NCBI GenBank assembly: GCA_030704615.1
Contig: CM060732.1
Coordinates: 78,616,001-78,680,000, forward strand
Source: Takakia lepidozioides
Taxonomy: Eukaryota > Plantae > Bryophyta
Length of the DNA stretch: 64,000 bases
Direction: 5' to 3'
This document shows positions 1 through 64,000 of this stretch, piece by piece. The position numbers and the translations under genes are program-made. Under the pieces are notes generated by a model that worked only from the letters and a program-made list of their open reading frames with translations, was not told the origin of the DNA and ran no database searches. Position 1 is the first letter of the stretch, and each line of letters begins with the position of its first letter.

Positions 1-972
1 ATTTCAGCATATGTTCAAAAAGTTTGGATATTTTATGGATGTTCATGTGATCCAATCTTTTGTCCAAGTTCTGTCTATTGGGAAGCATGAATACAGCAAA
101 CCATCCTCGCTATCTTCCTATTACCTGCACAGGTTGTGGGGATAGTGGTTCACACTTAAGAAGATTTCTGGTTGCAGACTGCAGTTTACTTGCCTACCTC
201 TGCTCACTCCAGAGCATGTAGATCTTTGTATGACAGTGGGGGTGGTGTTTACTTGCCTTGACTCTTATTACTGGGAGCATCTAGAAACAAAATAATTTTC
301 ATGTGAGGGATATATTGCTAGGAAGGAGCTTCATGTTCAACACAAATTGACGAATTGTGTCTGGGTGTAAGGAAGATGAATGTGGTTTCTACCCAGATGG
401 CTGCAAGGTAAGCCAAATTCACCGGAGAGGATGGTCACCATTTACCCTTACAGTGACTTCTACTCTTTGAAGCTACCTAATGCATTACCCTCCTTGGTGC
501 CGATATGCAAGAGAGGAGATAACAAAAGAAAAACTTGAAAATTGAGGACCAAGTCCCCATCCTCCCAAAGTACCAGGTTGAGCTAAATGTCTTCAAACAC
601 TTTTGCTTTAGTGACTGTCGCTCCGCATTCAGGTTTCCCTGCGTCTTACCACCACATTTGCATATCCAGGGCTAAATAGAAGATGTGAGAGTGCCTCAAA
701 GCTATGCACTGTGACCCCCTTGCAATCTCACCTTGATGTTGACTGTCAACAACTGTTTTATGGAAGGAAGACATTGTGTCAGGAATGATTAAAACTGGCC
801 CATGCCCCATGTCTTGCACATCAGCATCTTGTAAAATAAAAAGCTGAGGCCAGAGATGGGTATATAAAGCTTTCACAACTATTAACGATCCTATAGCCTA
901 CATTAACCAATCTGATATCCCGTTGTCAATCAGTATCTTACTGTCAAGCTGTCCACAGCTTGGTCACTAACT

Positions 973-973
<1 letters not shown>

Positions 974-1030
<57 letters not shown>
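974..1030. repeat. (TC)n microsatellite abutting the LINE insertion site
   Basis: Uninterrupted CT/TC dinucleotide run of about 57 bp. A shorter run lies at about 4422-4451. Confidence 0.95.
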
Positions 1031-1032
<2 letters not shown>

Positions 1033-1041
1033 GACGAGTCC

Positions 1042-3648
1042 TCCGTGGCTGACAAGATCATTGGGAGGAAACTAATTGTCTGCGGTAGAGCAGTTAATTG
1101 GTGGACTAATGAGATTAAACTCAAGATAGCTGGGAGACGAGCCCTCTATAAAGAGTGCTGCAATTTGGAAACCAACAGAGAATTGTGGGCGAGGTACTAC
1201 CAGCTCCGTAAAGATATCAATCAGCTTGTTAGGTCTCAGAAGAAATTATACTGGGACAAGTTATACAGTGAAATAAACTCAAACCACCATGGTGGTAATG
1301 ACAAGAAATTCTGGTTGGCCCTTCAACGTTTGTACAAGCCGAAAAACGGTCAGCAAGTACAAGCGCTGAAGACTACTAAAGGTGCAGTGGTGACTTCATC
1401 GGTTGACATTGTCAAAACCTTTGAAACTCACTACAGTATCCTTGGCAGAACTTCTAGGTCTAACAGTGAGGGGTCTTCTGCTGAATGGAGGGACACAGTT
1501 GGAAAAACTGTTCCTATGATTCAAAACAGCCCTGATGAACTGGAGTATATTTCAATGGCTTATAATGCTCCCATTAGTTCTTCTGAGATTGTGGAAGCAA
1601 TTGAACAGTTAAATGGATATAAAGCTGGTGAACCTGATGGTATTGTCAACGAGCTTATCAAGCACGGTGGCGATCCCATGATAGAGGCCCTAGTTCTCCT
1701 CTTTAACCTTATCTGGAAGACTGAAATGATCCCCTTTCGCTGGCGACAGGGGGTCATTGTCAATATATACAAGAAGGGTGACAGAGAAGAACCGGGGACA
1801 TCACGCTCCTCAATGCTGTTGGCAAGACATTCTGCAGAGTTATAAGTACTCGTCTTGAGGTTGATCTGGAGTCTAGAGGTTGTTTCCACGAAGGCCAAGC
1901 TGGCTTTCGGCGAAACAGGGGCTGTGTGGATCATATCTTCACTCTAAGCCAGATTATCCAGGGAAGGAAAAAAGAAGGGAAACCCACTTATGTCTTTTTC
2001 CTGGATGTCAAAAAGGCTTATGACAAAGTGTGGAGAGATGGCCTATGGTTCCGCCTCTGGTCTTGTGGGATCAAGGGAAAGATGTGGAGAGTTGTCCACA
2101 ACTTGTATGCTCACACCAAAAGCTGTGTCACTGTTAACGGACAGAAGTCCAACTTCTTTGACATAGACCAAGGTGTAGCTCAAGGATGTACTCTCTCCCC
2201 TCTGCTCTTCAATGTTTTCATCAATCAACTCCTGGAGGATGTGGAAAGTGAGGGATTTGGGTTAAGGGTGGGTGATACCACCATACCAGCCCTTATGTTT
2301 GCGGATGACTTCGCAGGCATAGGGGAGACTCCAACCAATCTCCAGGAGTTGATTGATTGCGCGAAGAGATACTTTGATCTTTGGGGGCTAGAGGCTAATG
2401 TCAGCAAATGTGCAGTGATAGCATTCAACAACAGAGGAGAGGGAGGAAGTGATCTTAAGTGGCAGTGGGGTAGCCAAGAGATCCCGTTCCTCCCTTCCTA
2501 CACTTACCTGGGCGTTGAGTTCTCCTCCAATTGTAATTGGGATGCACATATCCGGAAAGTTGTTCAAACTGGCAAGGGCAAAGCTCTGGGGCTCACTAAA
2601 TTTTTCCACTGCAGAGGGGTCAACTCTGAGATTAAGAAAACCATGCTTTGTCGCGTTATTAGACCTGCCTTGGAGTACGGATCTGCTATATGGGTTGATA
2701 ACTCCAACCAGGCTAAGTCTCTAGAATCCATTCAAGTGGGGGTGCTTAAGGAGTGTATGTCAGCATGCTCCAAAACAGCCAATGTGGCTGTTCGGGGTGA
2801 GTTTGGCATTCCGTCCTTAAGCTCCCGACGAGATGAATTCAAGGTCAGATGGTGGGGTCAGCTGCAACATATGCCCAACACCAGATATCCTAAGTTAATC
2901 GACTCTATATCTTGGAAACAGGACCGCCCTGTCAAACAGGCTAAGTCCTGGCAGAAGAGAGTAGAAGAGATCCTCAAGGACCTGGACCTGGATCTGCAAG
3001 TCTTGACCCTGCTGGATAAATCTGACTTAGAGGCTGTAGTGTCCTCAGCCATGTCTGTTGCCATGAGATTGTCTGATGAAAATGAAGTTAGGCAAAAAAC
3101 TTCCCTGAACTTGTTTCCAGTCAGTGACATGGGGGAGGACATCTTGGATGACCTCAAGGGTCTACCCACTCTCGGCACTAGACTGAAATTTAAACTCAGG
3201 GCAGGAAGCCTACCTTTGAACAGCAAACAGAAGCAGAGAGGAAAGGGAGAGTGCAATTGCCCGTTGTGTGGGCAATCTGAAGACAGTATTCATTTTCTGA
3301 TACACTGTCCGGGGTTCTCTCACCAAAGAGACGCTCTCTTCAAATCTATTAAGGGAATTGTGCCTGTACCCCCTGTTTACCAACTTTGAAAGTCTCGAGG
3401 CTGAGCCAAAAGCCCAGGCCCTCCTGAGGCCTAGTTTTTGGGCAAATCACACACAGCAGATTGATGCTTGTGTGAAGGGATTTCTAGAGGATATCTGGAA
3501 ATCCCGGATTAATTCTTTATATGGAGGTAAGTCTTACTACCAATGTCAGCCCCTGACAGAGGTAGGTTCTGTCCCTTTTGTTCCCGCTCAAACTGGGCGC
3601 GGGGTCAATGGCCACAAGGCTACGGCAAACAACGTCTTATGAGTACAA
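1042..3648 (+). mobile_element. 5'-truncated non-LTR retrotransposon (LINE, RTE/RTE-X-like), RT pseudogene, copy 1
   Basis: ORFs 1045-1845, 1926-3389 and 3358-3642 join across frameshifts into an RT (FLDVKKAYD, QGCTLSPLLF, MFADD, YLGV, RPALEYGSAIW) with a C-terminal CPLC..H..C knuckle. 15-bp TSD TCTCATGACGAGTCC at 1027-1041 and 3649-3663. The clade assignment is inference. Confidence 0.92.
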
Positions 3649-3869
3649 TCTCATGACGAGTCCAGAGTACTTGACAAGCTGTGACCGTCTACAAGTTAGC
3701 CAGACGTCGGTGCACAACGTGACAAAAATTTCTCCACGGCAAACTCAACCAGACACTCCAAAGCCCATCAGAAGAAGGCCTGCAGGCATTTCTCTACTCC
3801 CATGATCCTGCCCCACGGAGTTGCAGACTCCTTTCTGAGCGTAATGGATTGTCCAAAATGGCAGATATT

Positions 3870-4410
3870 GAACCCATCCACTGATCCAGATGGGTTCCTC
3901 TACCACCAGTTAAGTATAATGAAGACACCGTTGCTTTCTGCACATTAAGTAGGACTGTCATGTCATTGTTTGACACACAGCGCTGGGATGTGCTGTTTCG
4001 CATGAACAAGTGCTCTACTTTACCTACGGTTTCTCTCTAATCCTGCACATGCAGGCCTTGAGAGATGTACACTATTTCCCTGCTACTCGAAGGAAGTGCG
4101 TGGTCAAGCGCACTGAGCTGTGTGGACTGGAAGTGTCACAACCACATCCACTCCTCCAGATGGGTTCCACACAACCGACCACCATTAATCTCTGCACATT
4201 AAGTATGACCGGGACGTCACATTGCTCGACGTTCAGCGCTGGGATGTGCAATCCTTCTTTCTATGGCCTCCTTCGCTCGCAGATCCCTCAAACACAAACT
4301 CATAGCCCAACCAACATGCCTCACTCCCACATCACATGCTACTCTATCTACTGAGGAGTCAGCTGATCTCTCCCAACAACAACCACATCCGCTGATCCAG
4401 ATCGGTTTCT
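3870..4410 (+). repeat. Diverged local direct repeats (about 240-270 bp spacing)
   Basis: CATCC(A/G)CT..TCCAGAT(G/C)GG recurs at about 3875, 4145 and 4386. CTGCACATTAAGTA and CAGCGCTGGGATGTGC each occur twice. Confidence 0.6.
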
Positions 4411-4419
4411 CGACCAGCA

Positions 4420-4452
<33 letters not shown>

Positions 4453-5211
4453 GCGCTTTGCCTGCTCCGTTCGGTGAGCATCAGATGTGTCCCGGAGCGA
4501 CGATCTGACGCATGGTCAGACCACAATATCGTTTCTCAAGCGCACGAACAAACACACAGTACAGGCGATGTGACACTTCGCCTACTCTATGGTCTTCCCT
4601 GTAAGCCATCTGTAAGCTTCTCAGCGCAGTCGAGCTTTATTAGGTTGCAAGCTTCCCCACGCCACAGGAGGGTTGGGATGTGAATAGAATATTCTTGAAT
4701 TCCTCAGGTCGCTCGTCGACGTTGTTGTCGCGCACCTGACTAGCATCCACATGGAAAGCGCATGATTGCCACGTTGCGTAGCTTTGCACATGAAGAACTA
4801 CGTGTCTCTACAAACCTGGGAGTTGCTGGTCTGAATCTAGTCACGTTTGCTACAAATCTGTGAAGAATGTGGAAGAATGTGATTTACATGTGATTTGTAT
4901 TGCGCGCTAGGTTTCAGAATTGCCCGTGTAGTTGATTGATGCGTGCGTTTTTTCAATGCTGCAGGTGAAGGTAATAATTCTGCGGGCCCGGTTGTGATTC
5001 ATTCGCTTGTGTGTGTGCGATTTTCAGTGAGCTGCGTGATTCCTCCAGTATTGAGTTTGAAATCCAGTTCGAGAAGATGGAGGAGAATAGAGGAGCGCAA
5101 TTGTGCGATTCCCAGCTCCGCGGATCCTCTGATTCTTTGCTGAAGGGAGAGTTCTGGTTTTTGTGTGAGGGGTAATAAGTGAGAGTTCGTTGTTGAGCAT
5201 TACAGCAGAAG

Positions 5212-8200
5212 ATGGCGGAGGTAATGAAGCGTGCAGGAAGAGCAGGCACTGTGGTGGGAACACTGCTGCGGACAGCAGCGGTGTCCCACTCCACGTGCAC
5301 AACAAGTGTGCTACAGAGGGAGGACGTCGGATCAACATCGTCACCGAGAATTGAGAATTTAAGGGAATTGGCGACCGCTGCAGTTTGTGCTGCCTTTGGA
5401 GCTGCCGCCGTCTCCACATCGTGCAACGAGGTGCGCTCTGCCGTCTGCGTCGCATCCTTCTCACATTTAGATAGCTGGTGCATGCATTGCTGGTGGTTTC
5501 ATCACCGGGGATCAGATCTAGATTGCGGATTCTATTACATGACTTTCTGTCTCAGGTCCTGGAGGTATTCCTGGATGTGGCCACGAGAGTTCCTCAGAAA
5601 GTCGCCTGACGCGCAGTGTGGCTCTCCTGAGTCATATTTGACTAGTGGGTAGCCGAGTTTCTTCCTTTGCTCCCCATCTCCTGCACTAGTGTATCCTCTT
5701 CACACACCGGACAGTACCCTTCTACATCGCACCCAGTACGTGCATGTTGAGCGCGCGACGGAAATATGCTGTGAACTTTTTGCGTCAGTTCAGCAGTTGG
5801 TTGTGGGAGTTCTTTCTGCTGCTAGCAAGCATTGTTCGCAGCTGGTGTAGGTAGGGGATATAAAAGAGAGCAAGAAATAAAGGGGACAGACTGACACAAA
5901 TTGTTGTATGAAGGACGTGGGCAATTTTCATTTAACTAAATATATGGAGTTCTTATATGTGCTTCTAGCCAGTGCGAGCAGAACAAGCTGGAGACAGCAA
6001 TCAGTCTTCTGAAAAAACTGGTCAGTGATCCTCAACCTTCTCTTGGTTGCACTCTGGAGCTGGCATGTATGATGTGCTTCGGTATGAATGAGGGTGTGAA
6101 ATAGAACAGCCTATACATGGATATTGCTCAGGTTTAGTTATTGCCGGCAGAGATGTAACTGATAGTTGGGATACTGGTGGCAGCTCTGAATCCTGATGAC
6201 TGGGTTAAGTTCACACTGAAGGAAACTCAACCTGTCACTCACAACACTAAGATTTACAGGTGAGCGTTTATGCAGTTATCCAATTACAGGTCTTGCACTC
6301 CTGGACTGTCAGCACTTTCCCTCTTAACAGAGTAGTATCCATACCAGCAACATTAAATGACATGTGGGACCATCTCACTTATATACTTATCAACGATAGT
6401 TTCCAAGACTCGTTTCCAGTGAATTCCTTAGAAGATTTCACACAGGTATCTTGTGGTTGTTTGCAAAAGTGAGGCAACATTGACAGCTGTTGAGGGTTTA
6501 ACCTGATCATTTGTAGTTTGCTATAAGGTAAATGTGCTGCTCTCACTCTTAGAACAGAATGAGACGAAGCTCCTCATCTAGCTTGCTATCGTGGGGTCCA
6601 TCCTATCAGAGGAGGTTGTTTCAGGACGTCTGTTGCCAGTTAGACTTGTGAGGGTTTCTCAATTGGTTACTATATACTGCTAAAACTGTTTAGACGTTCA
6701 AGGTGCTTTATGTAAAGACATAACATGTTCATTTATGTGGAACAGGTTCGTGTTTGACCCAGATTCAAGGCTGGGCCTCAGTATAGCGTCATGCTTGCTG
6801 ACAAGGTGAACACCACAGTTTGTTTTGGATTCTTGATGGTTTGTAGTGCCATGTTCGTGCCAAAGGCTCTACATTAATGTGAAAACATTATGATGCTTGC
6901 AACTTTTCTGAGTCTTTCCGGTAGAAAATTATTTGTCCCCAAGGTCTCAAGAGGGTGTTTTATGTCATAGGTGCAGGTTTCTAATTTTCAAAGATGAATA
7001 TTTGGCAGTTCACACTTCTTGAGGCAACCCAAATTTGTGATCTAGCAGCAAGGAAGAGGGGAGTACCTCTAGTCAGGCGTCTAAGGCTGATGGATTGTAC
7101 CTGGTGTCTGGGCAGGGCTCTAACTGGCGCTAAAGATGGACAGCCGATCATGGTGGTTCGTCCGTGAGTACTGCTGTTCTGCCAAGCTCTCTATGGATTC
7201 TTAGCAGTTAATATGCCTTGAGAAAAAGCCTTGGTGGCTTATAATGGCCATTGTGTGTAGGTTACACATCTCCATTGCAGCGTTTGGAAAATCATGTGTA
7301 TGTGATTTGCATGGAGCATCTGGAAGTGCGTTCTTTTGTTGAGCTGGTAGTTGATTGCAATGTTTCTGGCGCAGTTACACTCCGGTTTGAGACCCAAATT
7401 CAAAGGGCTACGTTGACTTAATGATTAAGGTAGGGCGACCTCCTACTGTATTTAAGCATCCGGAATGCGGTTCTGGCACATAAGCTACTTCTGACACTGG
7501 AAATTCAGCTCATGAGTTACGAGCTCTTTGAACCTGACAAATCACAAGCTTTTTTTCTAGTTATTGTCATTCCTGGAGGTGAAGATTGACTGGAGAGAGA
7601 TTTAATCTGTGACCCCGACTCAACAGGAAGAAAGAAAGAGAGAGACATAGTCCACGGGAAGCTCAGAGAGCTTATGGGACTCGATAAGGAGAGTATATCC
7701 AATATTGTTGTTGCCACTCTGTAACTCAATGATATGTTGCAGGTTTATCCAGAAGGTAAAATGAGTCAGCATATTGGTAAACTTAAACCTGGAGACACTC
7801 TCAAGTAAAAGGGTATGTACCACCTCTAGTACCAGAGTTCCGTTTGCCTACTTTCAAACTGCTCGGTGCCAAACAATCATTATGTGCACATTTACTCAAT
7901 TACTCATCTCTTTGTGCAATTGCAGCTGAGTATTATTGCGCAGAATGGCAACTTTTCCTTAGAGATGCAGATTAACAGTTGTAGTGGTAGTTTTGGAGTG
8001 AGGAGGTTGGAAAGATATGAGGATTCAGGAGACAGGATTTTATGCCCCGTTGATTGATAAAGTACGGAACAAATTATTCATGTAGCATAGCAAAGGGAGA
8101 GTAGTATTATTCAAGAGTATTGGTCGCTGCTCCTTATGTGTAGGCCTATTTCGAAACTGCCATACTGCCCCAACATGAAGAAGCCAATTGGAATGGTAAG

Positions 8201-11200
8201 CTCAATCGCTAGTCTTGTAGTGAGGATTTACGTCAACTGTTACTTCTTACCATGGGTAACTAAAGTTGTTGTTATTCAGTGGATTAAGTTGCAATCCATG
8301 AACCAAGCCTTTGAGAGTATAGGCTGAACCTCTGTAATCTCTGCTGAGAGAAAATAATTGAGTATTTAGCTTATGTAAGCGTCTGATACATGATGCTTTT
8401 GAATCTGTGTGGAGCGTCCACTAAGGAAGACAGGTTGTCCTTACCTGCATCAGGCAGAATTCTGGTATGTTCTTGCTTTTTGCTTCTTACTTTGGCGGAG
8501 CAGAAATTGGGGAGCAGGGGAAGAGGGTCAAGAAGAGAGTAGGATAGTGTTCACCACCACCACTGAAGGCTCGCTCCAACCTTTGGAACCGAACCCTTAA
8601 TTTTCCCCAGGATGCTGACTCAAGGAGGAACATCGCTTTTTGCTTTGTCTCTACTCTTTCCAACTTTCAGATTGTACTCATAAGACGTTGTTTGCCGTAG
8701 CCTTGTGGCCATTGACCCCGCGCCCAGTTTGAGCGGGAACAAAAGGGACAGAACCTACCTCTGTCAGGGGCTGACGTTGGTAGTAAGACTTACCTTCATA
8801 TATAGAATTAATCCGGGTTTTCCAGATATCCTCTAGAAATCCCTTCACACAAGCATCAATCTGCTGTGTGTGACTTGCCCAAAAACTAGGCCTCAGGAGG
8901 GCCTGGGCTTTTGGCTCAGCCCCGAGACTTTCAAAGTTGGTAAACAGGGGTACAGGCACAATTCCCTTGATAGATTTGAAGAGAGCATCTCTTTGGTGAG
9001 AGAACCCCGGACAGTGTATCAGAAAATGAATACTGTCTTAAGATTGCCCACACAACGGGCAATTGCACTCTCCCTTTCCTCTCTGCTTCTGTTTGCTGTT
9101 CAAAGGTAGGCTTCCTGCCCTGAGTTTAAATTTCAGTCTAGTGCCGAGAGTGGGTAGACCCTTGAGGTCATCCAAGATGTCCTCCCCCATGTCACTGACT
9201 GGAAACAAGTTCAGGGAAGTCTTCTGCCTAACTTCATTTTCATCAGACAATCTCATGGCAACAGACATGGCTTTGGACACTACAACCTCTAAGTCAGATT
9301 ATCCAGCAGGGTCAAGACTTGCGGATCCAGGTCCAGGTCCTTGAGAATCTCTTCTACTCTCTTCTGCCAGGACTTAGCCTGTTTGACAGGGCGGTCCTGT
9401 TTCCAAGATATAGAGTCGATTAACTTAGGATATCTGGTGTTGGGCATATGTTGCAGCTGACGCCACCATCTGACCTTGAATTCATCTCGTCGGGAGCTTA
9501 AGGACGGAATGCCAAACTCACCCCGAACAGCCACATTGGCTGTTTTGGAGCATGCTGACATACACTCCTTAAGCACCCCCACTTGAATGGATTCTAGAGA
9601 CTTAGCCTGGTTGGAGTTATCAACCCATATTGCAGATCCGTACTCCAAGGCAGGTCTAATAACGCGACAAAGCATGGTTTTCTTAACCTCAGAGTTGACC
9701 CCTCTGCAGTGGAAAAATTTAGTGACCCCCAGAGCTTTGCCCTTGCCAGTTTGAACAACTTTCCAGACATGTGCATCCCAATTACAATTGGAGGAAAACT
9801 CAACGCCCAGGTAAGTGTAGGAAGGGAGGACCGGGATCTCTTGGCTACCCCACTGCCACTTAAGATCACTTCCTCCCTCCCCTCTGTCATTGAATGCTAC
9901 CACTGCACATTTGCTGACATTAGCCTCTAGCCCCCAAAGATCAAAGTATCTCTTCGCGCAATCAATCAACTCCTGGAGATTGGTTGGAGTCTCCCCTATG
10001 CCTGCGAAGTCATCCGCAAACATAAGGGCTGGTATGGTGGTATCACCCACCCTTAACCCAAATCCCTCACTTTCCACATCCTCGAGGAGTTGATTGATGA
10101 AAACATTGAAGAGCAGAGGGGAGAGAGTACGTCCTTGAGCTACACCTTGGTCTATGTCAAAGAAGTTGGACTTCTGTCCGTTAACAGTGACACAGCTTTT
10201 GGTGTGAGCATACAAGTTGTGGACAACTCTCCACATCTTTCCCTTGATCCCACAAGACCAGAGGCGGAACCATAGGCCATCTCTCCACACTGTGTCATAA
10301 GCCTTTTTGACATCCAGGAAAAAAACATAAGTGGGTTTCCCTTCTTTCCAACTTTCAGAAAAGAGGTCCAAGGGTAGTCCGCTTGATCCTCAGAGCGCAG
10401 CACACAGAAGGATAGCTACACATCAGAGAGATATATCTTTCCTTGTAGTTTTGAATTTTTGCACGTCTGATTCACATGAAAGCCAAAAGGGCCAACTTTT
10501 CCATTTTGGCAATTTCATGAAGGGTGAGAGAGTTTTTGATTCAGATTGCAGGTGGTACAGGCATTACACCAATGCTGCAGTTGATTGATACCATTTTGTC
10601 CAATCCTGACGATAACACACAGGTGATGCTAGTCCAATTTATCTGTCATTCCATCTGGTCATCGATGATTGATTGGATACTAAAGAGGGAAAATACGGAA
10701 ATTATTACATCGAAGAGAGTCAGAGGAGGGAGGTGGGAAAAGACAAGCAGGGAGGCAGAAGATCATGTTGCACAACTACTTTTATGAAATTTTCTGGTAC
10801 AAAATGGGTGATAAGGTGCAGCTGGTCAAGTCAGAGAGCTCGATAGGGTTAACTTTGTCATGGTGTTGCTTTTCAGATCTCACTTGTGTATGTGAATGTG
10901 ACACCAGAGGACATCCTACTAAAAGAGAAACTCGATCTTCTGGCCCAGGCCCACCCTAACTTCAAGGTATGTGAGCTTTCTTGCTTACTGTGTCTAAATG
11001 GCCACAAGGCTACCAAAGTAGACTGAAATTATTTTCTTACGTCCATGTCTCTGCAGGTATATTATGTGGTGGACAAGCCAACAGAGAAGTGGAAGGGTGG
11101 AGCAGGGTTCATCAACAAGGCCACAATTGTGAAGGCCTTACCATCTCCTGACGGCGACACTATTATGCTGGTATATTAAATTCCCAATCTTCTTAGTGCA

Positions 11201-12398
11201 AGATCTTGTTAGAATAGAGAGCTTAAAAAATCCTTGTCCGTGCTACCATGTTGCTGTATGTTAAAGATCTCTTTCTTACTGATCTCAGGCACGAGCCATC
11301 CTGCACTTACGGGTTGGGGGTGATCAAAGGAGTCCCTCTCAGAGGAGCCTCTCATGTGGGGATGCTGTTCTTGCACATGGATTAAATGATTTGAAACGTC
11401 CAAGGAAAGATATGGAGGGCAAGATGTGACAGTTATAAATATCGTTGTCATGGATTGGAGCAGCTGATCATGGCCTAGGTCAATATAGATAGTGAACTTG
11501 TGACTTGAGACATGGACTTCTGTTCTCATCTAGAACTATACATGTATTGAGTCCTTTATACAGTGGCCTAAAACTTATCACATCATAATTTAGAGAGGAT
11601 GGAGCAGGTTGATATGGAGGTTGGAGTTACTGAGTATGTGGTCGTTTTGAGCTGAATAGGTGTGTGGACCACCTGGTTTAATGAACCACATTTCTGGGGA
11701 CAAAGCAAAAGACAACTCACAAGGGGAGGTACTCTACTTTGACATATTCCTTGTTTATTGCTATATGGTAGTTCAGGTTAAGTTGATCCATGATGATATG
11801 ATCTTTTGATTTGAAGCAAGGGCAGAGTTAGTTCCTTACCCTTAGAATATGTGGAGTCTATATCTTCATAAGGCTTGTTGCTGAATCTCACAACATGCTT
11901 ATTTCCTAAATAGGATATGACTGAAGAGACAGGGTCAAAGATATCATGGGACAGTGAGTTTAGTCCAAAATATCGAAAAACACCTAACCCAAAGAATTGG
12001 ACAAGAATTCACAATATCAAAGAAACTCTAGGACTGAAGGTTGCTTTATCATCCAGAGCAATTAGTTGCTGATATTGTGATAAAAATTGGCAATTCAGAA
12101 AGGTATCCATGAAGCACACTACCAAGTGAAACTGCTGTTCTGCCTGAACAAGAGTCAACTGTGCTGTAGGATTGATCAGATATTTCTATGGGCATTGGCT
12201 CTAACCAGAGCTGGGTTGAGCTACAGACAAGGTGATGTAGGGCACCCGACAGGTTTATGGGCTTTATCCATTTTTCAGAAATTCCCTTTGGCGGATGTTT
12301 CTTCATGGTCAATAACTCCGTGCTCTTTTGGCTGTCCCCAGCTGTCTGGCCTTCTGAAGGAAGCGGGTTACACAAAGGATCAAGTCTACAAGTTTTGA
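5212..12398 (+). pseudogene. CBR2: NADH-cytochrome b5 reductase-like (mitochondrial CBR2 type), 13 exons, disrupted
   Basis: GT-AG exons 5212-5430, 5969-6020, 6184-6259, 6746-6805, 7116-7163, 7375-7429, 7743-~7812, 8144-8195, 10545-10622, 10877-10966, 11057-11170, 11660-11728, 12342-12398. They give ALNPDDWVKF..THNTKIYRF..SCLLTR..RPYTP..VYPEGKMSQH..IAGGTGITPMLQ..VCGPPG..GYTKDQVYKF*. In-frame TGA at 7388-7390 (YTPV*DP; Ser expected) and a 1-nt deletion near 7803 (LEVKG motif). Confidence 0.88.
8672..10342 (-). mobile_element. 5'-truncated LINE copy 2 (same family as 1042-3648), inserted antisense in CBR2 intron 8
   Basis: Near-identical reverse complement of about 1975-3648. 17-bp TSD TCTTTCCAACTTTCAGA at 8655-8671 and 10343-10359. 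RT ORF 9289-10371 with a frameshift and a stop. Confidence 0.93.
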
Positions 12399-12993
12399 AA
12401 CCAAGGTTGAAGTTGGCCTTAAAATGGGGAGTTGACAAGTTATTATGTTCATGGATAGAAGGATTCAGGCTCACCACAGTGGTAGGCTATGTCGACAAAC
12501 AGAATGATCTCAACAACAGAATCTATTGCAGAGTTTGGAGCGTGAAACAGACAATTTCTAGGTGGTTGACCACCTAGTGGATCAGTGGAATGAGGTGCTT
12601 AAGTTGTGGCTCATCCGCCAACTAGGCGATTCTGGAGGATATGGCATACCTGGCATGTTCTCAACCTTTTGTATCCCCTAGTTGATTCCAATTTCATCCT
12701 GGAAATCATGATATAGTGGAAATGAGTTAATGCAGCTAGACAATCTCCTCCGGCTTTTATGTCCACTTAAAACTGATCCTCAGGTACAAAGCAAGTAGGC
12801 TCGTTCAGACTATGACTGTTAACCATGAGTAATTACATAAAAGTTGGCTTCAGTCTGTGGCTGCCCAAAAGATTCACGTGGTCAATGGGAACAAGCGTTG
12901 GGCAATGAGAATTAGATTGCAAATTATAGACACGACATTGAATGACAATTCGTGGGATCTAAAGATTATTTAAGATAGAAAAGGTATATATAA

Positions 12994-13851
12994 TCTCTGC
13001 AGTCTTTTCTTACACCCTTGACAAGAAGATAAAGGGACACTTGGGCCAACGGCACAGGCTACCCTAGTCAATATATGAAGCGAGACGTTTATTTTGTTTT
13101 GTTTTTGTTTTGTAGCGTCGGTGAAATCTCCCAAACCGCGGGCCCCAGCCTCGGTGCTTGGTGTCGATGGAGAGCCCTCGATGAGGAGGGGTGCACCGGC
13201 TTGGTCTCATAATTTTTGGACCCGCGGTGTGGGAGATGTGGAATTCCAAGTACTTTTGGTCGCTGGAAATTCGTGAAAAATAGCAAAGTGGGCTTTCCTG
13301 GAGCAATGATTGGCCCTTCATGTGGGAGATTTGGAATTTCAAGTACTTTTGATCCCTGGAAATTCGTGAAAAATAGCAAAGTGGATATATCAAGCCTCGG
13401 GATATTGCAAAAATAGCAAACTGGGCTTTATTGGAACAATGACGTGGAGATCTCCCAAACTGCAAGGTCTCTGGATACATAGGATTGACTTGGACTTAGA
13501 TGACATTGGAGAGTGGAGTTCGCACTTGGGCCTCTACATAGGAGATTGCACTTGGGCTTAAATGTCAATTATTCACATATTGGCCTCAATATAGGAGACG
13601 CACTTGGATACATAGGGATTGCACTTAGACTTAGATGACACTGGACACAACGGCACATGCTACCTTAGAGGTCGCACTTGGGTCTGGACATAGGAGACGC
13701 ATTTGGATACATAGGGGATTGCACTTGGACTCAGACTATCCTAGAGGTTGCATTTGGGCCTCGACATAGGAGACGCATTCGGATACATAGGGGATTGCAC
13801 TTGGACGTAGATGACACTGGACACTTGGGCCATAGGCACAGGCTACCCTAG
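12994..13851 (+). mobile_element. Non-autonomous Helitron-like repeat(s) with duplicated 3' terminus
   Basis: Terminus GGACACTTGGGCCA..GGCACAGGCTACCCTAG|T at 13035-13068 and 13819-13852, with TC starts at 12994 and 13068. Internal tandem units (GGATACATAGGG..GCACTTGGAC, 13470-13830; about 87-bp duplication 13225-13400). No helicase. Confidence 0.5.
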
Positions 13852-14741
13852 TGTATGTGAAATTTCCGTTTTTTTCTTTTCCTGTTTTGTTTTTCGTTTT
13901 GATATCGCCAATGATTCTCCAAACTCAAAATATATCACATTTAAGAGAATTTCGCCAACGAACTCACACTAGCAGGAGTATGCTCACTCCAGCCAACCAA
14001 AATACTCCATAGATTTCAAAACATATTTTGAGAATATTATACAGTGAAACGAAAATATTCTCACATGACCAAAAATAGTTCAAATTTGTGCTCACCTTGC
14101 ACAACGAGTATCTCTAGCGAAACTATCTTTTTGAGTTTTGGTTTGTTTTGTTTTATTTGGATTTTTTGGGTTTCTTCCACCAACGAAACCCACCTAAACT
14201 AAATATACCTTAGTATCCTTGCATTTTTGTTGAAGTACCTTTTGTCTGTCTTTACTTGTATTTCCGTTTGCGAGCGTGGAAAGAGAGCATATGCTTAGAA
14301 TCGATTGTGAGCGGGTATTATCACGTGAGCAAAGTTGTCAGTAGTTTTTTCCTATTTTTTTTCAAATATTTTGGCGATCTTGGGATTTCATTTTGCTGCA
14401 GTGTATCGTAGGAATTTTTGGTGAATATTTGGACTACGGTATTCCTCTCGCTCATGTGATCAGGATCACGTGTATACCTATTTGAAGAGTCAGTAACACA
14501 TAATCTCATTGCTCACTCGGAACCCCCATCGCCCCCAGTTTGTTCAATTCAGACGACTGACGTTGTTGTCTGTACGGTTCTTCCAATCGTTGGGATTGAC
14601 TCAAAGACTCAAGGTCATGTTGTTAGTTTGCAATGTCATGTTCATAGAGGCTATGTTGGTTTATTAGCTGCTAAGGCATGGGTCTTTAGCAAGGAGAGCG
14701 AGCGTTCGCCTAGTTATCTGGATAGTTGTGATCTTGAGACA

Positions 14742-14906
14742 ACCACCATGTAGCCCAATGGTAATGGGCACATACCACATTGGATGTGGTTGTGGGTTCA
14801 AACCACGCTCTGGTGTGTCATGAAGGTGTCCACCTTTCAGTTGGAAGGCAGTAGCCCTTGTGGTGAAGAGACACCATAAGTTACGCTTCCTTCGGGAGGC
14901 ATCATA
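14742..14906 (+). mobile_element. tRNA-derived SINE, older copy
   Basis: Pol III A-box TAGCCCAATGG and B-box GGTTCAAACC. About 90% similar to the reverse complement of 28036-28201. Confidence 0.7.
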
Positions 14907-16164
14907 CTTTTGTGATTCTGATCCGTTATAACTTTGATAATTTTTATGACCCCGGTCCTTACTATCTCGATCCTAGGCAATAAGAGCACGAGTTTGAGAG
15001 AGATGTCGTGAGGTCCCAGGAATTCGATCACTCCCTATATGAGCTGTTTTCTAAGGATCGTTTTTCGTTTGCTAAGATCAAGGAGGCCTTTAATCTTTGA
15101 TGCTCGTTGTTTTACGTATTACCATGAGTCGGTGCTTGCTCGTCCAAATTCTGACCCTGTGGAAATAGCTAGCTTTTACATATTGACATTTGGGATTGGC
15201 CCAAATGTCAATCTAGGGGTCAAGGCAGATTTAGGCCCTGGAGTGGTTATCTTCACAACAAGCGCGGGAGGCTCATCTTTCTCGAGTTGAGCCTCACCGC
15301 GCCTAGCTATGGCGTCGTAGTGTGGATTCCCCATGGCGTGGAGTGCACTTGGCTTGACTTGTATTTGAGTGATGAGTTTATATATGCATGAGTTTATGCT
15401 TTAGCTTTGTGAGCTCGCATGAGCTTGTGCTTGTATTCTTCTACTTTATCACTCGAGAAAGATGAGCTCGTATCTGTGAGTGCCAGATACGAGTTAGTTG
15501 TAGCATTTGTGGTTTTTGCTTGAGAATGAGAGAAACCAGGTTTTTATGCAAGGAGCACCGTGGAGCTCTTGGTTGTTAGAAGCGGAAGCAATGTGGGTTA
15601 CGAGGTGGTAGACCTTGGCATTCAATCTTCAGCTTCAAAGATGAAGGCACCAATGCTGCAGGTAATTCCAGAGCACCTTGATGGTTTCAAATTGTGTACA
15701 TGCATGAGCAAGCACGATTGGGAAGAGGACCAGTCAAGAGCAGGTTATAGTGGCTTTGGTGGCAAAGCTGAGAAATGGACTTGGGAATGCGAGCTTTCAT
15801 TGTGTGAAGGATTGCAAGACCAAGCGAAAGGGCTGATTTGGCTTGGGGCAAATCAGTGCACTTTGTGGAGTATGTTGAGATTGGGTTTCAATCTCGAGCT
15901 TCAGCATTGAGAGGGCTCTTGTCATGGCAAGAGCAGGGCTGGAACATGAGCTAAGAGGTGCGACAAGGCCATGGAATCTACACCTAGGGTTTCAGAGCTT
16001 GGAAGAAGAGCTCTTGCACCACAAGAGGAGTGTCTTGTGGCTGGAAATGTAAGCCTTAGGGTTTCAGGAGCTTGGCAAAGGCTGTGGAGTGCTTAGTCTT
16101 GTCTTAGAGAGCATCAAGGAGCCAAGGAGCCAAGATAGGGAGCTGATACCTCTTGTGTGAAGAG

Positions 16165-16620
16165 GTTGCATGTGTGGAGCATGTATTCAGCTCATTGAAG
16201 CTTCCATCTTCAAGCTTGGAGGGCAAGCAAGGAAGAGGGAAGGGCTGACTTCCCTTATGTGAGGGCAATGCATGTGTGGAGCATGTTTTCAGCCTGTTGA
16301 AGGCTTGTACTTTCAGGTTTGGGAGTGCAAGAAAGGAAGGAAGGGGCTGGTTTCCCTGTAGGGCATGTGTGGAGCATGCTTCCAGCCCGCTGAAGCTTGT
16401 ATTTTCAAGTTGGTGGGTGCAAGAAAAGAAGCAAAGGGGCTGATTCTCTTGTGGTGAGAGTGGGGCATGTGTGGAGCATGCCTTCAGTCCATTGGGCTTT
16501 TGTTTTCAAGCTTTAGATAACTAGAAGAGAAGGTAAGGGGCTGATCTGCTCTTATGTGACAGTCCGACACTTGTAGAGCGTGTTCTTAGTTGGGGTTTCA
16601 ACCTCAAGCCTAGATAGAGC
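16165..16620 (+). repeat. About 95-105-bp diverged tandem repeats in the element 1 leader
   Basis: GCATGTGTGGAGCATG...TTCAAG...AAGGGGCTG recurs 4-5 times. Confidence 0.75.
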
Positions 16621-16995
16621 ATGGCTCTTGAAGTGGCAGATGTAGGGGGCTGGAATAGGCTCTAAAACGGATGCTATGGCCAAGGAAAACGCTTGAATGA
16701 GTGCTCACAAGGGCTGGAAACCAGCAAGGCTTGGTTGTTTGCCATTGAGTTTGGTGGCGTGTTTGGGGAGTCTAAGTGAGAAAGAAGGCTTGGTTTGTGG
16801 CAACCATCTTCCTCATGGCTTAGGGCTACTATTGGTGGTGTGTGGGAGCCAAAAGAGCAAGAATACCTTACTGATTTCTTCACAGCCGCCATAGCTCGGT
16901 GCAAAGAAGCCTAGAGTCCAAGAGACACAAACCCTAGCGTGGCATGGCTAAACCCCTTGGAGAAATGGCTAAACTGCCATGAGTGGTCATGGATA

Positions 16996-17640
16996 GGCTG
17001 TGAGGGGCTGTGACAGGTTGTGCCCTGTGGCCTGTGGGGCTGTGGCGGGCTGTGACAGGCTGTTCCCTGTGCCCTGTGACCCCTGCGACCTGTGATAGGC
17101 TGTGGCTGTGACCCCTGTGACCTGTGTAGGGCTGTGACAGGCTGTGCCCTATGGCCTGTGGGGCTGTGACGGGCTGTGACAGGTTGTGGCCTTTGGGGCT
17201 GTGACCCCTCTGACCTGTGTAGGGCTGTGACGGGCTGTGACAGGCTGTGGCCTTTGGGGCTGTGATCCCTGTGACCTGTGTAGGGCTGTGACAGGCTGTG
17301 CCCTATGGCCTGTGGGGCTGTGAGGGGCTGTGAGGGGCCATGGTGGGCTGTGACAGGCTGTGGCCTGTGGCCTGTGGGGCTGTGACGGGCTGTGACAGGC
17401 TGTTCCCTGTGGCCTGTGGGGCTGGGATGGGCTGTGAGGGGCTATGACAGGCTATGCCCTGTGCCCTGTGACCCCTCTGACCTGTGACAGGCTATGGCCT
17501 TTGGGGCTGTGACCCCTGTGACAGGCTGTGACCTGTGGCTTTTGGGGCTGTGACGGGCTGTGACGGGCTGTGGCCTGTGTGGGGCTGTGACGGCTGTGAC
17601 CAGTGATCTGTGTGGGCCTGTGCTGGTCTGTGGTGGCCCG
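16996..17640 (+). repeat. GGGCTGTGAC/GGCCTGTG short-unit tandem array in the element 1 leader
   Basis: Dozens of 7-10-nt CTGTG-core units with higher-order repeats; strongly G/T-biased strand. Confidence 0.9.
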
Positions 17641-18346
17641 TGTTGATCTGTGGATGGCCTGTGCTGACTCGTGGAGGCACTGGTGGACTGCCTAAAGACT
17701 GACATGTCTTGAAGGCCAAATTTTGAAGCTCGTGGAGGGCGGTTTGAGGAGTATCTTCATGATATTTCCATGGTCATGCAAGTGAGGGAAGAGAGGAGAA
17801 AAAGAGTGTTGGGATGAGGGCATGCTGGGGTTAGGCATTGCTTTAGCTTCTCTTCCTCGTAGTTTTCATTAGGCCAAGACCTTTCCGTAAGTGGAGGCAA
17901 GAGTCAGTTCGGGTTTGGGCTGGGGTATCCTTGCAGGAGCAACACCGTGGAGTTGTTTTTGGTATGGGGGAGTTGTCATTCTGATTTCTTGTGTTTGGAT
18001 CCCCTCCATACCTGCATGCTTGACTGTGCGCCATGTTAGTTTGGTGTGGGCGCTTGTTTTTATAGGTGATTGGTCCGGATTTGATCACCGGCCACTCCTA
18101 GAGCATGCTGTCGATGGTGAGGCTGGGGTGATGACCAGTTAGACCATCATTGTTTCTCCTGTGGTGAGGTTGGAGGTGATGACCAGCCAACCATAGGAGT
18201 GCTTGCGGTGGATGCAGGTGTAGGCTATGTTAGGAACCTAGTATTCCAAACCATAAGCCGCAACAAGTTCTCTACCCAGTTACCTTGTAGAGAGGGGGTT
18301 AGGGACATGTTCATGACCGGTTGAGTGACAGTTTGTCAACACGGAG

Positions 18347-19620
18347 GTGCCACTAGTTGCTGGGGACAGTCATGGTTTGAGCACTAGCGATACTAGTGGG
18401 TACACGAGACGAGGTGTGCGGTTTAGGCCACCTTCACCTCCCGTGTCTTCTACGGAAGGTTCTGATTCGGATTGTGAATCAGGATGACTCACACCGGCGG
18501 TGCAAGTTGTTTCTTTGTCATTGTTGTGGGACACAATGGAGGAGATCTATGGAGCTACCAAGGGGCCACGAAGGTACTTTGGGGCAGTGGGCACCATCGA
18601 GTTGGATGATTTTATCCAAGAGTTTGATAGTTGGTGTGATTTGCAGCAAATGCGCAATCCACAACTATTTACGTCTTTCATGGCATGGAAGGGGCTGTTT
18701 CAGCACCTTGAGGGGCCGCCTATGGATGATTACCATGAGTTCAGGCGGGGGCATGAGGTTGAGATCGAGGAGTGGAGGATGTACTGGTCACCCGACTATG
18801 TCTCCATCACTAGGGGCACTAGAGCCACGAGGGCAGTGACTACACCTGCCGCTGCACCGGCAGCTTCAGCAAGCAGCAGTGGGACTAGTGGGACTGGTGA
18901 TACCGTAGCTACGACATCCACCCAAGCTACTGCTGCACCAACACCAGTGGCGGTGCCTGCCTTCAACCCTGTTGTGGAGTTCTTCGAAGAGTTACGAGGG
19001 AACTACCAAGGAATGAGGACAGATAAGTTGCGAAGCTTGCAAGAGTTCCAACAGAAGCCGACTGAGAGCTTGAGGGAGGCTTTCACTCACATGAGGCGCT
19101 TGATAAATGCAACCCAAGGGGTTACGGAAGCTCAAGCAGTCCAATTCTGGTATGGGATATTGTACAAAGAGCTGAGGAGAAGGGTGCGGGATGCAACTCT
19201 CCTACAAGCGGCCCAACCCACCTTAACAAATGTGTTTCTGCTGGCAGAGCGGATAGAGCTCAACATGGTGGAGGATCGAGTGGTCATGGTGGAATTTGCT
19301 AAGGAGACACCACGGGGTAGTGGTGCTCCTAGCCAACCACTACCTCAACGTGCTCAAGGCAACAAGGGGGCTCAGGTGAAGCTCGGGGAAGGGCAAAGAT
19401 GACCTCAGATGCAGGGGTCTCTCCCTTCATTTGCAGGCCAACAACGGGCGGATGTGGTGTGTTGGACATGTGGAGGACCCCACGTCAAGAAGGATTGTCC
19501 AGAGGGAGGCAAAGGGCCGGCACATGCACAGCCTGCACAGTTGCAGTGTGGGCATTGTGGCAAGCACGGGCATGGAGCATAGGCAGCAGCTAGAGCATAG
19601 GCTCGCTGCCATGGCTACAG
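18347..19620 (+). pseudogene. Gag with CCHC zinc knuckles (element 1)
   Basis: ORF 18500-19402 (FEELRGNY..LQEFQQKPTESLREAF) continues in frame past TGA to CWTCGGPHVKKDC and a truncated CGHCGKHGH. Homologous to 45901-47200. Confidence 0.8.
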
Positions 19621-20279
19621 CTCAGGTGGTACCGGCTCCAAGGCCGGATGGTCCACCTCCTGCTCCTGAGGGAGGAGATATGGGAGGCATGGGATTCATG
19701 TGCGGAGCAGCACTACCACTAGTGCAGGTGGAGTCTGCTGCAGCCGTGACTCGAGGAGCAGTACGAGTTCCTGAGCCACGAGGTGCAGAGGTGGAGTTGG
19801 ATCCACAGCGTGGGGAGGCAAGCCGTCAGGCTAGGCTCCCTCAGTCATTCACATTGGCGGAGATAGTGTCGACGCCATCCATGGCACCTAGTTCTCGCCC
19901 GATTGTTACCGAGGCGGAGGTTACTATGCCATTGGGGAGAGCTACACGGGTAGCACCACTACCTAGTGTTGTCAAGGCTATGGCAGCTAGTGTGCTGCTG
20001 GGAGAGGCCACATCTGTGTGTCAGGCTCCATTGTTCTCGGCTACCATGATTGCGACGCCGGGGGTAAGACCAGCTGAGGTGTTCAGGCTGGCAGCTACAC
20101 TCTGTGATAGTGGGGAGGTTACTTCATCTTCTGCGGAGATAGTGGGAGGTGTAGTGCCGGAGGGATCCTCGGATTTGAAGGTCAAGACTGCCACGGCGGC
20201 GCCATGGCAAGCTGCAGCTGCCAGGTTGATGGAGCTGCCAACTAGGCCAGTCATTGAGCGCACCATGGTGACACCTAGA

Positions 20280-20700
20280 GTTGTCATGTTAGACAACCAG
20301 GATAACATTTTCTGTTTGAGTGGCCCGGCAGGCAAGAAGTATCGGGCACTGCGGGTCTTGTTGGACTCGGGAGCTCAGCCATTGATGCTGGGTAGAGTTG
20401 CTATTGCAGGCTTGGGCCTCACGGAGGCGAATATGGAGCCTTGTCCTTTCCAGATACAGACATCTCTGGGAGGATCGGAGCAGGCTCGGGGCATGACACG
20501 GCGTGAGTTGGCTATCAGACTACGGCCGGATCACCCTATAGATGGCTCAGTGATGCGAGCCAAGGCCATTGTGACAGACGCGGTCTCATACGATGTCCTG
20601 GTTGGTGAGGCAGTGTTGTACCCCATGGGCTTCACCCTGGATTTTTGGGAGGAGTCAGCTTCCTATAGGCCTGGATGGCAGTCAGGGGAGGGCCGGCGTG
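20280..20700 (+). pseudogene. Retropepsin aspartic protease (element 1)
   Basis: VLLDSGAQ (Asp codon 20364) and YDVLVG in ORF 19431-21062. Confidence 0.8.
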
Positions 20701-21077
20701 TGCAGCTCTCTATGATATTCATAGGAGGAGTTGCGATTGCCCAGCGAGGCAAGATGCTGACACTAGCAGCATTCATAGCTGCAGTGAGTTGGCCTGGAGA
20801 GTTGCTTGAGGGCAACGCTCATTACGAGGATATGTCACCTCCGGGAGAGCAGGATGACATGCATGGTATGGCGGAGTTGCCTGCCATGATTGCTCAGACT
20901 CCATTGTGGGGCACGAGCAAGGATTTGCAGCAGGTTGCTGATCGACGGGTGCAACAAGCCTGGGTAGAGGCTTTTGTATCATCAAGAGAGGAGGAGAGTG
21001 CGGGGATTGCACCAAGACCACCTCAGTTGTCTCCATTGGACACCACACCTATTGTGTGGTAGTATCCAGATGAAGGC

Positions 21078-22030
21078 ATTTGTCTTCTGGACTTGTTTGG
21101 CGGGATCAGCACCGGATTGGCTGATGTGTTATAGGCAGGTGTATGAGTTCGGCGTTACCTGTATGTGGAGAGGGATGAGACTGCACGACACGTTTCACTT
21201 CGCCATGTTGCTAAGTTGCAGCAGTACCCTGAGTTGTTGCCAGTGTCTGCAGTTCATGGATATCAGCAGGCCTTGCCAGCAGACATTTCGTTGCTGGGGG
21301 CGAAGGATTTGGAGCGGGTTGGCTCCATTGATCTTGTAGTGGCAGGTTGGCCCTGCCAAGGGCATTCATCAGCCGGGCATGACAATGGATTGCGAGACTT
21401 GAGGTCGGGTCTATTTTGGGAGATGGTGCGGGTTTTGCGCCACTTGCAACTTCATCAAGCTGTATCTCCAGCATACATCTTGGAGAATGTGTCACTGATG
21501 GGCGATTCTCGGGCCAGGGTGATGGCCAGTGCGCATCAAGTCCGGTTGTGGCTTGGGTCAGCAGTGTTGCTAGATGCAGCTACAGTGGGGTTTCGGGCTC
21601 ATCGTCCACGGCTATGGTGGACTAACTTGATGCCATCCGCACTGCTCAAGCGTGCATTTGATGGGGTGCAACGGCCAGCACACCTCACAGTGGATAGCAT
21701 TTTGGACACAGGGAGGCAGTCTCAACGTGTGAGACATGATGACCGTTCGCCTTTGGCAGTGGTCAACAAGGTGGGTCAACCACGAGCAGCATTACCTACA
21801 CTGCTCAGCTTCCCAGGATCGCATGCTTTCCGGGATAGTGGACCTGGCCTCCTGTGGGATGCTCAGTTGCAGCAGTTAGTGGAGCCTAATGCTGACAAGC
21901 GTGAGCGGGCAATGGGTTTTACCACTGGTACCACGGCGGTGCCGTCTCTTTCTGAGGCATCACGTCGTCAGGTGTTGGGGCAAGCAATGGATCTCAATTG
22001 CTTGACCTGGATTATCAGCTTGGCTATGGC
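21078..22030 (+). pseudogene. DNMT3-like C5 cytosine DNA methyltransferase domain within the retrotransposon polyprotein
   Basis: Ordered motifs: I LDLFGGISTG (21087), II YVERD, III ADI, IV DLVVAGWPCQGHS (catalytic PC at 21351-21356), VI ILENV (21483), VIII AHRPRLWWTNL, IX RERAMGF, X RRQVLGQAM. Same frame as the upstream protease and downstream RT ORFs, interrupted only by in-frame stops at 21060, 21132, 21144 and 22308. Confidence 0.9.
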
Positions 22031-22429
22031 TGAGCAATGCAGAGTGCGGAGTACACTTTCCTCGATGGTCTCTCTGCCTACCGAGACGGTACAGGCAGTG
22101 AGTGGGGGCGAGCATGTGAGGACCACGGGGTGCAGGCATCCATGGCACACGTGGGAGGTGCTCGAGGTTCAAAGGGAGTTGGCAGCCAGGGCGGCGGTGA
22201 TGGATGAGGTTGGGGATTTTTCTCGGGTTGAGGATGAGATGATGGGGCAGGATGAGGCCTTGTCATTGACTGAGCAAGCAGGGAGTACTGCTCAAGAGGT
22301 TGCAACATAGCAACCACTGGACGCGTCCTCTACCTCTAAGCCCACTGGACTTAAGGTTGCAGTTACGGAGGACAATTGGGAGCCTGACATTGGACCCATT
22401 GTCGCCGGAGGAGAGAGACGACGTATACG

Positions 22430-23780
22430 GCGGTTCCTAAGGGCTTACAGGAACTGCTTTGCCTTCAGCTTGAAGGACTTGGGAGCATTGAAGGGTCAAG
22501 AGATTTGTATTGAGTTGGCCACTGACACGCCAATCTTTCGGAGACCCTATAGATACAGTGACATGGAGAGGTCTTTGATTCAGATGAGGACTCAAGATCT
22601 CTGGGAGGCTGGTTTGGTGGAGCTATCTGGTGGAGAGTATGCTTCAGCCACAGTGATGCCAGCCAAGAAGGATGTCTATGGCAATTGGACGGAGAGACGT
22701 ATGTGCGGTGATTACTGGCTTGTAAATCGTCAGACTAAGTCCGATAAGTATGCCATGCCAACACCGGAAGAGATCTTTATTGCCATTGGGCATGCTAAGG
22801 TCTTTAGCACTTTGGATTTACGATCCGGATATCACCAGTTGCCGATCAAGGAGGCGGACAAGCAGAAGACGGCATTCTGGGGGATCAATGAGCACGGCAA
22901 GGATTGCCTATATCAGTGGCGATTCTTACCATTTGGGCTTAAGAACGCTCCTGCAGAGTTTCAGAGAGTCATGGATAGGATTCTAGCAGGAGTGGACTTT
23001 GCTCGGTGCTAGATAGATGACATCATCATCTTTAGTGCTACGGTGGAGGAGCATGAGAGACACCTTCAGGTGGTATTGGAGCGCTTGAGAGCGCACGGAT
23101 TGAAGTTGCATCCGGGGAAGTGCAAGTTTTTCCACAACCAGATTGTCACATGATATATCCTGGAGGATTGGGGGTATAGCAGACTAAGGTAGAGGCCATT
23201 GCACAAATTCCACGCCCCACGGATGTGAACCGAGTTCGAGCTTTTATGGGATTGGCAAACTATTATAGACGGTTTGTCAAGGGATTTAGTGCCATTGCAA
23301 AGGCTCTAACCAAGCTGACCAAGGTGGACTAGGAGTGGTAGTGGGAAGATGAGCAGGAACGAGCTTTTCAAGAGCTCAAGGCGAGGTTGACCTCGGCGCC
23401 TATCCTGAGACGACCTATCAGGGGGCATCCCTTTCAGCTGCATACGGATTGGAGCATGCTGGGGCTTGGAGCGGTGCTCACACAGGTGGATGATGAGGGA
23501 AGAGAGTTCGTAGTGGCTTATGCTAGCCGCTTGAACAACGCTGCAACTAAGTACAGCTCATATGAGGGAGAGTGCTTAGCTGCAGTGTGGGTCGTGGCAC
23601 ACTTCAGGTGCTATCTATAGGGCAATATCTTCACCCTTGTCACGGATCACCAGCCACTCAAGTGGTTGATGGAGTCAGACAAGCTTACGGGGAAGCTTGC
23701 ACGGTGGGCACTCATACTCTAGGAGTATGTCTTTCAGGTTGTGCATCGACCGGGTTTGGTCAATCGGGATGCGGATGGAT
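22430..23780 (+). pseudogene. Ty3/gypsy reverse transcriptase and RNase H (element 1)
   Basis: [35 protein letters not shown] (YIDD mutated at 23010), LHTDWS, SYEGECLA, TDHQPL. Confidence 0.9.
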
Positions 23781-24149
23781 TGAGTCGCAATCCATGCACG
23801 AGCCAACAGGATGACACTGGGGCTCGGTGGCATGGTGAGACGGACAAGGAGATGGTGTTGGGATGGCACGCATCTCCATTTTTGTGTATCTTGGCATCGG
23901 GAAGTCAGGTTGGACCTACAACATGAATGACTATAGACGGAGTGTCTGAGGACCCTGAGGCTAGTGATGAGCCAAGTGGTGCCAGAGATATACATGACGA
24001 TTCAGCTGTGTTGGACTACCTCCACACGGGAGACACGGCAGCCACTGTGACTGCCAGGGAGAGGGATCGGATCCTGCAACGAGCCAAGAGGTTCAAGTGG
24101 GAGGGGATACACCTGCTCCGAGTATGGGAGGATGGTCGGGTGAGGATTG

Positions 24150-25020
24150 TGCCTTACCCCGCACAGCGTGCACGGTTAGTGCGGCATGTCCATGAGGAGT
24201 TGGGGCATTTTGGAGTGCGACGCACTCACAGTTTACTGCAGGGGCAGTATTGGTGGCGTGGTATGCATACAGAGGTGCAACAGTTCGTGGCTAGGTGCAT
24301 GGTGTGTGACAGGGTGCGTGCTTCATTCAACACTCCTACACCACAGTTGCATCCTTTACCAATCATGGGATTGGGCTATAGGTGGAGTCTTGACTTCGCA
24401 GGACCGTTGCCACTGACTATGCGCCACCACAGATATGTGTTGGTGATGGTGGAGCACTTCTCCAATGGATTGAGTTGGTTCCATTGCCTGACAAGGCTAG
24501 TGAGGGGGCTGCGTATGCATTCTTGGATCGTGTGCTTAGCCTATTCGGTGCTCCAGCTGAGGTACTCACGGACCAAGGGAGAGAGTTCTTGGGGGAGTTT
24601 CAGGCTTTGTGTGATAAAGCCTTGATAGGCCACCACATCACTTCTCGGGATCATCCTGAGGCCGATGGTTTGGCAGAGAGAGTTGTTCAGACGGTGAAGA
24701 GGGGTTTGCGCAAGTACGGCTTGCAGAAGGGACACCTAGGAGATAGGGATCTTCAGGTACCTTGGTTAGCGTGATACATTGAGGTATGCCACTATACGTG
24801 GTAGAGGATATCGTCCTGGGGTTCGGAGGTTTAGCCCTGGTGACTATGTTTATTTGCAGCAGACTGCTCCTACGACCCTGGATGTCACTGCAGGGCGTGT
24901 TATTCTGAGGGTTCGAGAGGTGTTGCCCTCAGGAGTCCTGATCTTGGAGGGTCGGGATGGCATGACTTGGAAAGACCATGTGCGTAATTGTGCGCCATGT
25001 CACCTTCCCAATGTCGATGG
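24150..25020 (+). pseudogene. DDE integrase (element 1)
   Basis: HHCC (HEELGH..CMVC), SLDFAGP, TDQGREF, DGLAER. There is an internal deletion near 24772 relative to element 2. Confidence 0.88.
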
Positions 25021-25061
25021 CATAGTTGACCCAAACTTGGTAGTGGTACCTGCAGGTTTGA

Positions 25062-25206
25062 GGCGCATGCTCTGTGGGTCTGCCAAAGGGGCAGCCACCA
25101 TGCTGGTGTGTGATTGATGCTCAAGAGCTTGGCATATGGGATGCTTGACACCACCTCTTGAGAGGGTTCTTGATGGAGATTGGTTATGTCCACACTGCTT
25201 GGGATA
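25062..25206 (+). pseudogene. C-terminal PHD finger (C4HC3) of element 1 polyprotein
   Basis: (R)[43 protein letters not shown]. The counterpart at 49464-49603 retains the first Cys. Confidence 0.85.
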
Positions 25207-27329
25207 GTGGTAGTAGACATGACTAGAGGCAGCTAACAAGACATGGGAGGCCAAGCTCATAGGAGTCAATACACGAGATCCCAGGCTCAAGTTCACAGGT
25301 TGCAAGAGGGCGACTAACGATGGGGCAACTCTTGCACCCGACCTCTTGATCTATCGAGTTTGAGTGTAGTAGGGACAGTGGTGGAGGATTTAATGAGGCT
25401 ATGGTCACTATCACATCTTGTGGCTACCCGGACTTAGAGGGACCTAAGCACCAGCTAGGGGGGCGATTGTGTGGACTAGTGACTGTCATAGTGGGCAGTA
25501 TAGTGGCAGCCTAATGACTGACTAGTTGTAGCCTAGTGGTTGGACTAGTGGTGGACTAGTGGGATATTAGTGTGTGGTGTGCACATGTGTTGTGTGGTTT
25601 TGGACAACGATGTAGTTGTGTAGCGATATGTATGCGCACGACAGCTATCAAGTTATTTTACCACTAGTGTGAAACTAGCTAGGAAATAGCTAGCTTTTAT
25701 ATATTGACATTTGGGATTGGCCCAAGTGTCAATCTAGGGGTCAAGGCAGATTTAGGCCCTGGAGTGGTTATCTTCACAGCAAGTGCGGGAGGCTCATCTT
25801 TCTCGAGTTGAGCCTCACTGCGCCTAGCTATGGCGCCGTAGTGTGGATTCCCCATGGCGTGGGGTGCACTTGGCTTGACTTGTATTTGAGTGATGAGTTT
25901 ATATATGCATGAGTTTATGCTTCAGCTTTGTGAGCTCGCATGAGCTTGTGCTTGTATTCTTCTTCTTTATCATTGTATGGACTAGTGTCATAGTGGGCAG
26001 CATAGTGGCAGCCTAGTGACTGACTAGTTGTAGCCTAGTGGTTGGACTAGTGGTGGACTAGTGGGATACTAGTGTGTGGTGTGCACATGTGTTTGTGTGG
26101 TTTTGGACAGCGATGTAGTTGTGTAGCGATATGTATGCGCACGACAGCTTCATTGCGGCTACCCTTTGATGTCCTTAAGACTCATTTTCTACACTATTGT
26201 CCATTATCATGGCAATAGCTATGTCTAAATTTCCACCCATGAGCAAGAGGCATGTTGTTTCCGACTTGGTAGAGGACGTTTGGTTCTCACTTGTGCTCAG
26301 AGGCACAGGTGTTTTGATTTTGATAGTGCTTCGCTTTCATCAGAGGTTGTATCACAAGTATCGTGTGATACCACATCTTCTCATCTACTTTACGGTCTTT
26401 TGAGTGACGGCCTTGTTGGACAATCCTAGGATGTTGTGATTTTGTTAGGTCCTCACTTTGAAGCCCAATTGTCAGTTATGACATGACGTAGTGCAAACAA
26501 GCCAGTGTCACGTCACAACGCGCGTCACGTCATGTCCAAAACCGACTTTACGTCCAGTATTTGTTTTTAATCTTTTTACGTTTATACGACCCAATTTATA
26601 TCATTGTCGAGGGTACATGACATTTTTTCTTTTGTTTTCTTATTTTCTTGAAAATGTAGAAAAAATGGTTAGATGGTCTTATAACGAGCAGACGACCGCC
26701 GACTAATAGCTAAGCGACATGCGGGCTGTCGGGGGACGATGGACCGCTAGACGAGCGCATGGTAGCTATCCCGTGACGGGCGACCACCAAGTCCTTTGAA
26801 ATTACTAAATTCATTGAAATTAAATGAGTTCTCATGTTTTGTAATACAGAGGAACGTGGACACTTAAGTATCAAGGGTCCCCCTCCCCCCCCCCCCCCCC
26901 CACAAGAAATTACATTACCGAAACCTAAAACCAACGTGACGCGGGCCGTGGCAGCGTCACATCTGACACGACCTGACGCCACTGATGCAGATAAGGGGGC
27001 TTTGACAATCACCGGATGAATCGTTTGCGTGTGTTTGAAGCTCCTAACAGTCTTCCCGACCTTTTTGTGCTCTCATGAACGAGGGAAGAAAGATACACCA
27101 CGTGAGTTGCTTTTTGGGTCAAGACCCGAAAGGCATGAGAATGATTGACACTTATGGTCTATGATTCGAATTCTCATGAGGTCTTGAAAGTCATATCGTG
27201 TTCAGTTTAGTCTTGGGAGCCTGTCCGTAGGATCTGATTGTTCAAGGAATGTACTCGTGGAATGTGTCTTGCTACTTAGAGGTGTCACTACAGATTTAGT
27301 TGAATGCTTTACTAAAACGTTTCCATTGT

Positions 27330-27960
27330 TCTTTGTATGATGGTCTCATGATGGTCACTTGGGAATGAAGAAGACAATGGCTCGTACAAAAGAGGTCTAC
27401 CCTGGAAGGGGATTCATGATGTCACCAAATTTATTTCTAAGTGTGAATGATGTCGTGTCAACTTGGCTCTCCATAGAGCTCGGATCTCATATGAGCTACG
27501 ATCCTTACCTGTTACTCATGCTTTTGTTTCTGTGGTATTGACCTGGTAGGACCCCTCGTTCTCACGTCAAAGGTTCATAATTACCTTTGTGTTGCTATAG
27601 ATTACTGACCAAGTGAGTAGCAGTCCATCCTTTGCATACCAAGAGTAGTGATGTAGTAGCTTAGTTCCTCTTTGACGAGATCATTCTACGCCAAGGGTAT
27701 CCTAGGAAGATCCTTGGGAACGAAGGTAAGGAATCTGTAATTAGCTACTACGGTGATATGTTTCAATTTTGGTGTGATGCACGTGACCACAACTCCTTAT
27801 CATCCTCAGACGAACGGCGTCATGGAGCGTTTTTAACTAATTTACTCTTCGCCGGATGTTGGAGAAGAATGGCGCACTCACCAGGGAATGGGATATTTTT
27901 CTATCTCCTCTACTCTTTGCTTATCACACCAGTACCGCGCATGCTAGCACTAAGAATTAG
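27330..27960 (+). pseudogene. Highly degenerate retroelement integrase remnant
   Basis: HDGHLGMKKTMAR (zinc-binding region) followed by fragments resembling the rve core (AIDY..TK, HPQT.G). Many stops and frameshifts. Confidence 0.5.
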
Positions 27961-28012
27961 ACGCCCTTTGAATTTTTGTTTAATGGATGCTCTTATGTGT
28001 CTCTGTTACATT

Positions 28013-28201
28013 ATATATATATATATATATATATATATGACGCCTCCCGAATGAAGCGTAACTTATGGAGTCACTTCACCCCGAAGGGCTACTGCCTTCC
28101 GCTAGGAAGGTGGACACCTTCATGACACACCAGACCGTGGTTTGAACCCACAACCACATCCAATGTGGTATGCGCCCATTACCACTGGGCTACATGTTGG
28201 T
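28013..28201 (-). mobile_element. tRNA-derived SINE with (TA)n tail, younger copy
   Basis: Minus strand reads ACCAACATG-TAGCCCAGTGG (A box)...GGTTCAAACC (B box)...GGGAGGCGTCA-(TA)n. Exact 15-bp TSD TGTCTCTGTTACATT at 27998-28012 and 28202-28216. Confidence 0.85.
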
Positions 28202-30249
28202 TGTCTCTGTTACATTCTTTCCTGGTAATCTACACTGTTTCAGATCTTGTTGATTTGTCAATCAGCTTCCTTGATGAGTTGCAAGATGCTCAACACATGA
28301 TATCCATAAAGAGAATATTGGTAAGGCTCAGCTCACACAAGCCCGCAACTTTCCCAAACGTATTAAGTATTCTAACATTTTTTAGGTGGGACAGATGGTT
28401 TGTCTACAATTACAGCTCGGTAAGCATGTATGCAAGTCCAAACTAAAGATCAATGGACCCTATTTGTTGCATCAATTATTACGTGGGTAGTGTGCTTTGC
28501 TTTTATCACATGGGGCCAATGTCAAGACACACGACTGTCCACCTGACTGATATGGTTTATTCTGAGCTGATGTTTGATTTAACTTGCAGCATCAAACATG
28601 GAGGGACGCACCGTGGGGTGACTTTTGTAGTTCTGAGTTGTTTTGTTCCAATAGGGTTCCTACTTCATATTCTGAATCTCCAGCTTTGTTTTTGGAATTC
28701 AGTCTTACTTTTGAGCTGTGGTTTTTCTAGATCTTTCGGGAGTATTGGTAGTGTAGGATGTCCACTACCTGTACTTCCTGCAAAGGCTTTCATGTCCAAG
28801 GGTTTTGTCCCTGGCCCACTTTGCAGGTGCAAGGTTTTTCTTTGGAAGATTTTTAATCTTATAGTGGAAGGTGTTCATCTAGTGGGTTTTATTACTTTAC
28901 ATCACCTCGCAGAGCTCAGGTCTCCCTTAGGATCTCCTTGCCTAGTAATTACCTTATTAATCCTCCCTGACGTGACTTCATATCTTGTATTTTGACGGCT
29001 CCATATCGTTATACGCCCTGTAGCATTATGAGCCATACAAGATAACGGCCCTAAGGTGTTGGCTGCATCCTAACCCTTCAGATAAGCCATGTCGTGGACA
29101 TTTGGTTCATTGACCTTGCGGCTACCATTCACGCCGAGACAAGTGGCAGGACGGCTAACCCATGGTGTGCTGTATAAGTTCCTGATAAACCTAAGGTTGT
29201 TGGTTCTTTTACGGATGTTCAACCTAGTGTAAACTCCTGGTGTATAAGGTGTTGGATGTGCGTGTGTCATGGTGAAGGCATGACATTTGTTCTGAGTCAA
29301 CAAGTTCCTTCATGCATATGATCCTCTTATTCGCAGATAAGCCTACTATTCATGTCTAAACCCCCTAGGGCATCACGGAAAAGATGATGCGGCTTTCCTT
29401 CGAGCCCGAAACATGGTCTTCATACCCCCACCTTCTTTATATAGTGTATCAAGCTGGTGACGGTGTAGTGTTTTTGAAGAGGGGCCCACTGCCTCATTCC
29501 TATTCCTCTTGAAAGCTTTAGAACTAGAAAGAGGGCACTACTACAGATTGTCGTTTTTATGACTACGGGTGATATAAACCTTGGTAACCATGACTACATA
29601 TGTGACTACAATGTGATGAAACCCATTGTTGGGCGCATTTTAATATATTTTAATCTAATGAAGTCATACATATTACTACATGACTAGGAGCTACGGTCAA
29701 ACATTGTTGACAAATAACACAGGCTTGGTTTATATAACTAGTAGTCATACGCACTACTACATGTCAAACACGTGTCATATAAGCGTATGATTAAATGACT
29801 ACACCATTACTACACATTGATGACATGCCATAGAAGCTTGTGACTACATGACTACATGAGGTTTCACAGCTATGTTTATATGACTACATCACTACACGTG
29901 GGCATCTTAAGGCATATACATGAATGGGTTCATCTATTGGATGACCTCATCCATCTAAGCACTTGCGTCAATGGAATGACACAAAGTGCAAAGGTTAATT
30001 TTTTTTTAAAGTTGCTTTAAGGTTGCCCACGTTCAGTCATGAACACATAGGGCTGGGACTTAGCCTCTTTTGTCTCCCACGCTACCATTTGTTTTCTTAG
30101 TATCGAGCCCTAGCAGTAAGAACTTGTGTCATGGAACGCGACGATCGCAGGATATGCAATGCAGGGGCGTGGGATTGAGGCTTTGCGACGTATTCTTGAG
30201 CAACTCATGCAGCTTTCTTGAGCTTATTCTTGAGCAAATGATGCAGGAA

Positions 30250-31172
30250 GGGCGAGGATATGCACAACGGGGGCATGGTATAGAGGCTTCGGAGACGTAT
30301 GAGCAAATAATGCGGGAAGGGGTGAAGCCAAACCGGATCACGTTCGTGTGTGTGTTTGCAATACGTGTGCGAGCCTGGCACCCCTGGAGAAGGGTAAAAG
30401 GTCCATGGTGCCATTGTCAAATTTGAAATTGTACCCAATGTCATTTTGAACAATACCCTCGCACGTGGGCATGTATGCCAAATGTGACAGTATTGAGATA
30501 CAAAGGGAGTGTTTGAGAATATGGCTGAACGAAATGTCGTGTCCCGGAGTGTGATGATGGCGGGATATTCTCCAACATGGATGCGGGATGGAGGCATTGG
30601 AGACCTATGAGCAAATGATGCGATGATGCGGGAAGGGGTAAAGCCAGACCTGGTCACATAGACCTGGCCACGTTCGTTTGTATATGCAACGCGTGTGCGA
30701 GCCTGGCAGCCCTGGAAAAGGGCAAAGAGGTTCATGGTGACATCATCAGAGCTGGAATTGTACCCGACGTCATTATGAACAATACCCTCGTGGACATGTA
30801 TGCGAAATGTGGGTGCATCGCGGATGCGAAGGGAGTTTGCAACTATGGCTGAACGATGCTTGCGGGGTATGCACAGCAAGGCCGCGGGAAGGAGGCTTTG
30901 GAGACCTATGATCAAATGATGGCGGAAGGGGTGATCAAGGCTGGCAGCTGGAAAAGGGCAAAGAGGTCCATGGTGACATTGTCAGAGCTGGAATTGTACA
31001 CGATGTCATTCTGAATAGTACTCTCGTGGACATGTACAAAATGTGGGTGCATCAAGGATGCAAAGGGAGTGTTCAAAAGTATGGTTGAACGAGATGTGGT
31101 GTCGTGGAGTGCGATGATTGCAGGATATGCACAGCAAGGGCGCAAGATGGAGGCTTTGGAGACCTATGAGCA
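30250..31172 (+). pseudogene. PLS-class pentatricopeptide repeat gene fragment (about 3 motif triplets)
   Basis: GHGIEASETYEQIMREGVKPNRITFVCV, NTLVDMYAKCG and ERDVVSWSAMIAGYAQQG recur at about 300-bp spacing; frameshifted. Confidence 0.85.
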
Positions 31173-31828
31173 CCTTCCTCAACACATTTCAGCCTGTTTT
31201 CCCTGTTATCAGAGTCGCCCCTAAATTTTCAGGTTGAATTCTGCAAGTTATGGGTGCCTGCAATTGTACTCTTCCCCCTTCTTTACACCCGCATTTCTGT
31301 ATTCATAGCCACAACAGATGGATGTCATCAAGTCATGGTAAAGGGCTTCTTAGAGAAAGAAATGCTAGAATGCACCAGGGTTAAATTTCATTCTTGGGAT
31401 TCGTGGCCCCTTCCACTATGGTAGTGGGCCTCTTTGTTTCTGCTGCTGTCCCATCTTTTAGTCTTTTCTGCTCTTTCAAAAATGGGTACATGCATTAACT
31501 TGGCTTGAAGACTACTGGGGCAAGCAATGTCTAAATATCATTTTTTTTCTTTCTCTATCCCTGGATATAATAAGTGTCTTCCTTGTTCTTTTACTGAGTT
31601 TGTATAAAGACACATAGAAACAGACAGTGATAGAAATTGGCAACTACTCCCTCTAGTTTCGTCTGCAAGGTTTGCGGTTTACAGGTTGTGCTGAACTCCA
31701 TTGAAGTTTCAGTTACTTTGAGGGTGAAGGAGTGTAACCGTATCATACATGCAAGACTTCAAGAGTGGATAAAGTTACACACATCCTAGCCCCCCTCACA
31801 CTGTAACCAGAAGATGGTGAGGTTGCAG

Positions 31829-33080
31829 GTCGGGGAAAATGTGACCCACTTGGAGGTGGGCCAGCGTGTGTTCCCGCTGACGGAGTCCGCTAAGACAGGG
31901 GAAGGAACTTGGCAAGAATACATTGTGGTGCCTGCCCAGGCCGTCTTCCCCATTCCTGACTCCATCTCTAATGAGACTGCATCGCAATTGTTAATCAACC
32001 CCTGGACAGGTTTGTCTCTCTGTATCCCAGACAGGGGTACATTTTCTCTGGGGGAAATTGCAGTGCTGGATTTTGTCCAATGCAGACTTGCCATGCTGGA
32101 TGGATAGTGAGCAGCTCTACGCACCCAAATTTCTGTTTACTTGAGTGCTTGTTGCAAGCGGTATTTGAGAACAATCCCCTAAAGGTTTTTGAAACTGTAG
32201 AACATTACCGCAGATAGGGCATGTTTGCTCTTCTCAAAACAAAAGGAGCCTTTGTACCTTATTCAGAAACATTTGCAGCTCACAAATATTGGAAACAAAT
32301 CAATCCCCAAGACCAACTTGTCTGGCATTCACCACTGGGGTTTGGGTGGTTGAAATGTTTTCAATCAATTCACCTTTATGTTAATATCTGTCTGTTGCAG
32401 GGGTTATATATTGTCTATTGTTAGATGTGCAGACAGTAGTTCTCCCAGACTGGAGGAATTATTGAACCAATGCTTGTAAATGGTGCGTTTCTTCATGTTG
32501 GTAAGATTTATGGTGTGAGGTATTCAATTTGTAAATGTCGGGATTGAAGGCAGCTTACGCAATGCTGGAAGAGTTGAAGGTGCCAAAGGGCAAGTACCTG
32601 TTGCAGTCAGCTGCAGGATCTGTTCTTGGACGCATGGTTATTCAACTGGCACGCCACCAAGGAATTAAGGTAAGGTTTATTCCTTACTAAGCCACATGAT
32701 TGCAGTCTGCTGCTCCTTCTGTGTGATTATGGTTGAAATTGCTGGCCTGCAATGAGCACTTCCAACGTAAACTGCACACCTGGCTGAATTCTTTCTACTC
32801 CTCCCCTCATACATTCTCGGAACCGAGCTCATCTTACAGAAGGCTAAAAGAGTTTCCGGATTGGGTTTGAAGTATGTGGGATCAGCTATATTAAAAAATG
32901 ATATGGATGAGAGCAACTGCAAAGTGACATAACAGGGTGGGGGTGGATCGCAGACGATAAATCTGGTACGCTGTAGTGAGCAGATAGAAAAACTTAAAGC
33001 CCTTGGAGCAGACGAGGTGATCAACAGGAGGTGACTTGGCCTATGCGGCCATTGAGTGTGTGGGTGGTGATGTCACCAAG
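31829..33080 (+). pseudogene. MDR-family oxidoreductase (trans-2-enoyl-CoA reductase / quinone reductase-like) fragment, 3 exons
   Basis: Exons 31829-32009, 32554-32669 and 32954-33080 give VGENVTHLEVGQRV..GTWQEY..INPWTAYAML..LLQSAAGSVLGRMVIQLA..GIKTINLVR..LKALGADEVI. N- and C-terminal exons are missing. Confidence 0.82.
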
Positions 33081-33516
33081 GTCACTCCCTTCCTCACTGC
33101 TTTTCCTCAGGTGTACCCTGTGGTGCTCTCCATATTTGTCCGATGTTGCTATGGATTTGTTTTCTCAATTGTAGAAGATATCGTGTGTGTACATACTCAC
33201 ATCTTGTTGTTTACAAGAAACACAGTTGGGCTGGATTCTTTCAATTAGATCCAGACAGTACGATTTTGGTTGGTAAATGAAACTCTGTTGCTACAAGTTC
33301 ATGTGATTCCCTTACTCATTTTTGTCTTATTTTTGGATTCTCTTGTTGCCTCACAAATTCACCACTAAGCTGTATGGGACTGCATCTCTTGGTTGGTACC
33401 CCCAAGACCAAATAGAAATAGGTTGAGCCATTTTTATCTGGTAAGTATTTGGTAAATATGTGGTGAAGTATCTGGTAATGTATCTGGTAAGTGTTGTACG
33501 TTCTGTTATGTTGCAG

Positions 33517-34040
33517 GCCACAGATTGGTATCCGACATTCAAGGATATGCTGGACAGTAATGACCTTGACAAAGTGCTTCCTGGGATCACAACTATTACC
33601 AGAGGTAGATACCCATTGCTATTTTTTCTTATGAGGTCCTACCACATGTTCATCACCAGGACTCCACCTTTCCAGTAGACTGTTTCATGGATGATGTCTT
33701 GTAAGTACACCAAATGGAATTCCTGACCTATAGGCAACACTCGACGCCATGTTTTGGCAAACACTACATGTTCAAACGTAAAGCAGCTAGAAAAGTATCA
33801 AGGTAGCATTCACCTAAGACTGCATTGAGTTGGGACACAAAGCAGCTGTAATTAGTTTGAGCTCGTGATATGTTGTTATGACAATGATGGTTTCTTTGTA
33901 CATGTAGGTGTGCAGGTTCACATGCAATTTTACACAGAAGAAAAGGAGCAAGCAAATGGAGTGTTGGCCATTCATGTTTCTTGGTCTTATGTTCGAAGGC
34001 AACCGATGGAGCTTTTGTCTGACATGTTGAATGTTAGTAC
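33517..34040 (+). pseudogene. ASCH/PUA-like domain gene fragment, 2 exons
   Basis: Exons 33517-33604 and 33908-~34040 splice in phase to WYPTFKDMLDSNDLDKVLPGITTITRGVQVHMQFYTEEKEQANGVLAIHV, matching the C-terminal ASCH pattern as recalled. Confidence 0.68.
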
Positions 34041-34367
34041 TGTATGTTCCATGTGTCATTGACATTAAGGGTTCCGTTATGTTTCCATCCTAGGTTGTCT
34101 CCCTCTGTGTTCCAACTTCAATTTGAATGTGTTTCTGAGCAGTTCAGTTGCTGGTTGCCGGTTGAGATGTTCTACTCAGTCTTGCAATTGAGTTTGGATG
34201 TTCTGGTCTGCTTGCTCATATGTAGAGGATAAGTAGAGAGGGGAAGTCCAAAAAGCTTCTTTCTGACCCCAGTCAATGGTGGGACAATAGAGGCAAAAAG
34301 GTGAATGTCTGTTGGATTACAGAGAGTAGCATATGCTATTAAGCATAGGAACTAGTGTGATAAGTAG

Positions 34368-37300
34368 TGTCGCGGCCTTTTGCCTTAAGGGCAGGGGGTC
34401 GGGACACATGAGGGGCTGCCCCTGTGGTGGGGGCAGCGGCAGCGATAGGTATGGGGGGCTGAAGCACCCTTGAGAGCCCAAGGCACTCAAGGAGGCGGAG
34501 GCACTCACTAGGTGGAGGGTGGAGCCCCGCACACCGGGTTGCGGTGGGGGTGGCTCCACAAGGGGTGGTGGTAGCTTAGCGGGACTTAGTGGGGGTGGCA
34601 TAGGACTCACCATGGGGTGGAGACCTTGAGGTGGGAGTCGTGGGGAGTCTTGGGACTCATCACGGTCCATTGGGGCCGCGGTGAGTGGGCCAAAACTCAC
34701 CGCGACTCACCACCGGGAATCGAGGGTCTTCGTGGTGGTTCGCCATAAAATGGCATGGCTGGTTGTGAAACCCCCGCGGACAGCTACAGAAGTATATATA
34801 GGGAGTAGTAACCCCGAGAACGGTGCAAGCCCGTTGGTGACCAAAAACTAGTGAGTAAGTGAGCGAGCCGGAAAGCGACCAAAGAGTGGGGAGCTGTTCC
34901 GGACTGCCAACTACCAAAGGGAATTCCCGCTGGTTCCAAATCGGTGGAGGGTTCTTTGGGAGAACAAAGGGGGACCGTTATGCCCCGGTGAGTAGCCGAA
35001 GCTCCAAGTTGGCCCGGCGGCCAGGTTGGGAGTCAGGCGCGTGCATCAAAGCAAGTAACTATGACTTGAAGGGGAGCTTACCGAAGTGAGGTGCGCGAGA
35101 TTTGGTATCAGAGCTTACAGTTCAGTACGCGATCGTCCTTGGGATTGGCCTCATCATGGGGTCGGGCAAGCCAAAGCGAAAGCGGAACGGCCCAAAAGAT
35201 GATGATCCTGGTGAGCCCGATGGGGGCGATGTGTCACCGAGGCGGCCGTTTGAGGAAGCGATGAATTTTTCCGAAAACGAGGCCGCTCAGGAGCGGGAGG
35301 AATCCGAGGAGTCGGAGCCCGAGGAATCCTTGAGAGCTCCGACAAACCAAGAGATGTCTCCTATGCCGGCAGCCTTTTGGGAAGGGTTGTTGGCGCAGTT
35401 TGGCGGGACGTTGAAAGACGTGTTGAAGGCGGCTAATGCCACTTCCACTAAGACAAAGTTTAAGGTGAAGCCTAAGGAACCCGGCACCTTCGAGGGCGTT
35501 CGAAATTGGAAGACACTCAACACCTGGCTCCTGGAGCTAGAGCAGTACTTCCGGGCGGCCAAGTTGAGTGACGAGGATCGGGTGGAAGTAACTCCCACCT
35601 ATTTGAGGGGCTATGCTCAACAATGGTGGCAGAAACGCCTTCACGACCGAGGCCCAAGCCCGGAAACCTTGAACTGGAGTGGGTTCAAGGAATTGATGAA
35701 GAGACAGTTTGTGCCCCTCAACGCATCCTGGCTTGCCCGGGACAAGATGAGGAATTTGAAGCAAACAAATGACATTCGGGGGTATGTCCAGGCTTTCAAT
35801 GTGCTGTTGCTCGAAGTCGCGGACATGGCAGAACCAGAAATGGTCTTCAACTTTGTGGCGGGACTGGCCCCATGGGCCAGGCGGAAGTTGGAGGAGAAGC
35901 CACCCAAGACTTTGAACGAGGCAATTGAGAGGGCTGAATGTTTCTCGGATGTCCCTAGGGGTGAGAGACAAGGCCGTACGGAGCTGAACCACAAGAAGAC
36001 CCGGCGGGAGGGTGACTCCTTCCGACCGGAAAAGAAGTGGGATAAGCCACGCGGCGACAATGGCACGTGGAAATCGAAGGGAGGGCCTTCACACGTCAAG
36101 GCGGCACCCGGTGCTTCGAAAGGAAAAGCGGGTGGAGCGGCTTATGGCGGACAGAAGGCAACCTTTGATGGAGTGTGTTTCAATTGCGGGGAGCCCGGGC
36201 ACATGGCCAAGAAGTGCACAAAACCTCGACAATTGAACATGACTCGGGCAACCACGGAGCTGTCGGAAGATACCATCAGTCGCTTGGTGGAAGCGGTGGT
36301 CGCCAGGACTTGCAAGGTAGGCAACTATTCTTGTGAGTTGTATCAGGAAACTGGCGCCCTGCGTAAAGGGAGTCAGCTATTGTTCGTGGATGGGATAATA
36401 TCCGGAACTAACGTGTTGTTGTTGGTGGACACAGGAGCGTCGCACTCCTTCATGACGCAGGCGGCGGCGCGAAAGTTGGGACTCCCGACAAGTGACGTGG
36501 GGGCCTCTATTGAGGTGCGCTCTGCCAAAGGAGAACCTCAGTTGGCGACAAGGTTGGCGTTTGATGTTCCTCTTCAACTGGGGAGTTGGGAGGGACGTGA
36601 GAACTTCACCATCTGCGAGATCGATGGAGTGGATCTCATTTTGGGGATGACCTTTTTGAGCAAATCCGGAGCGGTCATAGATGGCCGCAAGAGAGTAGTC
36701 ACGTTGCCATGTGGGAATGGTGGCGAGGTTTTACGAGTGTCGGAAACGCCCAAATCCGTGGGAGGGCAAATAAACCTTATGTCAGCAAAGGAGTGGGCCG
36801 TAGAGGAGGCACACGAGTCCTAGTTTTTGCTTTACATTAGAGAAGTGAAAGGAGAAGGCGATGGGGAGCCGAGCCCAGATTGGATCAAGGGGATTTTGGA
36901 GAAATACCAGGATGTGATGCCGGAGGATTTACCAAGCGGCTTGCCACCGCGAAGAGGAGTTGACCACAAGATTGAGGTGATACCGGGATCGGAACCGCCT
37001 GCCAAGGCACCCTACCGGTTGAGCCACAGAGAGTTGGTCGAGCTGAAGACTCAGCTCAAGGATCTAATGTCAAAGGGGTACATCCGGCCGAGTAAGTCAC
37101 CTTACGGAGCCCCGGTGCTATTCGCAGACAAGAAGGATGGGACGCTGCGGATGTGTGTCGATTACAGGGCTTTGAATAAGGTGACTATTAAAAACCGGTA
37201 CCCTTTGCCAAGGATCGACGACCTTTTCGACCGGTTGGCAGGAGCGAAGTATTTCAGCCGGATTGACTTGCGCTCCGGCTATCATCAAATTCGGGTGGCG

Positions 37301-40300
37301 GAAGGAGATGAGGAGAAGACCGCATGCAGGACAAGGTATGGTTCATATGAGTTCTTGGTGATGCCTTTTGGGCTCACTAATGCACCGGCGACCTTTAGCA
37401 CGCTGATGAACAGCCTTTTTCAGGAGTGGTTGGATGACTTTGTGATCGTGTATATCGACGACATCTTGGTGTACTCGAAAACAAAGGAGGAACACCTGGA
37501 GCACCTCAAAAGGGTGTTCCAAAAGTTGTGGGAAGGGAAGCTGTACGCCAAAGCTTCAAAATGTGAATTCGGGGTCACGAAAGTGGAGTTCTTGGGGCAT
37601 GTGATTACACAGGATGGGATCAAAATGGATGACAGAAAGGTGAGGGCGATCTTGGACTGGGAGCCTTCGACTTCGGTCCCGGGAGTGCGATCCTTCCTAG
37701 GACTCGCCTCCTATTACCGGAAGTATGTGAGAAATTTCGCCAAGATCGCGGGGCCGCTGTCGGACCTTCTGTGTAAATCCAAAGTCTGGGTATGGAACAC
37801 ATTTTGTGGCCAAGCTTTTGCTGAATTGAAGCAGCGGATGGCGGAAGCTCCAGTCTTGAAAATCCCGGAGTTCGATCGTCCATTTGAGATTCATACAGAT
37901 GCGTCGGACTTCGCGATTGGGGGTGTACTTATGCAAGATGAACGTCCAGTGGCTTACGAAAGTAAGAAACTGAATGAAGTGGAGCGACGGTGGCCGACGC
38001 ACGAAAAAGAGATGAAGGCGGTGGTGCACTGTCTTGAGCTTTGGCGCCACTATGTTGGTTCCAACCCAGTGAAGGTGTTCACGGACAATGTCAGGTGAAG
38101 TATTTTGCCACGCAGCCCAAGTTGTCCCCAAAACAACTTAGGTGGCAAGATACTTTGGCGGTGTTTGACGTGGATATCCAGTACAAACCGGGACGAGACA
38201 ACGTGGTAGCCGATGCTTTAAGTAGAAAGCAACAGCTCTTATTGGTGTACAAGGGCGAGACGACGCTCCAAAGGAAGATCCGGAAGGCTTACCGAAAGGA
38301 CGAGCTGGCGAAGTCCGTGATGCAGGACTTGAGGATGGGGGTTAAATCGCAGTTCCACTTGCAAAATGGACTGCTCCGGTATAAGCAAAAACGTCTCTAC
38401 GTGCCAAAGGGAGGGATCAGAGATAGCCTCTTGAGAGAATGCCATGATAGCCTGCTTGCGGGCCACGGCGGAGCCAAGCGCACTGCAGCACTCTTGAAGA
38501 AAGAGTATTTCTGGCCCAAACTGAGGGAGGAGGCAGAGGAGTATGTCAAGACATGCACCACATGCCAACAAAACCGGAGCGAGTACAAAAAGCAAGCGGG
38601 GCTGTTACAACCCTTGCCGATTCCAGAGGGGACTTGGGAAAGCGTCTCGATGGATTTCATGACTGCTATGCCGCTGTCAAAAGGATTCGATGCAATCATG
38701 GTGGTGGTGGATAGGTTCAGTAAAATGGGCCATTTCATCCCCACCAAGGAGACGGCAACGGCGCAGGAGACAGGGCGACTTTACTTCGCCCACGTCTTAA
38801 AGCATCATGGAGTCCCGAAGGATATTGTCTCGGATCGCGATCCAAAGTTTACGAGTAAATTTTGGAGGACACTTTGGAAGAAAATGGGGACGAGGCTGAA
38901 GATGAGCACCGCCTTCCGACCTATGACGGACGGCCAAACGGAAAGAGTGAATTCCGTAGTGAAGCAATTCTTGCGGAATTACGTGTCGGCAGACCAATCA
39001 GACTGGATGGAACACTTAGACGCGGCAGAGTTCTGTTATAATAACACAGAACACTCCGCAACGGGAGTTTCCCCTTTCGTATTGGTCTATGGAAAAGCAC
39101 CTCTGGTGCCGACAAGTTGGGCCGCCCAGGACGTTGAGGAACCGGCAGTAGCGGCGGTACTGGAAGAACGCGAGCGTTTGTTGAAGCTCGCAAAGTACAA
39201 CATTGCCAAAGCTAGGAAACAGTATGAAAGGCAGGCGAATCGGAAGCGGAGGGAAGTGAAGTTTGAGGCAGGCACAGAGGTCTGGTTGAACATCAAGAAT
39301 TTTCGACTACCTCCGGAAGTGAGTCCGAAGTTCGTACCTCCGTATGCGGGACCCTTTCGCATTCGGAAGGTTATGAATGAGGATGTGTATGAATTGGTGC
39401 TGCCGGCAAACAGCAAGGTGCACCCAGTATTCCATGTCTCCCTTTTGAAGCCTTACTTCAAAGATGAAGCGCGTCCGAATCGACATCAAGTGTTGCGTCC
39501 GCCACCTATGCTGTTGGATCATGAAAATGAACCTGAGTACGAGGTGGAGGCAATACTTAAGTCGAGGAGGTTCAAGAACCGAGAAACGGAGTATCTCGTC
39601 AAATGGAAGGGCTATCATCATGTGGAGGCATCTTGGGTGCGTGCCTCAGAAATGGGAAACGCATCCGAGGCGGTTGCAGCTTTCGAAGGACGACCTCAAA
39701 AGTGGAAGAAACGTTGATGGGGACATCAACCTTGGAGCGTGGGGGAGGAAATGCATGCTTAGCCCGGCTTAGCTAGCTTAGGAATCTGATTACAAAAACT
39801 TGTATTGTACAAAAATTTGTTATAAAGGAAATGGGTTCCAAATGTTGTGCGTCCTATTTGGTTTGGAATGGTGATGCATGGTATGGTTGGCTAGTGTGTA
39901 GAATGCATACTAGCTTATAAAAGTGGGAGAGGTAAATTGGGTTAATCGTGTGTTTGCGTAGTGCCGAAATCGGGTGACCCCCATCCAAGGGGCAAGGAAA
40001 CTTGCGACTTCTTTGGGAGTTCACGTGCTAGTGCGCACCTGGCGCGTGCGCATACTATAACTGCGCTACTGAGGGGGTTGCCTTGTAGTGCGGGCTAACG
40101 CGGAAGCTACGTGCTTCCGTTCACGTACTATAATCGTGTAGCCTCGGGACGAAGTCGTAGTGCGGCTTCGGCGTGTTCCCGTACCTCAGGCCAGCATTCC
40201 AAGGCGGACCCAATTGTAGTGATTGGGGCGCACGGTTGGTTCAAGGTTATCTTCCTAGTCAAAGAGGGTTCCAGGTGAACCCTTGCTCAAGGTGATGCCA

Positions 40301-41355
40301 AAAGCGGCATCATGAGCGGTCGCAAGCAATGTTGTGGCAGTAAGGCGATTCGATCCTCAAGGAGGATCGTTCCTTGGCCTTGAAGTAGGCCAAGAAGAGT
40401 GCACTGGGAGGAGCTTGAGAGGCTCCACCCTTGGCCGGGACTTGGAGGAAGTCGGCCGAACTAGCTAGTGGAGAGTAGAGTCAAGTGTGGGGTTTGGTTC
40501 TTTGCCATGGGACGCCATGGTACGGAAACAAACTCCTTGATGTGGGACGCCACAACTTGGATGTTCGTTTCTACAAAACGACAAGTCGATGAGGACATCT
40601 ACTCCCTGTTGGTAGGGGTGTGTGTCGCGGCCCTTTGCCTTAAGGGCAGGGGGTCGGGACACATGAGGGGCTGCCCCTGTGGTGGGGGCAGCGGCAGCGA
40701 TAGGTATGGGGGGCTGAAGCACCCTTGAGTGCCCAAGGCACTCAAGGAGGAGGAGGCACTCACTAGGTGGAGGGTGGAGCCCCGCACACCGGGTTGCGGT
40801 GGGGGTGGCTCCACAAGGGGTGGTGGTAGCTTAGCGGGACTTAGTGGGGGTGGCATAGGACTCACCATGGGGTGGAGACCTCGAGGTGGGAGTCGTGGGG
40901 AGTCTTGGGACTCATCACGGTCCATTGGGGCCGCGGTGAGTGGGCCAAAACTCACCGCGACTCACCACCGGGAATCGAGGGTCTTCGTGGTGGTTCGCCA
41001 TAAAATGGCATGGCTGGTTGTGAAACCCCCGCGGACAGCTACAGAAGTATATATAGGGAGTAGTAACCCCGAGAACGGTGCAAGCCCGTTGGTGACCAAA
41101 AACTAGTGAGTAAGTGAGCGAGCCGGAAAGCGACCAAAGAGTGGGGAGCTGTTCCGGACTGCCAACTACCAAAGGGAATTCCCGCTGGTTCCAAATCGGT
41201 GGAGGGTTCTTTGGGAGAACAAAGGGGGACCGTTATGCCCCGGTGAGTAGCCGAAGCTCCAAGTTGGCCTGGCGGCCAGGTTGGGAGTCAGGCGCGCGCA
41301 TCAAAGCGAGTCACTATGACTTGAAGGGGAGCTTACTGAAGTGAGGTGCGCGACA
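34368..41355 (+). mobile_element. Full-length Ty3/gypsy chromovirus (Galadriel/Tcn1-like) nested in the CACTA element
   Basis: 733-bp near-identical LTRs at 34368-35100 and 40623-41355. 5-bp TSD AGTAG (34363-34367, 41356-41360). tRNA-iMet PBS TGGTATCAGAGC at 35103. PPT GGTAGGGGTG before the 3' LTR. Confidence 0.95.
35156..39717 (+). pseudogene. Chromovirus gag-pol (gag, CCHC, PR, RT, RNase H, INT, chromodomain)
   Basis: CFNCGEPGHMAKKC, LVDTGA, YIDD, TDASD, HHCC, SMDF, SDRD, DGQTER, GPF, EYEVEAIL..YLVKWKGY..SW. One in-frame TAG (36821-36823) and one frameshift (about 38090). Confidence 0.93.
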
Positions 41356-41487
41356 AGTAGGGTTGGGGTGTTTGCTGAAACAATTCTAGGCTGTCATTAT
41401 CAGCTGCTGGCAGCAAGGCAAGGATGTATTCATGATTTGTGCAGAGGTATGGATAGCTGAAGGAGCAGGGATAGAGTGTGGGTCCAG

Positions 41488-42170
41488 ATTCATCCAAGAG
41501 GGCTGGATTTCAAGCTCCAGATTACCTATGATTTCATGTGGAAGGGTAGCTACAATAAACCTGCATGGGTAGATGGTCAACTGGAAGCCACAGCAGCAGT
41601 GGCACAATTGATGAATTTAGGCACTGGTAATCAAGGCACCTTCTTCAACACAATTCACCCTGTTTTTCCCTCTTATCAGAATCGGCCCTAAATTTTCATG
41701 TTGCATTCTGCAAGTTAGCTGATTGAGTGAATTTAGTTTGGAGTGACTTTGACCTGAAACTTGCCAATGTGACAATATGAAAGTATCCAGAAACAGGTAA
41801 CAGAGACGAGGAGAAGCTGTGGAATGAATACTTTTTGACCCCAGTCAATGGTGGGACAATCGAGGCAAAAAGGTGAATGCCTGCTGGATTACAGAGAGTA
41901 GCGTATGCCATTGAGCATAGGAACTAGTGTGATAAGTTGAGTTGGGTGTTTCCTAGAAAAAATCTAGGCTGTCATTGTCAGCTGCTAGCAGCAAGGCAAG
42001 GATGTATGCATGATTTTGTGTAGAAGCATGGATAGCTGAAGGAGTAGGGATAGAGTGTAGGTCCAGATTCATCCAAGAGGGCCGGATTTCAAGCTCCAGA
42101 TTACCTATGATTGCCTGTGGAAGAATAGCTACAAGAAACCTGCATGGGTGGATGATCAATTTCCTGTTGC
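41488..42170 (+). pseudogene. OSB-type (organellar ssDNA-binding protein) PDF-motif fragments, two intron-split repeats
   Basis: EEKLWNEYF.DPSQWWDNRGKK (41808-41872) / intron / IHPRGPDFKLQITYDCLWKNSYKKPAWV (42067-42150). The first repeat is split between 34262-34300 and 41488-41600 by the chromovirus. Confidence 0.68.
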
Positions 42171-43217
42171 GGTAGTGCTTAGCAACATCGTGCTTGAAGA
42201 ATGAAGTATATTTTGGGAATATATATAGGCAGACTAGTTCAAACACCATGTCAGTGTCTGATGTATTAACATCCAATATCGGTCGAAGGTGCAATGTCCT
42301 CTGAGGTTGTGTTATGGTGTTTCTATGGATGGCATGTTTGATTGTAGTTGTGTCTTTCATATTGTATCATATTGTTGCTTCTGCCAGTCTATGCAATAGG
42401 GTTGGTGGTAGAATTTTTTTTTGCCACTCTTTGCAATTGCCAGCAGGGTTGGGGGTCAATTCTTTGGTCATTGGAAGATTAATGCATGTTCTCTTTCCCT
42501 GCAGAGGGGTTGTGTCTTGGTATAGATGGTCTTTCCTCTTTGCCAATTGTTGTGCTTATGAGAGCTCCACCGCATGGTTTATTAAATTTTATATTAATTT
42601 AATATAGTTCAATATCTAAATTAGTCATCTAAAATTAAATAATATTTAATAAATTATAAAATCTACATGATCAACACGTGTCAGTCACACCTGCTCCAAC
42701 AAGACCACGTGACATCAGTAGTGTTGTATGTTGTAGTGATATAGTCATACCCATAGTCGTGTAGTCATGAAGATATGACTATTCCATTGCACCATCAGAC
42801 GATGATTACACATGTCAAATCCCCAGGATCCCACATGTCACGCAGAGGCCTCTCCATATAGGCGCAATGTTGTAGTGATGTAGTTGTAACCTCAGTCATA
42901 ACTTTCAGTCGTGTAGTCATATTTGTTATGACTACATCACCAAACCCTGCATCACTATCCCACGCCACGTCCTCAGTGATGACCATGACTTCGCACTTAT
43001 CACTCCGTAGTCATGGTAGAACTGACTTCGTGTTTGTCACTGCAGAGTGAGGTAGTCATAGAAGCATTTATCACTGCAAATGCAGTGATATCCATAGTCA
43101 TAAAAACGTTAATCTATACTAGTGGGGCCACCGCCTGATATATCCTACTTCTATGCTAGCCTCTATACGTGGCCTCACATATCACCCATTCCAACACCCA
43201 TGCCCTCCCTCCCCATT

Positions 43218-46200
43218 TGTCATGGTTTTAGTCATGGTTATCTAGAATTACCTACTTCTAGTTAACTATGACATTTTAGATATTTATATTTATATTTTGT
43301 ATGTTGGGACTTCATTGGGTCTCACATGCCAAATGAGGTGTCGAGCCTCACTTGGGACATGGGGATAGGTTTTCCCCTTGTGAGGATGGAGGAGGCTCAT
43401 CTTCTTGTAGTTGAGCCTCCATGAGCTTCTCTCACCTCCATAGCTCTAGGTATTGAGAGGGAGTGTGTTGAGGGCTTTGTAGGGTGGATTCCCTTAGCAA
43501 GGGTGCCCTTGGCTTGACTTAGTTTATGTGATAGAGTGGATTTCACTTGGAAGGACTAGGGCTTGTTCTTAGTGTGATTGCTTCATGCTTTGAGAGTTTT
43601 CATTGTCTTCCATTTCTCTCATTTCTCATCTCTTATCACTACAAGAAGATCACCTTATGCTTGTGAGTGCGGAGAGTAAAGATTAGTTTTGCACTTGTAT
43701 GTTAAAGAGGCTGAGAGCTAGGAGAATTTAGCTCTTGTATCACAAGGTTTGCAAGGGGTTGCAAGGAAAGGTGCTCGAGTATTACAAGCACCAATGAGTT
43801 GGAGAGCTTGAGAAGAAAGCTCTTGAGTCACAAGATTTTGCAAGGATTGCAAGGAGGAAGTCTTGTGTGTGTGGAAGCACGGATTCTAGGGTTTGAGAAT
43901 CATTATGGAGTCAATGATGTGCGCCATGGTTTGTGGAGAGTGACTAAAAGCTTGTTAGTGCTCATTTCACTATCAAAATAGGGTTAAGCAAGTTCAAAGT
44001 GTGGATGTTGTGGAAGAGAAGCCAAGGAGCTATATATGCTTGGGCTTGAAGACAACAAGGGCAAGCACTTAGAGAGCACTAAGAAGCTCAAGAGGTTTTG
44101 AAAGGGAGCATATGAAGAAATCTTCCAATCATGGTGGTGTGGAGCCAAGCTTAGGGCGCCATTGGAAGGGCTTGGCTTGAAGGGAAATCATCATTCAATG
44201 TATGCATAGCTTCACCCTAACTATGTAATGTGACAAGAGGGGGAGGCAATACTTGGCTATTTATGTACTTGGTAGTGCGAGCTTTGTGGTGGATAGTTGA
44301 CCAAGCAAGTGGTGCATGTGTGGAGCATGCTCTCTTGAGTTTGTAAGTTCAAGTTTGAGAAGGAGAGCTCTTGAACTAGCAAGAGGTGAAGGCCTTTGAC
44401 ATCCATTTGTGTGTGAAGTGGAGAGGTGTTGATTCATGTTATGATGAAGGAGAGCAACACATAGGCCAAGAGGTCATGGAACATGCATTCAAATGACCAA
44501 GGGGAGCACATGGATGATGGATTGGTGCAAGACCCCAAATGAGGCATATGACGTGAGAGTGGGATCCAAGGCGGATTGCTTGGGAGCATTATTGTTAGTG
44601 ACAAGCATTGCTCCTACACATTGAGATAATTTGTGTTGATTTGGAGCAATTGTCAAGTAATGAGGAGACAAATGCATGTTTGCTCGGCAATGGAGATATG
44701 ATAGTTTGCAATCAAATCCCAAGGACTAGAAGGGGGATTGATTTGGTGGACAATGACTTGCAAGTTGAGTTGGACCACTCTTGGTTGCACATTGGGGTGG
44801 AAGAGAGCAAGAAGATGCCTCTTATGACCACCTAGAGACCATATTTTTGCTTGAGTAGAAGCATAGAAGTCAAGGACTTGCATTCTAGCTCTTCATTACA
44901 AACCCTAGTAGTGTATGCTCAGACTGTACCTCTGTTAGTATACAAAACATGAGCTTGTCCCTTTGACTATACCTGTGTTGAGGTATCACCATATGTGAAC
45001 CCTAATGTGAGACTATACCTCTGTTAGTATACCAAACATGAGCTTGTCCATTTTACTATATCTCTATTGAGGTATCATCAACATAAGGGACCCTAGCAAC
45101 CTCAAACCATACCTCTGTTAAGGTATCAACATTGAAAGGACTTAGTGAAATTTAAGGGCCTTTGGAGGATTGTTTGGAAGATATTTTGGAGGATCTTTGG
45201 GGTCCTTGGAGGAGTATTGGAGGACCCTTCGAAGAGCTTTGGTGGATAATGTTGAAGAGCTCTTGAAGGATTGATTGAGGGATATTTGAAGGATACTAGC
45301 CACGGCCATACAAGTGAGTGGATAGAGACAGGAGGGAGAGTGGTGGGATGAGAGCATTCTGGGGTTAGGAATTGCTTTAGTTTCTCTTCTCCATAGTCTT
45401 TCACCATCTCTGTAGGCCAAAACCTTTCTGTAGGTGGAGGCAAGAGTCAGTCCGGGTTTGGGCTGGGGTGTCCTTGCAGGAGCGACACTGTGGAGTGTTT
45501 TTGGTGTGGGGGAGTTGTTGTCTTGATTTTCTTGTGTTTGGATCCCCTCCACACCTGTATGCTTGACTGTGCGCCATGCTAGCTTTGTGTGGGCGCTTGT
45601 TTTCATAGGAGGTTGGTCCGGATTTGATCACCGGTCAATCCTAGAGCGTGATGTCGGTGGTGAGGCTGGGGTGATGACCAGTCAGACCATCATTGTTCTC
45701 TTATGGTGAGGCTGGGTTGATGACCAGTAGACCATATGAGTGCTTGCGGTGGATGCAGGTGTAAGTACAAGTCTATGTTAGAAACCTATTATTCCTGCTT
45801 GAACCAGTACCTACAACAGGTTCTCTACCCGGTTACCTTGTGGAAAGGGGGATTAGAGACAGGTTTACAACAGATGTGGTTGTGAGTTTTCATCACGGAG
45901 GTGCCACCAGTTGCTGAGGAGAGTGCCGATACGAACACCAGCGATACTAGTGGGTATACAAGACGAGGTGTGCGGTTTAGGCCACCTTCACCTTCAGTGT
46001 CTTCTGAGGAAGGTTCAGACTCGGAGTCAGGAGGATTCTCGCCGAGGGTGCAAGTCATTTCCGTGCCATTCTTGTGGGACACAATGGAGGAGATGTATGG
46101 AGCTAGCAAAGGCCCACGTAGGTACTCTGGAGCTGTGGGCACCATCGAGCTTGATGACTTCATACAAGAGTTTGACAGTTGGTGTGATTTGCAGCAAATG

Positions 46201-49200
46201 CGCAATCCACAACTGTTTACGCCCTTTATGGCGTGGAAGGGGCTATTCCAGCACCTTGAGGGGCTGCCCATGGATGATTACCATGAATTTAGGCGGGGAA
46301 ATGAGGTGGAGATTGAGGAGTGGCGACAATATTGGTCACCTGACTATGTCTCTATCACTAGAGGCACAAGGGCAGCGGCGATACCAGCAGCTACACCAAC
46401 ATCCCCAACTGCAAGCACTAGTAGTGGGACAAGTAAAGATGGAGCTGGGAAATCCACTCAAGCTTCTGCTGCAGCACCAGCACCCGTGCCTGCCTTTAAC
46501 CCAGTTGTGGAGTTCTTCGAGGAGTTGAGGAGAAACTACCAGGGGATAAGAACGGAGAAATTGCGGAGCTTGCAAGAGTTCCAACGCAAGCCTACTGAGA
46601 GTTTGAGGGAGGCTTACACTCGCATGAGGCGCTTGATAAACGTAACCCAAGGGGTTACAGAAGCTCAGGCAGTCCAGTTTTGATATGGGATCCTGGACAA
46701 GGAGCTGATGAGAAGGGTGCGGGATGCAACTCTCCTACAAGTGGACCAACTCACCTTAGCAAACATATTTTTGCTGGCAAAGCGGATAGAGCTCAATATG
46801 GTGGAGGAGCGAGTGGTCATGGTGGGGTTTGGTAAGGAGACACAACGAAGCGGGGCTCATAGCCAACAACAACCACTACCCCAACGTGCTCAAGGCAACA
46901 ATGGGGCTCAAGCGAAGCCCAGTGAAGGACATAGATGATCTCAATTGCAGAGGTCACTTCCTTCATTCTCAGGCCAACAACAGTCGGGTGTGACATGTTG
47001 GGATTGTGGAGGACCCCATGTTAAGAGAGATTGCCCGGAGAGAGGCAAAGGGCCGGCACAGGCACAACCTACACAACTACAGTGTGGGCATTGTGGCAAG
47101 TATGGGCATGAGGAGGCCTATTGTTATGACTTGCATCTTGAGCTACGGCCAGGCCAGTTCCAAGGGAACAACGGTGGCCGAGGACGAGGCAATGTAGTCT
47201 AGAGAGGTAGAGGAGGCAGAGGTCGCGGTGGAGGTCGTAACCAAAACCAGGGAGCACAAGGTCAAGGTCAAGGTCATGACCAAGGCATGGTGGATAGGCT
47301 TGCCCAGCTAGAGCAACGTCTTGCTACCATGGCCACTACGCATGTTGCGCCAGCTCCAAGGCCTGAGGTTCAAGCCCCACCTGCACAACCTCCTATGCCT
47401 AGGGAAGACCAGATTGGTATGGGCTTCATGTGTGGAGCCGCACTTGCAGGACCATTGCATGTGGACTCTACAGCTACTGTAACTCGAGCAGCAACGCGAG
47501 CTCCTGAGCCAAGAGGAGCAGATGTGGATTTTGATCCACAAAGGGGAAGCAAGTAGACAGACAAGGCTTCCACAGTCTTTCACATTGGCTGAGACAATGC
47601 CAACTATGCCATTGATGGTACCCGCTTGCCCCAGTGTGTCAGAGGTAGAGCCACGAGTGCCAGTGGGGAGAGTTGTGTGGCTCGGGAAATGCCAATGGGT
47701 GGTGCAATGATGCCGAGGCAAAGTATAGTTCCAATGAAGGGGAGTGTCTGGCTGCAGTATGGGCAATGGCACATTTTAGATGCTACCTCTATGACAATCT
47801 CTTCACCCTTGTCACGGATCACCAACCATTGAAGTGGTTGATGGAGTCAGACAAGCTTACAGGGAAGCTTGCACGGTGGGCACTTATGCTTCAAGAGTAC
47901 GACTTCCAGGTGGTGCATCGAGCCGGTATAGTCAATTGGGATGCAAATGGATTGAGTCGTAATCCATGCACGAGCGAGCATGATGATACTGGAGCTTGGT
48001 GGCATGGTGAGACGGATGAGGAGATGGTGCCAGGATGGCATGCATCTGTCTTTTTGTGCATCCTAGCAATGGGAGCTCAAGCTAGTCAATCCCATGCGAT
48101 AGGTCATATAGATAGCGTGCATGACGATCCAGAGACTAGTGAGGAGTTTGGTGGTGATAAGGATATGCATGAAGATGCAGCAGTGTTAGCATACCTAATT
48201 CGTACCGGAGAGACAGCAGCCACTATGACTGCTAAGGAGAGAGATCGGGTCCTACAACGAGCCAAGAGATTCAAGTGGGAGGGGACTCACCTACTCCGAG
48301 TATGGGAGGATGGACGGGTGAGGATTGTGCCTCATCCAACACAACGAGCTCGATTGATACGCCATGCCCATGAGGAGTTGGGACATTTTGGGATGCGGCG
48401 CACTCATAGTTTGCTACAAGGACAATATTGGTGGCGGGGCATGCACACGGATGTGCAACAGTTAGTGGCAAGGTGCATGGTGTGTGATAGAGTGCGGGCT
48501 TCTTTCAATGCACCTACTCCACAAATTGCATCCTTTACCCATTATGGGTTTGGGCTATCGTTGGAGTCTTGACTTCGCAGGCCCATTGCCACTAACTATT
48601 CGCCATAACAAGTATGTGCTGGTGATAGTGGAACATTTCTCCAAATGGATTGAACTGGTGGCATTGCCTGACAAGGCAAGTGAGGGGGCTGCGTATGCAT
48701 TCTTAGATCGAGTGCTTAGCCAATTTGGTGCTCCAGCCGAGGTACTCACGGACCAGGGGAGAGAATTCTTGGGGGAGTTTCAGGCTTTGTGTGAGTAAGC
48801 CTTGATAGATCACTGCACTACTTCTCGAGATCATTCCGAGGCTGATGGCTTGGCCGAGAGGGTTGTGCAAACAGTCAAGCGAGGCTTGCGCAAGTATGGC
48901 TTACAGAAGGGACACTTGGGAGATTGGGACCTTCAGCTACCTTGGTTGGCCATGGGCTACAGGTTTAGCAAACAAGCATCACTTGCCTCGTTCTCGCCTT
49001 ATTTCCTTCTCTTTGGCCGAGAGCCAGATTTGCCTGCATCTATTCGTAGGGAGACTGCAGTAGTCCTCAACCTTGATGATCCAGATGTGTGGACACAAGC
49101 ATGTGCCCAACAGGCAGAGTTGTTCAAGAGAGTCATACCTATGGCTTTTGATAACCTTGTTATTGCCCAACACCGAGACACATTGAGGTACGCCACTATA

Positions 49201-50449
49201 GGTGGAGGAGGATATCAGGTGTTCGGCGTTTCCATCCTAGGGACTATGTGTATCTGCAGCAGACAACGCCTACGACCTTGGATGTCACAGCAGGTCGTGC
49301 GATTCTAAGGGTCCGGGAGGTGTTGCCTTCAGGAGTGTTGATTCTGGAGGGTCGAGATGGCATGGTATGGAAGGACCATGTGCGCAATTGTGCGCCATGT
49401 CACCTTCCACATGTGGATGGGAGGATAGATCCCAACCTTGCAGTGGTACCTGTAGGGTTGCGTTGCATGCTATGTGGGCATGCTGGTGGTGCCGCGACCA
49501 GGTGTGTGACAAATGCTCAAGGGGGTGGCACATGGGATGCTTGACACCGCCACTTGAGGAGGTTCCTAGTGGAGAATGGTTGTGTCCACGATGCCTTGGA
49601 TAGAGGTAGTGAGGCATGACAATGGTGAGGTTGACAAATGATCAAAGGTCTAGCTAACGGGAATTCAATGCCATTGACACCCAATTGAAGCCATGGATTG
49701 CAGGAAGGCGAGTAATGATGGGGCTACTTTTGCACCTGGCCTCTTGATCTATTGACTTCAGATAGTGGGACTTGGGCGATTGATGAGCAAGCGATGATCT
49801 TATTGGGATGGATACTTGTCAGCTATCTGGTGTTAGAGGGATCTAATCACCGGCTAGGAGGGCGATTGTGGTATAGCTTTCTAGGATTGTGTGGTTAGAT
49901 TGTGTGGTGGACAACGATGTATGTTGTGGCACGATGCTTAGGTGCATGACAGCTGTCATGGTTTTAGTCATGGTTATCTAGAATTACCTACTTCTAGTTA
50001 ACTATGACATTTTAGATATTTATATTTATATTTTGTGTGTTGGGACTTCATTGGGTCTCACATGCCAAGTGAGGTGTCGAGCCTCACTTGGGACATGGGG
50101 ATAGGTTTTCCCCTTGTGAGGATGGAGGAGGCTCATCTTCTTGTAGTTGAGCCTCCATGAGCTTCTCTCACCTCCATAGCTCTAGGTATTGAGAGGGAGT
50201 GTGTTGAGGGCTTTGTAGGGTGGATTCCCTTAGCAAGGGTGCCCTTGGCTTGACTTAGTTTATGTGATAGAGTGGATTTCACTTGGAAGGACTAGGGCTT
50301 GTTCTTAGTGTGATTGCTTCATGCTTTGAGAGTTTTCATTGTCTCACTTCTCTCATTTCTCATCTCTTATCCATTGTGGTATAGCTTTCTAGGATTGTGT
50401 GCTTAGATTGTGTGGTGGATAGCGATGTACGATGCTTAGGTGTACGACA
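43218..50449 (+). mobile_element. Second split-direct-repeat gypsy-PHD element, internally deleted (element 2)
   Basis: A1 43218-43637 matches A2 49954-50371; B1 49867-49951 matches B2 50375-50449; PPT 49856-49865. TG..CA ends and 4-bp TSD CATT (43214-43217, 50450-50453). Gag 45901-47600, RNase H tail/INT 47705-49400, PHD 49464-49603. Confidence 0.9.
44920..45127 (+). repeat. About 90-bp tandem repeat in the element 2 leader
   Basis: TACCTCTGTTAGTATAC.AAACATGAGCTTGTCC..ACTATA..GAGGTATCA occurs twice plus a partial copy. Confidence 0.75.
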
Positions 50450-50789
50450 CATTGGCAGCTCTATTTTTTTTTTTTTTCCCAGCTTTAGGAGTAACCCCTA
50501 CTAGAATTTGGGACCCTTATTCATTACTGCATCTTCACTTTCAAGGAGTGTAGCAAACCATGAAGTTTTCATCTATCCGGATTACTCTATAGCCGCGCGA
50601 TAATGATTACAATATGAATATCCGGACTTATTTATATCAAGCAGAATTAGGAAAAAATTCTATAATGCATGTTCGGCGGATATTGGAAATTCAGGTTAGT
50701 TTTATATCCAGATCCGCCAGATATAGATTCTCTATAAATTATGATTGCTTCCCATTTTATAAAAAAATATGGTACAAAGGGACGTGACC

Positions 50790-51570
50790 AAGATAAGGGC
50801 CCAGGTTTGTGTCAGGTGTGAAGATTAGAGGGTGGTCCAGGAATTAAAAAGCGGGGGTTACAGTAAGCTACACAAGGATTCAGATTAATGACCGTCATGT
50901 AAGGGGGTTAAAAAAAAAAAGGCAGGAAGACAAGAGCTATTAAAATGGAGATGGTTCATATGTGCAATTGGGATAAAAGGGTATCACGTGGCATTTTTTA
51001 AGGATGACATGTGTCCCAAGACAACCTTCTAGAAGGGTCTCACCGCCCTATGAGGGTATTTAAAGGAGAGGCCCCTGCCTCTTACTAATTATTAAGTTAG
51101 TAAGTAGTAGGCAGTAGCCGTGAGGCGAAGTGGCTCTTAGTTACATCGGCTTCGGCTGGAGTCTTTTTTCTCTCTCTCTTAGTAAGTAGTGGGCTCTGCA
51201 GACGCAGGGCCCCACAAAAATGCAAACCATGCCATAATAAATTATTAGTAGTAGAGCAAAATAAGCCCCATAAGTTTGCGTGGCCCTGTCCATTAGAGGA
51301 TGGTCTAGGAATTAAAAAGGGGGATACATAGTAAGCTACACAAGGATTTGAAGAATTAATCGTTGTGTAAGGGGGTCCCAAAAAAAAGATAGGAAGGCAG
51401 GTGGCAGTTATTATTTAGATGGAAGATGGTTCAGGCGCCAAATTTGGGTAAGTAGAGTACAGGTGTAAGTGGTGGTTTCTAGGGGTGACTCTGGGGTAGA
51501 CTTCTAGAAAGGTCCATGCTTGAGGGAGTCGGGCCCACCGCCATGAGAGGATATATATATATAGAAGAAG
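50790..51570 (+). repeat. Diverged tandem duplication (about 470-bp period)
   Basis: AGGAATTAAAAAG..GGGG..AGTAAGCTACACAAGGATT..GTAAGGGGG..AAAAAAA..GATGGTTCA..TTCTAGAA..CACCGCC at about 50839 and 51307. Confidence 0.65.
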
Positions 51571-52537
51571 AGCGCTTTCCTCCCACTACCTCTCTTATTA
51601 CATACGTAAACATCCCGCCAGGATTTCTTAGTTAGAGATGACACCTTAGGGGAGGATTTTTTCCACAAGCTAAGGACGACACCTTAGAGTAAGTCCCTGC
51701 TCTTGAGCTATTCGTAGCCATAAAAAATGCGAAATCCTTGTTGTTGTTTTAGTGGAGGTTGGGTAGCATGTGAGCAGGCTCACGCCAGTGGGCGTGAGCA
51801 CAAAGAAATATTCCGCATATTCCAAAAGATTCTTGAGAATATGCTATTGCGAAACCCAAATGCGCTCACACGGTAAGAAATACGAAACTATATGAAAACT
51901 GTGCTCATGCGGAAAATTTCATGAAATTAATCGTCCACAGCTTAACTTGCGTGAGCATAATGACCCACAAATATATCTGCATAACTCAAAGATTAGCGCA
52001 TGTAAACAATGTGGCATTTGGTAACATTGTGTTTAGAATATCCACCCAAAAACCCAATAAAACCCAATAACCACCCAAAAATGGGTTTCGCCAGCGAAAA
52101 TGTGAAACTTGGATTTGCACCAGCAAAACTTGGCTAGAGGTTCGAACTATCTGACATGTGCATGTGGATTCTGATCTTTAGGTTTAAGTTATATGCAGAT
52201 TCGACGTATCGCCTGTTAGCGCAGTAAAGTCCCTATGTCTGCCTATTATTTGTATTTTCGCTGGTACATATTACCCCCATAACCGGCGGATTCTGCTCTC
52301 CAATGTTTTTTGGTTCTCACGCCGTTTCTATGCTCACGTGATACCAACCCCGTTTTATGGGGGGAGCCGCCATGGGATGAGGGTTTTTTTTTTTTTTTTT
52401 TTTTTTTTTCCTCCCGGGCTTCTTCTAACTCAGGGCCAAAGGCACTCGGCTACCGCCTCCTGCCGGCCTCTCATTTGAGGAAAGGCTCCTTTTTAATCAT
52501 TTTAGAATGATAAACAATTAAATATTAGGGCTACTAG

Positions 52538-52815
52538 GTCCACGTCACTCGAAAGAAGGATCGCTGGGTGGAGGCACCACCTGGTAAGCGGCTGAGCTCG
52601 CAACACGTGTAGAGAAGCACCATGTAGATTGACACGTGGCAGGTGGAAAGTGCAGTGCACTCGTCCGTCGTCCTCGTCAGCAGCTGTGCAGCGACTTGAA
52701 TGTCCGTGTGCGACTGCCACCTCGGATTCAACTCTCGTCACTCTTCACGCAAGCCAACACAGATGCGCTGTCCGAACGCGTGGCAGACGATATTTGTGAG
52801 GAGACTCATATATAA
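52538..52815 (+). promoter_or_regulatory. ABA/dehydration-responsive promoter (ABRE/G-box cluster and TATA)
   Basis: CACGTCA 52541, ACACGTGT 52603, GACACGTGGC 52631-52640, ACGCGTGGC (CE3-like) about 52776, TATATAA 52809-52815, all upstream of a dehydrin-like ORF. Confidence 0.65.
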
Positions 52816-53016
52816 TCTCCAGCTTGTCTGACACATTGTAAGACTTATCACTTGGATTCGGCCATCACACCCGTCTTGCTTTGCTTGAATCGATTATACA
52901 CACACTTCTCCTGCTCTTGAATCTCTGCCTGCATTTCGGACCTCGCATTCCGACAAAAAACTGTCAGTGGTAGACTACACCGATCACGTGAATTGTTTGT
53001 GTGGAGAGTACTTGCA

Positions 53017-53409
53017 ATGGCTGATTCTGGGTATGGAGAGAAGAGGAGCATGATAGACAAAGTGAAGGGGGCTGTGGAAGGTTTGTTCGGAGGTCACAAG
53101 AACCAGGGCACAACTGGAACGGGTGCAGCAGGTGCGTACGGGGCAGGTCCTGCTCCGGGGGCTGGGAAGCAAGGAATGCTTGGGAAAATTGAGCAGAAAT
53201 TGGGGATGGGGGGCAGAGCTGGGGCTGGATATGGAGCTAACGGTGCAGGGGTGAATGCAAACGGGGTTGGGACCAACACAGGCGTTGGAGGTGGGCAACC
53301 TGGTTACAACGGTGCTGATACTGGCTATGGGACAAACACAGGGGCGAACGCTACTGGGCACACTGGTATCGTTGGCAAAGTGAAAAACATGATATCAGGT
53401 CACAAATGA
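53017..53409 (+). CDS. Small Gly-rich dehydrin/LEA-like protein (130 aa)
   Basis: Intact ORF with three K-segment-like amphipathic motifs (SMIDKVKGAV, GMLGKIEQKLG, GIVGKVKNMISG) separated by Gly/Thr-rich spacers; ABRE promoter upstream. Confidence 0.8.
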   Translation: MADSGYGEKRSMIDKVKGAVEGLFGGHKNQGTTGTGAAGAYGAGPAPGAGKQGMLGKIEQKLGMGGRAGAGYGANGAGVNANGVGTNTGVGGGQPGYNGADTGYGTNTGANATGHTGIVGKVKNMISGHK

Positions 53410-54816
53410 GGAGTCGTGTGGGCCTCAAAAGCTCGTGCACAACATGTTGTGCAATATATAACTTTTCTCTTCAAAGAGTGGGATCAGATCGTATGCGACA
53501 TCGACATCGACCAAAAACTAACTCCAATTTCTTGCAGATAAGAGACTTTTACGAATGCGCCTGGCTCGAAGCGGAGCGTACTCAGATTACCGTCAGTTTT
53601 GGGTTGAAATAGAAAAGTTACCTAGAGTTTCCAGAAGCATGTTGGATTACAGTGATAGGTAAACTGCTTTCAGAAAGATCTTTCTTTCTACTTGATATAC
53701 ATGTACAGAAAGATTGTTATGTGAATTTACCTGTTACATTTTTTACAGTGCTGTACGAGCACTACAGAAAAAAAAGAGTCTGTACATTTGCGAGACTGTT
53801 ATTGCAAAATATTCTTCCTTGTCGCAGAAAAGCATGTGAACTTGTAAACATTCTAAAACAGCTGCATGTGTAATTTTTTTGAATCCATTATGTTACAGTA
53901 CTTAGCCCTGGTGTACAGTAATTTGAGTTGTCATCACACAAATGAACGCGTAATAAACTGAAGAAATCCTTGGTTTCAGAGCTGATTCACTCCTTTGACA
54001 TAATATCCTCTTGATTTACGATAGACTGTTTCCCCGCATCCAGCAGGTGTGAAGTGGAAAGCGACTGAATTTTCATCTCTTTATCTCCTCTAGAGAATTG
54101 AACTTCCAGCAATTGTCGCTTCCAGTGAGGAAAGAGGGCCCGGCTGGTTACTTCGCAGCCAAAACTCAATTTCTCCAAGCACCAGGAGACAACGAAATTC
54201 TCCTGCATCCTCCACATATTTTCTTGCTCCAGACGAGTCGAATCATCCCTGTCGTCAGCAGCACCACAAATCACATGACAAATCACATGATCTGGGTTCG
54301 CGAGAGTACAATTATCGTGTTAAGCTCCTTTCTCTGATAACTACTGATATTATTTCTATTTTGGGTTCCAACAAGAAGAGGCCAGCGCCAGATGCCCAGA
54401 TTAGCACCTTCGTTGTAGACGGAAGCGGAGGCTGACGCAGCTTCCATCACCGCGTCACACCGTGCACCTGTGCAGGATCGTTCAACAGACCATGCAAATT
54501 GCCACTTGGCCGAACCAAGTTAGTCAGGTGCGCAGTTTCGATCCTTGGTATCAAAAGGAGCTGCTGCTCTTGAGATCATGTTTTCGATCAAGGTAAACTT
54601 TTGAGATGACCAAGGAGGCAACCTGATCTGGTGTTTGTGGAACGTATGGGCCAGTTTCTCCTGCATGACATCCAAACACATAACCGTGACCAGGTAAGTG
54701 TCTCTGATAGATCACATACCGTAAGAAACACCGATTCCTGTCTTTAGCCGTTTTCTTCGATCACACTTATTGCAACACAGACATCAGCACACAGCTTGTG
54801 ATCGCACTTGGTAACA

Positions 54817-55659
54817 ATGGCTGGTTACGGTGAGGACTATCTCGGAGGTCAGAAGGAGGACAACGAGGCAGGCTTGACAAACCCAACTGGAACGGGAACA
54901 GGCTACGGAACTGCGCAAGCAGCGGGAAGTCAAGGGGCTACTGGGACTCACGGACTTGAGGGTGAACCGGAGATCCACCGTGGAGCCATAGCTGAAACTG
55001 GAACTTACGGGTCTGGAGCAGGGACTGGGATTGACGATGACCCCTCGGAGAAAAAAGGGGAGAAAAAGAAAATCAAAGACAAAGTGAAGGATACTCTTGG
55101 AAGTCTGCTCCACAAGCACCCCAAAGAGAGCGTACCAAGCACAACTGGACCGCAAACTGATCCTTATGGAACGACAGGAACTCAATCGATTGAAGACCCT
55201 GGATGGTGGGGAAAAACGGAAACGGATAATCGTCCTGGACACACAGGCGGAACAGGAACTTATGGATCTGGAGGAGGGGCTGCAGGGACTGGAGTCTATG
55301 GTGATGTCCCGGATCAGAGAGGCACGGACCGCTCGAAGCCTGGTCTGATGGACAAAATCAAGGACGTGGTGAGCGGCCAGAAACCCAGTCAGGGTACTGC
55401 AACTGGGCTTGGCACAGTTGGGGATGGCACCGGTTATGGAAGTACAGACACCCACGATGAACGAGGAGGCCATCACGCATCTCGGGGGACTCCAACAGTA
55501 TTCACCACTCCAGAGGGGGGAGTCGCGCATGCCCAGGGGCAGTTGCACGAAGAGCCTCATCATGACAAGGAGAAGAAGGAAGGAGTTCTCACCAAGATCA
55601 TGGATAAGCTCCACCTCCACAGCCCTAAAGGCGGCCAAACTGGCCCTCCAGCAGCTTGA
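54817..55659 (+). CDS. Dehydrin-like protein (280 aa)
   Basis: Intact hydrophilic G/T-rich ORF. K-like segments KKKIKDKVKDTLG, KPGLMDKIKDVVSG and EKKEGVLTKIMDKLH; Y-like TDPYG. Confidence 0.85.
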   Translation: MAGYGEDYLGGQKEDNEAGLTNPTGTGTGYGTAQAAGSQGATGTHGLEGEPEIHRGAIAETGTYGSGAGTGIDDDPSEKKGEKKKIKDKVKDTLGSLLHKHPKESVPSTTGPQTDPYGTTGTQSIEDPGWWGKTETDNRPGHTGGTGTYGSGGGAAGTGVYGDVPDQRGTDRSKPGLMDKIKDVVSGQKPSQGTATGLGTVGDGTGYGSTDTHDERGGHHASRGTPTVFTTPEGGVAHAQGQLHEEPHHDKEKKEGVLTKIMDKLHLHSPKGGQTGPPAA

Positions 55660-57986
55660 AACCACTGATATCTCAAGTGACCATGACTGGCCGGAGTGAA
55701 GGAGAGATTTCCTGAGTTAGCTAGGGCCGTTCCTGAGTGCGATCATTTGTGGAGCTTGTACTGTGATGTTATCCAACATTTTCAACGGCTTGTTGGACTG
55801 CTTGAGAGGGTGGTTGCCACATAGAGAGAGTGAAGGTCGTTGTAGAAGGAAGTCTGGTAACTTCAGCCATGGATCTGATCATCATGATGTCAATTTCACT
55901 GTACATATAAAGATACCAACGATCTATGTCTGCAGCAAGGCGGCTACCTCTGTGTCTCCTGGACGATGTGAGGAGCCACAGTACGCAATCTGCCCTCAGC
56001 TCATATGAATTGTTTGTCGCAGACTGTACATACTTACAATCAATACAATCTATGCAAAATGTCAGCTATGTTTTTGAAGTGTACATGTGCGATTTGAGCA
56101 CCAATATAAAATCTAAATGTTAGAGCGTCACTTCGGCAAAATTTTAGCTGAATTTTGATACCATTTCTCACTTTCGTTTAGTCGAGTTGGTCCAGGTACA
56201 CCCACAGTACCTGCAAACGTAAGTAACACCAAGTTCATAAATTTCGTAGTTGTTCCTTGACCCTTCAACTGCACAGCACCTCACACGAAGATTTTGGTTT
56301 GAAAATAGCTGGGGAAATGGAACCGATCCATGTGTAACCTCCTTAGTTTCAGCTCGATTCTTGAAAGCACCATCATCCGCTGAAGAGCATTTGAAATACA
56401 GGTTGAGATAGGAAGGTGTCTGATTCATATAGATCGTCCAAGCAATGGAAACGATTGATCCCAAGTACGGGTTTTCCCTCGGAAGAAAATGGGACTCCAT
56501 GGTTATAACACCGCTTCGGACGAGGAGCTGCAAGGTGCCCTCCCACTGCTCCTAGCAAACAAATGAGGCGTACAAGGCGACAAGAACCAAAATAATGTGC
56601 CCAACGTATTATCCCATATCGATTGCCCACATTTCAGCGACCATTCGGGTATAAGAGCGTTTGAGTCCCAGGTGAGGTATTCAAGGCCGTGCGCTCAGTG
56701 CAGAGCGAACTATTCTTTCGCCTTTTACTAAAGAATACCGTGCACAGGGTGCAATAAGCGGCATATCAAAGTTTTTGGGCTGCTCCAAACGGGGCCCTCT
56801 CAAATTCTACCAATTTGGATGTCTTCGGAACGCCCTTCAGAAGAGGAGTACAATGCATGTACCTTATGCCGTCGTGATTCATAAAGATCTTCCATTGCAG
56901 TTAGTCTGTCATCAAGACTTTTGCTATTGATAGAGAACTGGGACTACGGATCATTCCATGCCTTGGACGATATATATGAATGGCAGGTCCTTGTCTCAGA
57001 ACCCCATATTTGCAGGATCTTCCATTCTCAACCTCACTTTCAGTGTACTTCAGGGCTAAGCATGGACTAGTGCAACTTTGGATCCCTTGAAGTGAGATGA
57101 CCACCTCGTCCAGAAGAATGGAGCATCTTTCAAAAGAATTTGTTGTAGTGCACACAGGAGCAGAGATGTTCAACATTCGACTGAAGATGCAAATCTGGAC
57201 AAGAACAGCTTATTACTCTCGTGTCTATGATAATAACTGCCTTGTGTAAGAGTAGATCTCGTTCTCAGAGCAGAGGGTCTCAATGTATCTATCATACATA
57301 GTGGACATCCAGACACAAAGAGATACTAACTAACTAAGGAGGGAATTGAACACCTCTTAATAGTCTACGGTCTTTGAGGATTGCCCTCAACCCACCGTCC
57401 ATTGAAGAGGCTAGCCATTTAGGCTTCCATTGACTTCAGGGGAAATACAAAACGCTCACGTTATCTCGATTTTTTCCGTTTACAGTCGGGTTTGAAATCT
57501 TGGTCCACTTCAAAACTTGCTCCACAAAAGAAAACAAATTGCTGGCGGATATGGATGAGATGCTAGATTGCATACTGGTACACTACGTGTCATTGATCCA
57601 GGAGGCCCATGTGGCTGTAGACACTTGTCATATGCCCAGTAGCGCACTTCGGTCGCGCTGGTCAGGGCCTTACAGGTGCCCTGCATGTGTCTACCAGACA
57701 CAATTGTGGATCGAGATTTGCTTATATAGTTCTGGGGATTGAACGCTTGTCAATACTTGAGCTTCTCTTACCTTCAAAGGCAACTTGGTGGTGTGGAGTG
57801 CGGACTCAATCTAATCATCGTCCTTTGCTTTCAGTGCAGGACTTCTTTCTCAAGGCAATTAGTTCCCTTTTATCGGACATCGTTTCTCCTTGAGGCTGCT
57901 TGAGCAACTGTCTGCAAGTATAGTGTCAGTGCTTATACCAGTTTGTTGAATTCAATTTGGAGAGCTCGGCAGAGACGACAAGCGAG

Positions 57987-59781
57987 ATGGCACAGACAGC
58001 TGGAGTTGCACCTACAGGCGGCTACCAGAGCCAGAGCGGCAACGTCTACAGCGGTAATCAGAGCAGAGCCTATGATCAGGCCCCAACTGGGTTTGGCGCA
58101 GGAAGTCAAGATCGCAACCAGGTCGGAGCTGGCTTAGGAGGTGCGCCTACCGATGCTGGTGCTCCTGCGAATACTCCATACAACCGCAAGGGACATCATC
58201 AGTGTGGTCCTGATACCAAATCTACAGATGCTGGTTATGGCCAGGCACAACCTGGGTACGAGCATTTTGGATGTGGACCGAACCACAACACAGCGTTCGT
58301 GTCTTCCCCAGAACCAGTGTCGCCTGCCCGGTTTCATCAACCTGGTTCGGGAGTAGACGCAAGCACAAAGCCTTTCCCGGTCCCTGTTCCTCCTCCTGGT
58401 GCTGTTTCCGGTAGCACCCCTGTTACGGGAAGTGGGTACAACGACCAACCGAGCAGTGGAAATGCTGGATATGGAGGCCAAGGCTTGGATCAACAAACTA
58501 CATTCGATGGAGGTGCTGTCTCCGGTAACACCCCTGTTACGGGAAGTGGATACAACGACCAACCCAGTAGTGGAAATGCCGAATATGGAGGCCAAGGCTT
58601 GGATCAACAAACCCCAATCAGCGGAGGTGTTGCACAGACCGGCGCCGGTGGATATGATGCTGACTTCTCCAGCACAATTGACAATTCAGCTGCCTCTGAT
58701 GAGACCACGACAGGTTACAATCAGCCTCAGCAAACTCGTGACAATCCAAGTGGAGTTGGGCCTATTGACCCTTCCACTGCAGAACAAACTCAGTTTGGCG
58801 CAGACCAAAGTGGGTACAGTGCCGATCAGGGAGTTGTCGACCAGCGTCAGCAAGTTGGGCCAACAGACACAGATTACAATACCACTGGGGCGGCCAACGG
58901 GCAAACCCAGAATACGACAAGCTATGATCCCACAGAGCAGCAAACTCAGGGTGGTAATCCCACTGCACAGCAAACTCAGTTTGGCGCAGACCAAAGTGGG
59001 TACAGTGCCGATCAGGAAGGCGGCGACCAAAGTCTGCAGACTGGGCCAACAGACTTAGATTACAATACCACTGCGACCGGCAGTGGGCAAGCCCAGAATA
59101 TCCATGGAAATGACGGTCCTTCAAACATGCGGCAGGATGATCTAACTCAGGGGGTTTCACCCGCACAAACTGGCACTGCTGGGTATGAACAGACAGGCAC
59201 TGCACATCAATCACAGCCTGAACCTGATTCGAAACTCGACGCAACGAAATATGATGCTACCTCTGGATCTCCTGCTGGAGGTGGAGCTGCATTTGCTGCC
59301 CCTGGCAATGACTACACACCAGCACCCACAGGTTACACAGGCACTGCAAGTAAATATCCCAGCTCTCTCTCTGCCTCCTTTTATGCTAGTAAATTCTGCT
59401 GTGTGGGAAACAACGATAGACTACTTATAATTGATCAGTAGTACTATATGTTCTCATTTTGCAAGCCTCACTTCTTACCGCAAACCGTTAAAGCTTCTCA
59501 AAAGTTCCAAGGTCCATTCCAAAGTTGCAAAGATGTTTGAAGATGCAATTAGCTGCAGAGAAACGTTCTATATATCCATCCAAGTACTAACATTGTCACA
59601 AACAATGATTACAGATGAGGAGTCGCCTGCGACAATTGATAATGCCACTGCTGCAGACACAACCACATCTCCAAATAGCGATGATGCCACTGCTCAAGAC
59701 ACAACCACCCCTCCAAGGAAAGGTCTGATCTCCAAATTCATGGAGAAGCTGACACCGAGTAGCGTAAAGCAATCCTCTTGA
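57987..59781 (+). CDS. Large repetitive acidic hydrophilin with one C-terminal K-like segment (about 509 aa, 2 exons)
   Basis: Exons 57987-59349 and 59615-59781 splice in phase (GT-AG, branch point TACTAAC at 59585). Internal 38-aa and about 45-aa duplications. Ends RKGLISKFMEKLTPSSVKQSS*. Confidence 0.75.
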
Positions 59782-61069
59782 AGTCTAAATAACTGTGTAG
59801 GAGGTTTGTTGCCTACAGAACGATAGAGATGGGTAGAATGCTATAAAGACAGCCATATCCTCACAAATGCTCCATAGACTCTGCAGGAATTCATAGAGGA
59901 CACTAGAGGACATTGTACAGTAGTGGTCAGCACAACCTTTCGACGACGACCCTATCCTTCGGAGATTTACTTTTCCTCAGGTTATATGGGTTAGTCGACA
60001 ACTTTGATGCATGTTCATATGATGTGAAGTTGTTTTTGGGAACTTCACATCATATGCACGTTCACCCATTGTACATGTTGTAAATAAAGTCTTACAGGGT
60101 TTCATCAAATGAAGCTTTCAGTCACATATGCGATAGAGTAAGATCTTTGTATAATTCCATAATGAATAAGGTACATTCACTCTACCTACAACGCTCAACG
60201 TTCAGCTGCCCAATGTCATCTGTCAACGACCCAACTTTGAACCTTACTCTCCCATACCGATTATTCGACTTTCTTGGCCAAAGTGGTACCTTATTGCATT
60301 AAAGTTGAAACAGATGAAAGCCATTGCAAACCACATCCTCTAGGAACTAAATCATCCTTAAATGTATGATCATAAGCCAATATACCAATGTTGGACTGGT
60401 ATATAGGGTCTGGCCTGGTATAACCAGGGTATCAACCAAGGTGTTGAATAACCAACCCGGCTGGTATTGGCTTTTGTAATACTATGGTTAATAACCGACC
60501 CGGTTGGTATTGCCAAGGCAATACTCGGACGCATATATGTATTATGGGCAACAAGGACTATACCATGGTATGAATAGGAAATTGGCTGGGTGCACAATAT
60601 GGCAGGGTTCGTGTAAGAGGGTGCACATGTAGGTGAGGGCATGTCCAGCCCCAAGGGTCCGCCACTATGCTTCATTTCTTAACACATGTAGGGCGGGCCT
60701 GCAGCTATTCTATATTTTTTTTAGCACATCTAGGGTGTCTTATGTGGTTGCAATTAGTCTTCTTTTAACTAAGCTTGCTTCAATTTGGATACTAAGATCT
60801 GCAACGTTGTTATTATGTAATGCAAAGACTGAATTTGCAACATAATATTAATGTCTTTGTGAAATTAACTGAAATCTTCTAAAATCAATACATATTAATG
60901 ATTTAGTGGTTATTTTAGTTTTTATTATTTATACCCCGGTTGATAACTGGCTGGTATTAGATTGGAATACCCATCCCATTGATACCCATCCGCAAATCGA
61001 AAATCATACTACCATTGAGAACCGGCGGGTACTAAAATTAAGATAATCTTTCAATACTATGGAAGTGGC

Positions 61070-61564
61070 TGTAAAAACCAGATTCTGCACTCGGGGGTTT
61101 GTTCCGCTCCTCTGTGGGATTGTGCTGACAAAGTTTGCATGTGAGGAAGGGATATCTTCTTTTGAGGATGTTACATCTCACGCATCAACTCTTAGTTCAT
61201 CCAGGCACACTGCATCCATCCACCTCAGGCATTGCGTACACCAGAGATTAACACCAAAAATGTATACCCGCCGCTTAGGTTTGCAACCGATCCTTTTTAT
61301 AATCCATGGCCTTAGATTACATCACCACCGGATGGCACATCCTGATTGGTCCGCTAGATTACTACCAGATGCTCATCCAGATAGGATGACACATAAGCTA
61401 ATTTAGAGATAGGGTAGCTGTTAACATAAGACGATCCTTAGTTTATAAATAGATCCGTCAACCTGTCTTCATCCCTATCTTTTCATAACGGTCATTCATC
61501 CACGTTTATCATCTCCGTTCATCCAGTGTCCAATAATAAGGTAGGTGGGAATCTAGTCTTTACA
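61070..61564 (-). mobile_element. LTR-like TG..CA unit, possibly the 3' terminal repeat of the downstream gypsy remnant
   Basis: Imperfect terminal inverted repeats TGTAAAAACCAGATT and AATCTAGTCTTTACA, with an internal TATAAA. No partner repeat or TSD in the window. Confidence 0.4.
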
Positions 61565-61836
61565 TATGTAAAACCTCCTGGCGCACAGAGGAGCGAGCTC
61601 CAGCAAAACACAATGCTCTCAAGAGAGTAGTGCTGCTCAAAATAGCACTGAGATGGAATGAAAAACCCTCGACAAGGAAACCTTGCTCTGCAAAGTGAGC
61701 GAAGGACAAAACCTTGCCGGGAAAAAACCCCACCTCATGGTGTGTGCGATTTCAGATCTACAAAGGAACAGTGAGAGTAACCCAAAGGCGAAAGTCCAAT
61801 CTAATAAAAAAACAATGTCACTAGAAAAGAGTAGGA

Positions 61837-64000
61837 CTAGTCAGCTATGGTATCCGAGTCAAGATGAACACGCTTCCTCGTGGTCAATACCACATGGCGA
61901 TTTTCGACGTTGATGCAGGTTAAGTCAAACTGCAGCTTAGAAGGGACGAATTGAGAAACATGAACAGTCCCTGCAATCTCCGCTGTACAAGAAGCTGGGC
62001 CACGTAGCAAAAAACATGAGGGCATCTAAGAAAGAATGGGAAGTATCATATCTGGAAGAAGACCTCTGTAACAGGGCAGTACTTTATGAACCCTCTAACC
62101 AACAGCAAAGGAGAGTAGATCCCACTCAGACATGAGATCAGGGGGAGTGGAAGGAACAATGGAAAATAGGGCCAACAGATCTGGACCATCAAAGCCAGAG
62201 GAAGGCATAGGGGAAACAGCAGTGGGCAAGCACTTAGCGAGATCATCCAAAGAAGCATAAGGAGTAGGAGACTTAGGCTCGCTGCGTGTAAGAGCATCAG
62301 CATTGCTGTTGGCCTTGCCCTTCTTGTATTGAATATCATATACATCTGAAGAGTTAAAGACTAGCAAGCCAGACGACCTGAGAGCTCATGAGGGGTCTTG
62401 AGAGCCTTTAAAGGCAGATGATCAGTCTGAACAACAAAGGGACACCCGTGTAGATATTGCCTGAAATGTTTCACCCCAAAGATGACGGCAAGTCCTTCTT
62501 TATTAGTAATGTTGTAATTCTTTTCATGTTTGTCAAGCATGCGTGAGGCATAGGCCACCACATGTTCCCTACCATCTTTCTTTTGACACAGAATAGCTGA
62601 AACAGCCAGGTCAGAGGCATCAGTCTGAATGATAAATTGCAGCGAGAAATCAGGAAAGACTAGAATGGGTGCACTAGTGAGAGCAATTTTTAGTTGCTCG
62701 AAAGCAGTGGTTTGAGACCGCCCCCAATGAAAACGAACATCTTTGCATAGTAACTGATTAAGCGTAGCGGCAATGTGAGCAAAGTGTTTAATGAAACGAC
62801 GGTAGTAAGAGGCTAACCCAAGAAAGGCACGGACACAATTTTTGTCACGTGGAGTGGGATACTCCCACACGGCTTGGATCTTGGCTGGATCAGGGCTGAT
62901 GCCTCTGCAGAGAAAAGGTGCCCAAGAAAATGAAGCTCCGTCATGCTCCGTCACATTTTTTTGCTTTCACTTTCAAGCTAGCTCCTCTAAGCGTGCAGAG
63001 TACCCGCTTCAGATCTAGCATGTGAGAATCAAAGTCAGCCGAGTAAACATTGATGTATCTACATACACCAATGCACATTCCCAACGTAAGTTTCCTAGAA
63101 CCACATCCATGAGACATGAAAGGTGGCAGTGGCATTACATAATCCAAAAGGCATGGTTTTGAACTGAAAGAGACTCATCTTACAGGTGAACGCAGTCTTC
63201 TCTTTGGCTGAGTCAGTGCGAGGGACCTGCCAAAAGCCCGCAGCAAGATCTAAAGAAGAGAACAGAGTGGCGCCATTGAGTCGATCCAGGGTATCATTCA
63301 TACGAGGCAAGGGATACACATCCATTTTGGTCGGGGCATTGAGATGTCTGAAATCCACAGAGAAACATGTGGTGCCATCCTTCTTGGCAACCAATACGAT
63401 AGGACTGGCCCAAGGGGAAATAAAGGGCTTGATTACCCCTGCACCAAGCATCTTAGTCAGTTCAGCCTGCATAATCTCTCTTTCTTTGACGCTTTCCCTA
63501 TAGGCATACTGCTTGACAGGGCTATCCTAAGTAACAATGTCATGCTTAAGAACGTCAGTGCGACCCAAGTCATGAGAACCAGCACTGAAGACATCAAGAT
63601 TGTCACGGATAACATGGTAAAGACGAGTCCTCTCATTCTCAGTGAGACTAGAGCCCATTCTAATCTCACCTAAGACCTGATCAAGATGAGCAGATTGCAC
63701 AGGAATGAGGGGGCTTACCTTTGGTCTAGCCACAGATTGGGCCAACAGAGCCACGTGATCTACAGGGTCATCAGACAGGCCAATGTCAACAAAACTCAAA
63801 GCATCTTGGACGTCTCCTAATTCTGTTAAAGAGGTGGCAGTAAGGCGTGCCAAGACCCGACCCTTACATATGGTGATAGATATGCGCTCAGGATTAGCAA
63901 CCAAAAGTCTGAGCTCTCCTCTGAAACCCCTGTCCATAACCCCGGATGCAATCAAATAAATGTTTGGAAAGCATGAGGCGCTTCCATCCTTCAACCTCAA
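61837..64000 (-). pseudogene. Degenerate Ty3/gypsy pol: dUTPase-like domain, RT, RNase H (runs off the window)
   Basis: GVMDRGFRGELRLL..KGRVLARL (dUTPase motifs 3/4), [58 protein letters not shown]. Frameshifted. Confidence 0.85.

Follow-up and report, generated by a model that had tools for sequence, protein, structure and literature searches.

Retrotransposons that carry an enzyme of the kind that silences them have so far been known from dinoflagellates and one charophyte alga. Methylation of an element's own cDNA was already proposed by de Mendoza in 2018; in the yeast assays described there, CG was methylated by a DIRS-borne DNMT3, while the Gypsy DNMT of Klebsormidium yielded no methylation, an outcome that its authors call inconclusive (PMC5890265). 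The element analysed here carries a DNMT3-like cytosine methyltransferase (MTase) within the coding region of a Ty3/gypsy retrotransposon of the land plant Takakia lepidozioides. The original prediction knew of no described land-plant family of this kind, and we have found none in the literature searched.

Organization of the element

The window is the whole stretch of DNA that was analysed, 64,000 nucleotides of contig CM060732.1 (GCA_030704615.1, positions 78,616,001 to 78,680,000, forward strand). At 15161-26146 it contains a decayed Ty3/gypsy element in which the MTase lies in frame between protease (PR) and reverse transcriptase (RT). Its leader and coding features, apart from the MTase and the stop that follows it, are:

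16167..17632, + strand: two tracts of tandem repeats (~100-nt units; CTGTG-rich units) within the long leader
18536..19573, + strand: gag (capsid, PF03732) and CCHC zinc knuckles, with a single stop at 19400; the start may be ~150-200 nt farther upstream
19584..21059, + strand: Gag-PR linker, aspartic protease (DSG at 20364) and PR-MTase spacer; the protease Pfam match came from the intact relative L036
22311..23830, + strand: RT and RNase H (RH), broken; RT recognizable from ~22371
23990..25060, + strand: integrase (IN), comprising H2C2 zinc finger, core and C-terminal part, with a frameshift and a ~225-nt deletion
25070..25207, + strand: C-terminal PHD finger (CHD4/PHF21A/KDM5-PHD1/UHRF1 type; PF00628, E 2e-10) and ORF2 stop

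The order Gag-PR-RT-RH-IN that marks Ty3/gypsy elements is found both by Pfam and in alignments to relatives, including the intact L036, so that the Ty3/gypsy identity originally proposed holds. In a translation with X for each stop, Pfam matched RVT_1, RT_RNaseH, Integrase_H2C2 and PHD, while rve fell below the cut-off. We rejected a DIRS, PAT or Ngaro identity because an H2C2 and rve integrase and a protease are present; no tyrosine recombinase family was matched by Pfam in the intact L036. A chromovirus identity (Tcn1, Chlamyvir, Galadriel) was rejected because the window element and L036 end in a PHD finger and have no chromodomain. The RT is only ~36% identical to a chromovirus RT in the same window.

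This copy is dead. It has 12 premature stops, not counting the conserved TAG described below, three of them in the N-terminus of the MTase and one in the RT catalytic motif, and there are further breaks at ~23145, ~24463 and ~24770. The gag and zinc knuckles, aligned from 18536, are in a different frame from PR-MTase; reading passes into the PR-MTase frame at 19573/19584, where ~180 nt have been deleted. Position 19431, previously given as the start of the first of three ORFs, is not a genuine start.

The nearest solved domains to the PHD finger are those of CHD4, PHF12, PHF21A, KAT6A, KDM5A/B PHD1 and UHRF1. Two positions ahead of the His ligand, 76 of 83 sequences have Gly and none has Trp. 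It is reasonably likely that the finger binds unmodified H3 tails and so steers integration.

The methyltransferase domain

21060..22046, + strand: DNMT3-like C5 cytosine methyltransferase domain, motifs I-X, with stops at 21060, 21132 and 21144

The motifs run in one frame from LDLFGG at 21087 through AGWPCQ, ILENV, AHRPRLWW and RERAMGF to RRQVLG, ending at ~22000. Motifs I, II, IV (Cys), VI (ENV), VIII, IX and X are present in non-permuted order, and the complete set lies between the protease DSG at 20364 and RT, just as first proposed. The stop-bridged translation matches PF00145 with E 9e-13 (48.8 bits against a cut-off of 22). The best PDB sequence matches are, in order, DNMT3A, DNMT3B/3C, and then DRM2 and HhaI. 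An AlphaFold model of the domain (pLDDT 96, pTM 0.94) gave DNMT3A/B as the top Foldseek hits (E 6e-19, TM 0.69/0.80). The rankings by sequence and by predicted fold agree in placing the domain nearer to DNMT3A/B than to DRM2, DNMT1/CMT or bacterial enzymes, which bears out the DNMT3 likeness claimed earlier. The target-recognition segment failed to align with DNMT3A by sequence, and in our alignment this region is specific to the family.

All 59 rows of the type with the conserved stop, and all 106 rows of type B (defined below), retain the Cys of motif IV and the Glu of motif VI. Between the two best-preserved relatives, L036 and L039, dN/dS for the MTase is 0.124 (316 codons, dS 0.26), equal to the 0.126 of the protease in the same pair. 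Decayed Sphagnum-like copies give 0.53-0.58, similar to their other domains, and dS between the window copy and its relatives is near saturation. By the comparison of L036 with L039, the MTase has evolved under purifying selection rather than neutrally. The enzyme is probably active on DNA.

Distribution of the family

How general is this arrangement? Among 104 long homologs, the MTase follows Gag/PR and/or precedes RT in 42 (type A), with hosts that include Marchantia polymorpha, Calypogeia fissa, Sphagnum fallax and Closterium. It lies between RNase H and integrase in 60 (type B), an arrangement that belongs to a chlorophyte sister lineage; two were unplaced. The MTase and RT trees, which contain no Klebsormidium sequence, divide into the same groups. 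In sequencing runs of the host itself, 77,955 X1 contigs lie over the whole element, MTase included, and one X12 contig (X12 being RNA by guess only) spans the MTase end to integrase. The element therefore belongs to a high-copy family in its land-plant host.

The three stops in the focal MTase, together with a sibling element in the window that lacks the domain, could suggest a single capture or a neutral passenger. Yet the position is shared by many copies from liverworts, mosses and an alga, dN/dS is about 0.12, the MTase and RT trees give matching groups, and the deletion in the sibling took protease and RT as well. The shared position and the dN/dS already refute this reading, and its remaining probability is negligible.

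Several full-length ORF1s with all motifs are found in Marchantia (P0125, P0255, P0262, P0263). Those of M. polymorpha with all catalytic motifs are annotated as hypothetical proteins (Mp4g09160, MpVg00370, Mp5g06330, Mp5g06860). Since methylation mutants of this model plant exist, these ORF1s make it possible to test the 2018 idea of self-methylated cDNA in a land plant. Some of the DNMTs counted in bryophyte genomes may belong to transposons. Such elements may also escape LTR finders, and gene predictors may mis-splice them.

A conserved stop between MTase and RT

22308..22316, + strand: conserved in-frame TAG (22308-22310) followed by CAA CCA, a TMV-type UAG-CAR-YYA context; predicted readthrough site between ORF1 and ORF2

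The gag-pol of MuLV is made by readthrough of an in-frame UAG between the structural and polymerase frames, and UAG-CAR-YYA is a tested readthrough motif of TMV (PMC3159437). In 51 non-duplicate loci holding both the MTase end and the RT start, the first in-frame stop before RT is a stop followed by CARYYN in 44 (31 TAG, 13 TAA), compared with 4 of 368 decay stops. Only four to five of these lineages are independent, because about 40 of the 51 loci belong to one Sphagnum-like family; this largest family has CAA CCC, and the strict CARYYA is present in 7 of the 51. A UAG with CARYYA in frame with a conserved downstream ORF occurs in the window and in L008, L036, L039, L057, L079 and L082.

The intact relatives have ORF1 (Gag-PR-MTase), TAG and ORF2 (RT-RH-IN-PHD) in a single frame. 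In L036 an ORF1 of 1359 aa is followed by TAG CAG TTA and an ORF2 of 1047 codons, and L082 has the same layout with TAG CAA TCA. In both, the first Met after the stop is codon 117, with conserved RT sequence already behind it, and near the stop neither the -1 nor the +1 frame is open. RT is missing from 29 of the 42 type-A proteins, most of which stop 54-178 aa past the MTase. The linker before the stop has 76, 87, 90, ~107 or ~110 codons and is apparently unrelated between lineages. By its sequence conservation the TAG at 22308 is a conserved feature rather than decay, and programmed readthrough is likely. Of the single polyprotein inside pol proposed originally, the shared frame stands; the conserved stop divides it, leaving the MTase in ORF1 with Gag and PR.

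The TAG might instead mark the 3' end of a small intron within the linker from MTase to RT, with Pol made from spliced RNA as it is in Ogre elements. It ends in AG, and predicted gene models (Marchantia P0128, P0130, P0133; Sphagnum P0157) fuse MTase to RT, skipping the linker. However, the stretches skipped differ between models, and the X12 contig is colinear through the site. Splicing would explain neither the CAR-YYN conservation 3' of the TAG nor an ORF1 that is open right up to it, in frame with ORF2 whichever of the five linker lengths is present. We regard splicing as quite improbable.

As the MTase ends ORF1 and the stop lies in a readthrough context, the enzyme would be made with Gag and not at the level of RT. 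A conserved stop of the readthrough type that would set MTase to Gag levels and keep RT low adds a regulatory feature to this kind of element, one of which no mention was found in the sources consulted. The wider clade as a whole does not need MTase at capsid level, because some type-A elements encode MTase and RT in a single open frame (Closterium P0172; P0158, P0162, P0272) and in type B the MTase sits in the RT frame.

Repeats, ends and probable self-priming

15161..15451, + strand: repeat A1, left end; 97% identical to 25682-25972, lacking the first ~36 nt of A2
15271..15287, + strand: predicted self-primer of 17 nt within A1; its reverse complement stands unchanged at 15451-15467 (equal length in 0 of 2000 shuffles)
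15451..15467, + strand: primer-binding position that immediately follows A1 and complements repeat A of the element itself, with no tRNA-type TGG start
25455..25465, + strand: polypurine tract abutting B1; the motif recurs in 15 loci and the sibling, as well as in L036, L057 and L082
25466..25643, + strand: repeat B1, ending ACA
25641..25648, + strand: B1/A2 junction ACA-GC-T(A)T; the sibling and several relatives have the palindrome ACAGCTGT here
25646..25972, + strand: repeat A2, complete
25972..26146, + strand: repeat B2, right end, ACA
43218..50449, + strand: sibling element, ~81% identical, same split repeats, perfect 4-bp target duplication CATT

The repeats are split, in the order A-ORFs-B-A-B, without two complete direct LTRs around the ORFs. 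Because A1 lacks its first ~36 nt, the left terminus and target duplication of the focal copy have been lost. Ends of the form TG...CA with a short target-site duplication are found through other copies: all three that retain both A1 and B2 have 4-bp duplications, CATT/CATT in the sibling (which has an internal deletion of PR, MTase, RT and most of RNase H), AAGG/AAGG in L066 and AACA/AATA in L027.

The sibling (13 nt), L066 (17), L036 (16) and L082 (13) preserve the self-primer pairing although its letters differ. Thus five divergent versions show complementarity of the post-repeat sequence to their own repeat A. Tf1-like self-priming is likely. More tentatively, integration might use a two-LTR circle that opens at its internal palindrome, ACAGCTGT.

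A possible life cycle

The best explanation of the whole, to which we assign a probability of about 55%, is that this is a dead copy of a high-copy split-repeat Ty3/gypsy element with a leaky stop, whose packaged MTase methylated its own cDNA. ORF1 would be translated as Gag, protease and DNMT3-like MTase, ending at the conserved UAG-CAR-YYA, and ribosomes reading through the UAG occasionally would add RT, RNase H, integrase and the PHD finger. At near-capsid abundance the MTase would be packaged in particles, and there methylate the cDNA ahead of integration. Release by the protease and packaging are fairly likely. There is perhaps an even chance that the element's own cDNA is the selected substrate, so that new insertions arrive with the host's transposon mark.

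Gag-level supply seems more than one ~10-kb cDNA needs. The abundant enzyme could therefore act in trans or as a brake, methylating its own promoter, sister copies or wider host DNA and so limiting transposition or reshaping the methylome. The several full-length Marchantia ORF1s with all motifs would fit this, and a brake was raised by de Mendoza in 2018 (PMC5890265). The very high copy number attained in the focal host speaks against it, as does the attribution, in the available account, of non-CG reprogramming in Marchantia sperm to MpDNMT3b and MpCMTa (bioRxiv 2021.02.12.428880); we consider it unlikely. The domain might also serve something other than DNA methylation, for instance by methylating or binding RNA or an intermediate that the split-repeat pathway of replication needs. 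This would accord with the family-specific target-recognition region, the co-occurrence of the domain with an unusual repeat layout, and the inactivity of the Klebsormidium domain on yeast DNA as described (PMC5890265). Yet the catalytic motifs are all present, the modelled fold matches that of the DNA-acting DNMT3A/B, and a DIRS-borne DNMT3 is described as active on CG in yeast (PMC5890265). Such a role is decidedly improbable.

Self-methylation of packaged cDNA may be part of a larger scheme, which as a whole is speculative and rather unlikely. In this an undescribed, still-coding lineage of bryophyte split-repeat Gypsy elements would combine leaky-stop loading of a DNMT3-type enzyme at capsid stoichiometry, self-priming, a palindrome-opened circle and, through the PHD finger, pre-methylated arrival at unmodified-H3 chromatin. 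It would amount to a mobile module of DNMT3 writer and H3K4me0 reader, which may also write part of the host methylome.

Comparison with known systems

Individual features have parallels elsewhere. Chlamydomonas Gypsy-7a_cRei is also a green-lineage Gypsy with a PHD finger in its polyprotein; in contrast, it is described with an ordinary LTR pair, and its listed domains include no methyltransferase (bioRxiv 2022.06.16.496473). In the self-primed Ty3/gypsy elements Tf1/sushi and Tcn1, as described, the primer site likewise complements the element's own repeat and not a tRNA; the focal element differs in having a PHD finger without a chromodomain, plus split repeats (PMC6317226). Type I (tobamovirus) readthrough, in the account consulted, shares the in-frame UAG, the structural and polymerase frames and the CAR-YYA 3' context (PMC3159437). 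In the focal element the stop comes after protease and MTase rather than after gag, and the largest subfamily has CAA CCC.

SymbioDIRS-Dnmt3, SymbioLINE-Dnmt and the EpiLTRs are also described as retrotransposons bearing a cytosine methyltransferase, but belong to other retroelement orders or have DNMT4-related domains (PMC5890265; bioRxiv 10.64898/2026.05.21.726589). The EpiLTRs likewise pair methyltransferase with chromatin reader, as reported a chromodomain with an adenine methyltransferase in addition, where our element has a PHD finger (bioRxiv 10.64898/2026.05.21.726589).

KnitGypsy-Dnmt3 of Klebsormidium nitens, compared here by its description, shares the Ty3/gypsy domain set, a non-permuted intronless DNMT3-type domain inside the Gypsy coding region, DIRS-like split repeats (A1, ORFs, B, A2, B), purifying selection (published Ka/Ks < 0.2) and a streptophyte host (PMC5890265). 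Its main text has no mention of PHD and its supplements none of readthrough, and self-priming goes unmentioned in the description (PMC5890265). Its DNMT is described as sharing one ORF with RT and RNase H (PMC5890265), whereas here a conserved stop lies between MTase and RT, and the focal family inhabits a land plant at very high copy number. The elements analysed here add land plants, and a sister lineage in chlorophytes, to the range of the Gypsy-DNMT3 kind.

Domain architecture and state of the focal copy

Translation of 19380-23147 places the protease (DSG, 20364), a complete and ordered set of C5-methyltransferase (MTase) motifs (21060-22046) and the reverse transcriptase (RT) of the focal Ty3/gypsy element in a single frame interrupted by five stops, as the original prediction held. 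When its stops are read through as X, the MTase domain gives a significant Pfam match to PF00145 (E 9e-13), and the flanking parts match Retrotrans_gag, RVT_1, RT_RNaseH, Integrase_H2C2 and PHD. The nearest solved sequences are DNMT3A, DNMT3B and DNMT3C, with DRM2 and HhaI ranking lower, and the predicted structure (pLDDT 96, 80-row alignment) is best matched by DNMT3A/B; assignment to the DNMT3 type is thus upheld. In the sequence comparison no alignment to DNMT3A was obtained for the target-recognition region.

The gag sequence and its zinc knuckles lie in a frame other than that of protease and MTase, and a deletion of ~180 nt at 19573/19584 fuses the two frames, so that the ORF start formerly placed at 19431 is spurious. 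The proposal of one polyprotein survives in part: protease, MTase and RT share a frame, but a conserved stop separates MTase from RT. The copy is dead, since it contains 12 premature stops, among them one that interrupts the catalytic motif of RT, and is also broken at about 23145, 24463 and 24770.

A family of MTase-bearing elements

How general is the MTase in elements of this kind? Homolog searches returned 104 long relatives and 170 short ones, the best 120 of which were listed. Among the matches listed the named sources are Marchantia polymorpha, M. paleacea, Riccia, Calypogeia, three Sphagnum species and Closterium, and no vascular plant is named; the closest relatives of the focal element are bryophyte elements. 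The MTase follows Gag/protease and/or precedes RT (type A, to which the focal element belongs) in 42 of the 104 long proteins and lies between RNase H and integrase (type B) in 60, two being unplaced. The MTase therefore belongs to a family, and the possibility of a one-off capture is refuted by its presence at the same position in the type-A proteins. A profile search at E up to 1e-30 widened the set to 482 clusters (50% identity). The entire element, MTase included, is covered by tens of thousands of contigs from the host sequencing runs, and a single contig spans MTase to integrase.

In the MTase tree as in the RT tree, types A and B are separate and the window groups with liverwort and moss sequences. 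Calculated by a quick method from 60 of 264 MTase rows and 41 of 115 RT rows, without a host DNMT outgroup, these trees do not discriminate one capture followed by relocation from two captures. The type-B sister lineage is large and often intact, comprising the cluster P0197/P0252 of the chlorophyte Hariotina reticulata, its sole named source, and ~60 unnamed proteins; these have the same DNMT3-like domain plus a PHD finger, and some also a G-patch. In a further homolog, P0220 (1053 aa), the PHD finger precedes the MTase; it has a precomputed PF12237 match and no RT, and may represent either another kind of element or a gene that has been domesticated.

The catalytic cysteine and the motif VI glutamate are conserved in all 59 stop-type rows and all 106 type-B rows. 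Neutral evolution of the domain is not borne out between the loci L036 and L039, where MTase dN/dS is 0.124 (dS 0.26), equal to that of the protease and about twice that of RT. The MTase value rises to 0.53-0.58 among decayed Sphagnum-like copies, similar to their other domains.

A search for an MTase-less sister element, which might have shown whether the stop or the MTase came first, found none in viral contigs; these gave only one distant MTase (L081), and nothing for the RT alignment. Genome contigs gave a single locus, L082, an intact-looking member of this plant element family on a circularly collapsed contig of a cyanobacterial genome assembly, likely a contaminant of that assembly.

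A conserved stop between MTase and RT

Many type-A proteins terminate soon after the MTase, at positions that match inside each lineage. The end of the MTase and the start of RT are both present in 61 of 80 metagenome loci and in the window; removal of 11 near-duplicates left 51 loci. The first in-frame stop upstream of RT is TAG (31) or TAA (13) followed by CAR-YYN in 44 of these; among decay stops of coding domains the combination occurs in 4 of 368. Two further loci have TAG and then a second stop at the expected CAR position, and in five the conserved stop is disrupted or absent, one carrying a tyrosine codon. The majority of these 51 loci are of one Sphagnum-like family, with CAA CCC after the stop. 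The strict form CAR-YYA is found in the window (TAG at 22308-22310) and in L008, L079, L036, L039, L057, L020 and L082, with linkers that differ in length and sequence. UAG-CAR-YYA is the tested readthrough motif of TMV (PMC3159437). Since the stop between MTase and RT is lacking in Closterium and in some unnamed type-A elements, it marks one sub-lineage. Among the 40 of 932 variant places listed for host-run contigs, neither the 22308 stop nor other clearly private stops appear.

The intact locus L036 is the most complete example, with an ORF1 of 1359 aa (Gag-PR-MTase), then TAG CAG TTA, and 1047 codons of RT-RH-IN-PHD (ORF2) in the same frame. In both L036 and L082 the first methionine of ORF2 is codon 117, downstream of RT sequence that is conserved, and the adjacent frames are closed. 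Both features disfavour re-initiation or frameshifting. The main rival is that splicing at the AG of the conserved TAG produces Pol with no readthrough; this leaves both the 3′ hexamer and the fixed frame unexplained. On the sequence evidence we infer that the conserved stop is a programmed readthrough site. Across seven sequences there is no support for a conserved RNA structure on the 3′ side of the stop, the z scores running from -2.75 to -0.05 with folds that differ.

A TGA at 19400-19402, directly upstream of the zinc knuckles, occupies the same gag codon as a TGA at ~46935 in the sibling, a related element at 43218-50449. We disfavour a second programmed stop here; intact relatives read through this codon, and loss of CpG is common (in one copy it has affected 22 of 38 informative CG sites), so that the TGA is probably a product of CpG decay.

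Split repeats, priming and integration

The terminal repeats of the focal element are split into parts A and B.

Repeat parts of the focal element
15161-15451: A1, truncated at its left end
25466-25643: B1, after the ORFs and preceded by a polypurine tract
25646-25972: A2, separated from B1 by GC
to 26146: B2, the right end of the element

The A-ORFs-B-A-B layout is common to the focal element, the sibling and locus L027. A starts with TGT and B terminates with ACA, and their junction therefore forms the palindrome ACAGCTGT, found in the sibling, L001, L032, L066, L057 and L082. All three copies that hold both A1 and B2 ends have 4-bp target duplications, one with a mismatch, as expected for a DDE integrase. 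Immediately after A1 the focal element has a 17-nt stretch that is perfectly reverse-complementary to an internal stretch of A; in four relatives the self-complementarity covers 13-17 nt with different letters, and in decayed Sphagnum-like copies 5-12 nt.

If plus strands are primed ahead of B and minus strands behind A, the linear cDNA would take the form BA-internal-BA. Opening of a two-LTR circle at its internal palindrome would then yield the genomic A-internal-B-A-B form, and we infer this as its possible source. The B/A junction after the polypurine tract is missing in ten Sphagnum-like loci. A-ORFs-B-only copies with 4-bp target duplications occur in L034 (3012-11651, TACA/TACA) and L020 (2265-12055, one mismatch); we do not count these as support for a one-LTR circle, with which they would agree, because the same form would also arise by B-B recombination or assembly collapse.

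The sibling has A repeats that are 99% identical and a perfect CATT target duplication, and has lost protease, MTase and RT in one internal deletion; it was possibly mobilised in trans.

Neighbouring sequences

Inverted repeats of 171 nt (91%) at 14736-14906 and 28036-28207 lie on either side of the entire focal element, which may be nested in an older DNA transposon. Two LINE (RT) copies, 98% identical and 5 kb apart, lie in inverted orientation at 916-3651 and 8669-10389. A decayed PPR gene fragment with tandem motifs (30139-31250) is broken near 31250; PPR fragments, like the bryophyte affinity of the focal element, point to a land-plant host. A young chromovirus-type Ty3/gypsy element (34259-42159; gag-PR, RT, RH, IN, chromodomain) has 732-nt repeats that are 99% identical, an in-frame TAG at 36821 between protease and RT, and, at the right end, additional short repeats. 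Three Gly/Thr-rich ORFs at 52921-59441 contain lysine segments that we take to be dehydrin/LEA-like; they have no Pfam match, and one has two short unnamed homologs. Fragments of another Ty3/gypsy RT-RNase H lie at 62340-63664 on the minus strand.

A possible role for the MTase

With readthrough, Gag-PR-MTase would be the main product of translation and the full-length protein a minor one. Particles would then carry many MTase molecules per RT, since the majority of ribosomes would halt at the conserved stop; this stoichiometry is drawn from the analogy of viral readthrough. The PHD finger resembles those of CHD4, PHF21A, KDM5-PHD1 and UHRF1, and lacks the cage tryptophan. Fingers of this kind bind unmodified H3 tails, a preference shared by the ADD domain of animal DNMT3.

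The simplest selected use of the MTase would be methylation of the element's own cDNA ahead of integration, as proposed for such elements in 2018 (PMC5890265). The MTase may alternatively act in trans or as a brake. CpG observed/expected is 0.28-0.70 in the MTase-element family versus 0.89 in the neighbouring chromovirus, a difference that does not discriminate self- from host methylation. The 2018 study reports the Klebsormidium Gypsy DNMT domain to be inactive in yeast, which counts against cDNA methylation by the MTase, tempered by the inactivity of human DNMT3B in that assay.

Comparison with known elements

MTase-bearing Gypsy elements are indeed known from Klebsormidium nitens (Gypsy-DNMT3; PMC5890265), and a 2026 preprint cites 'streptophytes (Gypsy-DNMT3)'. 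In the literature searched, largely open-access text, we found no account of a land-plant Gypsy-DNMT3 family, a chlorophyte form, the type-B lineage or the conserved stop. In Marchantia polymorpha, full-length ORF1s that keep every motif are present under the label of hypothetical proteins, and the remaining questions on the element are therefore testable. The layout stated for KnitGypsy-Dnmt3 (PMC5890265) equals the split repeats of the focal element. The self-complementarity after A1 resembles that of the self-primed Tf1/Tcn1 elements, whose primer site is complementary to their own sequence (PMC6317226).
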